A DNA stretch of 61,703 bases, counting the filler, from Dugesia japonica (lineage: Eukaryota), in the NCBI GenBank assembly GCA_001938525.1. It is 6 parts of 6 records of this genome, joined end to end, with 100 filler letters (N's around TTAATTAATTAA, not from the genome) between each part and the next. Parts side by side here need not be neighbours in the genome. Positions count along the whole stretch, not along the records: positions 29,216 to 40,199 come from MQRL01641063.1; 5 more parts are not named here. The stretch is one strand, 5' to 3'. This document shows positions 1-61,703 of the stretch, piece after piece; within the stretch, counting starts at the first letter, position 1; each line of letters starts with the position of its first letter. A program made the translations under genes and the position numbers. The notes under the pieces are model-generated. The model had not been told where the DNA came from, did no database searches, and worked only from the letters and a program-made list of their open reading frames with translations.

Positions 1-967
1 TTAAGGCTCGAATTGTCATCCCCATTTCTTTAGCTATAGTTGAATCTTTTAAATTTGGATTTTCTAAATGTAATACTTGGTATCTAGTTGCTAAACAAAT
101 TTTCTCTGATTTAACAAAATGGTTTAGATCAAATGATTTAGAACAATTAACAAAGTCAACAGCACTAACACACAAATTCTTTCTACTTTCTGTAGTCATT
201 TTCCTTTAGTGATAAAATAAGGTTTTTATAAAGAATAAATAAATATGGGAATAAACAAATAAATATACAAATAATAATTACTAAAAATATTATTACATGT
301 TTTTGATTTTTATATTTTATTTTTAAATTATNAATAACANTATCNCACAAATCTTTTNTCNTTTTTCTTTAGTGATAAAATAANGTTTNTAAAAGGAATA
401 AATAAATATGGAAGTAAGCAAATAAATATACNATTAATAATTAATAAAAATATTATTANATGTTTTTGATTTTTACATTTTATATTTAAATTATCAACAT
501 TTATTATATAATCAATTATTACTTTTGAATCTACTTCTACAGTCATTTCTTTAAAGTAATTTGTTAAAGTGATTGTTTTGTAATATTTTTTGATCTTCTA
601 ATAGCACTTAATATTATTTTATTTCTTTGTTTATTATTTTCAGTTTTATTTAAAGCAGTTATTCTTTTATTTTTCCTTCATCATATTCATTTGTTCTCTC
701 CAGTTCTTCTTTTAAAGTTTCATTTTCTATTGCTTAATCATAAATTGTATTTCCTGCCATATTCATTGCTTCTTCAAATAATTTAAATTTAGGATACACA
801 TATTTTAATATTACATTTTGTTTTTTTATTGAAGAATTTAAAACTGTAATATAATTTTTTTTAATTTATTCATAAATTGAGGATTTTGTTTTATATCATC
901 AATAATCTCATCCATTTTTCTAAAGACTAAAAATAAAATCTAAATTTTAAAATTAAGCTGATAACCC

Positions 968-1100
968 AAGTAGTGTATAAATGACGGTTTCCCTATAATT
1001 GTTTATTTATATTTACAATAAATTACTTTATCCCATTACAGATCGTAAGGTAAATGAAAGGGTACAACCTTGTCAGAAAACCGTCATTTATACACTACTT
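968..1100. repeat. 23-bp perfect inverted repeat around an 87-bp spacer, with AGTAGT...ACTACT ends
   Basis: AAGTAGTGTATAAATGACGGTTT at 968-990; its exact reverse complement at 1078-1100. Confidence 0.9.
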
Positions 1101-1315
1101 ACATATACTTTATCAAGATTATTTATTTCACTAGTAATTTTATTATTTAACTTGTATTCAAAAGGTTTAGCTACTTTTGCTTCAGTATGCTTAATTACAT
1201 CTTCTTAATTAAAATCACTTGATTGAATAGTTGAACCAGATTTACTTGTAGGAATAAAAGTAATCATTTTTTCAATAGTGTTTCCACATCTGAGTAAATA
1301 GAGTCAATAATTTTG

Positions 1316-1675
1316 TCAAAAGAAATATCTGTATTGTTTAACATATATAAAACATAAAGGCATAAAATACCGCCATATATTTTTATCGTTTGGTACTTGT
1401 ATTTTGTTATAAAAATACTTTTCTTTTAAAATAGCTTCTACTTCATCTGTTGGCTTAATACCGTATGAATCAATGTAAATTAAACGATCTTTAAAACAAA
1501 CCCAATGAGATCCGTTTTTATTTGAGCTATGGTTATTAATAATTACATTGTGTTTCTTAGTTGTTTTTAATTTATAAAGCTCGTCATTCATAAATATTTT
1601 AACAGGTAAATTTAATTTAATAGAATATTCTTTTAGATCAAAATTTGTTTTAGTATTAATACTAAATGTTTTCAA
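1316..1675 (-). pseudogene. Polinton adenain-like cysteine (maturation) protease
   Basis: INNHSSNKNGSHWVCF...YIDSYG...YNKIQ; the region of the catalytic Cys is frameshifted. Confidence 0.85.
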
Positions 1676-1738
1676 TAAATCAAGTATTGATTAGTAAATC
1701 GCTTCACGATTTATTGCTAAATAATTCATTTTATTTTA

Positions 1739-2440
1739 TTAAACCTGTTTTATATGTAAAAATATACTAATAGTTTCGCCGTTAAAATCTATTAAACTAT
1801 TATATTCGTCAACAACAGAAATCCTTATTGATTCAATTAACTTTTTAGTTACAGGAATATAAATAGGATTANNNNNNNNNNNNNNNNNTTTAAAACCAAA
1901 AGGTACAGTGTTTATAGGAAAAGAATATAAAACATTTTCTTCTTTTCCGTTAACATAACTACCTTTAATTAAATCACAAGTAATATTTATTATTTGAATA
2001 TTATTAACACTTGTATATTTTCTTCCCGTATTATAAATTCCCGGACTAAATCCAAGAATTGTATTAAAGAAAGATGTATTTTCAATGAGTAATATTTGAT
2101 CTTTTGGAAAAGTTAATTCACCTTTCGATGCAGATAAATCAACTTTAATTTCTATTTTAAATATTCTAAGTTTTTCATTTAATTCTTTGATTTCATATGC
2201 ACCGGGAATAATTGTGATTACTTTATCATTTAATTGAAAATTATTATTTGAATTATTAATATTGAATATAGTATTATAACGACTAAACTATAATAATCCT
2301 TATTCATAATTAAAGTCTTTATTTAATTCTATAGGTGTAGGAAAATCAATTTTAAATTCAGATGTTTTTTATTGTGCTGAGATAGTTGTCGAAAATTTTG
2401 AACTCATTAAATTAATTAGCTTTTCCATTTCTTTTTCCAT
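1739..2440 (-). pseudogene. Polinton minor capsid (penton) protein, absent from the ORF track
   Basis: Manual translation: FPTPIEL..YE..YNTIFNI..IPGAYEI; ITCDLIKGSYVNG..VLYSF; YIPVTKKLIESIRISVVDEYNSLIDFNGETISIFL. Internal stops present. Confidence 0.85.
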
Positions 2441-2479
2441 TTTGTATTATTATTATTTGCTTAAAAAATTGAAATTTTT

Positions 2480-3337
2480 TATTATTTAATTTTCTTTAAA
2501 AGGTAATTATATTTATCTGTTGAAATCAAATTATTAGTTCTTAATTTACTAAGAATACTTTTAATTTGTTGATCAACATTATTATGTCCAGCTTTTTGTG
2601 CAGCAAATAATTTATTTAATTCTATAAATAGATTTATAGGATTATCTTCACCTTCATCATCACTAATTGAATTTAAATGATTTAATGCTCTTCCTTCTCA
2701 ATTATTGGTCCATCATTAGATAATGCATAATGTTTTAAACTTTTTATATAATTACTTGCTGCAGATAATTTACATAAAGATAATAAATTTAAATATTTCT
2801 TAATTTCATCTTTATTAATCGAGTTTTTGCATAAAATTAAGTTCTCTAAATCATTTGTAAATTGAATTTCTAAATTATGTGTTTTAGAAAATAAATATAA
2901 TATTCCGTTTCTTTTATAAAGAATAAAAGAATGATCATTAATAGTTATAATTCTATAATTAACATTGTTTATTTTATCAATTGTAAATATAGGAGAAATG
3001 GTTTTCGTTATTGAATTAGTAATATCTTGTTTCATATCAATTGGTTCATAATTATCAAAATCAATTAATAATGGTTGCTGTTGTTGTCGTTCTTTTTTTT
3101 ATCTTTAATAGCTAGTTTAGTTTGTTTAGTATTTTCAATTGAAGCTAGTTGTGTTGTTAATAATGTTTTATCTATTCTTTCAAACACTTTTAATGTAGGT
3201 GTTTGCTGTTGAGTTAAAATATCATTTAAAATTGTTGATTCAGTTTTTTCAGATAATTCTTTATTATTATATTTATATTTATTGTTATTTATATTTATTA
3301 TTAATTGTTTTAATAAAGTAATTCTATCTTCATACAT
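2480..3337 (-). pseudogene. Conserved Polinton uncharacterised protein (fragmented)
   Basis: C-terminal DNPINLFIELNKLFAAQKAGHNNVDQQIKSILSKL resembles the DPNEL..RL.LL.AS..AGNN motif typical of these elements. Confidence 0.55.
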
Positions 3338-3369
3338 TTTTAAATATCTAGTAATTTAATAAGGCCTCA

Positions 3370-3913
3370 TATATATTCCTTAACCATGCTTTGATTCTTT
3401 TATTTTAACTATTCCACTTAATTTTAATTTTTTACCTGTTTCATTTATTGTTGATTTTACTGAATCGTCTAAGTTTGATTGATTAATTAAATTCTTTATA
3501 AAATTATATATTCCTTTTCCTTGATAAGGATTTAAAAAAATTTCGTTACCTTTATAACTTTCAACGATTGCGTTACCATTGTAACTAATGCTTTTTCCTT
3601 TAAACGGCTGAACAGTTTTATTTCCTGCCTATTTTAATTGCTTTAATTCTTCTTCAACCTTTTGTCTTTCTACACCTAATTTTGAAGCTTCTCTCGCTTT
3701 AGAAACATTTGTTGAAACTCCGCCAGAAATACCAGCGATTATTGCAGGAATTAATGTTAATAGCGGTAATATGCCCTCTTCTTTAGCTTCTTCGTTTTTA
3801 ATTGCTTCTTTTACATTCTTACCGATCCAATACTTTTTATTATCTATTAAAACGGATTTTGATTTATTAGAATCTATTAATTCTTTAAATTCAGTTTCAG
3901 TTATATTAGTCAT
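3370..3913 (-). pseudogene. Adenovirus pX/mu-like core protein
   Basis: EEGILPLLTLIPAIIAGISGG motif, plus downstream LNPYQGKGI. Confidence 0.6.
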
Positions 3914-3932
3914 TATTTTTAAAAATGATAAA

Positions 3933-4709
3933 ATGAGTGTGGATTTGATCATTTGGAACAAAAGTAAAACATTATTTAATAATAAAATTTTACCAAATAA
4001 TTTAAGATTATTAATTATTGGTTCTTCTGGTTGTAGAAAGAATGTATTATTAATGAAGATATTATTAGCTGATGATTTGATGGATTATAACAATTTAATA
4101 TTTTATTCTCCAACTATAAATCAAATTGAATTACAAATATTAAAAGAAGGTTTAGAGAATAATTTAACTTAGAAAGCTATTTTAAATATATTTAATAATC
4201 AAGAAAGAATATCTGATGAAGTAAAAACTGCGTATAGTATTGTTGAATGGTATAAAGAAAATACTATTAATTCCGATATAAGAAATAAAAATGAATATAT
4301 AAATGAGGAAAATAAAATTGATGTTACATTTTCTAATAAACCTGAAGATATTATTTATTGTGATAATCTTCCTAAAAATAAAAAGAATTTAGTTATATTT
4401 GATCATGTTATAATTATGAAAAATCAAGATATTCAAAAATCTTATTTAATAATTAATAATTGTAATGTTATTTATATATCTCAAACTTTTTACGCTTTAG
4501 ATAAAAACTCGATTAGAAATAATTCTAATTGTTTCATATTTTTCAAATTAAACAAAAGAGATAAAGATATGGTTTATCAAGATTTAATTAGTAATATCGA
4601 ACCAGATAACTTATCCTTTGATAATTTTATTAGAAATCACTGGAAAGATAAGTATAATTATATCTATTTAGATAGAGAAAAAGAAGAGATTATTAAAGAT
4701 TTGTTTTAA
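3933..4709 (+). pseudogene. Polinton packaging ATPase (A32/FtsK-like)
   Basis: Degenerate Walker A RLLIIGSSGCRK, Walker B LVIFDH, and IYISQTFY..IRNNSN. One in-frame stop at 4170. Confidence 0.88.
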
Positions 4710-5583
4710 AAACTAGTTTTTAGTAATTCATTATCATAAAACCTTCCTCATATATCTTCATTATTTAAATCAGTTATTCCATATTCAATTGGTTTAGTAT
4801 GATAAACTTTAGTTATTATAAAAATTTCATTAGTAAATTTTTTTGTATACCCTTTTTTGAATTTATCTTTATATTTGAATACTCTTACTTTATCACCTAT
4901 TTGAAACTTTTGTTTAAATTCAAGATTTTTGTTTTCATTGTTGTGTTTATTTATTGCATCTTAAATTTTCTCAGTATTTTCTGATGCTTCTTTTGGTGAT
5001 AACTTAATACTACTATGAATTGAATTATTATATTCATTAACTATTTTATCTAATAANNNNNNNNNNNNNNNNNNNNNNNNNNNNNNNNNNNNNNNNNNNN
5101 NNNNNNNNNNNNNNNNNNNNNNNNNNNNNNNNNNNNNNNNNNNNNNNNNNNNNNNNNNNNNNNNNNNNNNNNNNNNNNNNNNNNNNNNNNNNNNNNNNNN
5201 NNNNNNNNNNNNNNNNNNNNNNNNNNNNNNNNNNNNNNNNNNNNNNNNNAATCTGGTATTCTATTATTTTCTTCAAATATATTTTCATAAGCTTCTTTTA
5301 AAGATTCTTGAGTTTTATTTATCATTGGTATGCAAAAAGCATATCTTGTATATAAATCGATACAAACTAGATCATAACGAAACTTTTCCTGATCGGCGGA
5401 TTTTTTAACCATATCTGCAATATCGCATCCCGATGTGTGATCTTTATTATATTTTTGTACTTTTAAAAATCTTTTTGTTTTTCTATACTCATGATGTAAT
5501 TCCGCTGCATAATTTAATTGATCTTCTTGAGGTTCAATAATTTTAGTATCGTTTTCAATTTTTTTCTTGGACTGACTGTTCAA
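4706..5583 (-). pseudogene. Polinton rve integrase
   Basis: AAELHH..DIADM..FRYDLVCIDLYTRYAF; C-terminal YNNSIHSSIKLSP and EIFII.KV..TKPIEY.ITDL..GRFYDNEL. Interrupted by an N gap. Confidence 0.9.
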
Positions 5584-6207
5584 TAATCATTTGATTAGTT
5601 ATATCTTTTGCAGACCTAGGTCTTAGGTGTTGTGACACTGTCATTCTATTTAAACCTCCTCCAACTAATATTTTGACTTTCACGGCTAATTTAACTAAAG
5701 CTCTTTGAATCTTTTCTTTAAATGAGGGATTTTCAATATTATTTAAATCATGAATTAAATTTACATCAGCAATATGTCTATCTCTTAAATCTTTTGATTC
5801 ATAAGCAATATCGTGTTTTAATGTTGCAGGGTCAACTTTATTTATTGGTTCTTCTCCTGGTAAATATTATTATTTTCATCTAATCTAATATCTAATCTTG
5901 TATTTGGTCCAGTATAATTATGTCTAAATAAATGTCTTTCACCAGGATATTTTTCAGTAATAAATGGTTTTAATAATAATGAAGTATTTTTAGAAGATTG
6001 AATATCTCCACCAGTTTTCTTCCAAGGAAATTTATTAACTACGGATTTGTCAAATTCTTTTAGTTTATTTGATGACGTTTTTATAATTATTTTTCCAACA
6101 GGTGAATTAAGATTTCTAATATGTTTATCTGTTTTTTCATGTCTAGTTTTATGTTTAAGTAAAGTAGAAGAATTACAAACATTAGAATACCAACTTTGTT
6201 CATTCAT
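5555..6207 (-). pseudogene. Parvovirus-type phospholipase A2 domain protein (PLA2X-like)
   Basis: Ca-loop HNYTGPNT and, after a frameshift near 5860, PINKVDPATLKHDIAY..RHIAD with an intact HD dyad. Confidence 0.85.
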
Positions 6208-6239
6208 TTTTATAAAAATTAGGCATCTCCTCTAACATC

Positions 6240-7468
6240 TTTTATTCTACCTATTTTTTCTCAACTTAATCTCATTTCAATTTTCTTTTCTTTAAGAATT
6301 AAACAATATAATTTAGCTTTGAAACCTGTATCTTTTGTACAATGTAAAGTGACATCAACATTATTAATCGCCAATTTATCGTCTTGTGCTGACGTATCAA
6401 TACAAAATATGGGATATAATTTATTNNNNNNNNNNNNNNNNNNNNNNNNNNNNNNNNNAAATTCTTTACAACAATTTACATATGAACTAAAAGGAAATAA
6501 CATTTCGTTATTTGCTACATTAAACTCCATTCTATTCACTGGATAATATGTATTATTTAACTGTATTTGTATCGATTTTAAACTATTTGTTTAATCTTTA
6601 ACTATAAATAAATTATTATTCTTTTGCATAGAAATATCTGTAATTTTAAAACCAATTAAAATATATCTTGGTCTATAAGCTAAATTTGCTAATTTAACAG
6701 AATATGTTGATCCATATTCTATTTTAGAACAAATTCTATTCAAATAATTTGCATATATTAATTTATTTGTATTTAATCTTTCTAATAGACCTACTTCTGA
6801 TCTTGGATTAAGCATCCACTCAGGTATGTGTAATTCTATCGTTGATAACTTTAAACTAGCTGTTAATTTGTTTGTTACATAAAATAGAAGTGTGTCTTTT
6901 ACTTGTCTGTTGCATATTAATTCTATAAATACATTATGTAGCACTCTATCATAATTCTGTAGAAATCCAAATAAATATTTTATATCAAAATATCCTTCAA
7001 ATTTCTTTGTGGCATTATATAATAATTTCCTGTAACATCATTTGTTAAGGTACTGTTATCTGGAATCCATCCAGTCATTTCACCATACTCTTTTTTATAA
7101 TCAGAATCAGTTAAAATAAAATTTAACATAGATGAATATACTCCTGGATTTAAAACTGATTCTACTTCTGTTGAACCTAATTTCAATCTNATATTACTAA
7201 ATAAATTAGNAAAGAAATTATTTTCTAAAGTTATATCATCTTTATCTGTAGTAAGAGTTATTTCAATTTTATAATATAATCGTGCATTACAAATATCTAA
7301 AAGATTTGATGATTTTAATGGTTGAAAAACAATATCTCCTGATTTATTTAAGTTAAAAATCGAGCCAGATGTTGGAAAAATCTTTAATATATCATTTTTC
7401 TTTATATCATGTTTAAATTCTTTATTATAATTTAAATTAAGCTTGGATTTCTGTTCAGATGTAGTCAT
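6240..7468 (-). pseudogene. Polinton major capsid protein (double jelly-roll)
   Basis: LNKSGDIVF..LLDICNARLY..LENNF..LFS..RLKLG; RPRYILIGF; YPIFCIDTSAQ. Split across three ORFs. Confidence 0.8.
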
Positions 7469-8699
7469 TTTCTTAAATTCAAAAAAAATAAAAGGAATTT
7501 ATATTAATTTATTTATAGTAACTAAAAATAAACAAGTGTTTTATTTTTATTTAAAAATTAGCATACAAAATATGTTATTTTTAATTTATATTTGATTATT
7601 TGTTTTTATTAATTTAATAAATAATTAATTGATGTTTTCAACGAAAAATAAAAGAATTGTTTAGTAGAAATATTAATCTTTTTAATCTAAATAAAAATTT
7701 TATCAAAATCATTAATATCAAAATTATATGCAAATAACTTTGTTATTATTTTAAAACATGAATATTACATTTATACAAATTAAAGTTTATATAATTAGAG
7801 AGTTTGTTGAAGTAGAAGGCCCTCGATGGATACAATCTCTCTAAAACTCGCTTCTGAGGCTTGGTGTTTGCAAGACGAAAAATTTAACGCCTTGTTAAAG
7901 AAGTTTATGATTCTGATTTACGTGTTTACTGTAACAGAAATTGCTTGCATGTAAATTAGATGATTAACGATGCATGAGAACGGTTCTTAAAAATAACTCA
8001 CCATCTCATTCATTGGAGGTTTGTCAATTTATAAATAAAATTTATGTTTAGAAAAAATATTTTATTGTTTTAATCAAGTTATATTTAATGTTTAATGTTA
8101 TTTTTATATTAATTTCAATATAATCGATAATTAAATGAACTTTGTTAAATAACTTTTCAATAAAAAAATATTTTTAGAACTTGAATAATTAAATTTTGAT
8201 ACAAAAATGTATTTTTAGATTTATTAAATTATTTTAATTCACTTTTTTATTATTATTTTAAGATTTATCATTTTTAAATATTTTAAAGCTAAAATTTCGA
8301 AAAATATAATTATTTTTTATTAATAAATTTTCTGTATAGTGTAGTTAATTTTCGGGATTTTCACTGATTTTATTTTCTCATTCAAAACTTTTATTTTGAT
8401 GCGAAAATTTGAAATTTATTTTAATTTCATTATTTTGTTTTATCCTACTGAAATTAATGAAAATTCGATTTTTCGATGGTTTTGGAGATAAAAAAATTTT
8501 AAAAATTTCAAGGAGCCTCAAAAAAATTTAGAAAATTGGTGTTGTTAAAAGGTCTGTTTTTGCTACTTTTGATTGAAAAAGCTTGAATTTTTCCGGTTCT
8601 AACATATTGATTTTATGTTAAAATAAGGGATGTATCCTCGAAGTACAATTATGGTCAGCATGATGACGTCAAATTGGGACGAAACTTTCAACATAGATA

Positions 8700-9245
8700 G
8701 AGAAAAATAAAGTAAGATAGGAATGTCTCATGAACTCGTATCCTAAAATTCATCCTTCTCTGTTAAAATGATGTTTGAAAATTTATTTATTTTTGATTAC
8801 ATAGTTGGTTACGTAATAATTAAAATGTTTACGTAAACAATTTTCAAATATTTCGGCAGTTTTTTGATTTTCCTGACGTTATTTTCATCGCATAAAAACA
8901 AATTTTGTCTTATTAGACGCACAAAATGAAGCCGTGCAATGTTATGCATTTCAAAATTTATTCGGATGGGCTCTTAAAAGGTTATTAAAGATTTAAATTC
9001 AAGACCAACCCCATTTTAAAAGATATTGACTTGGAATTTGTGGCAATCTTCCTAAATTTAAAAACTACCTATACATCACCTAAAGTACCTGTATCGAAAA
9101 AGACTTTAATTCGCCACAAAGGGTATGTCAGCATGACCCCACCCCCTCCTTTCTTGATGACAGCCAATTATGATGAACATTTATGATTAAATGTAAAATT
9201 AAAAAGTAAGATAGGAATGTCTCATGAACTTGTATCCTAAAATGC
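8700..9245. repeat. ~42-bp direct repeat inside a probable non-autonomous element
   Basis: AAAGTAAGATAGGAATGTCTCATGAACTYGTATCCTAAAAT at ~8709 and ~9203. Confidence 0.6.
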
Positions 9246-9691
9246 TTTCTTCGGGTTGAAAAATGAGAACAAAGAAATTTAGTTTTATGAAGAGTCAAAT
9301 GAAGAGTCAAGTAGAAATATGATATCGCGTTGGACAAAAGATCTTTCGGCGCGGAATTAGACGACGGACAAATTGGTGTATAAAACGATTTGTATCAAAA
9401 TGTAGTTGATTTCGATACAATTTAAACTAAAAAAATACAAATATGAACAAAAATTATTTTTTTTCGTTTTTACTTAGACTACTAATTAAAATAAAAAAAA
9501 ATTTTTAAATAAATATTTATTTAATAACATAATTAACAGTCAATATAATTAAATATTACTGCTGATTTTTCTAAAAGGTCCGAACCTTTAATTATCTGTA
9601 TTTCTGCTTCTACCATGGGTACATCTTCAACTGTTTGTACATCGACTATCATTTCAATATCCTCTTGAATATTTTCTAAGTTATTCATTGT

Positions 9692-9791
9692 NNNNNNNNN
9701 NNNNNNNNNNNNNNNNNNNNNNNNNNNNNNNNNNNTTAATTAATTAANNNNNNNNNNNNNNNNNNNNNNNNNNNNNNNNNNNNNNNNNNNN
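9692..9791. other. Artificial scaffold-joining spacer
   Basis: 44 N + TTAATTAATTAA (stops in all six frames) + 44 N. Confidence 0.97.
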
Positions 9792-11823
9792 GCGAGATCA
9801 AGGTCATCAAATTGCGGTTCAATTATCTGAAAGAAATCAGATAAACATACTTAGAAATTCTACATACTTACTCGAGAAAGACAACAATTCAGTTCAAGAA
9901 GCGGCTGTCATAAATAGACAATCCCAGTAATTGCTTACAGAAATTTCCTATAAATACTCACTCTCCCGAGTATCAGATAGAGACAGAAAATTCTAAAATT
10001 TTCGATTTTCAAAAAATTCATTTCAATCGTTTCCAAGAAGAGGCCGACAACATTTTAAGTTCTCAAAGAAGAATACCATCTATATTCCACAAAGCTCTCG
10101 TCAGTCTCTCATCGTTATCCAATTCTCCAAGAAGATTTCAATCAATTTCCATCAGTCCAAATCCATCTCTCATCCGTCCATGATTACTTGTGCTCCATTT
10201 AGTTTTTATTAATTCAAATCATAAGATGTATTTTATTTGTTATTAGTTATTAAAAATTTAGTTTTTGAAATAATTGTTTTTATTTGTTATACAAACTCCG
10301 ATAAGTAAATTTCAACTTTAATGTATAAAATAAAAACTCAAATAACCCTCTCTAATCTCAATAAATAGAACTGACGATCAATATTATCTTTATGATATTC
10401 ACCATTAGTATTAGTATCATTGTTACTGATTCTTTTAATAGACTCGTTATGAATATTATTATTATGATTTGTATTGTTATTGTCGGGGTATACATGACAA
10501 ATGAGCTCTAATCTCAATTAATTCTCTGACTCTGATCAATAGGTTGCGTCTTTGTCAATTTAGTTTCCAAAATAAGTAATAATTACTGTAAATCGAATCA
10601 GATAAAATTTTCAAATAAATTTTTATTGATTTAACAAAATTTCACACAAAAATTCCACACATAACTGGGTTTTACAAAAAAATGCATTTATTTATATAGT
10701 ACTTTCTACGCACACATACATATGGAATTTACACAAATTTCCAAAAAGTAATCGTATTAACTGAGAATAATTTAACACACACAAAATTGACTTTACAAGT
10801 ATTCTCCAATAAAATATTTCATCAACTAAAATTCGTAAGACAATTATCCAATCAAGTGATTTGGTCAAATCGAAATTCCATCGGTCGCAACAAACTCTAC
10901 ATTTGGGATCGAGCCTCTTTTAAAATTTAAAATAACTCAATTTTCTCAAAATTGTTATTAATCTCTATATATCTTATATATTAAATATTTTATGTTTAAA
11001 TCAATTATTTCATCTAAATTTAATTATTAAAAGTTTTCATAATTTATTTTGCCCGCTTTCTCATCTACAAAAATAATTTCGCATTATTAACTATGATTTG
11101 AGGTTTTAAAATTTATTTGAATTTATATCAATTATCAATTTATGTTTTCCCTTTTAGATACACTCTTATTATCATGAATCAATTTTAAATTGTTTATTTC
11201 ATTATTTTTATTTTACATAATTTGTTTTTTCAATTTTATTTACCATATTATATACATTCAAATTTATATTAATTATTTTATGTGTTTTTATTTGAGCTTT
11301 TGTAGTTTCAAATTCTTATTTTTATTTTATTTTTATTTCTCAACTACTACATTATTANNNNNNNNNNNNNNNNNNNNNNNNNNNNNNNNNNNNNNNNNNN
11401 NNNNNNNNNNNNNNNNNNNNNNNNNNNNNNNNNNNNNNNNNNNNNNNNNNNNNNNNNNNNNNNNNNNNNNNNNNNNNNNNNNNNNNNNNNNNNNNNNNNN
11501 NNNNNNNNNNNNNNNNNNNNNNNNNNNNNNNNNNNNNNNNNNNNNNNNNNNNNAAATATTTCTAATTTTTTAAATATTAAAATTTTTAAAATAGAAGTAT
11601 ACAATATATTAATTCTATTAGCAGAATTCATTAAATTTTAAAAATTAAATATTCAAATATCTATATTAGAAATTTAAAGCTTTAAAAATAAAATTTACCT
11701 TAAAATTACCTCAAATTATCTATTTGCAAAATTCCAATATCATAATTAGCAATATTATAATTAGCATATTGTAGTTAGCAAAATTCCATACACATTTATT
11801 GATTGTTAATTCATACACATTAA

Positions 11824-14342
11824 CCCTACAGTGCATGATTTTTTTTGTTTTAAAAAAATATATAATTTCTAGTATAAATATTTATTCTAAATGGGGGGAA
11901 AATAAAAAATATATATTGCAACATTTACATTAAAACTATTCAAAAATACAGTTGATTAATATATGCATAAATATGCATTAAACATATATTTAATTTAACT
12001 TACAATTATAAACTAGAATTTAATTTTCATGAAAAATTTATAACAATTCTTGTCTTTGTTAAAACACAAAGCCGTTTTGCACTTTTCACATACGACAAAT
12101 GTTTGCGAATTACACTTTGGGTTTTTGCATCTCAATCGAGTGTCATTCCAAATAGGAAAATGATACACTCCGTCTAGTCGTACATCTTGAGGAGGTGGTA
12201 TAGTTGCATTGGGTTTCTTTCTTTTAATTTCAATTTTCTTCTGCAATGATGATGGTCGACCGCGCTTTGTTGAAGCCGGTTTGTTAATGGTACATAATGT
12301 ATTTGCCAATTCAATTCTGAAATCAGCTAATTTCATAACTGGCATATCTTTATTACATCTTCTCATAAGTAGCCATGCGTTTATAACAGTAATATCTAAA
12401 AGGTGGTAAAATAGGCGAATNTACCATTTTCTTGACCGTAGCTTGATTTTATATATTCCAATCAAGCTGTCCAGTAAATCAACACCACCCATATGACGGT
12501 TATATTGCTTGACTGCAGCGGGACATGAAACCTGAATTTTTTGTTTGAATTTCCTGTCATAACGTTGAACCGTGTGAATAGGATTTATTCCCACAAATGA
12601 TGACAAAAAAACCACCAATTTATTGTAATTCCAATAAACACTATTAATTTCTACTCCTTCAAAGTCTGTCAAAAATTCATTGGAAGTACCTCTTCATTTT
12701 TTTAGTTTCCGCTTCACTTGGAACTTTGCAGGAAGGAATTCTATTCCTCTTTACTGTTCCAAGAGAATGAATTGCGTTTTTTGCCAAATTGTTATAATCG
12801 ACATTGATGTGTAGTAATTATCAAAGTAAATTTTGTAATTGCAATGTCTAGGAATTTCTCTCGTCAATCGCATAACTATATTACTACTTGCCCCAAGATC
12901 TGCTTATTTTGGGAAACGTTTAGCTGGATCATTTTCTGTTCCAGTGTATATTTCGAATTTGTAACAGAATCCAGCATTTCCCGCGAGGACGAACAATTTA
13001 TATCCCCATTTATGTGGCTTTAGTGGCATGTATTGTTCCATGTGATGACGAGCCTTTGTAGAACATATTTGTTCGACAATAAACAAAATTTCTTCCATAG
13101 GAATTGACAAAAATTTGGCAGATAATGACTCTATAATTGGTCTCAATTTATGCAATTTATCATTTGCATTACTGAAATTGCAATTAAAATGTAAATTGGA
13201 CCGAATTCTTACGAAAGCATTTACGTTTAGTGTGTTTTGTACAATATCGATACCAACAATTCTATTCCAGCACAATCGTATATTAGGTACTGATGTTATT
13301 GACGTTATAATGCATATTCCCAGATATTTCATTCAAAAGGCTTTGTAATATTTTTTTGAATGCTAAAACGTATGCTTTCTTCTACAATTTTGTCCATTAG
13401 TCGATCATCAAAAAGTATTTGTTTGAAGTTTTATTTCTTCTGGTAAATCGGTATTGCCAGTAAATTTAGTTGATTTATCTGAAATTTCTTTCCGTTTCAA
13501 CAACAATTGCTTAGGTTTGCCATTTTTCGATGTATTAGACATTTTAGCAGTTTCTTCTTCAACTACGTTCTCTTTGGATATTTCAGTGTGAGGCACGGTA
13601 TATGTCAACTCAGAAATATTGTTTCGTTCAAAGTATTTTTCTAATAACTCTTTAGAAACNATAGTATTTTCTTCATCATCACTATCGAGACAAAATTCAT
13701 CATCGCTGTCTTCGGGTATGCTTTTAATCAAATCAAATAAGGCATCGCTATCCAAATGTTCTAAATTCACAATCTCTGTTCCATTTTTATAAATAAGAGG
13801 CATCTAAAATAATAAAAAAAATATCTAAAATTAAAAAAAATCATAAGAGAAATATATCCTACTATATTTTACTACGAAGTCAACGATATATGTACGTACA
13901 TCAAAATGCANNNNNNNNNNNNNNNNNNNNNNNNNNNNNNNNNNNNNNNNNNNNNNNNNNAATGATTCATATATAAGTCGACTATTATTCATCATTTAGG
14001 AGTAACAAATACATCAAAAATAAAAAACTAACATCATAACAGTAGTATAGGGTATACTGAAGGCCATAAAAAATACATATCACTTACCTTGTAATTGATA
14101 AACAAATTATGTCTCGGCAAAGTTGTCACATTTCACGAAACGTCCGCCATCCACCACACGTTTGACGAAATGACAAATACTGGGAGAATTTTTAGGTTAT
14201 ATGTTGTCTTTTGTATACCGTTATGTTGCTGGATGATTCATATTCGGACTGTCATGCATTTACGACACCAAAATGCTTTAAATACAAAGCTAGGTGTAAA
14301 AAAAGATGGTNATGCATATATGAATTACCATGCACTGTAGGG
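11824..14342 (-). mobile_element. Full-length piggyBac DNA transposon (2519 bp)
   Basis: 14-bp TIR CCCTACAGTGCATG at 11824-11837 and 14329-14342, with a TTAA target-site duplication on both sides. Confidence 0.95.
12013..13803 (-). pseudogene. piggyBac transposase, frameshifted
   Basis: YMPLKPHKWGYKLF, YFDNYYT, YNRHMGGVDLLD and a C-terminal Cys-rich domain. The first catalytic D reads V (FIVEQ). Confidence 0.93.
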
Positions 14343-16619
14343 TTAACATTAGAAATATTTATTGATTGGCAATTCAATACAGTTAAAAATAAAAATACAA
14401 TATATTTACACAATAAAAGGAAAGTAATAATTAGATCGTCAGAATAAATTAGTCATAAGTCGATAAGTCAATATTAAATTATCGGATGCTGTAGTTGAGG
14501 GTTTTGATGGTTTCATCCAGAGTGTTGTTGTTGGTTGGATTTATTGATTATTTCATGGTCCATTTCTCTTGAATGCATGTGTATATGTTATATATGCATG
14601 CGTGCTTATGAACTTTCCTCAACACCTTCAAGTTATGGTTCTCTACGTCCAATTTTCAAGATTTCTGTTGTGCTTATCGGAGTGAATCTGAGTCATGGGA
14701 TCGATAAGGCAGTTGAAGGGGTTTCTTATATAAAGTAAGATCCAATGATTATTGTTTGAGTGGAGAACCGTAAAAATGAATTCTTTTCCCATAATGCTAT
14801 ATTATTTCTAAACTTCGAAGAGGGGTTTGTTTTGTATTGAGGGCAATTGTGTACGCCCAGAGTGTAATAAAAGCAACAGTTTCCGAATTGAAACTGTGTT
14901 TAGTGAAACTTTCTATTTGGGAGTCGCTAAACCAGAAGTTGTTAATGTCAGCATCAAGATCTGGTGGCTTCTTCACAGCCAGTTGATAGGAGCTAGCTGA
15001 AATAGCAGATTGTCAATCTGACTTTGCAGANTTTTTGATAGTGAATTTTTTTGGCTTTGACCTGACTCCTGGTTTTGTTGGAGATCATGTAGTTCTTTAA
15101 TGTAGTGAGATCCACGAATATAGATGTTCATAGCTCAAGATATCCGAGCAATTATCTTCCATTTTATGGTTATTTAAATGAGAATTTTCCATTTTGAGTA
15201 TTAAGCGATTTTACAATGGCATAAGAGAGATAGATTGCATAAAAATTTCCAAATAATTCAGACGATTTCAAAATTCCAAAATCCAATTTTCAACGTGAAT
15301 TTTAAAATTCGCATTCCAATTTTAAAATATAAAATAAAATATAATAATACACCAAAAAAGAATAAAAAGAATAGGTAGATGAATTTCATTTATGTACATG
15401 TTGGGTATTTAACTCAACAAAAATTTATGGTTCGTATATTATAGTTATAAATGAATAAAAATAACTGTGAGATTGTGTGTGATTTATCTTTTGAAATACT
15501 GTTGTTATGTAGCTACAGATATTATATAAACAATATTTTATCAAAAATATAAATATAGTGTATACCCCCTTATACAAATGAATAAACAATCACCTTTTTA
15601 AAAAAATATTTATTAGGATATATATGTTTAACCTTATAGGCAATAATTTATTTAAAGAAGGAAAGCAACTTAAAGAAAGAGGTTTCCTTAATTAAAAATG
15701 TCTAAAACAAACTGATATACATCAGTATTTATAGTAAAATTTCACACTAGGCCTCATGCAATGACCTAGTGTTAATCATTTCCTAATAAACAAAAATTTT
15801 TACTTACATAATAAACTAATAAAGTTTTCCATAAAACATAATAAAATAATAAAATTTTCCATGAAAAAATTTTTACAATTTTTTTAAATAATAATAAACA
15901 AATGACCCAACTAATAATTTATCAATCAATAATTCCGAATTCAGATATAATATCTGAATAAACAAATANNNNNNNNNNNNNNNNNNNNNNNNNNNNNNNA
16001 AAATTAATCAGCATAAATCGCAAATAAGAATTGTAATGTCATCACATATTATAATAGGGGATTTGAATTGAACAACATTAAAAAATAAACAACATTCTGA
16101 TTAAATAATTGTCATTNNNNNNNNNNNNNNNNNNNNNNNNNNNNNNNNNNNNNNNNNNNNNNNNNNNNNNNNNNNNNNNNNNNNNNNNNNNNNNNNNNNN
16201 NNNNNNNNNNNNNNNNNNNNNNNNNNNNNNNNNNNNNNNNNNNNNNNNNNNNNNNNNNNNNNNNNNNNNNNNNNNGTATTTTGTGTGTTTGTATATTTGT
16301 TGCATGTTTGTATATGTAAACCTCAACATACATATTGTACACCAGCTTCAGAAATAACCAAAATTTTCGTCATAAGTCATTAATAGCCAGCACAATCTTC
16401 GCTAATTGGACTACTCGATCAATAAAATACATAAATATGAATAAGGAGAAAAGAATTTAAAAGTTAGTCTTTATACATGGCTTCATACATTGATGAATAG
16501 GTCAATTGATCTAAAAATTAATGTTCAAACTAGTCTTTCTAAATCTTTATTGAATGTTTTTAATTAATTTGATTTATTCGAGAGATTGCATACTTGCTTA
16601 TTTATATAATTAATGGGTA

Positions 16620-16812
16620 CCGTGTTACACAAATCGTGTTATTCAAGACTTGGAATTCATACAACTTCAGATATTACTATTTGTTATTGTGTTAACAATG
16701 TTATCTGCACAAATCCAAAAATTTTGCAGTGTAATTCAAGGGTTATCGCAATTTTTACCGTGTTATTCGAGACTTCGTGTAATTTAAGTGTCGTGTTATC
16801 AAGGGCTCATTG
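16620..16812. mobile_element. Probable pogo/Tigger-like element end
   Basis: Repeated CGTGTTAT motifs ending CGTGTTATCAAGGGCTCATTG, similar to Tigger-type termini. Partner end not found. Confidence 0.4.
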
Positions 16813-18464
16813 GGTTTCTAGGATTTTGGTGTTAAAATTAAATCCACTCTTTTTCTTCTATCTTTTTGCATTTTTTTACAGTCTAGGGGCATACCTAGAA
16901 ACCTCAAGCGTTTATATCACCTATGACATGTCCTTCTCTTTCCTGGGTTCTGCACGGCTTTGTGGTATCGCGTCTTACTACCGATTAATGACAATCATTT
17001 ACGTTTTGGTCAGTATACTTCTTGCAACAATTTTACATGAATAAAATATTTGTAATTTGGTGCGCAGCAATAAAACACCAAAATTGACTAAGTAATTAAA
17101 AAATTTTTTGAAAAGAGTGTTATATGAGGCGTTAATTATTAGATTTCATAATCTCAGCATTAATGTACAGACAGCTCTTTCGACTAAATTGATTAAAACT
17201 TTTTGAATATTTTGGATATCGAAATTTTTTTCAATTTTTGAAATTTTGATATATTTCAATGTTTTTATAGGTTTTTAACAAATATTTTGAAAAACAAATT
17301 TCAATAAATAAAATTTATTTTAAATTGCAAAGATCAATACGATGTTTTTCTATTTTCATAGATGGTTTAATATTTCGACTATGCCTTCAGGAACTATTGC
17401 TTTTTTTACTTATGGCTTTTTCTTATTGAAAATTTCTCTTTGTTTTTCAAAATATATGTTTAATATACAGATCAATGAAAAAGTTAATTTTTGGAAAATA
17501 AACTTTGAAATGAAAATTTTAATTTTTTAAAATGAATTTTATTTATAAGTTTTATACTTTATTTATTAGTAATTTTCAATTTTTATTATTTAATAGATTT
17601 TGAAAAATTTTAATATAATTTAAAATTAAAAATTTTATATATTTTTGAAAAACGTCTTCTATTTTTATAGGTGGAAAATAGTAGTTTTAATAAAATATTA
17701 TTATAGAAAATAAAAATTTATGAGAATATTAGTTAATTTTTGTTTGAAAAATTGTTAAAAAATATGAAGAATTATAGCCATTTTATATTCAGTATAATTG
17801 CTTGAATCTTTTTTTAAATAATATAGACTAATGATAACGGTTGATCCGTTGTAATATATAACAGTAAATTTTTTTTAAATGGTGTTATTTATCTTTATTT
17901 AATTAATCCTTTTTGACCTATACTAAATAAACACAGTTAAACCATAAAAAGACCAATTTTTATTGGGGATACTTTATTTACCTATACATACTCAAAACAT
18001 CATCTCAGAAAACACCAAAAGTAAACCAAACAAATTGAGACATGGGCACTCCATGACAATTGAGCTCCCCATGATAATTACGAGCGTTTTAGTCTAAAAC
18101 AACTTTACGTTTCGACGTGATAGTCCTCTATGATAATTTTACATAGTCGAATCGTTCCCTCTGCGATAGCTCATTTCACGATAGACTATTTAACAATTTA
18201 TATCGCTGTAACATTTCATTTCTCAATAGATTATTCAACAATTTCTAACGCTGTGAATATTAGATAACAAATATTAGAACAAAAGAATTTGTTAAAATTT
18301 ACTGTATTTTATAAAATATTTTATTATATTGGAATTACTGAGAAAAAAATTAATAATTATGAAATAAAAATAAAATTATATTTCAATTAGAGGATGTAAT
18401 TATTTACAATCAATGTAAAGCTTTATTTGTTGATAAGTAATTTTTGCTAGTCCAAGTAAAGCAT

Positions 18465-18512
18465 CGCGGGCTACATTGAAGTACCTTGCGGGCCGGATGT
18501 TTGAGACCCCTG
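18465..18512. mobile_element. hAT (Charlie/SPIN-type) terminus
   Basis: Reverse complement reads CAGGGGTCTCAAACATCCGGCCCGC. It is followed by the 8-mer ATGTAGAC with central TA, as in Charlie target sites. Confidence 0.7.
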
Positions 18513-18594
18513 ATGTAGACGTTCCCGCCACATGTATTTACATAAGAATCAATCATGGCTCTGCTTGTTCCACAGTGTCACTTATTTTTTCCGG

Positions 18595-18694
18595 NNNNNN
18601 NNNNNNNNNNNNNNNNNNNNNNNNNNNNNNNNNNNNNNTTAATTAATTAANNNNNNNNNNNNNNNNNNNNNNNNNNNNNNNNNNNNNNNNNNNN
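18595..18694. other. Artificial scaffold-joining spacer
   Basis: 44 N + TTAATTAATTAA + 44 N. Confidence 0.97.
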
Positions 18695-18715
18695 CTAGAT
18701 ACCCTTGCTAAGGCG

Positions 18716-18820
18716 GTTGCCATGGAAACGACCTTGACCTACATTGGTTGCCATGGAAACGACCTTGGTCTACATTGGTTGCCATGGCAACGGTTACCAT
18801 GGCAACGGGGGGTCCCCCCA
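18716..18820. promoter_or_regulatory. Array of four RFX X-box palindromes (31-bp tandem unit) plus a G6-T-C6 palindrome
   Basis: GTTGCCATGGAAAC at 18716 and 18747, GTTGCCATGGCAAC at 18778, GTTACCATGGCAAC at 18793. The motif match is direct; function is unproven. Confidence 0.55.
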
Positions 18821-20154
18821 CCCTTTGACCTACTTTGTCCTCGTGTCCTCCTATCTATCTACTCATCATTTGGAGAATACTGAGGCAATACTCGTCAGAA
18901 GTTGGATCAGCCGACTGTGATGATCGTTGTACATCAGATACCTCGAGATTATCCACTCTAAAAATTTAATAAACATTAAACATAAGATGTGATGAAATAA
19001 ACTGATAATGAGATAAGATGAATGGAGAAATGAATTGACGATAATTATAAATGAGGAAAATAATGAGATACGATAAAAAAATGAATCGATAAAATGTTAC
19101 AAGATGGTTTTGATAGTTAAGAAAGGTGAATTTTTATTGATACAAGAGATGTTGTAACATGAGTATGAAGTTTGACGGGATGTTTTGATATAAATAAAAT
19201 AATTGATATTAATAAGATTATGATGTTTGGATCTAAGATGTTGAGCAGATGTTACAGAATTGAATCAAAAAGGTGAAATGCCAATAAAAGAATTGAGAAG
19301 AGAGGGTTGAGTTTTCTCGCTTACCAAGTTTTATCACTGTACTGATTTAGACACCATTGTAAAATATGTCGTTGATTAAGTACTTTGATTTCATTTTAAT
19401 CATATAATCTTATATTGTTTGATTATTAAATGTTTATTATTAATGTTAGCGATTGTTAATATGATGATTGGATATTTAATATGCATAATAAATAATTCGA
19501 TAAAACTTATTTTATAATTATTAAATAATACTTAATACCATTAATACTGATTTAAAGATATTTAGATATGGCGGCAACAGGAAGACCATTCACCATCATG
19601 AGGAAGTTGGACTCTTGGAAACTATAATTAATTGTAGTCGAAATGAACACACCGGATTAGTGTTAAGAAAAACAGAGTGGATCTAAATGACAATGAGATC
19701 TCCACTAATGGTAAATGAGAAATATTATGGAGAAGGTCCTGCTCCGTCAAAGATGATGAATAATCGGTGGTCTTTTGATTAAGAGTAATATGTTAAACTA
19801 TCATTTAAAAGTTAATTTATAAATGACTATAATAATAACTTAACGACGAGAGAATATTATTACTCGTAAATAGATGGTAAGACAAATGATGAGTGTAAAT
19901 GCAGTCGAAGTAAATAAGCCATCGATAGTCTTGATACATTGAGTAAATTAAACCGGAACTGTAGCCAACTAAATAAAAATTGAAACCACAAGACGGAATA
20001 ACGCATAGTCCCACATGAACCACTGCGTAAATTGAACAATGTACGAAGCATTGTCAAATTTCTGCCGTCTTCTGGGTATCACCCATAGCACAGATATTCA
20101 AGAAAGAAATAGAAGTAAAAGAGAAGAAATTAACATCAAAACCTAGAACCCCAA

Positions 20155-20191
20155 CAATTCTATATTTCGACTTTGTCTTCGTCAGGAATTG
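20155..20191 (-). ncRNA. Minimal type-I hammerhead ribozyme (Penelope-type)
   Basis: Minus strand CAATTC-CTGACGA-A-GAC AAA GTC-GAAA-TATA-GAATTG: 6-bp stem I, conserved core, 3-bp stem II and palindromic ATAT stem III. Confidence 0.75.
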
Positions 20192-20429
20192 ACTTTTTAA
20201 TTCATTCAAGATTTATGTTTATAATAATTAGTAATTATTTTTGAATTAATTTATTTTTATAAAATTTTAATTGGTTAATTTGAATCTTTTTTAAAATTTA
20301 ATTATTTAATTATTTAATTATTATAAATTACATTTACTCTACTTTATTTTATTTTATTTTATTTTGGTCTTCTTTAATTAATATTTTTCATGTTTCTTTT
20401 CTATGTAGTGTAGAAATGTAGCCAGTTCC

Positions 20430-21190
20430 TAGTGTTTTCCATTTTATGTGAGGTTGTTCTGGCAAAATTCTATGTTTGTGTTGAAAGTTTTTGAAGACTT
20501 CACTTTTTTTTGTTTCAAATGTTCCTTAAGTCTTGTTCGGATAGTTCTGCATGTTTCACCTATATATGTTTCTTGACAAATAGTGCATGTTATTTTATAA
20601 GTGACATTTTTCTTATTGCATATATTTCTACCATCACAAATGCATTTGGAACCACAAAAGTTTTATCTTGGTTTCTGTAAATGGATGCCCAAAGGTGCTT
20701 GCGTTTTGAATATAATTCTTGGATTGTGTTTGAGTTTAGAATTCTTTATTATATTNNNNNNNNNNNNNNNNNNNNNNNNNNNNNNNNNNNNNNNNNNNNN
20801 NNNNNTTCCATTTTATGTGAGGTTGTTCTGGCAAAATTCTATGTTTGTGTTGAAAGTTTTTGAAGACTTCACTTTTTTTGTTTCAAATGTTCCTTAAGTC
20901 TTGTTTGGATAGTTCTGCATGTTTCACCTATATATGTTTCTTGACAAATAGTGCATGTTATTTTCTAAGTGACATTTTTCTTATTGCATATATTTCTAAC
21001 ATCACAAATGCATTTGGAACCACAAAAGTTTTATCTTGGTTTCTGTAAATGGATGCCCGAAGGTGCTTGCGTTTTGAATATAATTCTTGGATTGTGTCTG
21101 AGTTTAGAATTCTTTATTATATTTTGCATGATTTGGCTACATTTCTTAAAAGTATTATGTTCATCAACACAAATGCAAAATAGGTAATAT
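20430..21190 (-). pseudogene. Penelope-like element C-terminus (linker + GIY-YIG endonuclease), present twice across a 50-N gap
   Basis: Manual translation: NPRIIFKTQAP..CNKKNVTYKITCTICQETYIGETCRTIRTRLKEH. Copies at 20437-20755 and 20806-21124 differ at about 6 sites. Confidence 0.85.
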
Positions 21191-22739
21191 GAATATCACT
21201 CACGTAGCATTTTAACATCAACCAGGAAAGGAATACATGAAAAATAAGGGCTCTTATACTGTCCAAATTTATAACCAATTAATTCATTCATATAATTGCT
21301 TAGTAAGACGCATTTTGCGACTGTAGGCTTTGGTGTTAGAGCTTACAATCTTTTATTATTGCTCGTGGAGATCATATGGAATCCTTTCCTCAAAACTTGT
21401 GGTTGTGTAAGCATTTGGTTATTCTAGTCTAGGAAATGACCCAGACGCCGCATGATTTGAGAACCCAATATGCTGACACTTTTCCCGTATCCAGCGGGTC
21501 TTACGTCGTTAGGTAATACTAACTTAGCTCCATTTATTTACGTTAATAACCAAAGTAATTCAGTTCCAAAATTCAATTTTCACTGCAAATTTAACTTCTA
21601 CTCCAAACATGCACATGATGCAAACAGAAATTATTAAAAATCTCAGTTGTAACCTCTAAATCTACTCACACGCTCTAAGCCACCTTGATTCTGTCATTCT
21701 GACTTGCATTGTTCAGGATGATTACTTCCATGGGCTCTGTATGCACTTGCACCCATTGACCTGCATGAATCCTAGATAGGGTGCATACATTTGAGACTAA
21801 GCTATCCACATGATTTGAATAGGGCTCTGCCATGTCCGCCAACATCCGACACGTCATCCTTAAATTTAATTCCCTCTCTCATAAAAGTCTTGTCTTCTCA
21901 CGCAATTGATTGTTCTATTTGCGTAGGGTCGTGGTTTCTTTAATCAAAGGGATGGATGTAAATTTTCGCCGATATACCAACTCTGTTTCCTCAACCTCCG
22001 TAGTTTTTGATGCAGCCATGGCATTCACTTAAGGTTAAATTGATATCAATTAATCGCTCATTTTTTATTGCATGATTAAAAGAAAATTCTATGGATTAAA
22101 TTATATCTATGTTTTACATAATAAAATTGAAACAGTGAACAGCAAAATAGTGAACTCAACCATGACTATTATAATTACTCCATGCCATAAAAAGTGGGTA
22201 AAATAAATTTAATTTTAATTTAAATAAATTGTTTTATTTCTAATTGATATTTGTTTCAACTAACTATGTTGTTTAGATCTTTTAGAAAACTTTTGAATTT
22301 TAAAATAGCAAATGTTTCGGAAAACCAGAAATTAAGGCTTCTATCAGAGCCATATCTAAACATTTAAAACGGCGCCTTCTATCATAACTGTGAGGAAACA
22401 AAAAATTAATTAAAATATTGATTGACAAAATTTAAAAATATACTATTATCTTGTAATTAATTAAACAGTTGTGATCGGAGCTGTTTTCTCATTTTGGGAA
22501 TTTATTGTTACTTCTAAATAACTTTGTGATCGGAGTTGATTTCTCACTTTGGGGATTTAATGTGTTTCTGTAAATAACATAAGCGTTCATTTCTTATGTA
22601 AAAACATTATCTTTAATTATTTAACTGTAATTTATTATCTGTTAATTCTTATTTATAATTGTAATTTTTCAATATTGTAATTACACAAAATTTGTGACTT
22701 ATTAAATTTTCTTGTTGCTTTTCTTATTTATTTCTTAAA

Positions 22740-24390
22740 TGGATGGAGATAGATATAACATAATGGTTCCGGTAAATACAGATACAATAACAGAACGGTT
22801 GTTGCCGAAAAATATTTGGAAGGGTGATGATTTGAAATTGTTTATAAAATAATGCTAATTATATTTTGGAACGAAAGGAATTACAAACCCGAAGGAACAA
22901 GGAAAACTGGTAATATGCTTGTTGGAGCCAAATTTATTCCACAAATATATGAATACTGAGGAAAAAGTATCGGGTTTCCAGGCGCGGTTGAGATTGGCCT
23001 TCCAAAAAGACAAAGATACCCTGGAAGATTTGCAGAAGTTAATTATATTTATACGAAGCAATTTAGAAGTCGATTCATTTATTAAAAAGGTAGAATCGAT
23101 GGTAGATGATATTTTTGCTCATAAAGAATTAACAAAAGAGGGTCTAGGGACGAAAATTTTGGTGAGCGCTTCAGGAAATGTTAAGTTACAGGAGGAAGTA
23201 ATACTGCGGAAATTAAGCACGGTGGGAGAAATTAAACAGACATTAATATTACTGGATAAAGTTGAGGAAAAACAAGAAAACATCAATGTAGTGAGAAATT
23301 ATTCAAATGTCGTAAGAAAAGGCTCACAGAAGCCGGTACAACTTCCAGGTAGAATACTGTAAGACAACAGCAAGGTAAAAGAGAGTATGGGATGTTGAAG
23401 TTGTCATAGACGGGGACATACTAGAGCAAAACAAGGGCGAAACAAGAGAATGTTGGACAAATCTCGGAGCAGGTCATTTGAGCAGAGATTGTGTGGTGAA
23501 AAGGAAAATGATATGTTACGGGTGTGAAGAACCTTGCAATATGAGACGGAATTGCGCGAAAGGGAAATGTTTTGAGTGTGACATAACGCGCCATAGAGCA
23601 ACAGAATGTCGAAGAAATTGGCGAACAGATCAGAGAGGGGGACACAAGGTACAATGGTATTCAGTAGTTAGTCTATGTTTGGAAAAGAACAAGAAAGATA
23701 TACGATTATGTCTGGATTTTCGGAGATTAAATACGGTTACAGAAAGACAGGCCTTTCCAATGCCTAATTTAAACTAAAGGTTGCACAAGCTGAATGGGAA
23801 TGTATTTTTCAGCTCCATCGATCTCAGCAATGCTTACTATCAGGTAGAGTTAGAAAAAGACTCACAAGAGAAAACAGCATTTCCGTCAAAAGAAGATCAA
23901 TATTGTTTCACACGAATGCCGTTCGGAATTGCAGCGGCACCATGAACGTTCCAAGAAATGATGTTGAGAGTAAATGAAAACTTAGATGGAGAAATGGTAT
24001 ACTCAGATAATATCCTAATATTTTCAAAGGACAAAAATCATCATTATGAGATTTGGGGTCAACCCGGAGAAATGTAAATTTTTAAAGTAAGAAATTAAAT
24101 TGTTGGGACACATCATCAGTGCAGAAGGAATACGAACAAACTCGGGGGAAAATTGAAGCCATTAAAACATTCGAAGGCCTAGTTATGTGAAGACAATGCG
24201 TAGTTTCTTGGTATATGCAATTATTACAGAAAATTTATTAGCGGGTATGCAGTTAAAACAAGGGCACTGGAAAAATTGTGCCATGGTCGGAGTAAAACCA
24301 AATTAGAATGGAACAAGGAGTTAAAAGACACATTCCAAAAATTGAAATCAGCATTGATATCAGACCAATCTTAGCATTTCCCGAATTACT
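22740..24390 (+). mobile_element. Ty3/gypsy gag-pol remnant with the protease region deleted
   Basis: Gag and degenerate CCHC knuckles, then RT motifs IRLCLDFRRLN, SSIDLSNAYYQ, RMPFGIAAAP and degenerate YSDNILIFS. Confidence 0.9.
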
Positions 24391-24479
24391 TTAAAAATCA
24401 AATACTTTAAAATTTAAATAAAAAAATACTTAGAAAAATATTTAAAAATAAATAAATAATCAATAAAAAAATAATTTTA

Positions 24480-25864
24480 AGCTTAAAAAAATAGCAGCTT
24501 CCGAGCAAAAATCTAAACTTAACTTAAATTATAATAAGATGTTTAAACATTATATTAAGAAAAATGATATATTAAGGATTTCTCTAACACCTGGTTCTAT
24601 TTCTAATTTAAATAAATCTGGAGACATTGTTTTCCAATCATTACAATCATTACAATATCCTTTAGATATTTGTAACGTTCGATTATATTATAAAATTGAA
24701 ATAGAACTTAGTACAGCTACTGATTATATAACTCTAGAAAATAATTTCTTTCCTAATTTATTTAGTAATATAAGATTGAAATTAGGTTCAACAGAAGTAG
24801 AATTAATTTTAAATCTAGGAGTTTATGCAACTATATTAAATTTTATTTTAATTAACGTTGATTATAAAAATGAATACGGAGAAATGGCTGGATGATTACC
24901 CGTTAATAGTAATAGAACTAACGATGTTACAAGAGAAGATATGAATACTAGTTATTATAAAAGAAAATTATTATAAAATGCTACAAAGAAATATGAAAAA
25001 TATTTTGATTTAAAATATTTATTCGGCTTTCTACAGATTTATGATAATGAATTATACATAATGTATTTATCGAATTAATATGTAATAAACAAGTGGAAGA
25101 TAAATTTCTTTTTTATGGAGTTGCTGTATTAATAGCAAAATTAAAGCTAATAATAATAGAATAATAATTTAAATAATAATAATAAATCTCCGTGGGAGAA
25201 AACTGGAGGAGATATTCAATCTTCTAAACTTACTTCATTATTATCATAGCCATTGACTTTTGAAAAATATCCTGGTGAAATACATTTATTTAGACATAAT
25301 TATACTGGACCAAATACAAGATTAGATATTCGATTAGATGAAAATAATTGTCCTTTACCAGGAGAAGAGTCAATAAATAAAGTTGATGCTGCAACATTAA
25401 AATATGCTTTGCATATAAATCAAAAGATTTAAGTGTTAAATTTATTTTAAGTATTAAATTTACATATTGCTGATGTAAATTTAATACATGATTTAAATAA
25501 TATAGGAAGTCCTTCATTTAAAGAAAAGATCCAAAGAGCTTAAGTTAAATTAGCTACGAAAGGTAAAATTTTTGTTGGAGAAGGATTAGAAAGACAGTAA
25601 AAATATAACTAATCAAAAGATTATTGAACAGGCTGCTATAGAAAGACTTTGATAACAACACTAAAATTATTGAGTCTCAAGAAGAACAATTAAATTGTGC
25701 AGCTGAATTACATCATGAATATAGAAAAACTAAAAGATTTTTAAAAGTACAAATACATAATAAAAATCACACATGGGGATGTGATATTGCTGATATGGCT
25801 AAAAATTCTACTGATGAAGAAAAATATCGTTATATTTTAGTTTGTATTGATTTATATACTAGAT
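24480..25864 (+). mobile_element. Second, internally deleted copy of the scaffold-A Polinton family (MCP - PLA2 - integrase N-terminus)
   Basis: Colinear with the reverse complement of 7468-5345: LNKSGDIVFQ, HNYTGPNTRLDIRLDENN, AAELHHEYRK, LVCIDLYTR. Deletion junction near 25165-25190. Confidence 0.92.
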
Positions 25865-26315
25865 TGTAAAATATAGTCACCTTGATCGAAATTGATCAAG
25901 TTAAGGTTAAATTCAAATAAAATAATTAAAAATAAAATTAAATTATAGCAAGCGCAGATTTGTAACGAGTCTGAACAACTGCTTTTTAATAAAGTAAAAG
26001 TTTTCCAGCAATTCATTTATTTGATTAAGACGTTGTGCTTAAAACGGCGAAGGCCAATGTTTGTTTATTTTTGCTAAGTCAAATTCTTGAAATATTTTCT
26101 TTATCTTCATAAAATTGTAATGCCAAGTAAAGGCTCGTAAACGTTAAATAATAATTTAATTAATTGGAAATAAAGTATAGTCATTTATCGTGTTCTTATG
26201 TAAATTTTTTTATTATTTATTTATATTATCAAAACTATTAGACCTTTTATTAAAGCACAGATTGAAATAAGTTGTCTTCCTTTCAAACTCTCTTAATTTA
26301 CCGCAACCGAAAATT

Positions 26316-26600
26316 AACTGCTGGCTTATTTGCTACAAAATTAGGTTCTAGACTAGATGATAAAGCATTAAATGCTATCATATGATTAAAAAACCATTTT
26401 ATTAAAGACATAAAGAAAATATAAATATAATTTAATAGTATTAAGAAATGAACATTAAATAGTATAGTATTAATAATATAGATAATAATTTTTTCAAAGT
26501 TAATTTAACAAAATTATTTTAAAAATTTATTTTAAAGTATTCGAATAATTTGAATAGTCAATTATTCGAATATTCAAAAAGACGAATATTTAGAATACTA
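26316..26600 (+). mobile_element. hAT transposase dimerisation-domain remnant with subterminal ATTCGAATA repeats
   Basis: TAGLFATKLGSRLDDKALNAII*LKNHF, followed by repeated TATTCGAATA motifs. Confidence 0.65.
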
Positions 26601-27339
26601 ACTTAGATAATATTAAAAAGTTCTTTTATCGCGGAAAATAGCATAAAAAATACAATTAACGTTAATATTTTCTTTCTCAATAGTTTTTTAAATAACAGAA
26701 ACACGATTTGGAAATCATATATTGATTCATATATGGTTAGTAAGAGTCAAATTCATTTCATAGTGAATTTTAGGAATTTTCAAAATACATAACATTCTAA
26801 AAATTATTATTTTCAATTTTTAATGATAATATAACTAACAATCAGAAGTGCTCCAGCCAAAACCAAATACTTATTTGTAGAATTCATATTTTGTCGAACT
26901 AAACTTTGGATTAATTATAAATAACATTTAATTATTTATTTACAAGTGACAATACAGTTTTCATGATCCATATTAATTTCCTGAAATTTAGAAGTATACC
27001 ATGTTTTATCAATGGTTCCACTAAGAAATAAATTATTTTCGTCAGAGAATGAATCATTTTTCTGTGATGTTTTACCTGCAAATTCAGAATCCTCAAAGAA
27101 AGTAAAAATCTAAAAATAATTTGACTTTATTCACAACAAAATGATCATGGTAAGCTACATTGCTTAAATTCAACTTGATCACCAAGCTAAATCAAAGTAT
27201 TTATTTTAAGTTAAACTTGATCAATGAAATTCTTAAATCGCAATTTCTTAAATTACTTTAAAATATTTGAAATTACAACTTTTATCTTTTGTATAAATAA
27301 CTTAAATTCAGTATATAAAACATTTCAGTCTACAATAAA

Positions 27340-28680
27340 TTTCAGTCAAGCGTTTTATCAAGCTAAACTATCAGAGAAGTCAAGATTGGTTACAGCTTTT
27401 AGTACCAAACAAGGTAAGTTTTGTTTCAATTGTATGCCTTTTGGATTAGCAACAGCACTGGGAACATTTCAGAAATTGATTCATGAACTGTTAGAAGGCC
27501 TTCTTTTTAACGATCTACTGGTTTATATTGATGATATTATGATTTATAGCTCTAGTAAAAAGAAACACGACGATATATTAAAGGAAGGTTTTTGACGCAT
27601 AGTGCTGGTTTGAAGGTAAATCCAGAGAAATGTAAATTTCATCAACGAGAGTTAATCTTTTTGAGACATACAGTAAATGAAGATGTGGTAAGAACAAGTA
27701 AAAAGAAAATTGAAGAAATTTGACAAGCAGAACCTCCTGTTTGCATTTTTCACCTGCGTTTTTTCTTGGGACTAATAAACTATTATCAAAGACTTATTCA
27801 CGATATACAGAAATTGCAATATCATTATATGCTGTCATTTCAGGTAAAGATAAGGTTTTATAATGCATTGATTTAACAAAGTTTTCAAAATATAAAGGAT
27901 ATATTATGTGATGCACAGATATTAGACTTTCCTAGAAAGAATCGAGTTTTTGTGCCTGATACAGATACTTATTTTTGCGCCATTGGAGCAGGACTCAGTC
28001 AAAGTAGAGAAGACAGAAATTAGTCAGTTATTGCATATGAATCTAATTATTTATAGGCTCATGAGCTGGGCAACTGAAAAAAGTTGTTAGCTTTATACAA
28101 ATTTATTTTACATTTTAAACAATATTTATATGGGAAACAGTTTACTGCACGCATTGATCATAAAGACTTAGTTTTTATGAATACTACAAAGAATCCCACC
28201 AGTTCCTAATTTCAGATATGGTTGGCAAATTTATCTAAATCCAATTTTGAGTTGAAGTATAGAAAAGGCGATGCTAATGGAATGTCAAGGATTTCTCACA
28301 TCACATGTGCGCAGTGTCAGACAAAACACATTAATACAAAGATAGAAAATTACAAGACGAAATATATCAATATGATGCAGGAGGATATTAGTCGGCTCGA
28401 GAGAATACAACATGAACAGAAACTAGATTCAGTTATTAATGTGTTCAAGGAGTTTTTAACAGGAAGAGGGATGAGTTGTAAGAAGTTTCAGAAAAGAATA
28501 TTCTTTATTCTACTAGAAACAGTCTTAATATAGTGAACTGCTGGTTCAAAGAAAATATGATAAAAATCTTATTTTAATACAAGAAGAATTTTTACAGGAG
28601 TTCTTGACAAATAAGCATTCAGAATTATATCATTTCTGAAGCAAGGAGATTATGTTTCATTGTATTAAGTTAGAGAAATG
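27340..28680 (+). pseudogene. Ty3/gypsy pol remnant (RT, RNase H)
   Basis: TAFST..FNCMPFGL..VYIDDIMIYS; DTD..AIGAGLSQ; HFKQYLYGKQFTARIDHK. Confidence 0.9.
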
Positions 28681-28759
28681 AAAAGGAGTGGAGGAAACTA
28701 ATGCCAATAATGACAAGAAAGAGTGAGATAGTATTATCAAATGAAGTCAAATAATTTTA

Positions 28760-29065
28760 TCTGAAATTTACATGAACTTTAAAATATGATTGAAAATTAA
28801 CTAGAACTTTTTTCAATCTAGTCAAAATTTACAGGAACTTTTCTAAAATCACAAAATCCTATGTAAAAGAGCGGGAAAATAATTCTAAAATTTACTAGAA
28901 CTTTTTCAAAATCATTGAGAATTTACATGAACTTTTTTAAAACTAGTCAAAATTTCCACAAACTTTTCTAAAGCTGGTTAAAAAATTTACAGGAACTTTT
29001 TAATCATCATTGAAAATTTCCACAAACTTTTCTAAAGGTAGTTAAATTTTACATAAACTTTTCTA
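28760..29065. repeat. Degenerate ~30-bp tandem minisatellite
   Basis: Recurrent AAATTTAC(A/T)NGAACTTTT(C/T)(T/C)AAA units. Confidence 0.75.
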
Positions 29066-29115
29066 TAATAATGAGTCTAATTATGACAATTGACTATATA
29101 CAATCTTTATATATA

Positions 29116-29215
29116 NNNNNNNNNNNNNNNNNNNNNNNNNNNNNNNNNNNNNNNNNNNNTTAATTAATTAANNNNNNNNNNNNNNNNNNNNNNNNNNNNN
29201 NNNNNNNNNNNNNNN
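29116..29215. other. Artificial scaffold-joining spacer
   Basis: 44 N + TTAATTAATTAA + 44 N. Confidence 0.97.
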
Positions 29216-29277
<62 letters not shown>

Positions 29278-29286
29278 AATAATAAT
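29216..29286. repeat. (ATT)n/(AAT)n microsatellite
   Basis: About 20 ATT units followed by AAT units. Confidence 0.95.
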
Positions 29287-30799
29287 ACAATTTTCATTGT
29301 TATTATTTAAATAAATTTGAAAGTTAGATAATAAAAACGATTTCTAGTCATATTTAATACACACACAGTTATGAAAAATAGGGATCCCCAACTGGTAAGT
29401 TGCAATTAGAAGATTGATCACCTTTGTAGAAAGCAACCGCAACAGTTGTCTAATGACTATAACTGAAGAATTAATTGGGTATTACTGGATATGTTATGCG
29501 CAAATAAGAAAGGAAGACTACGCGAAGCCCTAAGTACAATAACAAGTATGTTAACGGGAGACCACGTAGGAAAATAGAGGAAGCATATTAAAGGAAGCCT
29601 GCGTATGGGAGGGAAAACCTCGGAAAAAATTAAAGGAAGTCCACGCAAGGAAGGAAGACCACGTGAAGGCCTAAGCACGTTAACCAGTACGTTAAAGGTA
29701 GACCAAGTCGAGAAATAAGGAAGCATAATTAAGGAAGCCTGATTAGAGGAAGCATTAAAGGAAGAGAAGCCGGAAGCGTTCACCTGCACGAAAAGGGTAC
29801 TCCAAATGGGGTCGCCCATCCCTCAGAAAACTCTCGGTACTCCCCATAAATTTAAGAAACGTGTGCACTGTTACCACAGCATTTTAAAAGGAAGAAAAGC
29901 AAGGAAGCCAGAAAAGTTCGCCTATACTACAGAAAAATGGGTACTCCCACCTTTAGGAAGAGATAACCTGGCATTAATTAGGAAGAAATTAAAGAAGCAT
30001 TACAGAAAGATTAAAGGAAGACTTAATTAAGGAAAATTAGAAGGAAGATTAAAGGAAAATTTAAGTAGGGAAAGTTAAATAGGAAAAATTGAGGAAGATG
30101 GTGATGGGGCCTTGATGACAAGTCTGGAGCAGCATGATAGTAAAGTAAGCTTAAAATCAGGAAGAGGAGTGATTGTCTCCTAAGTAAAGGCAATTAGAAG
30201 TAAATTTTCATTCTAGAAAGTTAAGATACAAGTATTACAAAACCATTACCGAAATACAGTAGGCAACACACAAGCCGGACTCTGACAAAATAGATTCCTA
30301 CTCGGAAAATAAAAACCACTTACCAGGTCTGACACTTCCGGATTAACCACCCCAAGCTCAATTCTAAAAGAAAACCAACTTACTCGGCAAAGGTCATCAA
30401 GGAGGCCAAAGAAATCGTCACTCTATTTGGACCAGGAAGAGAACATTTGCTCGCGCAAGAAACCAGAATTCGACAAACCAGTATCCAAAAATAAAACGTT
30501 AAAACCATCAGCTCAAACAGTAGCCCAAGTGATAAAGAAAATCAAATAATCCAGAAGCGAACCCACAGTAATAAACCCACCAATAAAAACCGACTAAGCG
30601 AACTAAGTTATATCTCGGAAGAGACGGAGATAATAAGCAGTAACCAAAGAAGCACCGAAATTTTAACGTTAAGAGACGATAACCAAAGAAACGAAACCAC
30701 CCCATCTACAACTGAAAACCCGAAAATAGAACCAACACAGCAAAGGACAAAAACATGACAACTAAAACCGAAAACCATTGACCGGAGTGGAAAAAAAAT

Positions 30800-31650
30800 T
30801 TCGATGGCGAATATTTTAGCGGAATACCGGAAAAGTTGGATGAATTTATCCAAAATTACAAAATTTATGCCAAATCCTGTGGCTGGGACGAGGAAGCAAA
30901 AAGAAAACGATTACCGGCTTACTTAACAGGAGTAGCCAAATAATTTGGGACCATACTAAGGTTATGAAAGCCATTCCCAATAAATGGGAATTAGTAGTGA
31001 AAATACTAACTGAAAATTTCCAAAATTTAAAGTTGACTGGCGAAGATTTTGAACAATTTACCAATCGAAAACAACAACGAGGGGAAACTCCACAAACTTA
31101 TATGATGGAACTCAAGAAGCGCGGAAAACTGGCCTTAGGAGATAAACTGGAAGACAGTCAAGTGTTAGCTATATTTTTAAATGGATTACGCGACGAACAC
31201 GCCAAACTAATAGTAAAGTTGAGTAAGCCAGTGACTCTACAGGACGTTCTTGCCACATTGCGAATTGTAGCAGATAGACCGTCAGAACGAATATTCAAAG
31301 TAGAAGGACAGACAGAGAAATATAATCTAACACTCAATCAATGATGAAAATCCTGACCCCAGGGCAGGAACGGAATAACAGGAATGATAGACCTAACTAT
31401 CCCCTAGGAGATGGTGGAGAATATAATGCACCGCGGAACAGTTGGCTAAATAACCGGGATATACAATGTAATTCCTGTGGAAGAAAGGGGCATATAGCCC
31501 GAGATTGTACAAGTAGAGGCAATAATAATAACAACAATCGATGTTGTACTTATTGCAAGAGAACCAACCACAATGTAGAAATGTGTTTTCTGAAAAATCC
31601 AACTGTCTGTTATAAGTGTAATAGAAGAGGGAATATGGCGAAAGAATGTC
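30800..31650 (+). pseudogene. Gag capsid domain and three zinc knuckles
   Basis: FSGIPEKLDEFIQNY..GWDEEAK..LPAYLTG; RKQQRGETPQTY; FLNGL; CNSCGRKGHIARDC, CTYCKRTNHNVEMC, CYKCNRRGNMAKEC. Confidence 0.9.
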
Positions 31651-34249
31651 CAAGCGGAAATCAAACAAATTATAATCGCAATCCAAATACAAATCTGGAT
31701 AATTTAATGCAGGAAAATGAGAGATTAAGTCAACGAGCAAACCAAAACAAGGAACAAGTCAACTTAGTGCATCAGAATACTTTTGACAACGTTTACTACA
31801 AAGTTCAACAAGAAAATGATTGGCTCAAATGGCAAAATCAAGATTTTCAGGTACAGCAGGAGAGACTAGCAAAAAGGAACTTGCTAAACAAACCACACAA
31901 GAATCAATGTAATATGGTCAGAACACATAGACAGATTTATATCCAACATGACGAAACAACGGAGGTTACCGAAATGGAGGATACTCGGAAACGAATACTG
32001 ATTGCATCACCCAAATTTGAGTGAACCAATGAAATCATCTTTAAAACAATAGAAACATCAACGTAAAACACCGGAAAAAGGCGAGTGACGAATCAGTTAC
32101 TTCGGTTATACCAACACCCACAAGTACATGCAAAAGTAAAAGCCAACTGGCAGAAAATAATATCGGATTACATCACCGAGCTTTATAAAGAAACTAAGTT
32201 AGAAGATTACGAATTCGAAATTCAATATGTATGGCATAATAACCCGAATGGCATTCCGAAACGATTAAAGCTATCGCTAAAGGGATTGACAGTTCGACAC
32301 TTGAAAGAAGTCCTTAACGAAATTAAATGGGGCGAGGTAAACGGTATCAAAGATATGAAGGTAAAACCGTTTCTCGAATTACCACCGTTTAATGATAAAC
32401 AACAATGGAATTAAAAGTGGAATAGGCATAGATTACAAATAGGTAATATAGGAATCAATATTCTTCCAGATGATAAGAATCTAATTTATTAGGGGGCACG
32501 ACCTCATGAAACAACAGTAATCAAATTGATAAATTGAGGTTTGGTATTCAGACCACAAATAGTAAATCAAGAAATAGAAACTGATGAGTTATATCATAAT
32601 CTCGAGGAAACATTCCTAAAGGAAATAGTTTCCACCAAGGCTCAAAACTACTTACGAAAAAGTTTTGAAAAAGTGATAGTGATGGACTATCCGAAGATGG
32701 GACAAAATGAAGCCTCACGATTATCATTAGCTCGAATTGATGAGATACTAGTAGCCGCCCAAAAACTCCATTATACAATTAAGAGGAATGTATACCTAAA
32801 GTTAACTAATCGATTGGTAGAGTTATTGGAAGTATAAAACTGGTCACTAATTTTGAAAGTGACTGGCTACCAGTACATTATGATTGGGTCATATCCAACA
32901 TTGGATTACCAGATTACCAAGTATGGTTGTATAAGCCAGAAGGAAATATGAAACTGACACTCGCGGGATTAATGATAGAAGATCTGGAATCGGCGCTTAA
33001 TCAAGCAGGCTATCCATTCATAACTGATAAATACGGATGTACTCCAAGTGCTATAGTGAATTTTAATGCCAAAAATAGCCATCTATATAATTTTTGGGTA
33101 AAACCAAGTAAAGAAATTGAAATTGTAATATTGAACAAACACCCAGGTATCGACTATGACATATGGGTAACGAAAACCGGAAGATCGGCCCTAGAAATCA
33201 TGGGAGAAATGGAATATCTATATAAACAAGAAGTAGAACCTATTAAAATAAAGATACTTTCCACAGTTTTGAGAAAGAAAGACAAACTGACAAAGGAGAA
33301 AAGGAAGCAGTTATTGATGATGCGTAACGATTTTCTCAAACAACGATTAGAGAGAAGAGAAGGTAAATGCAACATAATATGGATGCAGCAAATGCCGGCG
33401 AGAGAAGTAGTAGCGATGCGTAAAGTGGAGGAAATGGTTAACCAAGTACAGATAGAGAAGGAAAAGTTACCCCGAGAGACGTATTAGATGATAATGAATA
33501 GAATCTACGACATATATGATGGGTTAGAAATATCTGAAGAAATCGAGGATCAATGGCTCATGATTAGACAGAAGTATGCCGAAGAAATATTGGCAACTAG
33601 CAAATTCAGGACTATAAATTATATTTGAATATAGGTAATTTGAATATAGTGACTAAGTATAGCCGATTAAAGCCGCAAGGAATAACCATGATGGATTTGA
33701 TGGATACAGTTACCGATAAGTGACAAGAACATGGATTAAACATGGTACCTCTATTCATAAACGGCAAATTGGTCGAGACAGATGACGAGGACAAACACAT
33801 ATTCCAATGCCATGCAAAGCCCGGAGAAATATGGGAGTTAGATGTAGAGAATTAGCCGCGGACAGCTCAATCATCAGATCTTGAGGAACGAATGGAAGAG
33901 ATAACAGAATTATACGTATCCGAGGTATTGGCGGGTATAAAAGAACAAGTAAAAGAAAATCAGAAAATACAGAATATTGATAACCTACCAATAATTACCA
34001 CAAAATCAGTTGAATTTCCGGTAGGGACACCGACAATACGTGATATTCGGATGAACTACACGAAACCAATAACTGAGGAATCCGCCATGTTCCACGCTAT
34101 CAACGATCTACTAAGAGTAACACGGGAAACTCGACCTGTTTCCTGCGGGATTTGGCAACCTATGGTCAACTCAGCTTGTGGGCTCGAGCACAATGGTGGA
34201 AAGAGAAAACCTATATGAAGAGGAAGTACAAAATACATCCACTATATCT

Positions 34250-34430
34250 GACTATTCCATCAGAGTCAGCCTCCTCAGCAAAGGTGGAAGCATAAAGAAG
34301 GTGGATATGATAACCTTGGAGGGATTAACTATCCAACATGTTAAAAAACCAATCAAGAAATGGTTATGGCCAAAATCGCTCAAGTCATATAAAATGCAGG
34401 CGGGAGCAACAATAATCATATTAGCCAAGA
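34250..34430 (+). pseudogene. Ubiquitin-like domain (internally shortened) in the polyprotein
   Basis: TIQHVKKPIK resembles ubiquitin TIENVKAKIQ; KSLKSYKMQAGATIIILAK resembles RTLSDYNIQKESTLHLVLR. Confidence 0.5.
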
Positions 34431-35570
34431 AAGAGTACCACATCTTTCTACATGATATTAAACCAGGGGAGATCACAGAAATTAAACTAACGCCGCGAAA
34501 AATAACAATAGATATACCGATTCCAATACCTGATACAGATCAACTCATATTCAACATGATGAGCCTATATATACAGAAAATATTACCGGTGGAGAATGAA
34601 CGCCTCATAATTACTTATGGGGAAAACATAGTCAAAGTAAACATGGTTAGGAATAACGAGTTCGATGCCACAGATCCAGCATCAAATTAGGAGGAGGAGG
34701 AAGAAGAAGCCGCAGAAGACACAGTCAATTCCAGACTTTTACCATTTAAACAAGAATTTGTTGGTCCTTTCAGTTATCCTCAAGCAGAGCGTATATCGAA
34801 GATAATTTCTGATTTTTGCTTTTTCTGGAAAGGATATCTAGGGCAACATTTTGGAAGGCATTAAATTTACTGGTGAACTTGGCGAAGTATACCGAAATAG
34901 CAAGGGAAGAATGTGACAAATGGGAATCAGTGCTCAAGCAGTATATTAGTGCAGTGAAGACAAATGCCAAGGGAGACGATTTCCAGGTCACTATAGAATA
35001 TCAGACACCAAACAAAAAACTCAGAAAGGAACCGAAATTGGCTGTAATGCATATACCCCATTTCAACAGTACATCAGCTGTGGAATTGCAGGAAATCATA
35101 GAATCGTTGGATATAGCTGACCAGCAAAACGGCTAAAAATCACAAACGTTCCGAGATTCCCGATAAAGTTCGAAGGTAAACAACATTTAATGGACGTAGG
35201 ATTGAGACCAGGTCAAAATACATTTCTCCAAATACAGAAACCGGAAGATTACACGCCAGTCCCAGTAAAGTCCATGAAAGAAGTATTAAAACAACAAAAG
35301 GATTTATATGAACAAAAAATCATCAGTTATAAACTGTTTGAAGAAGTCGACGATAGAACAATGGAGATAAATATTGAGTTATGGGAAGACAGTAAATCAT
35401 GGGAAAGTTTGGCACGGGCAATAATGAAAATACTCCTGACTCTGGAAGAAAACTTGGAACTATTAAGAGATAACAAAGTCATAAAACTAATCCTGAAATT
35501 GAATCAGCCACGAGCTATAAGCCGTATGCCAAAGGACGCAATGGATGCAATATTATATTAAGCAGTTCGA

Positions 35571-35855
35571 ATGATAACTATCAAAGCAGTCACCATAATA
35601 ATCAAATTTCCAGATGAAAGCGAAATTCATTGCCAGGTCCAAATGAATGACCCATGGTCTAAGTTACGAAGGAGGATTATAAACTTTATGAACCAACAAC
35701 GTAACCTTGGTAAGGCGGGAACCAGAGTACAATCACTATTCCAGGAAGACAATATAGTACTCTATTACAACCAAGTAATAGAACCAGACCAAATGAGGTT
35801 GCCAGTGAAATATATGGGGGTATGGCCAGGTACTCAATTAAAAATTTACGTAACT
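35571..35855 (+). pseudogene. SUMO-like beta-grasp domain in the polyprotein
   Basis: IIIKFPDESEIHCQVQMNDPWSKL resembles SUMO1 [40 protein letters not shown] resembles TPKELGMEEEDVIEVY. No terminal GG. Confidence 0.6.
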
Positions 35856-37055
35856 GCAAAGGATGAAGAGAGACGGAGACCACGGTTCTCAGAGGAAAAA
35901 TGGAAACAGGAAGCTAGAGGAGTAGTAGAATATTATATAAAAGAAATACATCCACTAGTATTCGCAAGAGCCAAACTCCCTAGACAAGAACAAAGTAAAC
36001 AACGAGTGGAAATGGTAGCACCTCTGACCAACACACCAATCAAAGATGAAAAGCCAGAGGACAATTTACCAAAATTATTTGAATTGTTAGTGGGGGATAA
36101 GTTAATAAAGCCAGAAATAATACATCAATCCAATATAGTCTTACAACAAGATCTGCAGTTAAGATACCAGTATATAATACGATAAAGCACTTACGAGACA
36201 AGTTACCATATAAACCACCATACAAACTCCTAGATGAAGAGGGAATAGTGGAAGATACCACCCCAATTGGGCTAATGAAAATAGATTTAGTCAAACCCAA
36301 CACGTTATGAATTTTTTCAGAACTAGGAGGTACCCTTACTCGGAAAGAAGCGGACCCCTATAAGGCCGCAGATAAGACAAGACCAATAATGGGAGAAATC
36401 TCAGGTATGTTAAAAGCATATAAACATCGTACACAATTAGCGGCTATCCAAAACTTAAGACCTACCATAGATCAGTCGGGAAGTACGAAAACTTCTCGAG
36501 AAACAAAAGAAACCCCTAAAACAAGCCAAGATTGTGAGCGTGAAATATTCGGATATCCATCAGCAGATGAATTAGCAGAAGATAAAAATGAATTGCCAAT
36601 CACAAGATATTGACCTCCAACTAGGAAACGTGAAGAAATAAAAACCAAAGAGCCAACACGACGTAAAAAATTAATATCCTAGCAAGGTAGACTTTGACAA
36701 GGAAGATGTATTAGAAGAACAACCATTATCGCCAATATTGAGTAGAATAGCAAAAGAATTGCCATCCTCGGTATTGGATGACTTGATGGATACAAACCAC
36801 CCNNNNNAAATGGAAAATCCTATAGAATTAGAAGAAGAAGAAGTGCCACCAAAACCCTCACGCACCAGTGTGGATGCAGAAACAATTACTGAACCTCGAA
36901 ATAGAGGCAGACCAAGAACAAAACCTCCAGGAAACCCAGAGGAGGAAGAAGCATTGAAACAAAAACGATTAACAGCATCAGTAAACCACCAAACTAAGCT
37001 ATTAGCAACGATATCACAGGAAAGATACCATGAGAGTTCAGCGGATGATGACATG

Positions 37056-37457
37056 CCAACCGAAGTAGTAATACGGCAATTATTGCTAATGCTTTATCCA
37101 GAACTTAAGATATGGATTGGTAAATTCCAACTATCNNNNNNNNNNNNNNNNNNNNCAAAGGAAATAGAAGCAGCCATTAAGAAATTTCCCGCTACTAAAG
37201 GTACTAGTCATGGCACAAGAGACAGCTTAGAAGGAATAATGGATGAGTTATTACAGGATCAGCCATCGAAAGGAAGAATAGTGGTATCTATAGCCCATTT
37301 AATTAATCAAACACACCTATCAATCGCTAGAAGCAAACCATCAAAAAACTTCATTCTTAGTAAATTAACAATAGTGGATCTAATGCAGAACAAAATCGTG
37401 CCGTTGATAAAGCAGCATGGAGGATGGAAAAAGTTTATTGAGGCCATATGCGTTTAG
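37056..37457 (+). pseudogene. Bcl-2-like domain in the polyprotein
   Basis: BH1-like IMDELLQDQPSKGRIVVSIAHL (motif core ~37266) and BH2-like LIKQHGGWKKF (~37404-37436) at plausible spacing. Confidence 0.75.
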
Positions 37458-37499
37458 CCCCAATCATTTCATGAAAATGCAACTAGAGTAATCAGAATT

Positions 37500-38820
37500 G
37501 TTCCGGATCAAGCAGCAGACGGATCATGTAATACAGGTACCTCAACGCTAACTTACAAAGTAGACCATCAGGACTGCAAGTTAGCTCATCTAAAAGAGGC
37601 AATGTTCAATGAATACCAAGGACAACGAGCTATAGCACCTATTGATCAAACCCCAAAAAGAGGGTAATGTAAAGGATAGGATAGATAATTTCAAGGAAAC
37701 GATAAGATCAGGTCCGAGATCATACGATCAGCAATGTCACACAACTCTCACGGTGCTAATGTCCTCAGAACAGGATGAGACCATCTGATTAATCAAAGGA
37801 AATTATATGTCTAAATGTGGACAAATAGTGTATAAAACAAACTATAAAGGAATATTCGTATCAGAACATCGGATAAAAACCGCACAAGCCGCAGTAATGT
37901 CACAAGATATCAAACTACATCTATTTGCTAATAATCAAATGGACAATTTATTCCACCAGATGCAGGATACCATCGAACGAATGTACCACGACCTCATACA
38001 AAATGATTGCACATTAAACAAAGAAATACTGAAGACAAAGTTAGCAATGGCAGTTANAAATCCAGATAGTGTCACCCCGTTATTTACTCTGGAAAAAGGA
38101 CAATTTGGTCGCGTAGTAGGAGAAGTAATGTACCTAAATCAATGCAAGTCCGTAGATGCAGAGTTTTCGTCTAATCCCAAATATTGCTATAATGAAATAG
38201 AAATTATCCATAAATATGAGAAGCGTTACGTACAACCTATTATTCGAATAATATCACCACTGGGTTATAAGCCAAATATCATAAATTGCTCTAATGTATT
38301 TGGACCACAATATATAATGACAGATGGTTCATGGATAAGATTCCCACAACGAATGGCAGTAGGAGTCGAACCACGAAAATTCTCAATGCTACGGTTAAAT
38401 GGAGGTATGCAATTCACTCCAATTGATATAAATAAAGGAGGAATCTATAGCAAGGAAGATCTAGAGAAAGCTATGGAATATATGCTGTTTCCAGTTTGAA
38501 GGATGCAAATTCTATCGAATATAGTGCAATTAACCAGTGGAACCAACATAGTCGGACGTGTAAATGACGATGCACTCTTGTCAGCAGATCATTTCCAGAA
38601 AGCCACGGAAAACGTCATGCGGAAAATGTGGGTACGATTCATAATATTTGGGCAGGCAATGACAGGATTGCTGGGAGTAATGTTAATAATTTCGGTAGCA
38701 CGAGTAGTGATTACCCAATTGTTTTCCTGTTTCGACATATACAAAAGAGAAAAGAAAGTGAATTGGAAAATAGTAACCGGAATATTTCCATTCTTAGCCA
38801 AAACCATGGTGCTTAATAGT
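37500..38820 (+). pseudogene. Chuvirus-G/herpes-gB-like (class III) envelope glycoprotein, central and C-terminal part
   Basis: KCGQIVYKTNY..IFV; a long helix ending NDCTLNKEILKTKLAMA.NP; GQFGRVVGEVMYLNQCKSV; CYNEI; GIYSKEDL; transmembrane segment FIIFGQAMTGLLGVMLIISVARVVI. Confidence 0.8.
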
Positions 38821-39419
38821 CACTCTAAAGACATTTACAGGGTAAAACGATTTATTCGGAAACACGGACAAATAAGAGGATCGAACAAGGAAGTCATAAT
38901 GCAACTTTGGTTGTTGTGTGAAGAAATGAGCAATGCTAAAAAGAAAATATCATATTTCAGCCAATTCAAAGAAAGTTTTAAGAACAAAAGCGAAAGTAGT
39001 AGCAGCAGTGATGACGATATAGGAGAAAGCAGTGGAGCGCCACATGTACCCAGTTATAAAACCACCATGGAATACGATACAGAGTTTAAAAGACAACAAT
39101 ATGAAAAAATCAGTAAACAACGACTAAGAAATGCATTAAAATTTGCAGGAAATGAAAATACACCAGCACCAGCACAAATGTACTATAATGCCTATCCACA
39201 ACATGATTGGCAAACCATGAATCCATAACCACAACAGGTATGGGCACCAGGTCCCATGTACAACACCCCTTATATGAGTCCACCACAAGCTCCCAATATG
39301 GCATTATTAACAGAAAATAATCTATCAACTATTGACAGAAGAACTACGGACCAAAATTTGCGTTCTCCAATTAACCACATCACCGAAGATGATAAATTAG
39401 AAACCCAAACCGTATGTAT

Positions 39420-39770
39420 GATGATTTCTCAGAAAGCGAAACTATTACAAAAAAGGATAAAAANAGACGGAAGATGGGTAATAGCCATTATCGATTCCGG
39501 AGCAAGTACAACGTTAGTCCACAAAAGAATATTAGAAGATTATCGACAACTCCGATTTACCATTATTAAAGGAGTTATTATCACGGCCTCTGGAGAAAAA
39601 ATATCACCTGTTGGGGAAGCAATATGTTCAATAGAAAGTGACGGAATCCGTCAATGGCATAAATTACAAATAATGAATGAACTAACTTTTGACTGCTTAT
39701 TGGGATTGGATCTCTTACCACGTCTATGCCCAGAAGGTATATTAGATCTGAAGAAACTAACAATACGGGA
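39420..39770 (+). pseudogene. Retropepsin aspartic protease 1
   Basis: AIIDSGASTTLV, IITASG, CLLGLDLL. Confidence 0.9.
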
Positions 39771-40064
39771 AAATCACGATCGGGAATATGCGCCTGTAGG
39801 TTATCAGAAAACTCGAATAATAACCAAACAAAAACGACCTCAGCAATAGAATCAACCAACACCCAACCGACAGCCGCGACTCTCATCAGGCAGAGGTGAG
39901 CAAAATGATTCCAATCAAGATCGTCGGAAAACTACCAACATATCCACCATGAAAAGAGACGATTGGATAAGGTTTCAGGAACGGGAACCAAAATGGAAAA
40001 ACAAAAAAACAACATAGCATAAATTGTAACACTTCAGATGTGGTATGCACAAGCCTCAGCGGCG

Positions 40065-40160
40065 GGCCTGTATTAACAATTATGGTTAAAATCAACGGTA
40101 GATCTACAACGGTTTTATTAGACACGGACAACAATCTCGTTATTATCAATAGAAGAAATC
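40065..40160 (+). pseudogene. Start of a second, degenerate retropepsin
   Basis: Manual translation PVLTIMVKINGRSTTVLLDTDNNLVII (DTG changed to DTD). Confidence 0.55.
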
Positions 40161-40199
40161 GCGATAACGGAATATAAAACATATTGCCCACCAATACCA

Positions 40200-40299
40200 N
40201 NNNNNNNNNNNNNNNNNNNNNNNNNNNNNNNNNNNNNNNNNNNTTAATTAATTAANNNNNNNNNNNNNNNNNNNNNNNNNNNNNNNNNNNNNNNNNNNN
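40200..40299. other. Artificial scaffold-joining spacer
   Basis: 44 N + TTAATTAATTAA + 44 N. Confidence 0.97.
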
Positions 40300-40774
40300 A
40301 GATTAAACATAAGAGAGATAATTTTATCAGATACTTTGGTACAAAACCTGAATAAAATAATCGAAGTAATGAAAGATATAAAAATTCAGTTTGGAATTCA
40401 TGTGAAGTTCATAAAAGATCATTAAAGATCTTTTATGAGCACTTATTAAAGAAATCTAGTCGGCAGAGCACTAGTGTACAGAGCTTTGATAAATGAGGTC
40501 AGGTAAATATTAAAATTTCATCTAAAATATCACTCAAAATTGANCTTACCGAATAAATTATCATCCTATTTTTATATTCATTGAGGACTCCCAAATTATA
40601 TGCTTGATTTTTCAATATAACTTTTTATTTATAAGGTTTGATGATCCTAGGTTAAGATACTTGTAATCAGTGCATAATTTTCTATCAAATAGATTGGTTT
40701 TTAATTAAATTTGAGATAAATTTTATTTTTAATTAATTATTGAGAAATAAAAAATTTAACATTTTTTCAAAGCA

Positions 40775-41433
40775 ATTTAATTTGAAAAGTTTCTACTGTA
40801 TATATTCTTGATCAGTAAAATATTCTCTATCTAATAGTACTTGGATCATTAAATTTGAATGAAAATTATAAAAAGTAACTTTTTATTTGTGTCGATTAAG
40901 GGTAATCGTGATTTTTGACTATGTTTTTTCGAATTTTCTTTGTAAAAATTAAGTTTGATGATTTTAAGTGATGACTTTCTTGATCAGTAAAATATTCTCT
41001 ATCGAATAATGTATGTTTCGTTACGATTTGAGAAGAAAAATGTTCAAAAATTGTCAAAAAATCTCGGGTTTATCCCATTNNNNNNNNNNNNNNNNNNNNN
41101 NNNNNNNNNNNNNNNNNNNNNNNNNNNNNATTTAATTTGAAAAGTTTCTACTGTATATATTCTTGATCAGTAAAATATTCTCTATCTAATAGTACTTGGA
41201 TCAATAAATTTGAATGAAAATTATAAAATATAACTTTTTATTTGTGTCGATTAAGCGTAATCGTGATTTTTGACTATGTTTTTTCGAATTTTCTTTGTAA
41301 AAATTAAGTTTGATTATTTTAAGTGATGACTTTCTTGATCAGTAAAATATTCTCTATCGAATAATGTCTGTTTCGTCACGATTTGAGAAGAGAAATTTTC
41401 AAAAATTGTCAAAAAATCTCGGGTTTATCCCAT
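40775..41433. repeat. ~305-bp direct duplication flanking a 50-N gap (probable haplotype/assembly overlap)
   Basis: 40775-41079 is nearly identical to 41130-41433. Confidence 0.8.
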
Positions 41434-42229
41434 TTTCTTTAGTTCCAGACAAGATTTGGTGATTTCTAACTAGGTCAGTCCTAATCAGCATAAACGCCTC
41501 TATTGAATAGACTATGTTATAATTAGATTTCACTAACCCTTTTAAAATTCATAATTTCCTCCCGGACTTCAAAATGAAGTACATGTTTTTTCTATATGAC
41601 TTTTTATCTATAAAGTTTAAGGATTTCAAGTTTACATATTTGGAATCAGTGAAAGATTCTTATTATCGAAGATATACCTTGTTGACTAATTCTGAGATAC
41701 TTTTTTTCGAAACAGTTACGAAATCCGAGAGGAGAGCCGAATATCTTATTTATGAAGCATTTTTCCCGAGACGATATTTTAACTTTTCACGGTCACTTTT
41801 TCTCCTGACTAAAATAATACCAAATTTGAAACCATAAGAGTTATGTACGCAAAGAAAATTGAGCACCAGATTCAAAATTTTAAAATTTTCACCACAAAAC
41901 CCTAAATATTTCATTCCTGATAAAATTTAGTGATTTTAGGTTTATATACTTGGAATCAACGGAAAATTCTCTATATAATAGACATGATAATTTAATTTAA
42001 AGATGAGAAATAATTTTTTTGAAAAATTTTTATTTGTGAAAAATAATCTCCATCGAATTCTCCATCGATTGATGTAAAAATCTCGACAAAATATTTTTTC
42101 AAATATTTTCGAAATTTTAGATGTTCTCCCGGATTCTCATAAAAATTTGATTTAAAAATTTTGAAAAATATGAAAATTTAAACAAATTCGATGTTTTTCA
42201 CGAATTTCCGTAAAATTCTACACAAATTG

Positions 42230-42780
42230 ACCAACCCGAAGAAATAATTAACGAAACACCCAAAAATGACACAAACCAACCAATCCCGAGGAAATATTTT
42301 ACCAATATTACCTAAACCGAGTAAATAATTGACCAAATTAACCATTCCCAATTAAATAATTAACTAAATCAACCAAAAATTACCCAAACTAACCAATCTT
42401 GAGAAAAAATTAGACCCAATTCATATATAAAATACCCTTGTGAGCAAATAATTACCCAAGTTCACCCATACCGAGTAAATAATTGACCAAATTCAACCGA
42501 ACCTGACAAAAACTGACATTATTTGACCTTACCAAGAAAGATTTCAACTAATTTCACCTAAATCACCCAAAAATTACCAATCCTGAGGAAAATGTTGATC
42601 AAAACACCCAAAAATTACCCGAACCAACATATTTTGAGGAAAGTATTGACCAAATTTTCCTGAACCAATGAAAAATTGACCTCATTCAACCTCACAGAGC
42701 AAATTCCCAACTAGAAAGCCTAAAAAATATTGCCGCTTAATAAGCCTAAAAAATATTGCCGCTTAATAAGCCTAAAAAAT
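42230..42780. repeat. Degenerate tandem repeats ending in ~2.5 copies of a 26-bp unit
   Basis: Recurrent TTGACCAAATT/ACCAATCCCGAG units; AAGCCTAAAAAATATTGCCGCTTAAT repeated at ~42716-42780. Confidence 0.7.
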
Positions 42781-42879
42781 TTTCCCAACTAAATACACAG
42801 GAAAAAGTAGCCTCACTTATATAATTCTCCCGACAAAATTAATTACATTATGTAATGCACATAAATGTGTGCCACCACC

Positions 42880-45110
42880 TAATTATTTAGCTTAACCGCA
42901 ACACACGCCTATATGTGGATACAAGATACAAAATGAAATATATTTGATGCCATTCCTGCGAAGAGGAGTTAGTAATATATACTCAAGAAAATCAAACGAT
43001 TTTCCTTTTTTAGCTAAAACAACGAGCTAAAATAACTTTACCTAATAACCTAACGGGTTATCTTGAATTACATATTTAGTAAATTTGACTTTAATACAAC
43101 TTTGATAATTTTCGGGTTGTATAACACAACCTTATTAAATATTTTAATTTCAAATTGATGCTATTTTGAACGATATCACTTCGAAATCTTTAACATTCAC
43201 CATAAACGTAAAACCAACATACACATCAGCTAAAGTATAGGTTAATTCCTTTTATTAAATTTATATTAAAGCATATTTTGTAAACTGTTACATTTTGTTA
43301 CTTTTTTATTCTAGAAAGTTTTATAATTTTGTATTATTTATAGAGAAATTTATTATTAATATTAAAAAAAATTATTAATATTAATTGATTATGTTTAAAT
43401 TAATTTTATTTTTAATTATATCACAATAGTGAATGATGAAAAACAAAACGAAAATAAATGGCATATATGTTATCACGAAGATGATTGTAAAATAGTGAGT
43501 TTTTTCACGATGATTTTATTACTTATTTGTACAATAATTATTTAGCTTAACTGCAACAAACACATAAATGTGGATACAAGATACAAAATAAATTATATGT
43601 GATGCCATTCCTGCGAAGAGGAGTTATTAAAATATACTCCATAAAATCAAACGATTTTCCTTTTTTTGGCTAAAACAACGAGCTAAAATAACTTTATTTA
43701 ATAACCTAACGGAATATCTTGAATTAAATATTTAGTAAATTTGACTTTAATTCAACTTTGATATTTATTGGGGTTGGATAATACAACATTATTAAAGATT
43801 TGGATTTCAAATTGGTTTCATTTTGAACGATATCCCTTCGAAATCTTTACCATTCTCCTTAAACGTAAAAAATACATACACATCAGCTAAAATAAAATTT
43901 GCTTCGGCTTATTAAATTTATATTCAAGATAGAGAAAGGGTATTATTTTCAACGGTACGGACGCTGACTCAAGTAACGAGGATCGAAAAGGAGACCTTAT
44001 AGGATATGAACAAGACAGTCATCAATCTGGACGAATGACAGATTGTAAATGAAGTAAAGTTTTCTTAGGAAGAATTGTTTTAATTTGTGATTACAATAAT
44101 ATAATAATATAAACGAAATCGGGTAATCAGAGCTAAATAAAATTCAAATTGGAAACACAAGACGAGAAGCAGCATAGTCCTGCTGAATTCGGGAATGACG
44201 GATCGTGATGCAAAAAAAGACATCACACAAATTCTTGTGGTTACTAGGTCGTATATCCAAGACAGAAATTAAAATCAAGAAGACGAAAATTGGACCAGGA
44301 GAATATCAACCAAAATAGCATCAAAAACCTAATAACCCAACAATAATAATAAAAATAATAAGCATAATATTAATAATAATAAAAATAATAATAATTCAAA
44401 GTTTCCGTTTGATTATTATTAATATTTGTTTTCGAACTTTTATAAATTATTATTTTTTAATTAATTATATCATATAGGGAATGAAGAATCGCAAAATGAA
44501 ACCTGCATTTATTGCTACGATTCAATAGAATATAAAATCTTGACTTGTTTTATTGTGAGTTCTAATAGTTAATTTCATTATCTTTATTTAGCCTGATTAC
44601 GAGAGACATGGAGTAATATATCTGAAATGGATATATAAATGCTGCCACGTATTCTATTAACAAGTGCAATAAAAAGAGTTATATTAGCATTATCAACGTG
44701 GAAGATCCAAATTTCTTTAACGTTGATGGACACCTTTAATATAGACCTTTAATATATACTTTCTGTATTAAAATTGTTTTCCAAGCATTAGTTAATAGCA
44801 CAAAAATATTGTCTCTTAATTATTAGTCGATGAATGATGAAAAAGAAAACGGAAATCAATGTCAAATATGTTATCACGATGTTGATTGTAAAATCGTGAG
44901 TTTTTTCCACCATGATTTTATTACTTATTTGTATAATAATTATTTAGATTAAATGTAAAAAACATATATTTGTGGATATCAAAAAAAAAAGTTATATTTG
45001 CTGCCATTAGTGTAACAAGGAGTTAATAGAAAAGGATAAAAAATCCAAAGATATCCTTTTTTGGCTGCAAACAATAATAACTGAAGTAAAAATAACATAA
45101 TATTTTTGTT
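42880..45110 (+). pseudogene. Repeated Cys/His-rich two-exon modules (possibly RING-like) with short introns
   Basis: Related units near 42880, 43430, 44475 and 44830, e.g. CQICYHDVDCKI|gtgagt..ttag|LKCKKH and TCIYCYDSIEYKI..KCCH. Stops present. Confidence 0.4.
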
Positions 45111-45249
45111 TAAATATTCAAAAAAAGTGTTTTGTAATAAATATTTAAAAATCGTNNNNNNNNNNNNNNNNNNNNNNNNNNNNNNNNNNNNNNNNNNNNN
45201 NNNNNNNNNNNNNNNNNNNNNNNNNNNNNNNNNNNNNNNNNNNNNNGTT

Positions 45250-45760
45250 GCCAAAGAATTTTCAAGAATGAATTTATTCAATAATAAAAAGGTTTTTTGT
45301 CTACAAGGAAGAAGATACGAATGAGTGGCTACAATCAATTGAAGATTTTGTAACCATAAATTATTTAAATTTATTTGCAGCGTTTGATCTATCGCTGCAC
45401 GGTGACGCGAAGGAATTATGGATGGCGTTTAAAGAAAAAATAAAGATTCCATCAGATGAAGATACAAAAAATTGTTGCAGTTCAAAGTAAATCAAGTCGA
45501 AAACATTTTTGCAAAAGATCAACGATTTGAGCCAAGTTAATCAACGATCAAATAAAAGGTATGAAAATTTTGCTATTAGAGTGAGTAAGTTTGTAAGAGA
45601 AGTTTTGTCGGTGAAGCAAACAGGAAACATGATCGTGAAGGATATTATTTCAAAACGAATGTGCTCCGTAAAAGTAAAGGAGTCAATCGTAATGAACTCA
45701 AATATGTCCTTGGAAGAAATTGACAAATTGACTATAAATTTCAAAAGTTCAATGAGTATT
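45250..45760 (+). pseudogene. Ty3/gypsy gag fragment abutting the mariner
   Basis: Gag-like Q..N..YENFAIRV motif; coding ends at the mariner boundary. Confidence 0.5.
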
Positions 45761-45764
45761 GAAG

Positions 45765-46742
45765 TTTCAATTTTTAAGTCTGTCAACTTTTGCGACGTCT
45801 TCTTTGCAACATGTAGTCAGGCATTATCATGCAAGTGGATGATTTCTTTCCTTTTGACAAATGAAGACTGTTTAATGCATAATTCTTTGTGCATTAATTA
45901 TTTTTCAGAACAGTATTTGTCTGAGTTATTAGTTTGACCTACTTCTAACAAAGAAAAATGTATGACTCCAGCTATAGACCACCAAACTGTCAGCATTGTC
46001 TTTTTTGGGTGTAAATATGGTTTAAGACAGTGTAAAGGAGGTTGATCGACATCTAACCATTGTGCAGAACGTCTATGATTGTGATTCATAACCAATTTTT
46101 CATCACAAGTGACAATGCGATTTAAAAAAGATTCCGATTTATTTCGATCCAGCAGCATTTGGCAAATTTTCAATTTTTGCAATTTTTGGGAGTAATTCAA
46201 TAAATGAGGAACCCATTGGTCCATCTTTCTTTCTTTCCAATGCCTTTCAAATGACGGGAAATTGTTTGACGACTAACGTCTAACGTTTTACTAAGTTGTC
46301 GTACTGATTGACTAAAGTTTAGTTCCACTTCACGTTTTACATCGTCATTGCTAATGACAACCTTGGGGCGCCCCCTCTCCATATTGACTTGGGTTAAATC
46401 ACCCTCTTGAAAATTTTCGAACCATCTCCAAAGTGTTCTTTCATTAGCTGAACCCTCTCCAAATACAAAGTTAATGTATCGGACAGCTTCTGTTGGATTA
46501 TGCTTTAATTTCTATTCATATAAAAATAATGTTCGCATTTATGTATTTTTTAGCTTGTGTTCCATGCAGTCTAAAAATAATTTAAATAAATAGATATTTT
46601 AAACAAATATTATATTATGATAATCAAACGTTCCACCTTCAAAATTATACATAAATAAGTTCTAAATCTTAAATATTACATAAATATATTAGTTTAAAAA
46701 ACGAGTTTTAAAATCTGACATTTCATATGTGACAACCTAATA
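45765..46742 (-). mobile_element. 3'-truncated mariner element (transposase ATG at 46565)
   Basis: TA + TIR TTAGGTTGTCACATATGAAATGTCAGATTT (46711-46742); GRP, WVPHLL, IVTCDEK, HPKKTML.VWW and LHDNA motifs. Confidence 0.93.
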
Positions 46743-46749
46743 TTAAAAC

Positions 46750-47620
46750 AATATTGCCCCTGCTTCTCGAAAACGCCTTTTGCATAAGCTGGTATCCAAA
46801 TATCTTTTGCATATCTATTCCTCCCATCAGATCTGGTGTTACTCTTTCAGCAACTAATATATTTGCAAACTTCATCAATTATCACTCTGGTTCTAACTTT
46901 AAGAACAATTTCAAGTGTAATAATATTTGTACAACGCAATCTTTCATAACTCATTTCTAAATTTACTTCTCGTAACAACTCAACTCTTTTCTGCTTCAAC
47001 TGTTCCAACCCACTTTACTATTCTATCATCTGCAAAATGTTTCCTCCTTAAGAACCTGTATTCTTTTTCTGTAACGTTTCCTATATCATCCAACTTTTCA
47101 ACTCTATGAAGATAATTACTAACTTCATTTAACAATGTATGGCTCCAATCAACTCCTCTACTGGTGGAGCCCTGCTTTTCGGGTACTGCCTTTCAAAATC
47201 ACTTTCATATGCTTCTTCATATCCATCGTTTGTACTGACATATTCATCTTTAATCGCATGCACTCGATTATATCGGTTTCTTGATTTTTCTGTATTTATA
47301 AATTTCTCACTTGTTCTTTTCACTTTCAAATTTGTTTAGCACTATTCTGCTTTATGTCCACCATTACCACATCGTTTACGTTAATATGGCCAATCTTTCC
47401 ACAACCAAAACATTTTGTTGGTTTTTTGTTTGGACAATCTCGACTTATATGTCCTGTTTTATGACAACTCGAGCACTCTACCACTTTTTTTGTCGGACAA
47501 TATGCTTTAGTATGACCGATCTTATAACATAACCAACATTCGGTATTTTGTTTTTCTTTTCTTTGCTCCACATGTCTATTAAGTAGGTAGATTGTGGAGC
47601 ATTGGATCACCCACTTCTAG
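46750..47620 (-). pseudogene. Ty3/gypsy gag(-pro) remnant with 3-4 CCHC knuckles
   Basis: CWLCYKIGHTKAYC, CSSCHKTGHISRDC, CFGCGKIGH. Confidence 0.8.
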
Positions 47621-47655
47621 ACAAAGAACATAAGTCGTCAGAGGAATAAAGACAA

Positions 47656-47781
47656 TGAGTCATAGGTATAACTAATCAATATCTGAAACAAAGACAATGA
47701 CTCATAGGTATGAGTCATAATGATGATTCATAGTTTTATAGATCAGGGTGACTCATAGTTTTTATAGATCAGGATGGCTCA
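47656..47781. promoter_or_regulatory. Cluster of AP-1 (TGASTCA) motifs within short repeats
   Basis: Perfect sites at 47656, 47698, 47711 and 47749; near-matches at 47724 and 47775. Confidence 0.45.
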
Positions 47782-49396
47782 TCTCTCCATACACAGAGTT
47801 TTTGTTTTTAATTTTTTTTAAATTTATTTTTCTAATTTTGTTTTAAAATTTTTTTAAAATTTATTTATTTAAATTTTTATTTTACATTTTTTTTAAAATT
47901 TCTTTTTGAAATTTCTTTTTAAAAATTCAAAAAATCATCAATATGCACTTTTTTGTTTAACTGGGAACGGATTTGCATTTTAATTGCACTTGTATTGTTT
48001 AAACAAAGAAAAAACAATTAAAACATGATAATAATCAAAGTAACACAATTTTAACCAATAAAAAGCAATACATACAAACTATTCATTTAATGTTTTTTAA
48101 CGCAGAGTATAAAAGCAAAGACATTTACTAAATTATCACTATTTTAACATGCAACAAATTATTGTGTTAACAAAAGATAATGTTATGACCTTTGCTGTAG
48201 ATTACGGAAAACCTTCAGAATTTCATGTGATCAAAATGAAATTCTTCAAGAGTTCAATAGTATATATGTTTTAAGTAATTGTATTCATTTTATTTTATTA
48301 TTTATATATTCATTTAGGAACTTGTGAAGATACAACGATCTTTCTATAGTTTGGTGATATCCGATATCGGTTCCAAAGACATGAATACTTTGAATTTATT
48401 ATTCCAATGAATAGAACCAACATTTACAATAAAAGATACAGTTTTCATCAATTATAATGATGTAAAATAGACTGTATTCAAATAATCTAAACAATATATG
48501 ATCCAGGTGGAAATACAAGGAGTCAAGAAAAATGGAAAGAATCTTAACTTAATTAATAGAAAAGTTAATTCTCCAATTTGGAAAATTCGAGAAATTTTGT
48601 AAATTTTTTATTATTAAAATAAAATTTGTCTCTTTTATTAACTCTTATAGTAATATTTAGCAAACAAATTAATTATATAGAAACTTATTTGTAAATAATA
48701 AAAAAAACTCTGTTAAATAAGTATAATAATTTATTAACTATTTATAAAAACAAGTCTTATTAATAAATAATTAAGTAAATAACAAACAATAAAAGTAATT
48801 TTCAAATAATAATTTCCAAATTAAATAAAACTTTGAACAAATAAATTATTCATAAAAAAACCTTTATGACAATTAAAACATAATTGAATAATAAACAAAG
48901 TAAGTAAAAAACAGTTTTTACTAACTAAAATTTATTAAAATTTACATATTGAGGATTGTCTTCTCAAGGAGAGAATACATACACCTATAACACTCACAAG
49001 CAAGGTGTTGGTAAATATCCTTGTTAAATTTCGATAACACGAATTGTAATCCTTCTTTTGCCAAAACTAGTTTCTTTCTAAAATGAATCAGCGCGATAAT
49101 ATCTAGAAATAAAAATTATAAATTATGAATAAAAGTTAAATTAAATTTTACTATTTTCATGAGTCAGATCTTCCTGGCCATCTGACTCCGCCTATTCGAT
49201 GCAAATTTTTCTAAGAGGTTCTACTTGAATTGGATTCATTTTTAAATAACAACTGATTAAGATGACAAATGTAAAATGTTATATACAATTTTCTGTTTAA
49301 CACAAATCGACCAATAAAAAACATGTAATTATCAAACATGGAAATGCCTTGTTATACTTGCATCATATTGATATATTGTGCATTCATGTTGCAAAA

Positions 49397-49840
49397 TTAA
49401 ACAATTAAATTATTTAAATCAGAAATTATATTATCTACATATCCTTGATAGGGTAGTGTCTTTATACCGAGTATTACAATTTTCCCCGATGAAAATATGT
49501 TAACACATACAGGATTATACATTGTAAGTCGTAATGCAAGGAAACATTCTGGTTCAAACCAACGTTTTGTCACTTTCGCTTATTTATACAAATTGATAAC
49601 TTGTCGTAAATTGATTACAATTGTTAATGATTGCAAACGAATATCATTAATATCGTACTGTAATAATTCCATTTCCAACGGTTTTTTTCATCCCATTATT
49701 CGACAACTTCCTGATTTAACGAATATTATTGTATATTTCCCGCCTTTGTCAACAAATTGAGAATGTTTATTGATAGGAAACTTCATTTTGCTTGTTACAT
49801 TTTGCGACGCTTTAGCTTTATAATTAATATTAACTAACAT
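49397..49840 (-). pseudogene. TATA-binding-protein (TBP)-fold protein, 147 codons with two in-frame stops
   Basis: Manual single-frame translation: MLVNINYK...YTIIFVKSGSCRIMG*...IRLQSLTIVINLRQVINLYK*A..WFEPECFLALRLTMYNPVCVNIFSSGKIVILGIK. This matches both TBP repeats. Confidence 0.8.
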
Positions 49841-49963
49841 TTTTAATGAAATTTAATAAATGAGTGTGTATATATACATATTTTTTAGAAATAAAATTAA
49901 TTGATTCATTTAAACAAAGAAAAATAGTATTATAAACAATGTATTAAATTACATCTATATAAA

Positions 49964-50535
49964 ATGGAGTTGAGAAATGATGCTGTTTATCAAATTGTCG
50001 GTCCAAGTGGTAGTGGAAAAACCTTGTTCGTATGCAAGTTACTAAAATCTAACTTATTTAAATCAAAATTTAACAAAATATATTTGCACAGAGGTGCAGA
50101 TGAAAAGCATGAGTTATCACAATCAGAACTTTGTAACATTAAAATGAAAATTATAAAGGGATTTGATTCTAATTGGAGCAAGAGATTGAAGCCGGGTGAT
50201 GTTATCGTAGTTGATGATCTGTATCAAGAGGGTAATAAAGAAAAAGACTTAAATAATTTATTTACAAAAATAAGCAGACATTGTATTGTGACTGTGATAT
50301 TTATTACTCAAAACTTATTCCATCAAGGAGTAAGTCATAGGACACGTAATTTAAATGTACAATACCTGGTTCTATTTAAAAATCCAAGAGACCAAACAGT
50401 TGTGTAATTTTTAGCAACAATAAATCTACATAGTTAATTTTTCTCAACTTTACACAACAATGTCCAGACGAATTGAGGGTGAGAACCAATATTTTCAATC
50501 TTGATATTGTTACTGTGTATAAACAAACTAAGTAA
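49964..50535 (+). pseudogene. Polinton packaging ATPase
   Basis: Walker A GPSGSGKT, Walker B VIVVDD, LFTKISRH..VIFITQNLF, LNVQYLVLFKNPRD. 3' part deleted. Confidence 0.93.
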
Positions 50536-50785
50536 TTATTATATTGTAAAATGACGAAACCTAAAAAAAATATAGTTGATCAGATCAAAATTATTCCTAA
50601 AATGAAGAAAGATAAACGATCAAAAAAGAATATTGTAAAAAAAAGAGTGGAAAGAGGAAACAAAGTAAACAGTTGAACATTTTTAAGAAACTTTCAAAAT
50701 TCCATGGTAAGAAAATCAAGAACATAAACGGAAAATGGACATCATTATAAACAAATATGGGTAAGTTATATTATTAAAGAATAAA

Positions 50786-51066
50786 ATGAAAATTCAACTA
50801 AGTAATTCATTTTTTACATCATTAATTAAATCGTCAAAATCAGCGAGAATGCAAATTTGATATCATTTCCAACCTTTGTTTTGGATGATTTAATTAAAAT
50901 TATTATAAATATTGTTCGCGAAAATGTAAATGTGAGCAATGATAGAAAGGAAGTATTGAAAAAAAATAAAAGAACGCTATTAACACTTGTAAATACAAAA
51001 AATAAGAAATTGATAAGGCGAATAATACGAGATAATCAAGGAGAAGTTTTCATCAAATTCATGTAA
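50786..51066 (+). pseudogene. Small basic conserved Polinton protein
   Basis: IIINIVRENVNVS..KEVLKKNKRTLLTL pattern, located between the ATPase and integrase. Confidence 0.5.
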
Positions 51067-51099
51067 TGGGCAAGCTGAAGCAGATTTGGACGGATGCAG

Positions 51100-51760
51100 A
51101 AAGTCCCGCAGGTTTTTTTTGCGTAGATAAATTAATAAAAGCAGCACAAAAAACAAAAACAAAGACAAAAACGTGGTTATCGGGTCAACTAGAGTAAAGT
51201 TTGAACAAACCAATGTTGAAAATATTTCCAACAAGAGCATATAATACGTTTGGTATTGATGATATATGGAAAATAGATTTGATGGAGATGATCCCATATT
51301 CAAAAATAAATAAAGGATACAAATATATTTTAACATTTATTGATGTATTCAGTCAATTTGCAAGAGCTATTCCAGTCAAATCAAAATCGGCTAATGATAT
51401 GGAAACGGCAATTAAATCAATGTTTAAAGATGGACATCCAGATAATTTACAAACAGACTTGGGTAAGGAATTTTACAACTCTAAAGTCAAAAGTCTTTTA
51501 TCAAATCTATCCATAAACCATTGTACCGTATTCTCTCTCTCAGTATAAAGCAGCACATGCAGAATGATTTAATCGCACACTAAGAGATGCTTTAAAAAAA
51601 TACTTTGTGTATACTGGCAATAAAATCTGGATAAATGTATTGTCAAAATTAATTCATATTTATAATCATTCAAGCCATAAATGTTTAAATGGAGCAAGAC
51701 CGGTTGATTTAAGTTCAAACAATGAACTCAAATTACGGTTATCGCGCGATCAAATCAAAT
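51100..51760 (+). pseudogene. Polinton rve integrase
   Basis: GIDDIWKIDL..NKGYKYILTFIDVFS..LQTDLGKEFYN..KAAHAE*FNRTL. Confidence 0.92.
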
Positions 51761-51799
51761 TATGAAGTAAGTTATCTATTTATTATCAAAGTTTACTTT

Positions 51800-52130
51800 A
51801 TTAGTTCTTTTCAGGCTAATCAAATTGGATCAAAATTTTTGGGATCATCGTGGTTGGGAGTTAGACAAACACCCATATTTTCCAGTTAATAAAGCCCTAA
51901 TCGTCATAATGATACATCAAATCTTGGTGGAGAACATTAATTAGCAGTTTATCATAAGCCTGAAATTATTTCAGTTTTTGATCCGCTTGGATTTTATTAT
52001 CCACATATATTGATCTCACATCTCTCAAAAATATTAAAGCCAATTGAATATAACAAAATTAGATTTCAAAATCCGTTTACAACAACATGCGATCAACATT
52101 GTCTATTGTGGCTTAAAAATCAACATTCTA
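51800..52130 (+). pseudogene. Polinton adenain-like protease, absent from the ORF track
   Basis: Manual translation: NDTSNLGGEH*LAVY..VFDPLG..EYNKIRFQNPFTTTCDQHCLLWL. Confidence 0.8.
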
Positions 52131-52483
52131 GCTGAAAATTGTCAATATGTAAAAAACATAAATCAACATTGTAGTTGAAAATGTATATGTTGTATGTGAA
52201 TAAATGTATTATATGAAATTATTATTTGATTTTATTTAATTAAAATGATAATTAAGTTGAAATATCAACAAATTATGTTTAAAATTTGTATATTATGCTT
52301 GCATCATAGTTGTTATATCAAAAATAAAATAATATTTATACAAATAAGTCTTTATTTATTTATTTTTAATTATTTTTGAAATATTATTTTACAAAGCTGT
52401 TAATTATGGTTTGTTAATTTCATCACTATGTCTTTGTGACTAATGTCTTTATTAACACAGTTAATTTCTAAAATATCTTACGT

Positions 52484-52583
52484 NNNNNNNNNNNNNNNNN
52501 NNNNNNNNNNNNNNNNNNNNNNNNNNNTTAATTAATTAANNNNNNNNNNNNNNNNNNNNNNNNNNNNNNNNNNNNNNNNNNNN
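52484..52583. other. Artificial scaffold-joining spacer
   Basis: 44 N + TTAATTAATTAA + 44 N. Confidence 0.97.
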
Positions 52584-54599
52584 ATTACTCGTAGCACAAA
52601 ATAGTTTAAAATGAACAAATAAAAATGTATTAAAACATCTAATTAAAAATAGTTAATTATAACGAATAAAATTCATATGAAAGGCATGAACCACAAAATA
52701 ATATGATGACCACAAAAATTGATAACAATTATGAGTAGTTAAAAAAAACCAATGAGATCATGCAAATGAAAAAAAGTTATAAATTGTCATTAATTGCAGA
52801 AGTTATTTCTCGAATTTGATACTCATTGCTTGAAGATAGTTTTGTCGTGCTATATTTTCTTCGGCTGGACTTGAAATGGGTGACCACTTTGGATCACCAG
52901 AAAATAAGCGAATACATTTAACATAGCCCTAGAATAAAAATACAATTTTCAATAGTTAACAATAAACTATATTAATTTTATAATTAATAAAATGATAATA
53001 ATTTTTGGTAGTATTTAGTTTTAATAACTCCAATGTAATCCATAGTACAATAAATAATAATAAATCTTATACAATAAAAAAGCGCACGAACTCACACTTC
53101 CCTCGTCAGCAAAGTGAGTTACAAATTAACAATGTAAAAAAGAGGCGATGAATTTTTGTGTATGATTACGTAAGTTAGTTGGAAAATCGTAATGTAAAAA
53201 GGCGACGAGCAAATTTATGTGCGATTTGAATTAATATTCCAAATCCATCATAGATAATATTATCCCAAGACAAAAATTAGAATCAATCACACAAAAAATT
53301 ATAATCTAACATATAAATTCAAAAAACTTAAAATTAACTTAATACACTCAATTATTTGATACAATAAAGACCTATAATATACTCAATCTACTTAATACAA
53401 TCAATATAATCTATGGATTCATCAAATTTACCTAATTTACTAAAAGCATTCAATACATTCGACTTATTTAATTCATAAAGATTACTTGATTACTCTATTC
53501 AATACAGTCATAAAGCCAATGATCATGGCAAACATAATGCACCTTACAATCTAAGCCAAATGTACTTAATAATCTGAAAAACACTCAGAAATCTAAATAA
53601 ACCAAATATAATACACTCATGAAGCTAAACTGATCACCATAGTTAATTAATTTAATATGTTTACTTCATCAAATACAATTAATTATATCCAATCAATATG
53701 CTTAATTCATCGAGCCTACTTAATTCATAAATTAATTAATTCAATCAGATTCTATACCAAATACCCTAACTCTAATGTAACAAATGAACTCAAAAATTTA
53801 AATAGATATAAAAAACACTGAAGAAATATAAGCAGGGGCCATACTTAAAAATATCACTAGGGGCAAAAATTTCAAGAAAAACCTAGTAAAAATTAACTAT
53901 TAAATTAAGAAAATTTAAATACATCCAGGGAAAATTAACCGATGAAAAATGTTACTAGGCACAAAACTTACAAATAGCACTAGAGGTAAAAATTTTTAAA
54001 AAAATCTAACAGTTGTAAAACTCAAAAATACTATCAAGGTAAAATTTAAAAATACTAACAGAGTCAAAATTCAAAACCAATACACTAAAAATGCATCTAT
54101 GTGAAAATTTTAAAATAGACCCATGAAAAATCTTACATAAAAATTTTAATTCTAAAATTAATTGCTAAAATAAACCAATAAAAAATTATAGAGTAAAAAT
54201 TTAAACTAATTAAAATCAATAAACTCGGTTTAAAGAACAAATAATTTTTTATTTCAAAAAATTATTTAAAAAGCAATGATCAAAATTGCTGCTTTTTCAT
54301 TTTCAATATTTCGGCAACTGTTCAGTAAAGTCTTATTACAAAATTTGATATGAAAACAGATTTTAAATAAATCTGAAAAAAATCAATTTTCATTTGATTT
54401 TAATTGTAATATAAATTTTTTTCATAGATTTATATATGAATTTACCCGGTAGTATTTTTAAAAGTTAATTTTATTCGGTTAATTTTTCCAGTTAATTTTA
54501 ATATTTTATGTTCATTTAATTTTATATTTCATAATGGCACGAATTTCCGATCTTTTCATTTTAAAGATATAAAAAGCAACAGAAAATAATTACTTTCCA

Positions 54600-55400
54600 G
54601 CAGTGGTATATCACAAGTAGTTGTTGAAAACAAGTATTGGAGAGTCTAGATGATGAATAGCATACCAAGGGAGGGAAAATGTTTAAATAAATGCGCGGCA
54701 ATACCAGAGAATGATAAAAATTTACTGATTGATGACAATGATTTTACACCATGGTTTGACAACGGTGAATGAAATGTCATACGGAAGTTCGATGTGTGAA
54801 CTTATATTGGTCGGAAACACTGTCACAATTATCCAGTGGATTCTGATGACTTGCAGTTATTCAACATTGAGATACAGAGGTGGATACAGGATGGGATACT
54901 GGTTGACCGGGATTTAGAGGAAGATAGTGAGGTCAGGGGTAAAAANAAGGTGCAGGTTCTTAAATGATCAAATTGTTAGTTTCCAAGAAAGACTCAGAGA
55001 ATGGCGTATGTGTGCAGTTATGGACTTCAACAAGGCTTACTTACAAATTTGAATCTGTTTAATATAGATGATCTAGTATATTTACGATCCGCTGGTAGGT
55101 GTGATGATCTTTGGATGAGGCCACATAAAATCGCGAAGATTCACTCAGCAGTTAGTGTCAAATTGGATGAGATACGTATCCCATGTTTGGAAGTTTCAAG
55201 ATAAACATGTTTGTTCAGGAGAAGCAAACGAGAGATGAAAGCACCGATGAAAGTGAGACGGACTGACGATTACATTTTAAATGACTCGATGTCAGACGAT
55301 TATGAAGCACAATGATCAACGACTTAGAGTAGAGCGCTACCAGAATGAACGAGACGTTTACCAGCGCGTTTTAACTTCATTGATCTTGAGATATTAGATA
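54600..55400 (+). pseudogene. Internally deleted Ty3/gypsy pol remnant
   Basis: IDDNDF..WFDNGE..FNIEIQRWIQDGILV (region preceding RT), joined to an integrase C-terminus FNIDDLVYLR..LWMRPHKI. Confidence 0.6.
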
Positions 55401-55589
55401 AAAATGATTGAAATTTTGTTTAAATATTTTTATCGAAGAACACATCTGTTTGAAATTGAGTGAATACATTTTGTGACTTTTGATTTTTACTTATTAAGTT
55501 TTACATAACATAATAAAATCAGTGGTTTTTACTTGCTTTTTTGATTTTTCATAACTGTTTAAACTTTAAAAGTAACTGTTAAAAATAAC

Positions 55590-56460
55590 ATTGCCTTTTA
55601 ATAATAAAGCATAAAAAATATCCACCTCTTCCTGTTGTTCAACATGCTGCCTTTTCAAGTATTTTGATAACTTATATGGCTTCATGTTCTTTTTTTATTT
55701 CGGTTTCTATTTCATGAAGTTCAGCGTTATTTTTCGGAATCATAATATCTAAATTTTCATTTCTTAATTGATCATCGCCATAGAACCATTCTTCAATTTT
55801 ATATATTTCTGTTTTTTCTGTTGGTAAAATTATTTAAATATTTTCTTTTGTGATTACATTTATATGTTCCTCGCTAATGTCTTTGACGGCTATATTTTCG
55901 TCTAAAGCGAANAAAGTATTATTCATTGGCCATATTTTTCCATCAAGTAGCTAATATATTTGTCGAAAGCTTTGAATGTGCTTATGATAATAGATATATC
56001 ATTACCTTAACATTAATTTCTTTGAATGCATTGACAAGAGAAATGTTTTTATTTTCTATTGCATTCAGTATTTTACTTTTTAAGTTCTTTCAATAATACT
56101 TTTTTAAGCAAGAAATTACTCGTTGATCTATTGGTTGAATAAAGAATGTTATGTTTGGTGGTAAAAATTTGAGTTTTATGTCACTATGTTCTTAATCAAT
56201 AAAATGAGTTGATGCGTTATCAACTATTAAAACAGCCTTTTTGGCAATCCAATTTCCTTCAAGTATCTTTTCACACTAGGCACAAATTCTTCTTTAAACC
56301 ATTTTTCAAATAGATAGGAACTTATCCAAGCAGATGTCTGTGATCGGTAATATTTAAAAAGTTTCAATAAATCTAAAGAAATTTTTTTATTTGTTCTCGG
56401 TTTAGCATATTTACCAATGACAAATAGTGGAAGTTTATGATTTCCACTTACATTTGTACA
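55590..56460 (-). pseudogene. pogo/Tigger (DDE_1) transposase remnant
   Basis: HKLPLFVIGKYAKPR, SAWIS..FEKWF..EFVP, AVLIVDNASTH, FLPPNITFFIQPIDQ. Confidence 0.88.
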
Positions 56461-56899
56461 TTTTCCAAATTTAAAATAATTATATGATAATAGGATAAAG
56501 GTTATAATAACAAAACGCCATTATAATAAAAGAGTATTATTGTATAAGCTGTAATTATTAAAATAAAATTTTAGCAAATTAAAACAAAATAACTGAAAAT
56601 TATTGAATAATATTGTTAAAACAAAATAATAAGCTTATTAAACTCAGTAATAGTAAATTAACATAAAATAATAGTAGTATTATTATTATTATTTTAGGAA
56701 AGGGTTCATGATTATTAAATATTATTAATGAATTTATATATTATCTAAGTTAATTATTAGTAAATTAATTAAAAATTTTAATTCTTACAAGTATTAAATC
56801 CAATACCTGAAAGCGAATTAACTACATAAACCCTATAATTAATATTTTATAACATTTTTTACTGATTCAAGTTTTTTACTCACACTAATACTCTATATA

Positions 56900-58800
56900 A
56901 ACAAAATAAATTTTATGATTATTGTTTCAAATAAAGTTCAAACAAATTTATTGGCATCAAGGTGGTGGAGATGAAGCTGACTTGATTGATGGTGAATTTT
57001 GCAAGTTGAGAAAGATTACAATATTTTATGGATTCAATGATGATTGATTGAAGTGATTAAATGCTGGGGATATTTTTGTAATTGTTACTTGTTTCAAGAG
57101 GCAAATAAGTAGGCTAATATAAATAATCTCTTTACAAAAACCGCTTGTCGTGATAATGTAACTGTCATCTTCATCACACAGAATCTTTTTTATCAGGGCA
57201 TCGTGCATCGTACACTTAATCTAAAAGTCCATTATTTGGTTTCATTAAAGAATCCACGAAATCAAAACGTGGTTGATTATGTTTCTCTTCAAGCATTTTC
57301 TCAATATAAAAGATTTTTATCTGATACATTTCGTAATGTTACCACAAAAGCACATGGATATTTATTGATTGATTGCGTTCAACAATGTCCTGATAATGAT
57401 TTTCCATATGCATCGAAAATAATTTAAACTCTACATTTTTGACCATTATAAACAATTTGAGTACAATTTGATTCATTATTGAAATGGTTGATCGAGATAT
57501 TATTGCAATGTATGGGTGGAGATTTGCCATATTTTATCGGTAGTCAACAGCAAGATAGTGGAAATTGGTTGCATAGAATTGAACGAATTACAATTCCAAT
57601 TTTGCAGAAATTTTGACTTTCAATTGCAAAGTCAATGAGGCGCACAGCACTAAAGACTGTTGATGATGTTATAAGCAAGAAGCAGTCATTTAAGGAGTCA
57701 ATTAAAACCAATCAATGAATATGTTGCCGAATGTAAAGGAAAATGCATTAAATGCATTAAATGAGGTTGTTGATTGACAGCATGGTAGTGGTATACGTAA
57801 ACGGAAAAATTAAAAAACATCGACTTTAAACAAAAGACGACGTTTAGATGGAACCGTCTTTGACAAATAAGCATGTATGTCGAAAAAACTGAATTATCGC
57901 TTTTTGACCACAATATCCACAGGTCAAAGTTTAAAGAAATTTACCCAAAAGATTTTATAACCGGGTATGTTGGACAACAAATTAAATTCAATATTCTTGG
58001 TTCAGATAATGATCACTTGGATTTGAATGATACCTTGCTCATTATTAAAATTAAGACGGCGAAACATGATGGAACGGGTTTTCCATCGACTGGCATTACC
58101 GGCATAATTCCTTTCGATTATTTGCTTTAGAATATTCAATGAAGCATCATTAACGCAAAATAATGTTAAAGTGGAAGATACAAACGATACATATATGCAA
58201 AAGGTGGAAATTGAAGCAGCATTGTATTTTGGATCGGATACAAAGCCACGTTTCTTGAATCCATTGGTTATCATAAGTAAGGTGATAAAAGAAAAGGTTG
58301 GATTAAAAAATTTACAAAGCTTACGCTCCGTGGTGCACTTAATCTTGATTTATTGAATAACCAAAGTATTTGTTCCCTGGAGTTAATGTGACAACCAAGT
58401 AGACTAGAAATTAAAATTTGGACATCTGCAAGGATTGGAGCATCAAATGCACTTTACCCTTTCAAGAAAACAAAAAATCGTACATTTTACAATTCCAAAA
58501 ATTCACATGGGGAATATAAAGATAATATCTTTTCGGATCTGAGTTTACGGGGAAAAATCATTAAAATAAGCAAGTGGTGATTACGGCTAATTTTGCTCCC
58601 CATTTTCAAATTTTAGTTAAAAGTCGATATGCCTAGCAAGAAACGTTGATTGTCGAGAAAAAGATACTACTGATTTTGATATCGACTATACTGAAGCCTA
58701 TGTACAATTAATTATTTGTAACATGGGTCTGTTAAATATAGATCGCAACAATGGTAAACAATGAAGGAATTTCAAGACTCATGTTTTTCACATTTGAAAT
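56900..58800 (+). mobile_element. Polinton remnant related to the scaffold-E lineage (ATPase, core protein, major capsid)
   Basis: VTVIFITQNLFYQG..KNPRNQ (57130-57430); GGDLPYFIGSQQQDSG (~57515); MCP start KTELSLF..IKFNILGSDNDHLDLNDTLL (57873 onward). Confidence 0.85.
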
Positions 58801-59436
58801 TAAGAATTTTCAAGAAAATCTATGGTCTCTTAGTAGCTTAATCAAGAAATGAGATAACGTGCAAATGATCGAAGCGTCGGGCTGGCACAAGGGCTATTTT
58901 TACTTTTATTATGCGCACCGAACGACAACTGACAAGTTTATGAAAATCCTGGCACTTGTGATAGATAAAGTCATTCCCAGTAGCATTTGTGGCACTCAAT
59001 GCAACTGAAAACGTTGGCTATTACTGGTATAACATAAAGTTCAAATTGAAAGCATCGACATCATCATATCGTTATTAAAAATTCAATTTCTCTATTTATT
59101 CAATGTTAATTGAACAAGTATTTTTATGTGAAAACATTTTTAATTTTTGCATTAAATATTTTTTTTTATATATTTAATAACTTAAAGAGAGATGTTTTGA
59201 GAGAGAAAAGATCAGAACGATATTTTCATATCTACTAGCTATATTCATATTGTAAATACTGAAAAAGTTGAGAAATATGATCAAAATTAATTTTGTTTAT
59301 ACATTTATTTGCTCAATATTAAAAATATCTTTAGAATACGTTAACCTCAAACTAATTAGAAATAATTTTCTTGGTATTAAGAATTAATAAAACAAATACC
59401 TTAAAAATTTTCTTAAAAAAATTTAAAAAATCATAC

Positions 59437-59953
59437 ATTATTATCTAATGAAAATCTGTGATAAATTCCAGCAGGAATTATTAACAAATCTCCTGGTGAA
59501 ACCTGAATTCGAATCCATCCATCAGATATATTGCGAACATCGAGATATGCTGATCCATCAATTATAAATCTAGCTTGGTCATCTTCATGCAAATGTTCAT
59601 CGAATAATACTTTTGTCTTCAAAATATTCGAAAAATAAAGTTTTTAATTAAAGTAGTACCAGTTTTTCGAAGTCAGAAGTCTCGTATTTTTTTAAGTCGA
59701 TTAAATCCTCATTAATGAATCCTCTTTCGCTTTTAAGTTTCTGATAAAAACTCCCATCTTCTTCATAAGATTCTAAATTAATCTAATTGTATTAATTTAA
59801 ATTGAAATTTTCATTCATAATAAATATTCAGACTCTGAAATATTCAACTCCTGTAGATTCTTTCATTAGATCTAATGCTTGATAACTTGAAAACATTTCG
59901 GCTTCTGATATTTCATAGTTAGAATTATCTTTAAGATTCCAAAATTTAACCAT
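59437..59953 (-). CDS. ADI1: Acireductone dioxygenase (ARD/cupin); three exons seen, last exon not identified
   Basis: Exons 59953-59834, 59782-59660 and 59616-59437 join in frame across GT-AG introns of 51 and 43 bp. Motifs: [46 protein letters not shown]. Confidence 0.88.
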
Positions 59954-61703
59954 GTTTTTTAACTTCTTGATTTAATAAAAAAAATTTAAATATATAATAT
60001 ATAAATATATAGTTTTAATGACAGAAAACAAAGCCATTGTCATTTAAAATTAACTTTTTATGAAATCTTTATATTTGATAAACTAATTAGTTTAAAATAT
60101 TCTAAATAAAATATTTAAATAATCCGTCGTAATATAAGGGTTTACTAAATATATTAACGTTTCATGAAATAGAAGAAATATATTAAAGAATCCATTAATT
60201 ATGTCAACAAAATCGGTGGTGGCAGTTTGTAGTAGTTTGACAATTGTTGACTAATGGGAGTTAAAAATTGCGTGAAAATTGTTGACATAATTAGTTGACA
60301 GTCTCTAATTGGAAATTTTAAATGTGAAAATTTATCCATTAAATACTAAAATATACAATTATAATGTGGATTCTAAAATTATTTTAACATTGTAGAAATC
60401 AATTTTTCACTTTTGTTTGATTTCTATAGATCTGCTTAAAAATTTTACATTATATCTTAAATCTATTATGGCTATTAATATCTATTTCATATAGGTGGAA
60501 GCCCGTAGAAACCACAAGTATTTAGATCAGTGTCCATAGATTGTCTTCAGAACCGCTTCAATGACTTCCATCTGACCTGAAATTCTTGTATCACTCCATT
60601 GATTTTGGTCCAGTGTTGGATTCCCATGCAACTTTTTTCTGCAATAAGAATATCGAAATGGATGATAATTTTCTTTTTTGCCATTCATATAAATATAATT
60701 AGATTATTATCGTCAGATTAAATTTGTTTTTTTATAGAGTTAATTGTAATGTAGCTTAATTAATCAAAAAGTTTTAAATAAATTTTAAAGCAAAAGTGCA
60801 TGTAATTAGCATAATTTATTTTGCAGCAAAAAAAATCGGAAATCATTATAAACTTAATATTTGCTTATATTTTCTTAGTGGTGATGAAACTCTTCTTCCA
60901 GATCATCTACTAAGTTCCAAGAACGACTCGAGGTAGCGATCTTATTCCTCTTAAGCTTTTACATTTTCTTTCCATTTTCTTTAATTTCTTATTTCACCGC
61001 TTGTCATCATTCTCACGACTGCGATGTCTAACATGGTTGTCTTTGTTAGTTTTTCAATTTAGTATTTATAAATTTTAGTTCTACTGACTTAACATTAGTA
61101 GATATTATACATTTTAAATACAGAAAGTATCAGTACCTTACCTACATTATTCGTATGAATATATTCTTTTCATAGGTCTTGAAATTCTTTATTCGTCATG
61201 AATAATAATTCATTTTCTTTTAAATTTATACGTTGGTCTGCTTTTTAAGTAATTCCTAAAGATTCTAGCAATTATCTCAAAGAATAGAGGATTTCTATGC
61301 TACCAACTTGTAAAAAAAATATATTCTTAATCTGTTTTTGCTAATAGTTATATCTAATTTGTTACATCTAACATCTCAAATAATCACTCAATCAAGAACG
61401 TAAATTCTTGTAAGAATACTTTATTAACTTTATAACAAGGTTATTGTGTATTCGCACTTTAAGCAAACTTATGATAATTTATAATTGTCATAGTGCAGGT
61501 GTGTAATACTATTTCGTATAACACACACCTGCACTAGTGTTTCAAATGCGGGTACCCGATACGCTGTGTGTTTTTTTCGAGTATTTTATCCGAATAACAA
61601 ATCTTTGATGTTCAAATAATTTCCCTTCCAATTTCTCATTTTAAATTGTTCATCATTTCTATCACTCAGAATACTATACGTTTACAGATGGTGCTTTTAG
61701 CCA

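Follow-up and report, generated by a model that had tools for sequence, protein, structure and literature searches.

Schmidtea mediterranea and Dugesia (Girardia) tigrina carry Burro (GYPSM1) elements, which are gypsy elements of giant size (PMC6431247, citing Jurka 2007 and Grohme 2018). In the account of Arkhipova and Yushenova (2019, PMC6431247), planarian Burro encodes Gag, CCHC knuckles, a SUMO-like domain, BCL2, env and protease in one ORF, with ORFs of 4,873 and 5,140 amino acids; the accessory domains may also occupy a separate ORF, and Dugesia japonica is reported to have decayed Burro fragments that contain stops and frameshifts. A pro-survival role of Burro1 has been reported (Lee 2026, as cited in PMC13465017). 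Errantiviruses with the order GAG-ENV-POL and an HSV/gB-type ENV occur in Platyhelminthes, Nematoda and Bryozoa (Chary and Hayashi 2026, PMC13524379); the main text of that paper leaves Burro, Bcl and apoptosis unmentioned and mentions protease once, and its Smed_errantivirus_1 to 6, of 14.5–18 kb, may be Burro elements. In mosquitoes, BEL/Pao elements have captured a chuvirus glycoprotein (Dezordi 2020, PMC7642597).

The window analysed here, a stretch of 61,703 nucleotides of Dugesia japonica DNA, very probably contains a decayed copy, truncated by a gap, of a Burro-type (GAG-ENV-POL) retrotransposon that is high in copy number and likely Ty3/gypsy; its intact ancestor likely encoded one giant polyprotein. 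The gypsy assignment is drawn from relatives, because RT, integrase and LTRs lie past the gap. Gag and CCHC knuckles come first, then one weak ubiquitin-like domain, a Bcl-2-like domain and a class III Env; a protease follows, and a second one begins before the gap (Table 1).

Table 1. Features of the element, in positions of the window
Feature	Position	Strand	Evidence or remark
A/G-rich leader carrying short, degenerate repeats; either LTR or 5' leader	29320..30085	+	deepest bins; imperfect 33–71 nt repeats
Gag capsid region, with one stop and one frameshift	30755..31341	+	tblastn/phmmer to P0010 Gag, iE 1e-6; Retrotrans_gag E 0.15
Three CCHC-type zinc knuckles, the third without His	31467..31649	+	zf-CCHC E 1.1e-6; translation
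Five diverged orphan modules, about 100 aa each, spaced about 690 nt	32133..35133	+	shuffles and leave-one-out HMM
Probable, weak ubiquitin/SUMO-like domain	35571..35870	+	UCH_UBL1 E 0.013; Atlas; hhalign
Bcl-2-like domain with BH1- and BH2-like motifs	37050..37454	+	Pfam, PDB, Atlas, HMM
Chuvirus-G/herpes-gB-type class III fusion glycoprotein, C-terminal two-thirds	37509..38865	+	Monjiviricetes_fusion E 7.7e-34
Retropepsin-type aspartic protease 1, DSG at 39493	39442..39738	+	gag-asp_proteas E 6e-5; own HMM iE 5e-19
Second protease start, broken and ended by the gap	40073..40159	+	own HMM positions 5–33, iE 0.01; Pfam E 0.07
Scaffold gap (run of N)	40200..40299		RT, RNase H, integrase and 3' LTR not seen

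Extent, coding content and decay

Coding sequence runs on the plus strand from the start of Gag at 30755 to the scaffold gap at 40200. A frame path based on codon usage, with a training set made up of the Gag, Bcl-2, Env and protease frames only, contains zero non-coding gaps on this strand between 30769 and 40199. Over the held-out stretch 32025–37130 the path scores 81, versus 0 on the minus strand and 0 in 30 of 30 shuffles. The coding sequence is interrupted by about 26 stops and nine or more frameshifts, counts that are approximate because the path mis-calls short stretches (30769–30940, around 34860–35120 and 39993–40199). The breaks are evenly distributed, the interiors of Gag and Env included. 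GC content and A-skew are even along the element, with all parts on one strand.

From the end of the last zinc knuckle (31649) to the protease DSG codon (39493) there are 7.8 kb, coding without a gap, much as the earlier note on this DNA had it (about 8 kb of extra coding); Gag to protease measures about 2,900 codons. That note also described series of ORFs sharing a frame across single stops. This holds for 35190/35571 and 37807/38503/39256, while the members of 31341/32085/32541 share a frame but are separated by two and three stops; the frameshifts, at least nine, were absent from its account. Its proposal of one ancestral polyprotein is likely right, given the unbroken frame path and relatives that hold parts in frame. 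The ancestral order would likely be Gag, accessory domains, Bcl-2-like domain, Env and proteases, probably followed, by analogy, by RT, RNase H and integrase.

The element is a high-copy repeat throughout, with 30 of 30 bins covered by 22,581 contigs in run X1 and 14,596 in run X3, most of them 90–95% alike. Depth is greatest in the leader bins (154k and 101k, versus 1k–71k elsewhere) and falls 8- to 19-fold at 34765–35127 and at 39847–40199; contigs bridge 39809–40119, in the second-protease region. In 40 of some 1,100 rows of differences, two in-frame stops are sites where almost every other copy departs from this one, and indels of other copies are located near three inferred frameshifts. 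In a quarter of each of two oligo-dT libraries, 123 and 3 matching reads are present, all partial. By sequence comparison, the public ORFs closest to the Env are long but only 30–39% identical, and no intact copy of the family was seen. The Dugesia japonica copy itself is dead: stops and frameshifts are numerous, and a deletion has taken the Env signal together with most of the first Env domain.

At the 5' side, no second copy of the leader of at least 30 nt is found among the 20 repeat families displayed for the window. A stretch starting with TGG near 30100 was dropped as a primer-binding site, having no preceding CA end and no matching tRNA. RT fragments at 23655–24407 and 27320–28296 were rejected as the Pol of the element; they are 26–41% identical to relatives and lie upstream, beyond a gap. 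To the right of the gap at 40200, the RT of relatives gives zero tblastn matches.

The flanks have a GC content of 20–30%, and the introns of a flanking ARD gene measure, by eye, about 43 and 51 nt; such GC content and intron size fit planarians. The best matches to an exon of this gene are at 66%, one of them from an insect and the other an unnamed protein. The whole window is rich in other mobile-element debris.

Envelope and accessory domains

The Env is broken by one frameshift and one stop. In addition to the main match, there is a second Monjiviricetes_fusion match (E 1.1e-8), and the Env piece on its own matches Glycoprotein_B in Pfam (E 0.007). A transmembrane helix is located at 38662–38712, and protease 1 follows in the same frame across one further stop. 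About 200 amino-terminal residues are missing, so the signal segment and the fusion-loop domain are not complete in this copy; the missing part has no match anywhere in the window. The fusogen that the earlier note placed between Gag and protease is present as a class III Env, but lacks this amino-terminal part.

When representatives were searched with the Env region using HMMER, 709 proteins were obtained; because of this, the blank result of word-indexed homologue searches with the same region is a limit of sensitivity. A model of the Env of relative P0009, which is 39% identical, has a pLDDT of 83; its best PDB match is herpes gB (E 4e-13) and its best viral matches are chuvirus G (E 3e-44). 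The fold predicted from this relative is gB-like class III. In a tree of 126 sequences, the Env of the element falls, with support 0.95, into a group with 16 Envs that are mostly polyprotein-borne, apart from stand-alone glycoproteins of 650–700 amino acids. Of 13 relatives that include the Env start, 11 have a hydrophobic segment there.

A Bcl-2-like domain directly precedes env, as judged from several lines of sequence evidence, each modest and all in agreement. It matches Pfam Bcl-2 with E 0.0014, under the curated cut-off; all 53 PDB sequence matches are Bcl-xL (53/53, best E 0.15); Atlas gives 0.92, with 22 of 30 matches; and an HMM built from P0004 and P0009 recovers it with an iE of 1e-5. 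A run of N is located inside the domain, at 37136–37155, and a hydrophobicity scan reveals no carboxy-terminal membrane anchor. A poor single-sequence model of the piece (pLDDT 44) gave no Bcl-2 protein in a fold search and is uninformative.

For the probable ubiquitin-like domain, the Atlas rows for ubiquitin and Rad60-SLD score 0.87–0.89, with a non-Ubl family as the best, and hhalign aligns 72 columns with a domain of four relatives (E 0.0014, probability 18%); there is no PDB sequence match.

The cores of the five orphan modules are located at 32133, 32846, about 33590, about 34200 and 34900. Together they occupy about 3 kb of the insert between Gag and protease, and take up most of the space where Burro1 accessory domains might sit. 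When four hand-picked copies are compared, four of the six pairs beat 1000 of 1000 shuffles, and the fifth copy is recovered by a leave-one-out HMM (iE 4e-5). The module has no match in 190 fetched proteins and none that is convincing in the PDB or Pfam. Judged by eye, a beta-grasp fold looks possible. Identity with the domain at 35571–35870, or with the ubiquitin-like domain of relatives, is unsupported (hhalign probability below 1%, and shuffles). Because no closest ORF matches the repeats at 32.1–35.1 kb, their in-frame status is judged from codon statistics and copy depth.

Compared with the domain order of the earlier note, Gag, the Bcl-2-like domain, the class III glycoprotein, the protease and the beginning of another one stand, while its several Ubl/SUMO domains reduce to a single weak one. 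Likewise, of its host-manipulation cassette the Bcl-2-like domain remains, but about 3 kb are orphan repeat and not a recognisable host gene set.

Relatives, alternative readings and a possible mechanism

Among relatives in public ORFs, Env, protease, RT, RNase H and integrase are contained in one ORF in P0003, P0005, P0019, P0042, P0153 and P0155, and P0008 reaches RNase H. Gag or a knuckle precedes Env in P0006, P0010, P0011 and P0042. A Bcl-2-like domain is located immediately 5' of Env, in frame, in P0004, P0009 and P0017; in the last of these the order is Ubl-like, Bcl-2-like, Env, as in the Dugesia japonica copy. The relatives carry the Pfam families gag-asp_proteas, RVT_1, RT_RNaseH and Integrase_H2C2, and none of the BEL-type families is found at E 0.01 among the 14 proteins scanned. 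Their protease domains are repeated, with the catalytic motifs intact, in 8 of 14, at two to seven per ORF. Scans of sequence collections found none of the relatives' loci.

That the element belongs to a separate GAG-ENV-POL lineage, working like Burro and possibly residing in an animal other than a planarian, is unlikely. Such a lineage would be in keeping with the POL tree of PMC13524379, in which GAG-ENV-POL elements are not monophyletic, and with the Pfam result for BIR, MATH and ankyrin. These domains have no match at E 1 in 18 plus 13 frame pieces, though single-sequence scans of a decayed copy cannot exclude them; Smc and midasin have no Pfam match either. When the Env is compared by eye with Smed_errantivirus_1 (group C1a; supplement of PMC13524379), however, two blocks agree, the first in 15 of 33 residues and the second in 12 of 17; the rows shown there for bryozoans (9) and nematodes (9) lack both, so the blocks match the Schmidtea group. 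SUMO-like, BCL2, env is moreover the Burro order of PMC6431247, and the GC content of the flanks and the size of the ARD introns, given above, fit planarians as well.

It is quite improbable that intact members of the family are divided into multiple ORFs (Gag, accessory ORFs and Env-Pol, say) that frameshifting or splicing joins, with some of the breaks native. The frame path has no non-coding gap, the breaks are evenly spread and those within Gag and Env are necessarily lesions, and in relatives a single ORF holds Gag-Env-PR, another Ubl-Bcl-2-Env and another Env-Pol. Several observations do speak for multiple ORFs: no intact copy was seen, the five-copy repeat has no in-frame counterpart among the 190 fetched proteins, copy depth drops 8- to 19-fold at the two places given above, and Burro accessory domains can be in a separate ORF (PMC6431247). 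Independent insertions piled up on each other (an ordinary gypsy element, a chuvirus glycoprotein fragment and retrocopies of host Bcl-2 and ubiquitin) are largely refuted and highly improbable: animal genomes often contain fragments of chuvirus glycoproteins (PMC7642597) and debris of other mobile elements fills the window, but the parts share one strand and an even GC content and A-skew, 30 of 30 bins are high-copy, the Env clusters with polyprotein-borne Envs and not with stand-alone ones, and Bcl-2 and Env adjoin in frame in three relatives.

In a Burro-type element with a single polyprotein, the hydrophobic segment at the Env start would be an internal signal that threads the ectodomain alone into the ER, and the transmembrane helix of Env would bring the chain back to the cytosol, so that Gag, the accessory domains and Pol would remain cytosolic. 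The parts would next be freed by host signal peptidase and by proteases of the element itself, and the Bcl-2-like domain may favour survival of the element-producing cell. The anti-apoptotic, enveloped or infectious, and proteolytic-release roles suggested in the earlier note might apply to the element; the Dugesia japonica copy, being broken and having a shortened Env, is incapable of them.

Comparison with described elements

The mosquito BEL/Pao elements (PMC7642597) are likewise LTR retrotransposons bearing a chuvirus-like glycoprotein, but belong to another superfamily; in the Dugesia japonica copy the retropepsin is of gypsy type and Env precedes Pol. With the GAG-ENV-POL errantiviruses, as described in PMC13524379, the element shares the ORF order, the Env between Gag and Pol and its gB-type class III, as well as an ectodomain with a signal or membrane segment on one side and a transmembrane helix on the other; the present copy is not intact.

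The kinship with Burro, which the earlier note had raised with the reservation that parts might be known, is borne out by the same order in PMC6431247, BCL2, env and the SUMO-like domain included. Gag followed by two to three CCHC knuckles is present, as in Burro; also shared is an in-frame env between BCL2 and protease, matching mononegavirus fusion glycoproteins. A Ubi2/SUMO-like domain before the BCL2-like one is probable but weak in our copy, and a very long ORF is likely for its ancestor. Burro1 contains BIR/RING (B-IAP), MATH and ankyrin domains, where the Dugesia japonica copy has the five-copy orphan repeat instead. The dUTPase, RT and LTRs of Burro are not visible in this gap-ended copy. 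PMC6431247 ties the Burro env to gypsy Env (class I relatives), whereas the fold found here is class III. The two consecutive proteases are not mentioned in the Burro section of that paper. More generally, the five-copy repeat and two to seven proteases per ORF were not found in the Burro and GAG-ENV-POL literature examined, although figures of earlier Burro papers may show them.

A tentative reading, and one we hold to be rather doubtful, is that Burro forms the long end of a single-ORF Gag-Env-Pol family growing accordion-like by module duplication. It would range from compact Gag-Env-PR (P0010, P0011) to nearly 5,000 amino acids, with up to seven proteases, all keeping D-T/S-G and some located after integrase, and with the five-fold orphan repeat in the Dugesia japonica copy; the extra proteases might each have their own cleavage sites, or tandem pairs might be single-chain enzymes. 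If undescribed, the repeated proteases and the five-copy module would make it possible to test how a membrane-spanning polyprotein of 5,000 residues is processed by the retroelement that encodes it. The layout as such is not new: the in-frame envelope, Bcl-2 and SUMO-like domains were published in 2019 (PMC6431247) and the gB-type class in 2026 (PMC13524379). To these, the Dugesia japonica copy, which matters little as found, adds one dead member of a further Burro-like family.

Coding stretch, domains and repeated module

The element, at 29.3–40.2 kb between two N gaps, has 35–40% GC and a strong A-skew from about 30 kb onward, while its flanks have 20–30% GC. It is very probably a dead copy of the Burro type (giant planarian gypsy elements), whose ancestor would have encoded a single polyprotein that spanned the membrane and that signal peptidase and the element's proteases cleaved. 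Successive plus-strand ORFs lead from Gag to the gap. A frame path based on codon usage, for which the frames of Gag, Bcl-2, Env and protease served as training set, assigns positions 30769–40199 to coding sequence uninterruptedly. With each of three parameter sets it places 9 frameshifts and 26 stops there, counts that are approximate because three short stretches are mis-called. The held-out region scores 81, the minus strand 0 and the shuffles 0 in 30 of 30. The frames assigned in the earlier note were correct; its first series (31341/32085/32541), described as crossing single stops, spans two and three, and the frameshifts went unmentioned.

Pfam was run on 18 ORFs, giving zf-CCHC (1e-6), Monjiviricetes_fusion (7.7e-34 and 1.1e-8), gag-asp_proteas (6e-5) and weak matches to Retrotrans_gag, UCH_UBL1 and Bcl-2, and then on 13 trimmed pieces, giving Bcl-2 (0.0014), UCH_UBL1 (0.013) and the second protease start (0.07). 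The ubiquitin-like call is weak. PDB sequence matches of the Bcl-2-like piece are to Bcl-xL in 53 of 53 cases (best E 0.15), Atlas returns 0.92 and 22 of 30 matches with a recognition value under threshold, and an HMM built from two relatives recovers the domain (iE 1e-5); a single-sequence model was of too poor quality to inform.

The bulk of the insert is not the ubiquitin-like domain, but an orphan module of about 100 amino acids, present in five diverged copies spaced about 690 nt apart. Four copies were chosen by eye and tested pairwise; four of the six pairs scored above all 1000 shuffles, the other two did not. The fifth, from a leave-one-out HMM, is located at the expected spacing (iE 4e-5). 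The module has no match among 190 fetched proteins and no convincing match in the PDB.

Features of the window, with strand where assigned
Position	Strand	Feature
32.1–35.1 kb	+	Five-copy orphan module
32025–37130	+	Region held out from frame-path training
34765–35127; 39847–40199		Depth 8- to 19-fold below neighbouring bins; either carried by few copies or more diverged
37457–37510		Env deletion junction
1316–7498	-	Decayed ORFs, presumably Polinton/Maverick parts (capsid, protease, ATPase, integrase; by eye); second copy, inverted, 81–91% alike
24475–25864; 49928–51548; 57113–58356		As preceding line
12013–13803; 45898–46511	-	Remnants of probable piggyBac-like and mariner-like transposases (by eye)
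22859–24407; 27221–28296		Two unrelated gypsy Gag/RT fragments (RT by tblastn)
~59437–59955	-	Acireductone dioxygenase host gene; closest relatives 66% identical; very short introns, ~43 and 51 nt (by eye)
9692; 18595; 29116; 40200; 52484		100-base N spacers containing a 12-base palindrome; assembly marks, not biology

The glycoprotein and the relatives

The Env-PR frame served as query for a phmmer search of 1.84 billion representatives, in which 709 proteins reached E 0.001; among the best 150 of these, the top matches are long ORFs, 29–39% identical and mostly from ENA contigs. For the Env tree (FastTree, midpoint root), 126 of 153 sequences were used, the 27 left out having fewer than 250 residues covered. 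The window's Env clusters with 16 sequences (support 0.95), 15 of which are long or polyprotein ORFs, separate from stand-alone glycoproteins. The Env of relative P0009, modelled from an 88-sequence alignment (pLDDT 83), has herpesvirus gB as its top PDB matches (E 4e-13) and chuvirus G as its top viral matches (E 3e-44), and PDB profile matches are to gB in 33 of 34 cases. This predicted model and the profile matches make Env a class III glycoprotein.

A hydrophobic segment is found at the start of Env in 11 of the 13 relatives that include it, the other two being under the threshold used, which suggests an internal signal. PMC13524379 describes Env ectodomains flanked by such segments, with the fusion loops in domain I. 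In the ancestor, the segment would direct the chain across the membrane, the Env transmembrane helix would bring Pol back to the cytosol, cleavage by signal peptidase and the element's proteases would follow, and the element may have had a pro-survival role. Both this segment and the roughly 200 residues that follow are missing from the window's Env: the relatives' match begins at ~37509, and an HMM finds the missing part nowhere in the window. The absent part includes most of domain I; this copy's Env could not fuse membranes. At the deletion junction, one contig from each of the sequencing runs X1 and X3 begins matching only at 37510, after 106 and ~30 unmatched letters, modest support because both also run off at 37773.

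Fourteen of the listed proteins and five cluster members were scanned with Pfam. Env-PR-RT-RH-IN is contained in a single ORF in six relatives (P0003, P0005, P0019, P0042, P0153, P0155), and in P0008 one ORF extends from Env through PR-RT as far as RNase H. Gag or a knuckle precedes Env in P0006, P0010, P0011 and P0042. With small HMMs, a Bcl-2-like domain is located immediately upstream of Env in P0004, P0009 and P0017, preceded in P0017 by a ubiquitin-like domain. The two consecutive proteases of the earlier note are a family trait, since 8 of 14 scanned proteins (P0002, P0003, P0004, P0006, P0007, P0011, P0153, P0155), or 6 of 11 clusters extending past Env, contain at least two (2 to 7). 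P0155 has seven, each with D-T-G and two C-terminal to integrase, plus C2H2 and ankyrin matches.

In P0003, P0005, P0019, P0153 and P0155, in-frame tails of at least 400 amino acids with at least two hydrophobic segments each follow integrase, as if a second membrane protein were encoded there. P0010, P0011/P0157 and P0042 are compact (Gag or knuckle, Env, protease), with little or no accessory region. P0005 is catalogued under a Flavobacteriaceae MAG and probably comes from a contaminating animal contig.

Copy number and alternative readings

Contigs of X1 (22,581 records) and X3 (14,596) cover all 30 bins of the element, most being 90–95% alike; the accessory region therefore belongs to a high-copy repeat rather than being inserted locally. 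No contig spans the whole stretch. At two in-frame stops nearly all other copies differ from the window copy (among 40 of ~1,100 rows listed). In the quarter covered of each of two oligo-dT libraries, 123 and 3 reads match, all of them partially, and thus give no sign of expression.

That the element belongs to a lineage of its own, or that its host is not a planarian, is unlikely; RT and LTRs lie beyond the gap at 40200, and this reading concerns the label, overlapping the Burro-type one. Slightly less likely is that the repeat region, for which no intact counterpart was found, natively consisted of several ORFs. Nested independent insertions are very improbable in view of the composition, the high copy number of all bins, the Bcl-2-like domain adjoining Env in relatives and the grouping with polyprotein-borne Envs.

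Comparison with described elements

A literature search, with Grohme 2018 and Lee 2026 outside its scope, found no description of the repeated proteases or the five-copy module; that both are undescribed and general is rather doubtful. The passages covered from PMC13238120, PMC11410931 and PMC8532177 contain no further domain detail. According to PMC13465017, citing Lee 2026, the Burro1 IAP region is anti-apoptotic.

PMC13524379 describes gB-type Env in GAG-ENV-POL elements of flatworms, nematodes and bryozoans and lists six such elements from Schmidtea. Smed_errantivirus_1 shares two Env blocks with the window (matches at 15/33 and 12/17 residues, by eye), and both are absent from the 18 bryozoan and nematode rows listed; we infer that the Smed_errantivirus entries are Burro elements. 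The layout, surprising as it is, is already in print: in PMC6431247 the Burro/GYPSM1 ORFs, of 4,873 and 5,140 amino acids, contain Gag, CCHC knuckles, a Ubi2/SUMO-like domain and BCL2, with an env matching mononegavirus glycoproteins in frame between BCL2 and PR. Decayed Burro copies are reported there from Dugesia japonica, and the elements are proposed to be proviruses interfering with apoptosis and ubiquitination.

Follow-up and report, generated by a model that had tools for sequence, protein, structure and literature searches.

The window analysed here is a 61,703-nucleotide stretch of Dugesia japonica DNA (GCA_001938525.1), joined from six parts. It contains a broken copy of a gene with the TATA-binding protein (TBP) fold that is borne by Polinton/adintovirus elements. 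The gene lies in a decayed element remnant with a packaging ATPase, a small basic core-like gene, an integrase and a protease (Table 1). The first-pass annotation had described a minus-strand frame of 147 codons with two stops, and this frame is present. All four TBP peptide segments quoted for it are found in it. The window copy cannot make a TBP protein.

Table 1. Features of the Polinton remnant around the TBP frame (coordinates along the window)
Feature	Position	Strand	Remarks
ssDNA-binding-protein-like gene, decayed	48108..48599	+	HMM match 48300-48599, E 2e-9
Mini-TBP gene, decayed	49397..49840	-	ATG at 49840, stop ending at 49397; 147 codons; in-frame stops at codons 51 and 87
Divergent spacer	49841..49963	.	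123 bp; one promoter-like signal per direction
TCATT, initiator-like	49845..49849	-	Before TBP ATG; TCA[CT]T in 17/40 TBP upstream regions
TATA-like GTATATATAC	49868..49877	-	About 30-37 nt before TBP ATG; assigned from sequence and class statistics
TATAAACA box	49931..49938	+	32 nt before ATPase ATG
A32/FtsK-type packaging ATPase	49964..50526	+	Pox_A32 E 6e-8; frameshifted near end
TATAAACA box	50518..50525	+	32 nt before a lysine-rich (basic) decayed frame starting at 50551
TATAAACA box	50746..50753	+	39 nt before core-gene ATG at 50786
Small basic core-like gene, decayed	50786..51063	+	Family HMM match 50857-51042, E 6e-16
rve integrase, frameshifted and shortened	51048..51768	+	rve E 5e-9; family HMM
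Adenain-like protease remnant	51908..52117	+	HMM from related loci, E 8e-21

With its two stops replaced by X, the frame matches Pfam TBP (PF00352) over residues 67-128 (E 1.1e-8; 35.3 bits, cut-off 22.9). TBP chains in the PDB match it as well, the best being 1mp9 (E 6e-10). An HMM of 20 cellular TBPs scores the frame at 36.4 bits and the best of 1000 shuffles at 7.9; a chance match was rejected. It is the sole TBP-like frame within the window. In register, the frame keeps phenylalanine at the positions of yeast F190 and F207, two of the four that intercalate. The phenylalanine of the IIFVKSG segment is located one place before the F116 position. The initial estimate that about three of the four are kept fails for this copy but holds for the family, as described below.

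The integrase and protease follow the ATPase on the plus strand, as had been claimed. Family HMMs match the ATPase in two segments (49964-50419 and 50422-50526). The core-like gene is pX-like in relatives, in one of which Adeno_PX gives a weak match (E 0.011). The protease remnant almost abuts the integrase. By itself it has no Pfam match; Peptidase_C5 matches the protease of a relative (E 1e-7). Most genes of the remnant are interrupted, and family HMMs found no penton, major capsid protein (MCP) or polymerase gene in this piece. The remnant stops close to a gap in the scaffold at 52484, and no terminal inverted repeats are among the longest repeats listed for the window. The single-stranded DNA-binding protein (SSB)-like gene is preceded by a canonical TATAAAAG and probably belongs to the same element as the TBP frame. 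In the spacer, GTATATATAC would be an early, host-type promoter of the TBP gene. TCATT, which fits the initiator consensus, is presumably its initiator.

The TBP gene is multi-copy and linked to Polintons

Contigs of two public runs were aligned to 48900-52400, giving 18,468 and 14,220 records. In run X1, the TBP gene has a summed depth of 1.8-4.8e5 and most of the ATPase one of 4.9-5.9e5. Left of 49250 the depth drops about 100-fold, and right of 52293 it is about 160. Aligned pieces bridge the TBP start and the spacer, and the spacer and the ATPase. This depth, which is not a copy number, shows that the TBP gene is carried along by the element, in very many diverged copies. Two RNA runs placed 45 and 1,155 reads over the locus, nearly all less than 95% alike, and about half of the reads continue into unlike sequence. 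Their strand bias has the same direction over TBP and ATPase, though these genes are on opposite strands. None of the listed sequence holders is on record as RNA.

Full-length homologues of 144-198 residues were recovered from 24 of 35 candidates, at 39-70% identity. At E<=0.001, exhaustive searching recovered 230 cluster representatives, of which 74 have E<=1e-10. The best 150 of the 230 were examined, and the bottom of this set includes a few cellular TBPs and unrelated repeats. PF00352 scores eight homologues at 40-86 bits. Family members are stand-alone proteins of 140-200 residues, in keeping with the minimal TBP first proposed.

A pattern search of metagenome contigs had 155 matches, and a relative is encoded at 55 of them. 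A Polinton core gene is present in 25 of these 55 loci, and in 9 of the 11 that are at least 4 kb long. Another 24 loci have only accessory genes of the same elements; the six with none are all 2.1 kb or shorter. Two loci of 12-13 kb (L012 and L013) carry polymerase, ATPase, integrase and capsid-type genes together with an intact TBP gene. Searching GTDB contigs by ATPase alone yielded four further loci. L056 contains pPolB, ATPase, integrase and capsid-type genes and an intact TBP of the window family. L057 has a different TBP, and L058 and L059 are fragments without TBP. The contigs of all four are filed in bacterial bins, but look like eukaryotic Polintons and are probably mis-binned. The polymerases of L012, L013 and L056 are about 1,080 residues long and have no PF03175 match, as described for Beta PolB; we take them to carry the PolB motifs. 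Genes of 400-430 and 340-400 residues occupy the capsid places in relatives. They have no Pfam match, and their putative capsid labels come from position and motifs.

Together with the read contigs, these loci confirm that the gene is multi-copy and linked to Polinton genes. We also looked for three contrary outcomes, namely a lack of a TBP-fold match, a single-copy host gene and a lack of Polinton linkage, and found none of them. Two earlier suggestions were revised. The gene is not particular to one lineage. The head-to-head arrangement of TBP and ATPase is real in the window, but a conserved layout was rejected, since gene order differs among relatives: the TBP gene lies on the same strand before the ATPase, after the protease, or divergent with genes between. 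The ratio dN/dS has a median of 0.24 (128 pairs from 42 intact ORFs) and of 0.17 in the 13 pairs with dS<1. The TBP family is under purifying selection.

Scans of IMG/VR with TBP, ATPase and MCP alignments found relatives in 0/33, 0/301 and 0/159 stretches, respectively. The IMG/VR scans and the GTDB ATPase search yielded no complete close relative without TBP. When the L057 TBP was the query, the only homologue among 68 candidates was that TBP itself.

A tree was built from 67 rows: 18 eukaryotic and 2 archaeal-type TBPs, the L057 TBP, and 46 rows of the family. These 46 are the window copy, L056 and 44 members drawn from the 117 that were aligned. A 100/98 branch separates all 46 from the cellular TBPs and from L057. 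The tree is unrooted, its bootstrap is not fully settled, and TRF2 and giant-virus (NCLDV) TBPs are absent from it, so it names no donor. The tree bears on whether the window frame is a retrocopy or pseudogene of host TBP beside a Polinton remnant. The copy is intronless and broken and lies in a repeat-rich scaffold, as such a pseudogene would. However, it is only about 20-25% identical to cellular TBPs, compared with 70% to element-borne homologues. The 46 sampled members are separated from the 18 eukaryotic TBPs, and the TBP gene is covered to a depth similar in order of magnitude to that of ATPase and integrase. A host origin of this kind is extremely improbable, and was rejected on the read depth, the 25 Polinton-linked loci and the tree branch.

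An SSB-type gene is the commonest neighbour. It is present in 35 of the 55 loci and usually adjoins the TBP gene. The fold of an SSB-type relative resembles T7 gp2.5 and the Enc34 SSB (Z 8.0-8.5), and ESM Atlas gave unnamed leads only for the SSB-like protein. By this modelled fold, the neighbour would fit an early replication module and not a transcription cofactor. No Pfam match to TFIIB was found in 18 cluster representatives and 43 further frames, which include 37 of the 46 unassigned ORFs of the loci. No herpesvirus-type partner gene was identified in these loci.

Cargo genes are also found near TBP, at L012:222-719, L017:4008-4316, L045:1710-2168, L052:1513-1908 and L024:1918-3327. Pfam assigns them to a ubiquitin-conjugating enzyme, a dual-specificity phosphatase, a RING finger, a C2H2 zinc finger and a leucine-rich repeat protein.

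The DNA-binding face differs from that of cellular TBP

The fold was predicted for P0002, a natural intact homologue (70% identical), with a pLDDT of 92. Foldseek gave 44 PDB matches at E<=0.001, and all those listed are TBP chains. In VIA-align, the model aligns to both TBP repeats over residues 1-150, with Z 11-11.8 and an rmsd of about 3 Å over 143-148 residues. The next unrelated row has a Z of 7.1. ESM Atlas returned TBP clusters for P0002 with a recognition value below threshold. Profile matches to repeat 1 have a probability of 97% for long forms, and of 77% over 25 columns for short forms. Homology of both repeats to TBP is established, and the family is predicted to form the full two-repeat saddle. 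The PF00352 match and the P0002 model bear out the TBP fold that had been proposed from peptide similarity.

We surveyed 117 family members on yeast numbering, 76 short forms and 41 long forms, at the DNA-contact positions tabulated in PMC12529657 (Table 1). F116, F190 and F207 are kept in 97-100% of members, and F99 is replaced by proline in 92-93%. V122 is Arg, T124 is Met, N159 is Ser or Thr, V161 is Thr or Ser, and L205 is Asn in 95-100%. Short forms have further substitutions, V71 to Asn (88%), A101 to Gln or Met, and I194 to Arg (88%). The replacements on the DNA face are conserved and mostly polar. In the minor-groove set of N69, V71, V122, T124, N159, V161, L205 and T215, only N69 is kept; V213 is largely kept.

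E186 and E188 are each present in 97% of the short forms, and in 71% and 100% of the long forms, respectively. In sequence, the acidic TFIIB stirrup (E186/E188/L189) is kept. The repeat-1 H2 segment is mostly 17-24 residues long in short forms, compared with 32 in cellular TBPs, and the long forms retain more of it.

The family therefore shares with cellular TBP the two-repeat saddle, F116, F190, F207, N69, G119, G210 and E186/E188/L189. It differs in its length of about 150 residues without an N-terminal extension, in the proline at F99 and in the replaced minor-groove residues. The short form compared with cellular TBP has 19-21 residues at repeat-1 H2 instead of 32 and a shorter H1, and the family forms a separate long branch. 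Judged by sequence, the family departs from a canonical TATA-binding TBP, since it lacks the full set of four phenylalanines and its minor-groove residues are changed.

Promoter-like sequences sort by gene type

Upstream regions of the 55 loci were de-duplicated. Of all 7-mers upstream of virion and packaging genes, ATAAACA ranks first; the choice of this motif was made post hoc. It is found within 70 nt of 31 of 61 starts, with 2.0 expected; the binomial value overstates independence, because many loci are related and share contig-name prefixes. Within 100 nt, it precedes 11/12 ATPase genes (ten at -31 to -36), 7/7 MCP, 5/7 penton, 5/9 core and 6/7 integrase genes, 5/6 of the genes before MCP and 5/9 of the C3 genes. 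Its distance from the ATG is about 35 nt at virion and packaging genes. None of four protease genes has it within 100 nt. Some SSB-type genes have it (2/4 in cluster C9 and 3/20 in C1).

Upstream regions of the TBP gene belong to a second class. One of the 40 contains ATAAACA, and 20 have a TATA-like hexamer between -60 and -22; counts for TCA[CT]T are given in Table 1. The SSB-type C13 and the first exon C5 resemble this class, with TATA in 6/6 and 4/6. The two classes of promoter-like sequence sort by gene type.

The box has a strict form. ATAAACA occurs 47 times in the sense and never in the antisense direction, GTAAACA is absent from 57 regions, and a T precedes ATAAACA in 33 of 45 cases. 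Where the box lies in coding ends, Ile-Asn is coded by ATAAAC in 17/23 cases, compared with 24/185 elsewhere, indicating that the box fixes codon choice there. These features also bear on which protein reads the box. ATAAACA fits the forkhead consensus, and a host forkhead factor or another viral protein could read it while the mini-TBP serves other or all promoters of the element. The box before a few SSB-type genes would agree with this. However, the strand bias, the fixed distance at ATPase and core genes, the preceding T and the lack of GTAAACA argue for a core-promoter element and not an enhancer site, and we consider a reader of this kind rather unlikely.

L056 was fetched after the motif had been defined and has seven plus-strand sites. 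They are located at -95 before the ATPase, -37 before the core gene, -36 before a Met-Gly frame, -76 before penton, -97 before the gene preceding MCP, -45 before MCP and -35 before a 41-codon frame. Its TBP gene has no site before it. The boxes of the window remnant are at similar places (Table 1; -32 ATPase, -32 basic frame, -39 core gene).

In contrast, ATAAACA precedes 0/8 virion and packaging genes in L057, whose TBP is a different one, 0/7 in L058, and 0/8 genes, with approximate starts, of a phospholipase A2 (PLA2)-bearing Polinton elsewhere in the window. A different motif, [AG]ATATAA[AG], is found before 5/8 L057 genes and 4/7 L058 genes in DNA of 25-27% GC, and is only a lead.

In L001, L012, L013, L028, L040, L045 and L056, the start of the integrase gene overlaps with a short Met-Gly frame that contains a Cys pair. 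In six of these seven loci, the box counted above for the integrase (TATAAAC) is located 31-36 nt before this frame. The frame possibly encodes a small lipid-modified virion peptide.

Discussion

The kept stirrup, the remodelled DNA face and the gene-class-specific box suggest a role for intact copies. We think it fairly probable that the mini-TBP is a viral late-gene factor that binds TATAAAC and recruits host TFIIB and Pol II. In a first step, host TBP/TFIID would transcribe the mini-TBP and SSB genes from promoters with TATA and initiator. The mini-TBP would then bind and bend TATAAAC[A/G]. Given the orientation of TBP on TATA, its remodelled first repeat would read the 3' half of the box, where the box departs from the host consensus. 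In a third step, the kept EPELFP stirrup would dock host TFIIB. TBP contacts TFIIA, TAF1, Brf1 and Mot1 through mapped surfaces, and loss of the repeat-1 outer helix may free the mini-TBP from these contacts. Whether Beta-PolB Polintons run their own early-to-late cascade in this way, through one 150-residue, TATAAAC-tuned TBP that recruits TFIIB directly, is an evenly balanced question. Several observations do not fit a late factor: the box is missing before the protease and present before some SSB-type genes, and the L056 ATPase box is at -95, not -35. In addition, the proline at F99 could weaken DNA bending.

The first-pass annotation had suggested that the protein either redirects host Pol II or acts as a decoy. 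Redirection gains support from the class-specific TATAAAC box, and the decoy becomes its rival. A decoy or host shut-off protein would bind TFIIB or TBP regulators, or compete on host promoters, and host TBP would read the box. The kept TFIIB stirrup, the lost intercalating phenylalanine and the changed DNA face are compatible with this. We take the C(-25) variant of the TATA box to be TATAAACG. According to the title of PDB entry 1qn3, a crystal structure exists of host TBP on a C(-25) variant, and host TBP may therefore read the TATAAAC box. However, the changed DNA-face positions are near invariant in 117 diverse members (95-100% at V122, T124 and L205), which is easier to reconcile with a new ligand than with loss of the old one. 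In addition, the parts that shrank are the outer surfaces that a decoy needs. We regard a decoy as unlikely.

The mini-TBP could also assist replication, integration or packaging by bending DNA at the element ends, instead of acting in transcription, as the frequent SSB-type neighbour might suggest. The TFIIB stirrup would have no use in such a role, and the clustering of SSB and TBP genes is explained if both share an early-type promoter. This role is quite improbable.

The late-factor reading places the family within a known theme of viral TBP mimicry. Beta/gamma-herpesvirus mimics (EBV BcRF1, KSHV ORF24 and HCMV UL87) also have a virus-encoded TBP fold, act with host Pol II and use a TATA variant before structural genes (PMC12529657, PMC4893493). 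They share polar residues at V122, T124, V161 and L205, as tabulated for ORF24 (PMC12529657, Table 1). They differ in being 550-900 residues long, in working in a six-protein complex and in having all four phenylalanines without the acidic TFIIB residues, which the same source reports lacking in ORF24. In vitro, EBV BcRF1 does not discriminate between TATA and TATT in binding, and it depends on five partners (PMC4893493). The family, in contrast, is a bare saddle of 140-200 residues with a TFIIB stirrup and a TATAAAC instead of a TATT box. Herpesvirus mimics give only weak structural matches (E 0.002-0.004).

The best BFVD matches are TBP-like proteins of giant viruses, asfarviruses, iridoviruses and nimaviruses (E 1e-6 to 1e-3), which differ in being only 8-20% identical to the family. 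Most of this group encode their own RNA polymerase. No RNA polymerase gene was seen in the 12-13 kb elements.

The elements share rve integrase, FtsK-type ATPase and adenain genes, and putative PolB and capsid-type genes, with the adintoviruses and Polintons (Starrett et al. 2021, PMC8502044). The legend of Fig. 5 in that paper labels a TBP in a virus with adintovirus-like PolB, so a TBP in a related virus is already in print. The sections covered do not discuss TBP, the main text does not use the word promoter, and the text of its Suppl. Fig. S2 has no TBP label. The literature covered on Polinton, Maverick, adintovirus and Polintoviricetes, mostly outside subscription journals and including part of PMC12220804, contains no description of the family or of the TATAAACA box.

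If the cascade is real, no smaller viral transcription switch of its kind would be known, and it would be convergent with that of herpesviruses. A dedicated TBP and late box would bear on how animal Polintons switch on capsid genes and on whether they act as autonomous viruses, and box-driven transcripts could mark active elements. The family may also represent a natural TBP with a changed sequence preference and stripped outer surfaces, which would bear on the minimal Pol II initiation scaffold.

L057 encodes a separate Polinton TBP of 185 residues (L057:11568-12122, minus strand) beside a PF03175-type polymerase. It scores 125 bits against Pfam and has a canonical DNA face, with four phenylalanines and N69/T124/N159/V161/T215 kept. 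Together with what may be a more canonical box, this TBP would mean that factor and promoter change together across Polintons. Two ORFs flanking it look PC4-like to us by eye; neither has a PC4 match in Pfam.

Additional elements in the window

A second decayed remnant of the same Polinton type is found at 56900-58800 (plus strand), with ATPase, the gene before MCP, and MCP. It has ATAAACA at 56897 and 57448 and no TBP beside it. The PLA2-bearing Polinton at 1300-7500 (mostly minus strand) is a different decayed element with a PLA2-like domain (Pfam E 4e-5) and capsid-type, integrase, ATPase and protease remnants. A partial inverted copy of it lies at 24470-25870, with 81-91% identity.

The region 30800-40200 (plus strand) is retroelement-like, with a CCHC gag-like ORF and about 5 kb of unassigned ORFs. 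Pfam identifies a fusion glycoprotein of Monjiviricetes type there (E 1e-49). The order is unusual, with a retropepsin-like motif lying downstream of this envelope gene. Remnants of Mariner, piggyBac-type and DDE_1 transposases and a host acireductone dioxygenase exon (ARD, E 2e-21) are located at 45900-46500, 12000-13800, 55900-56500 and 59400-59640, all on the minus strand.
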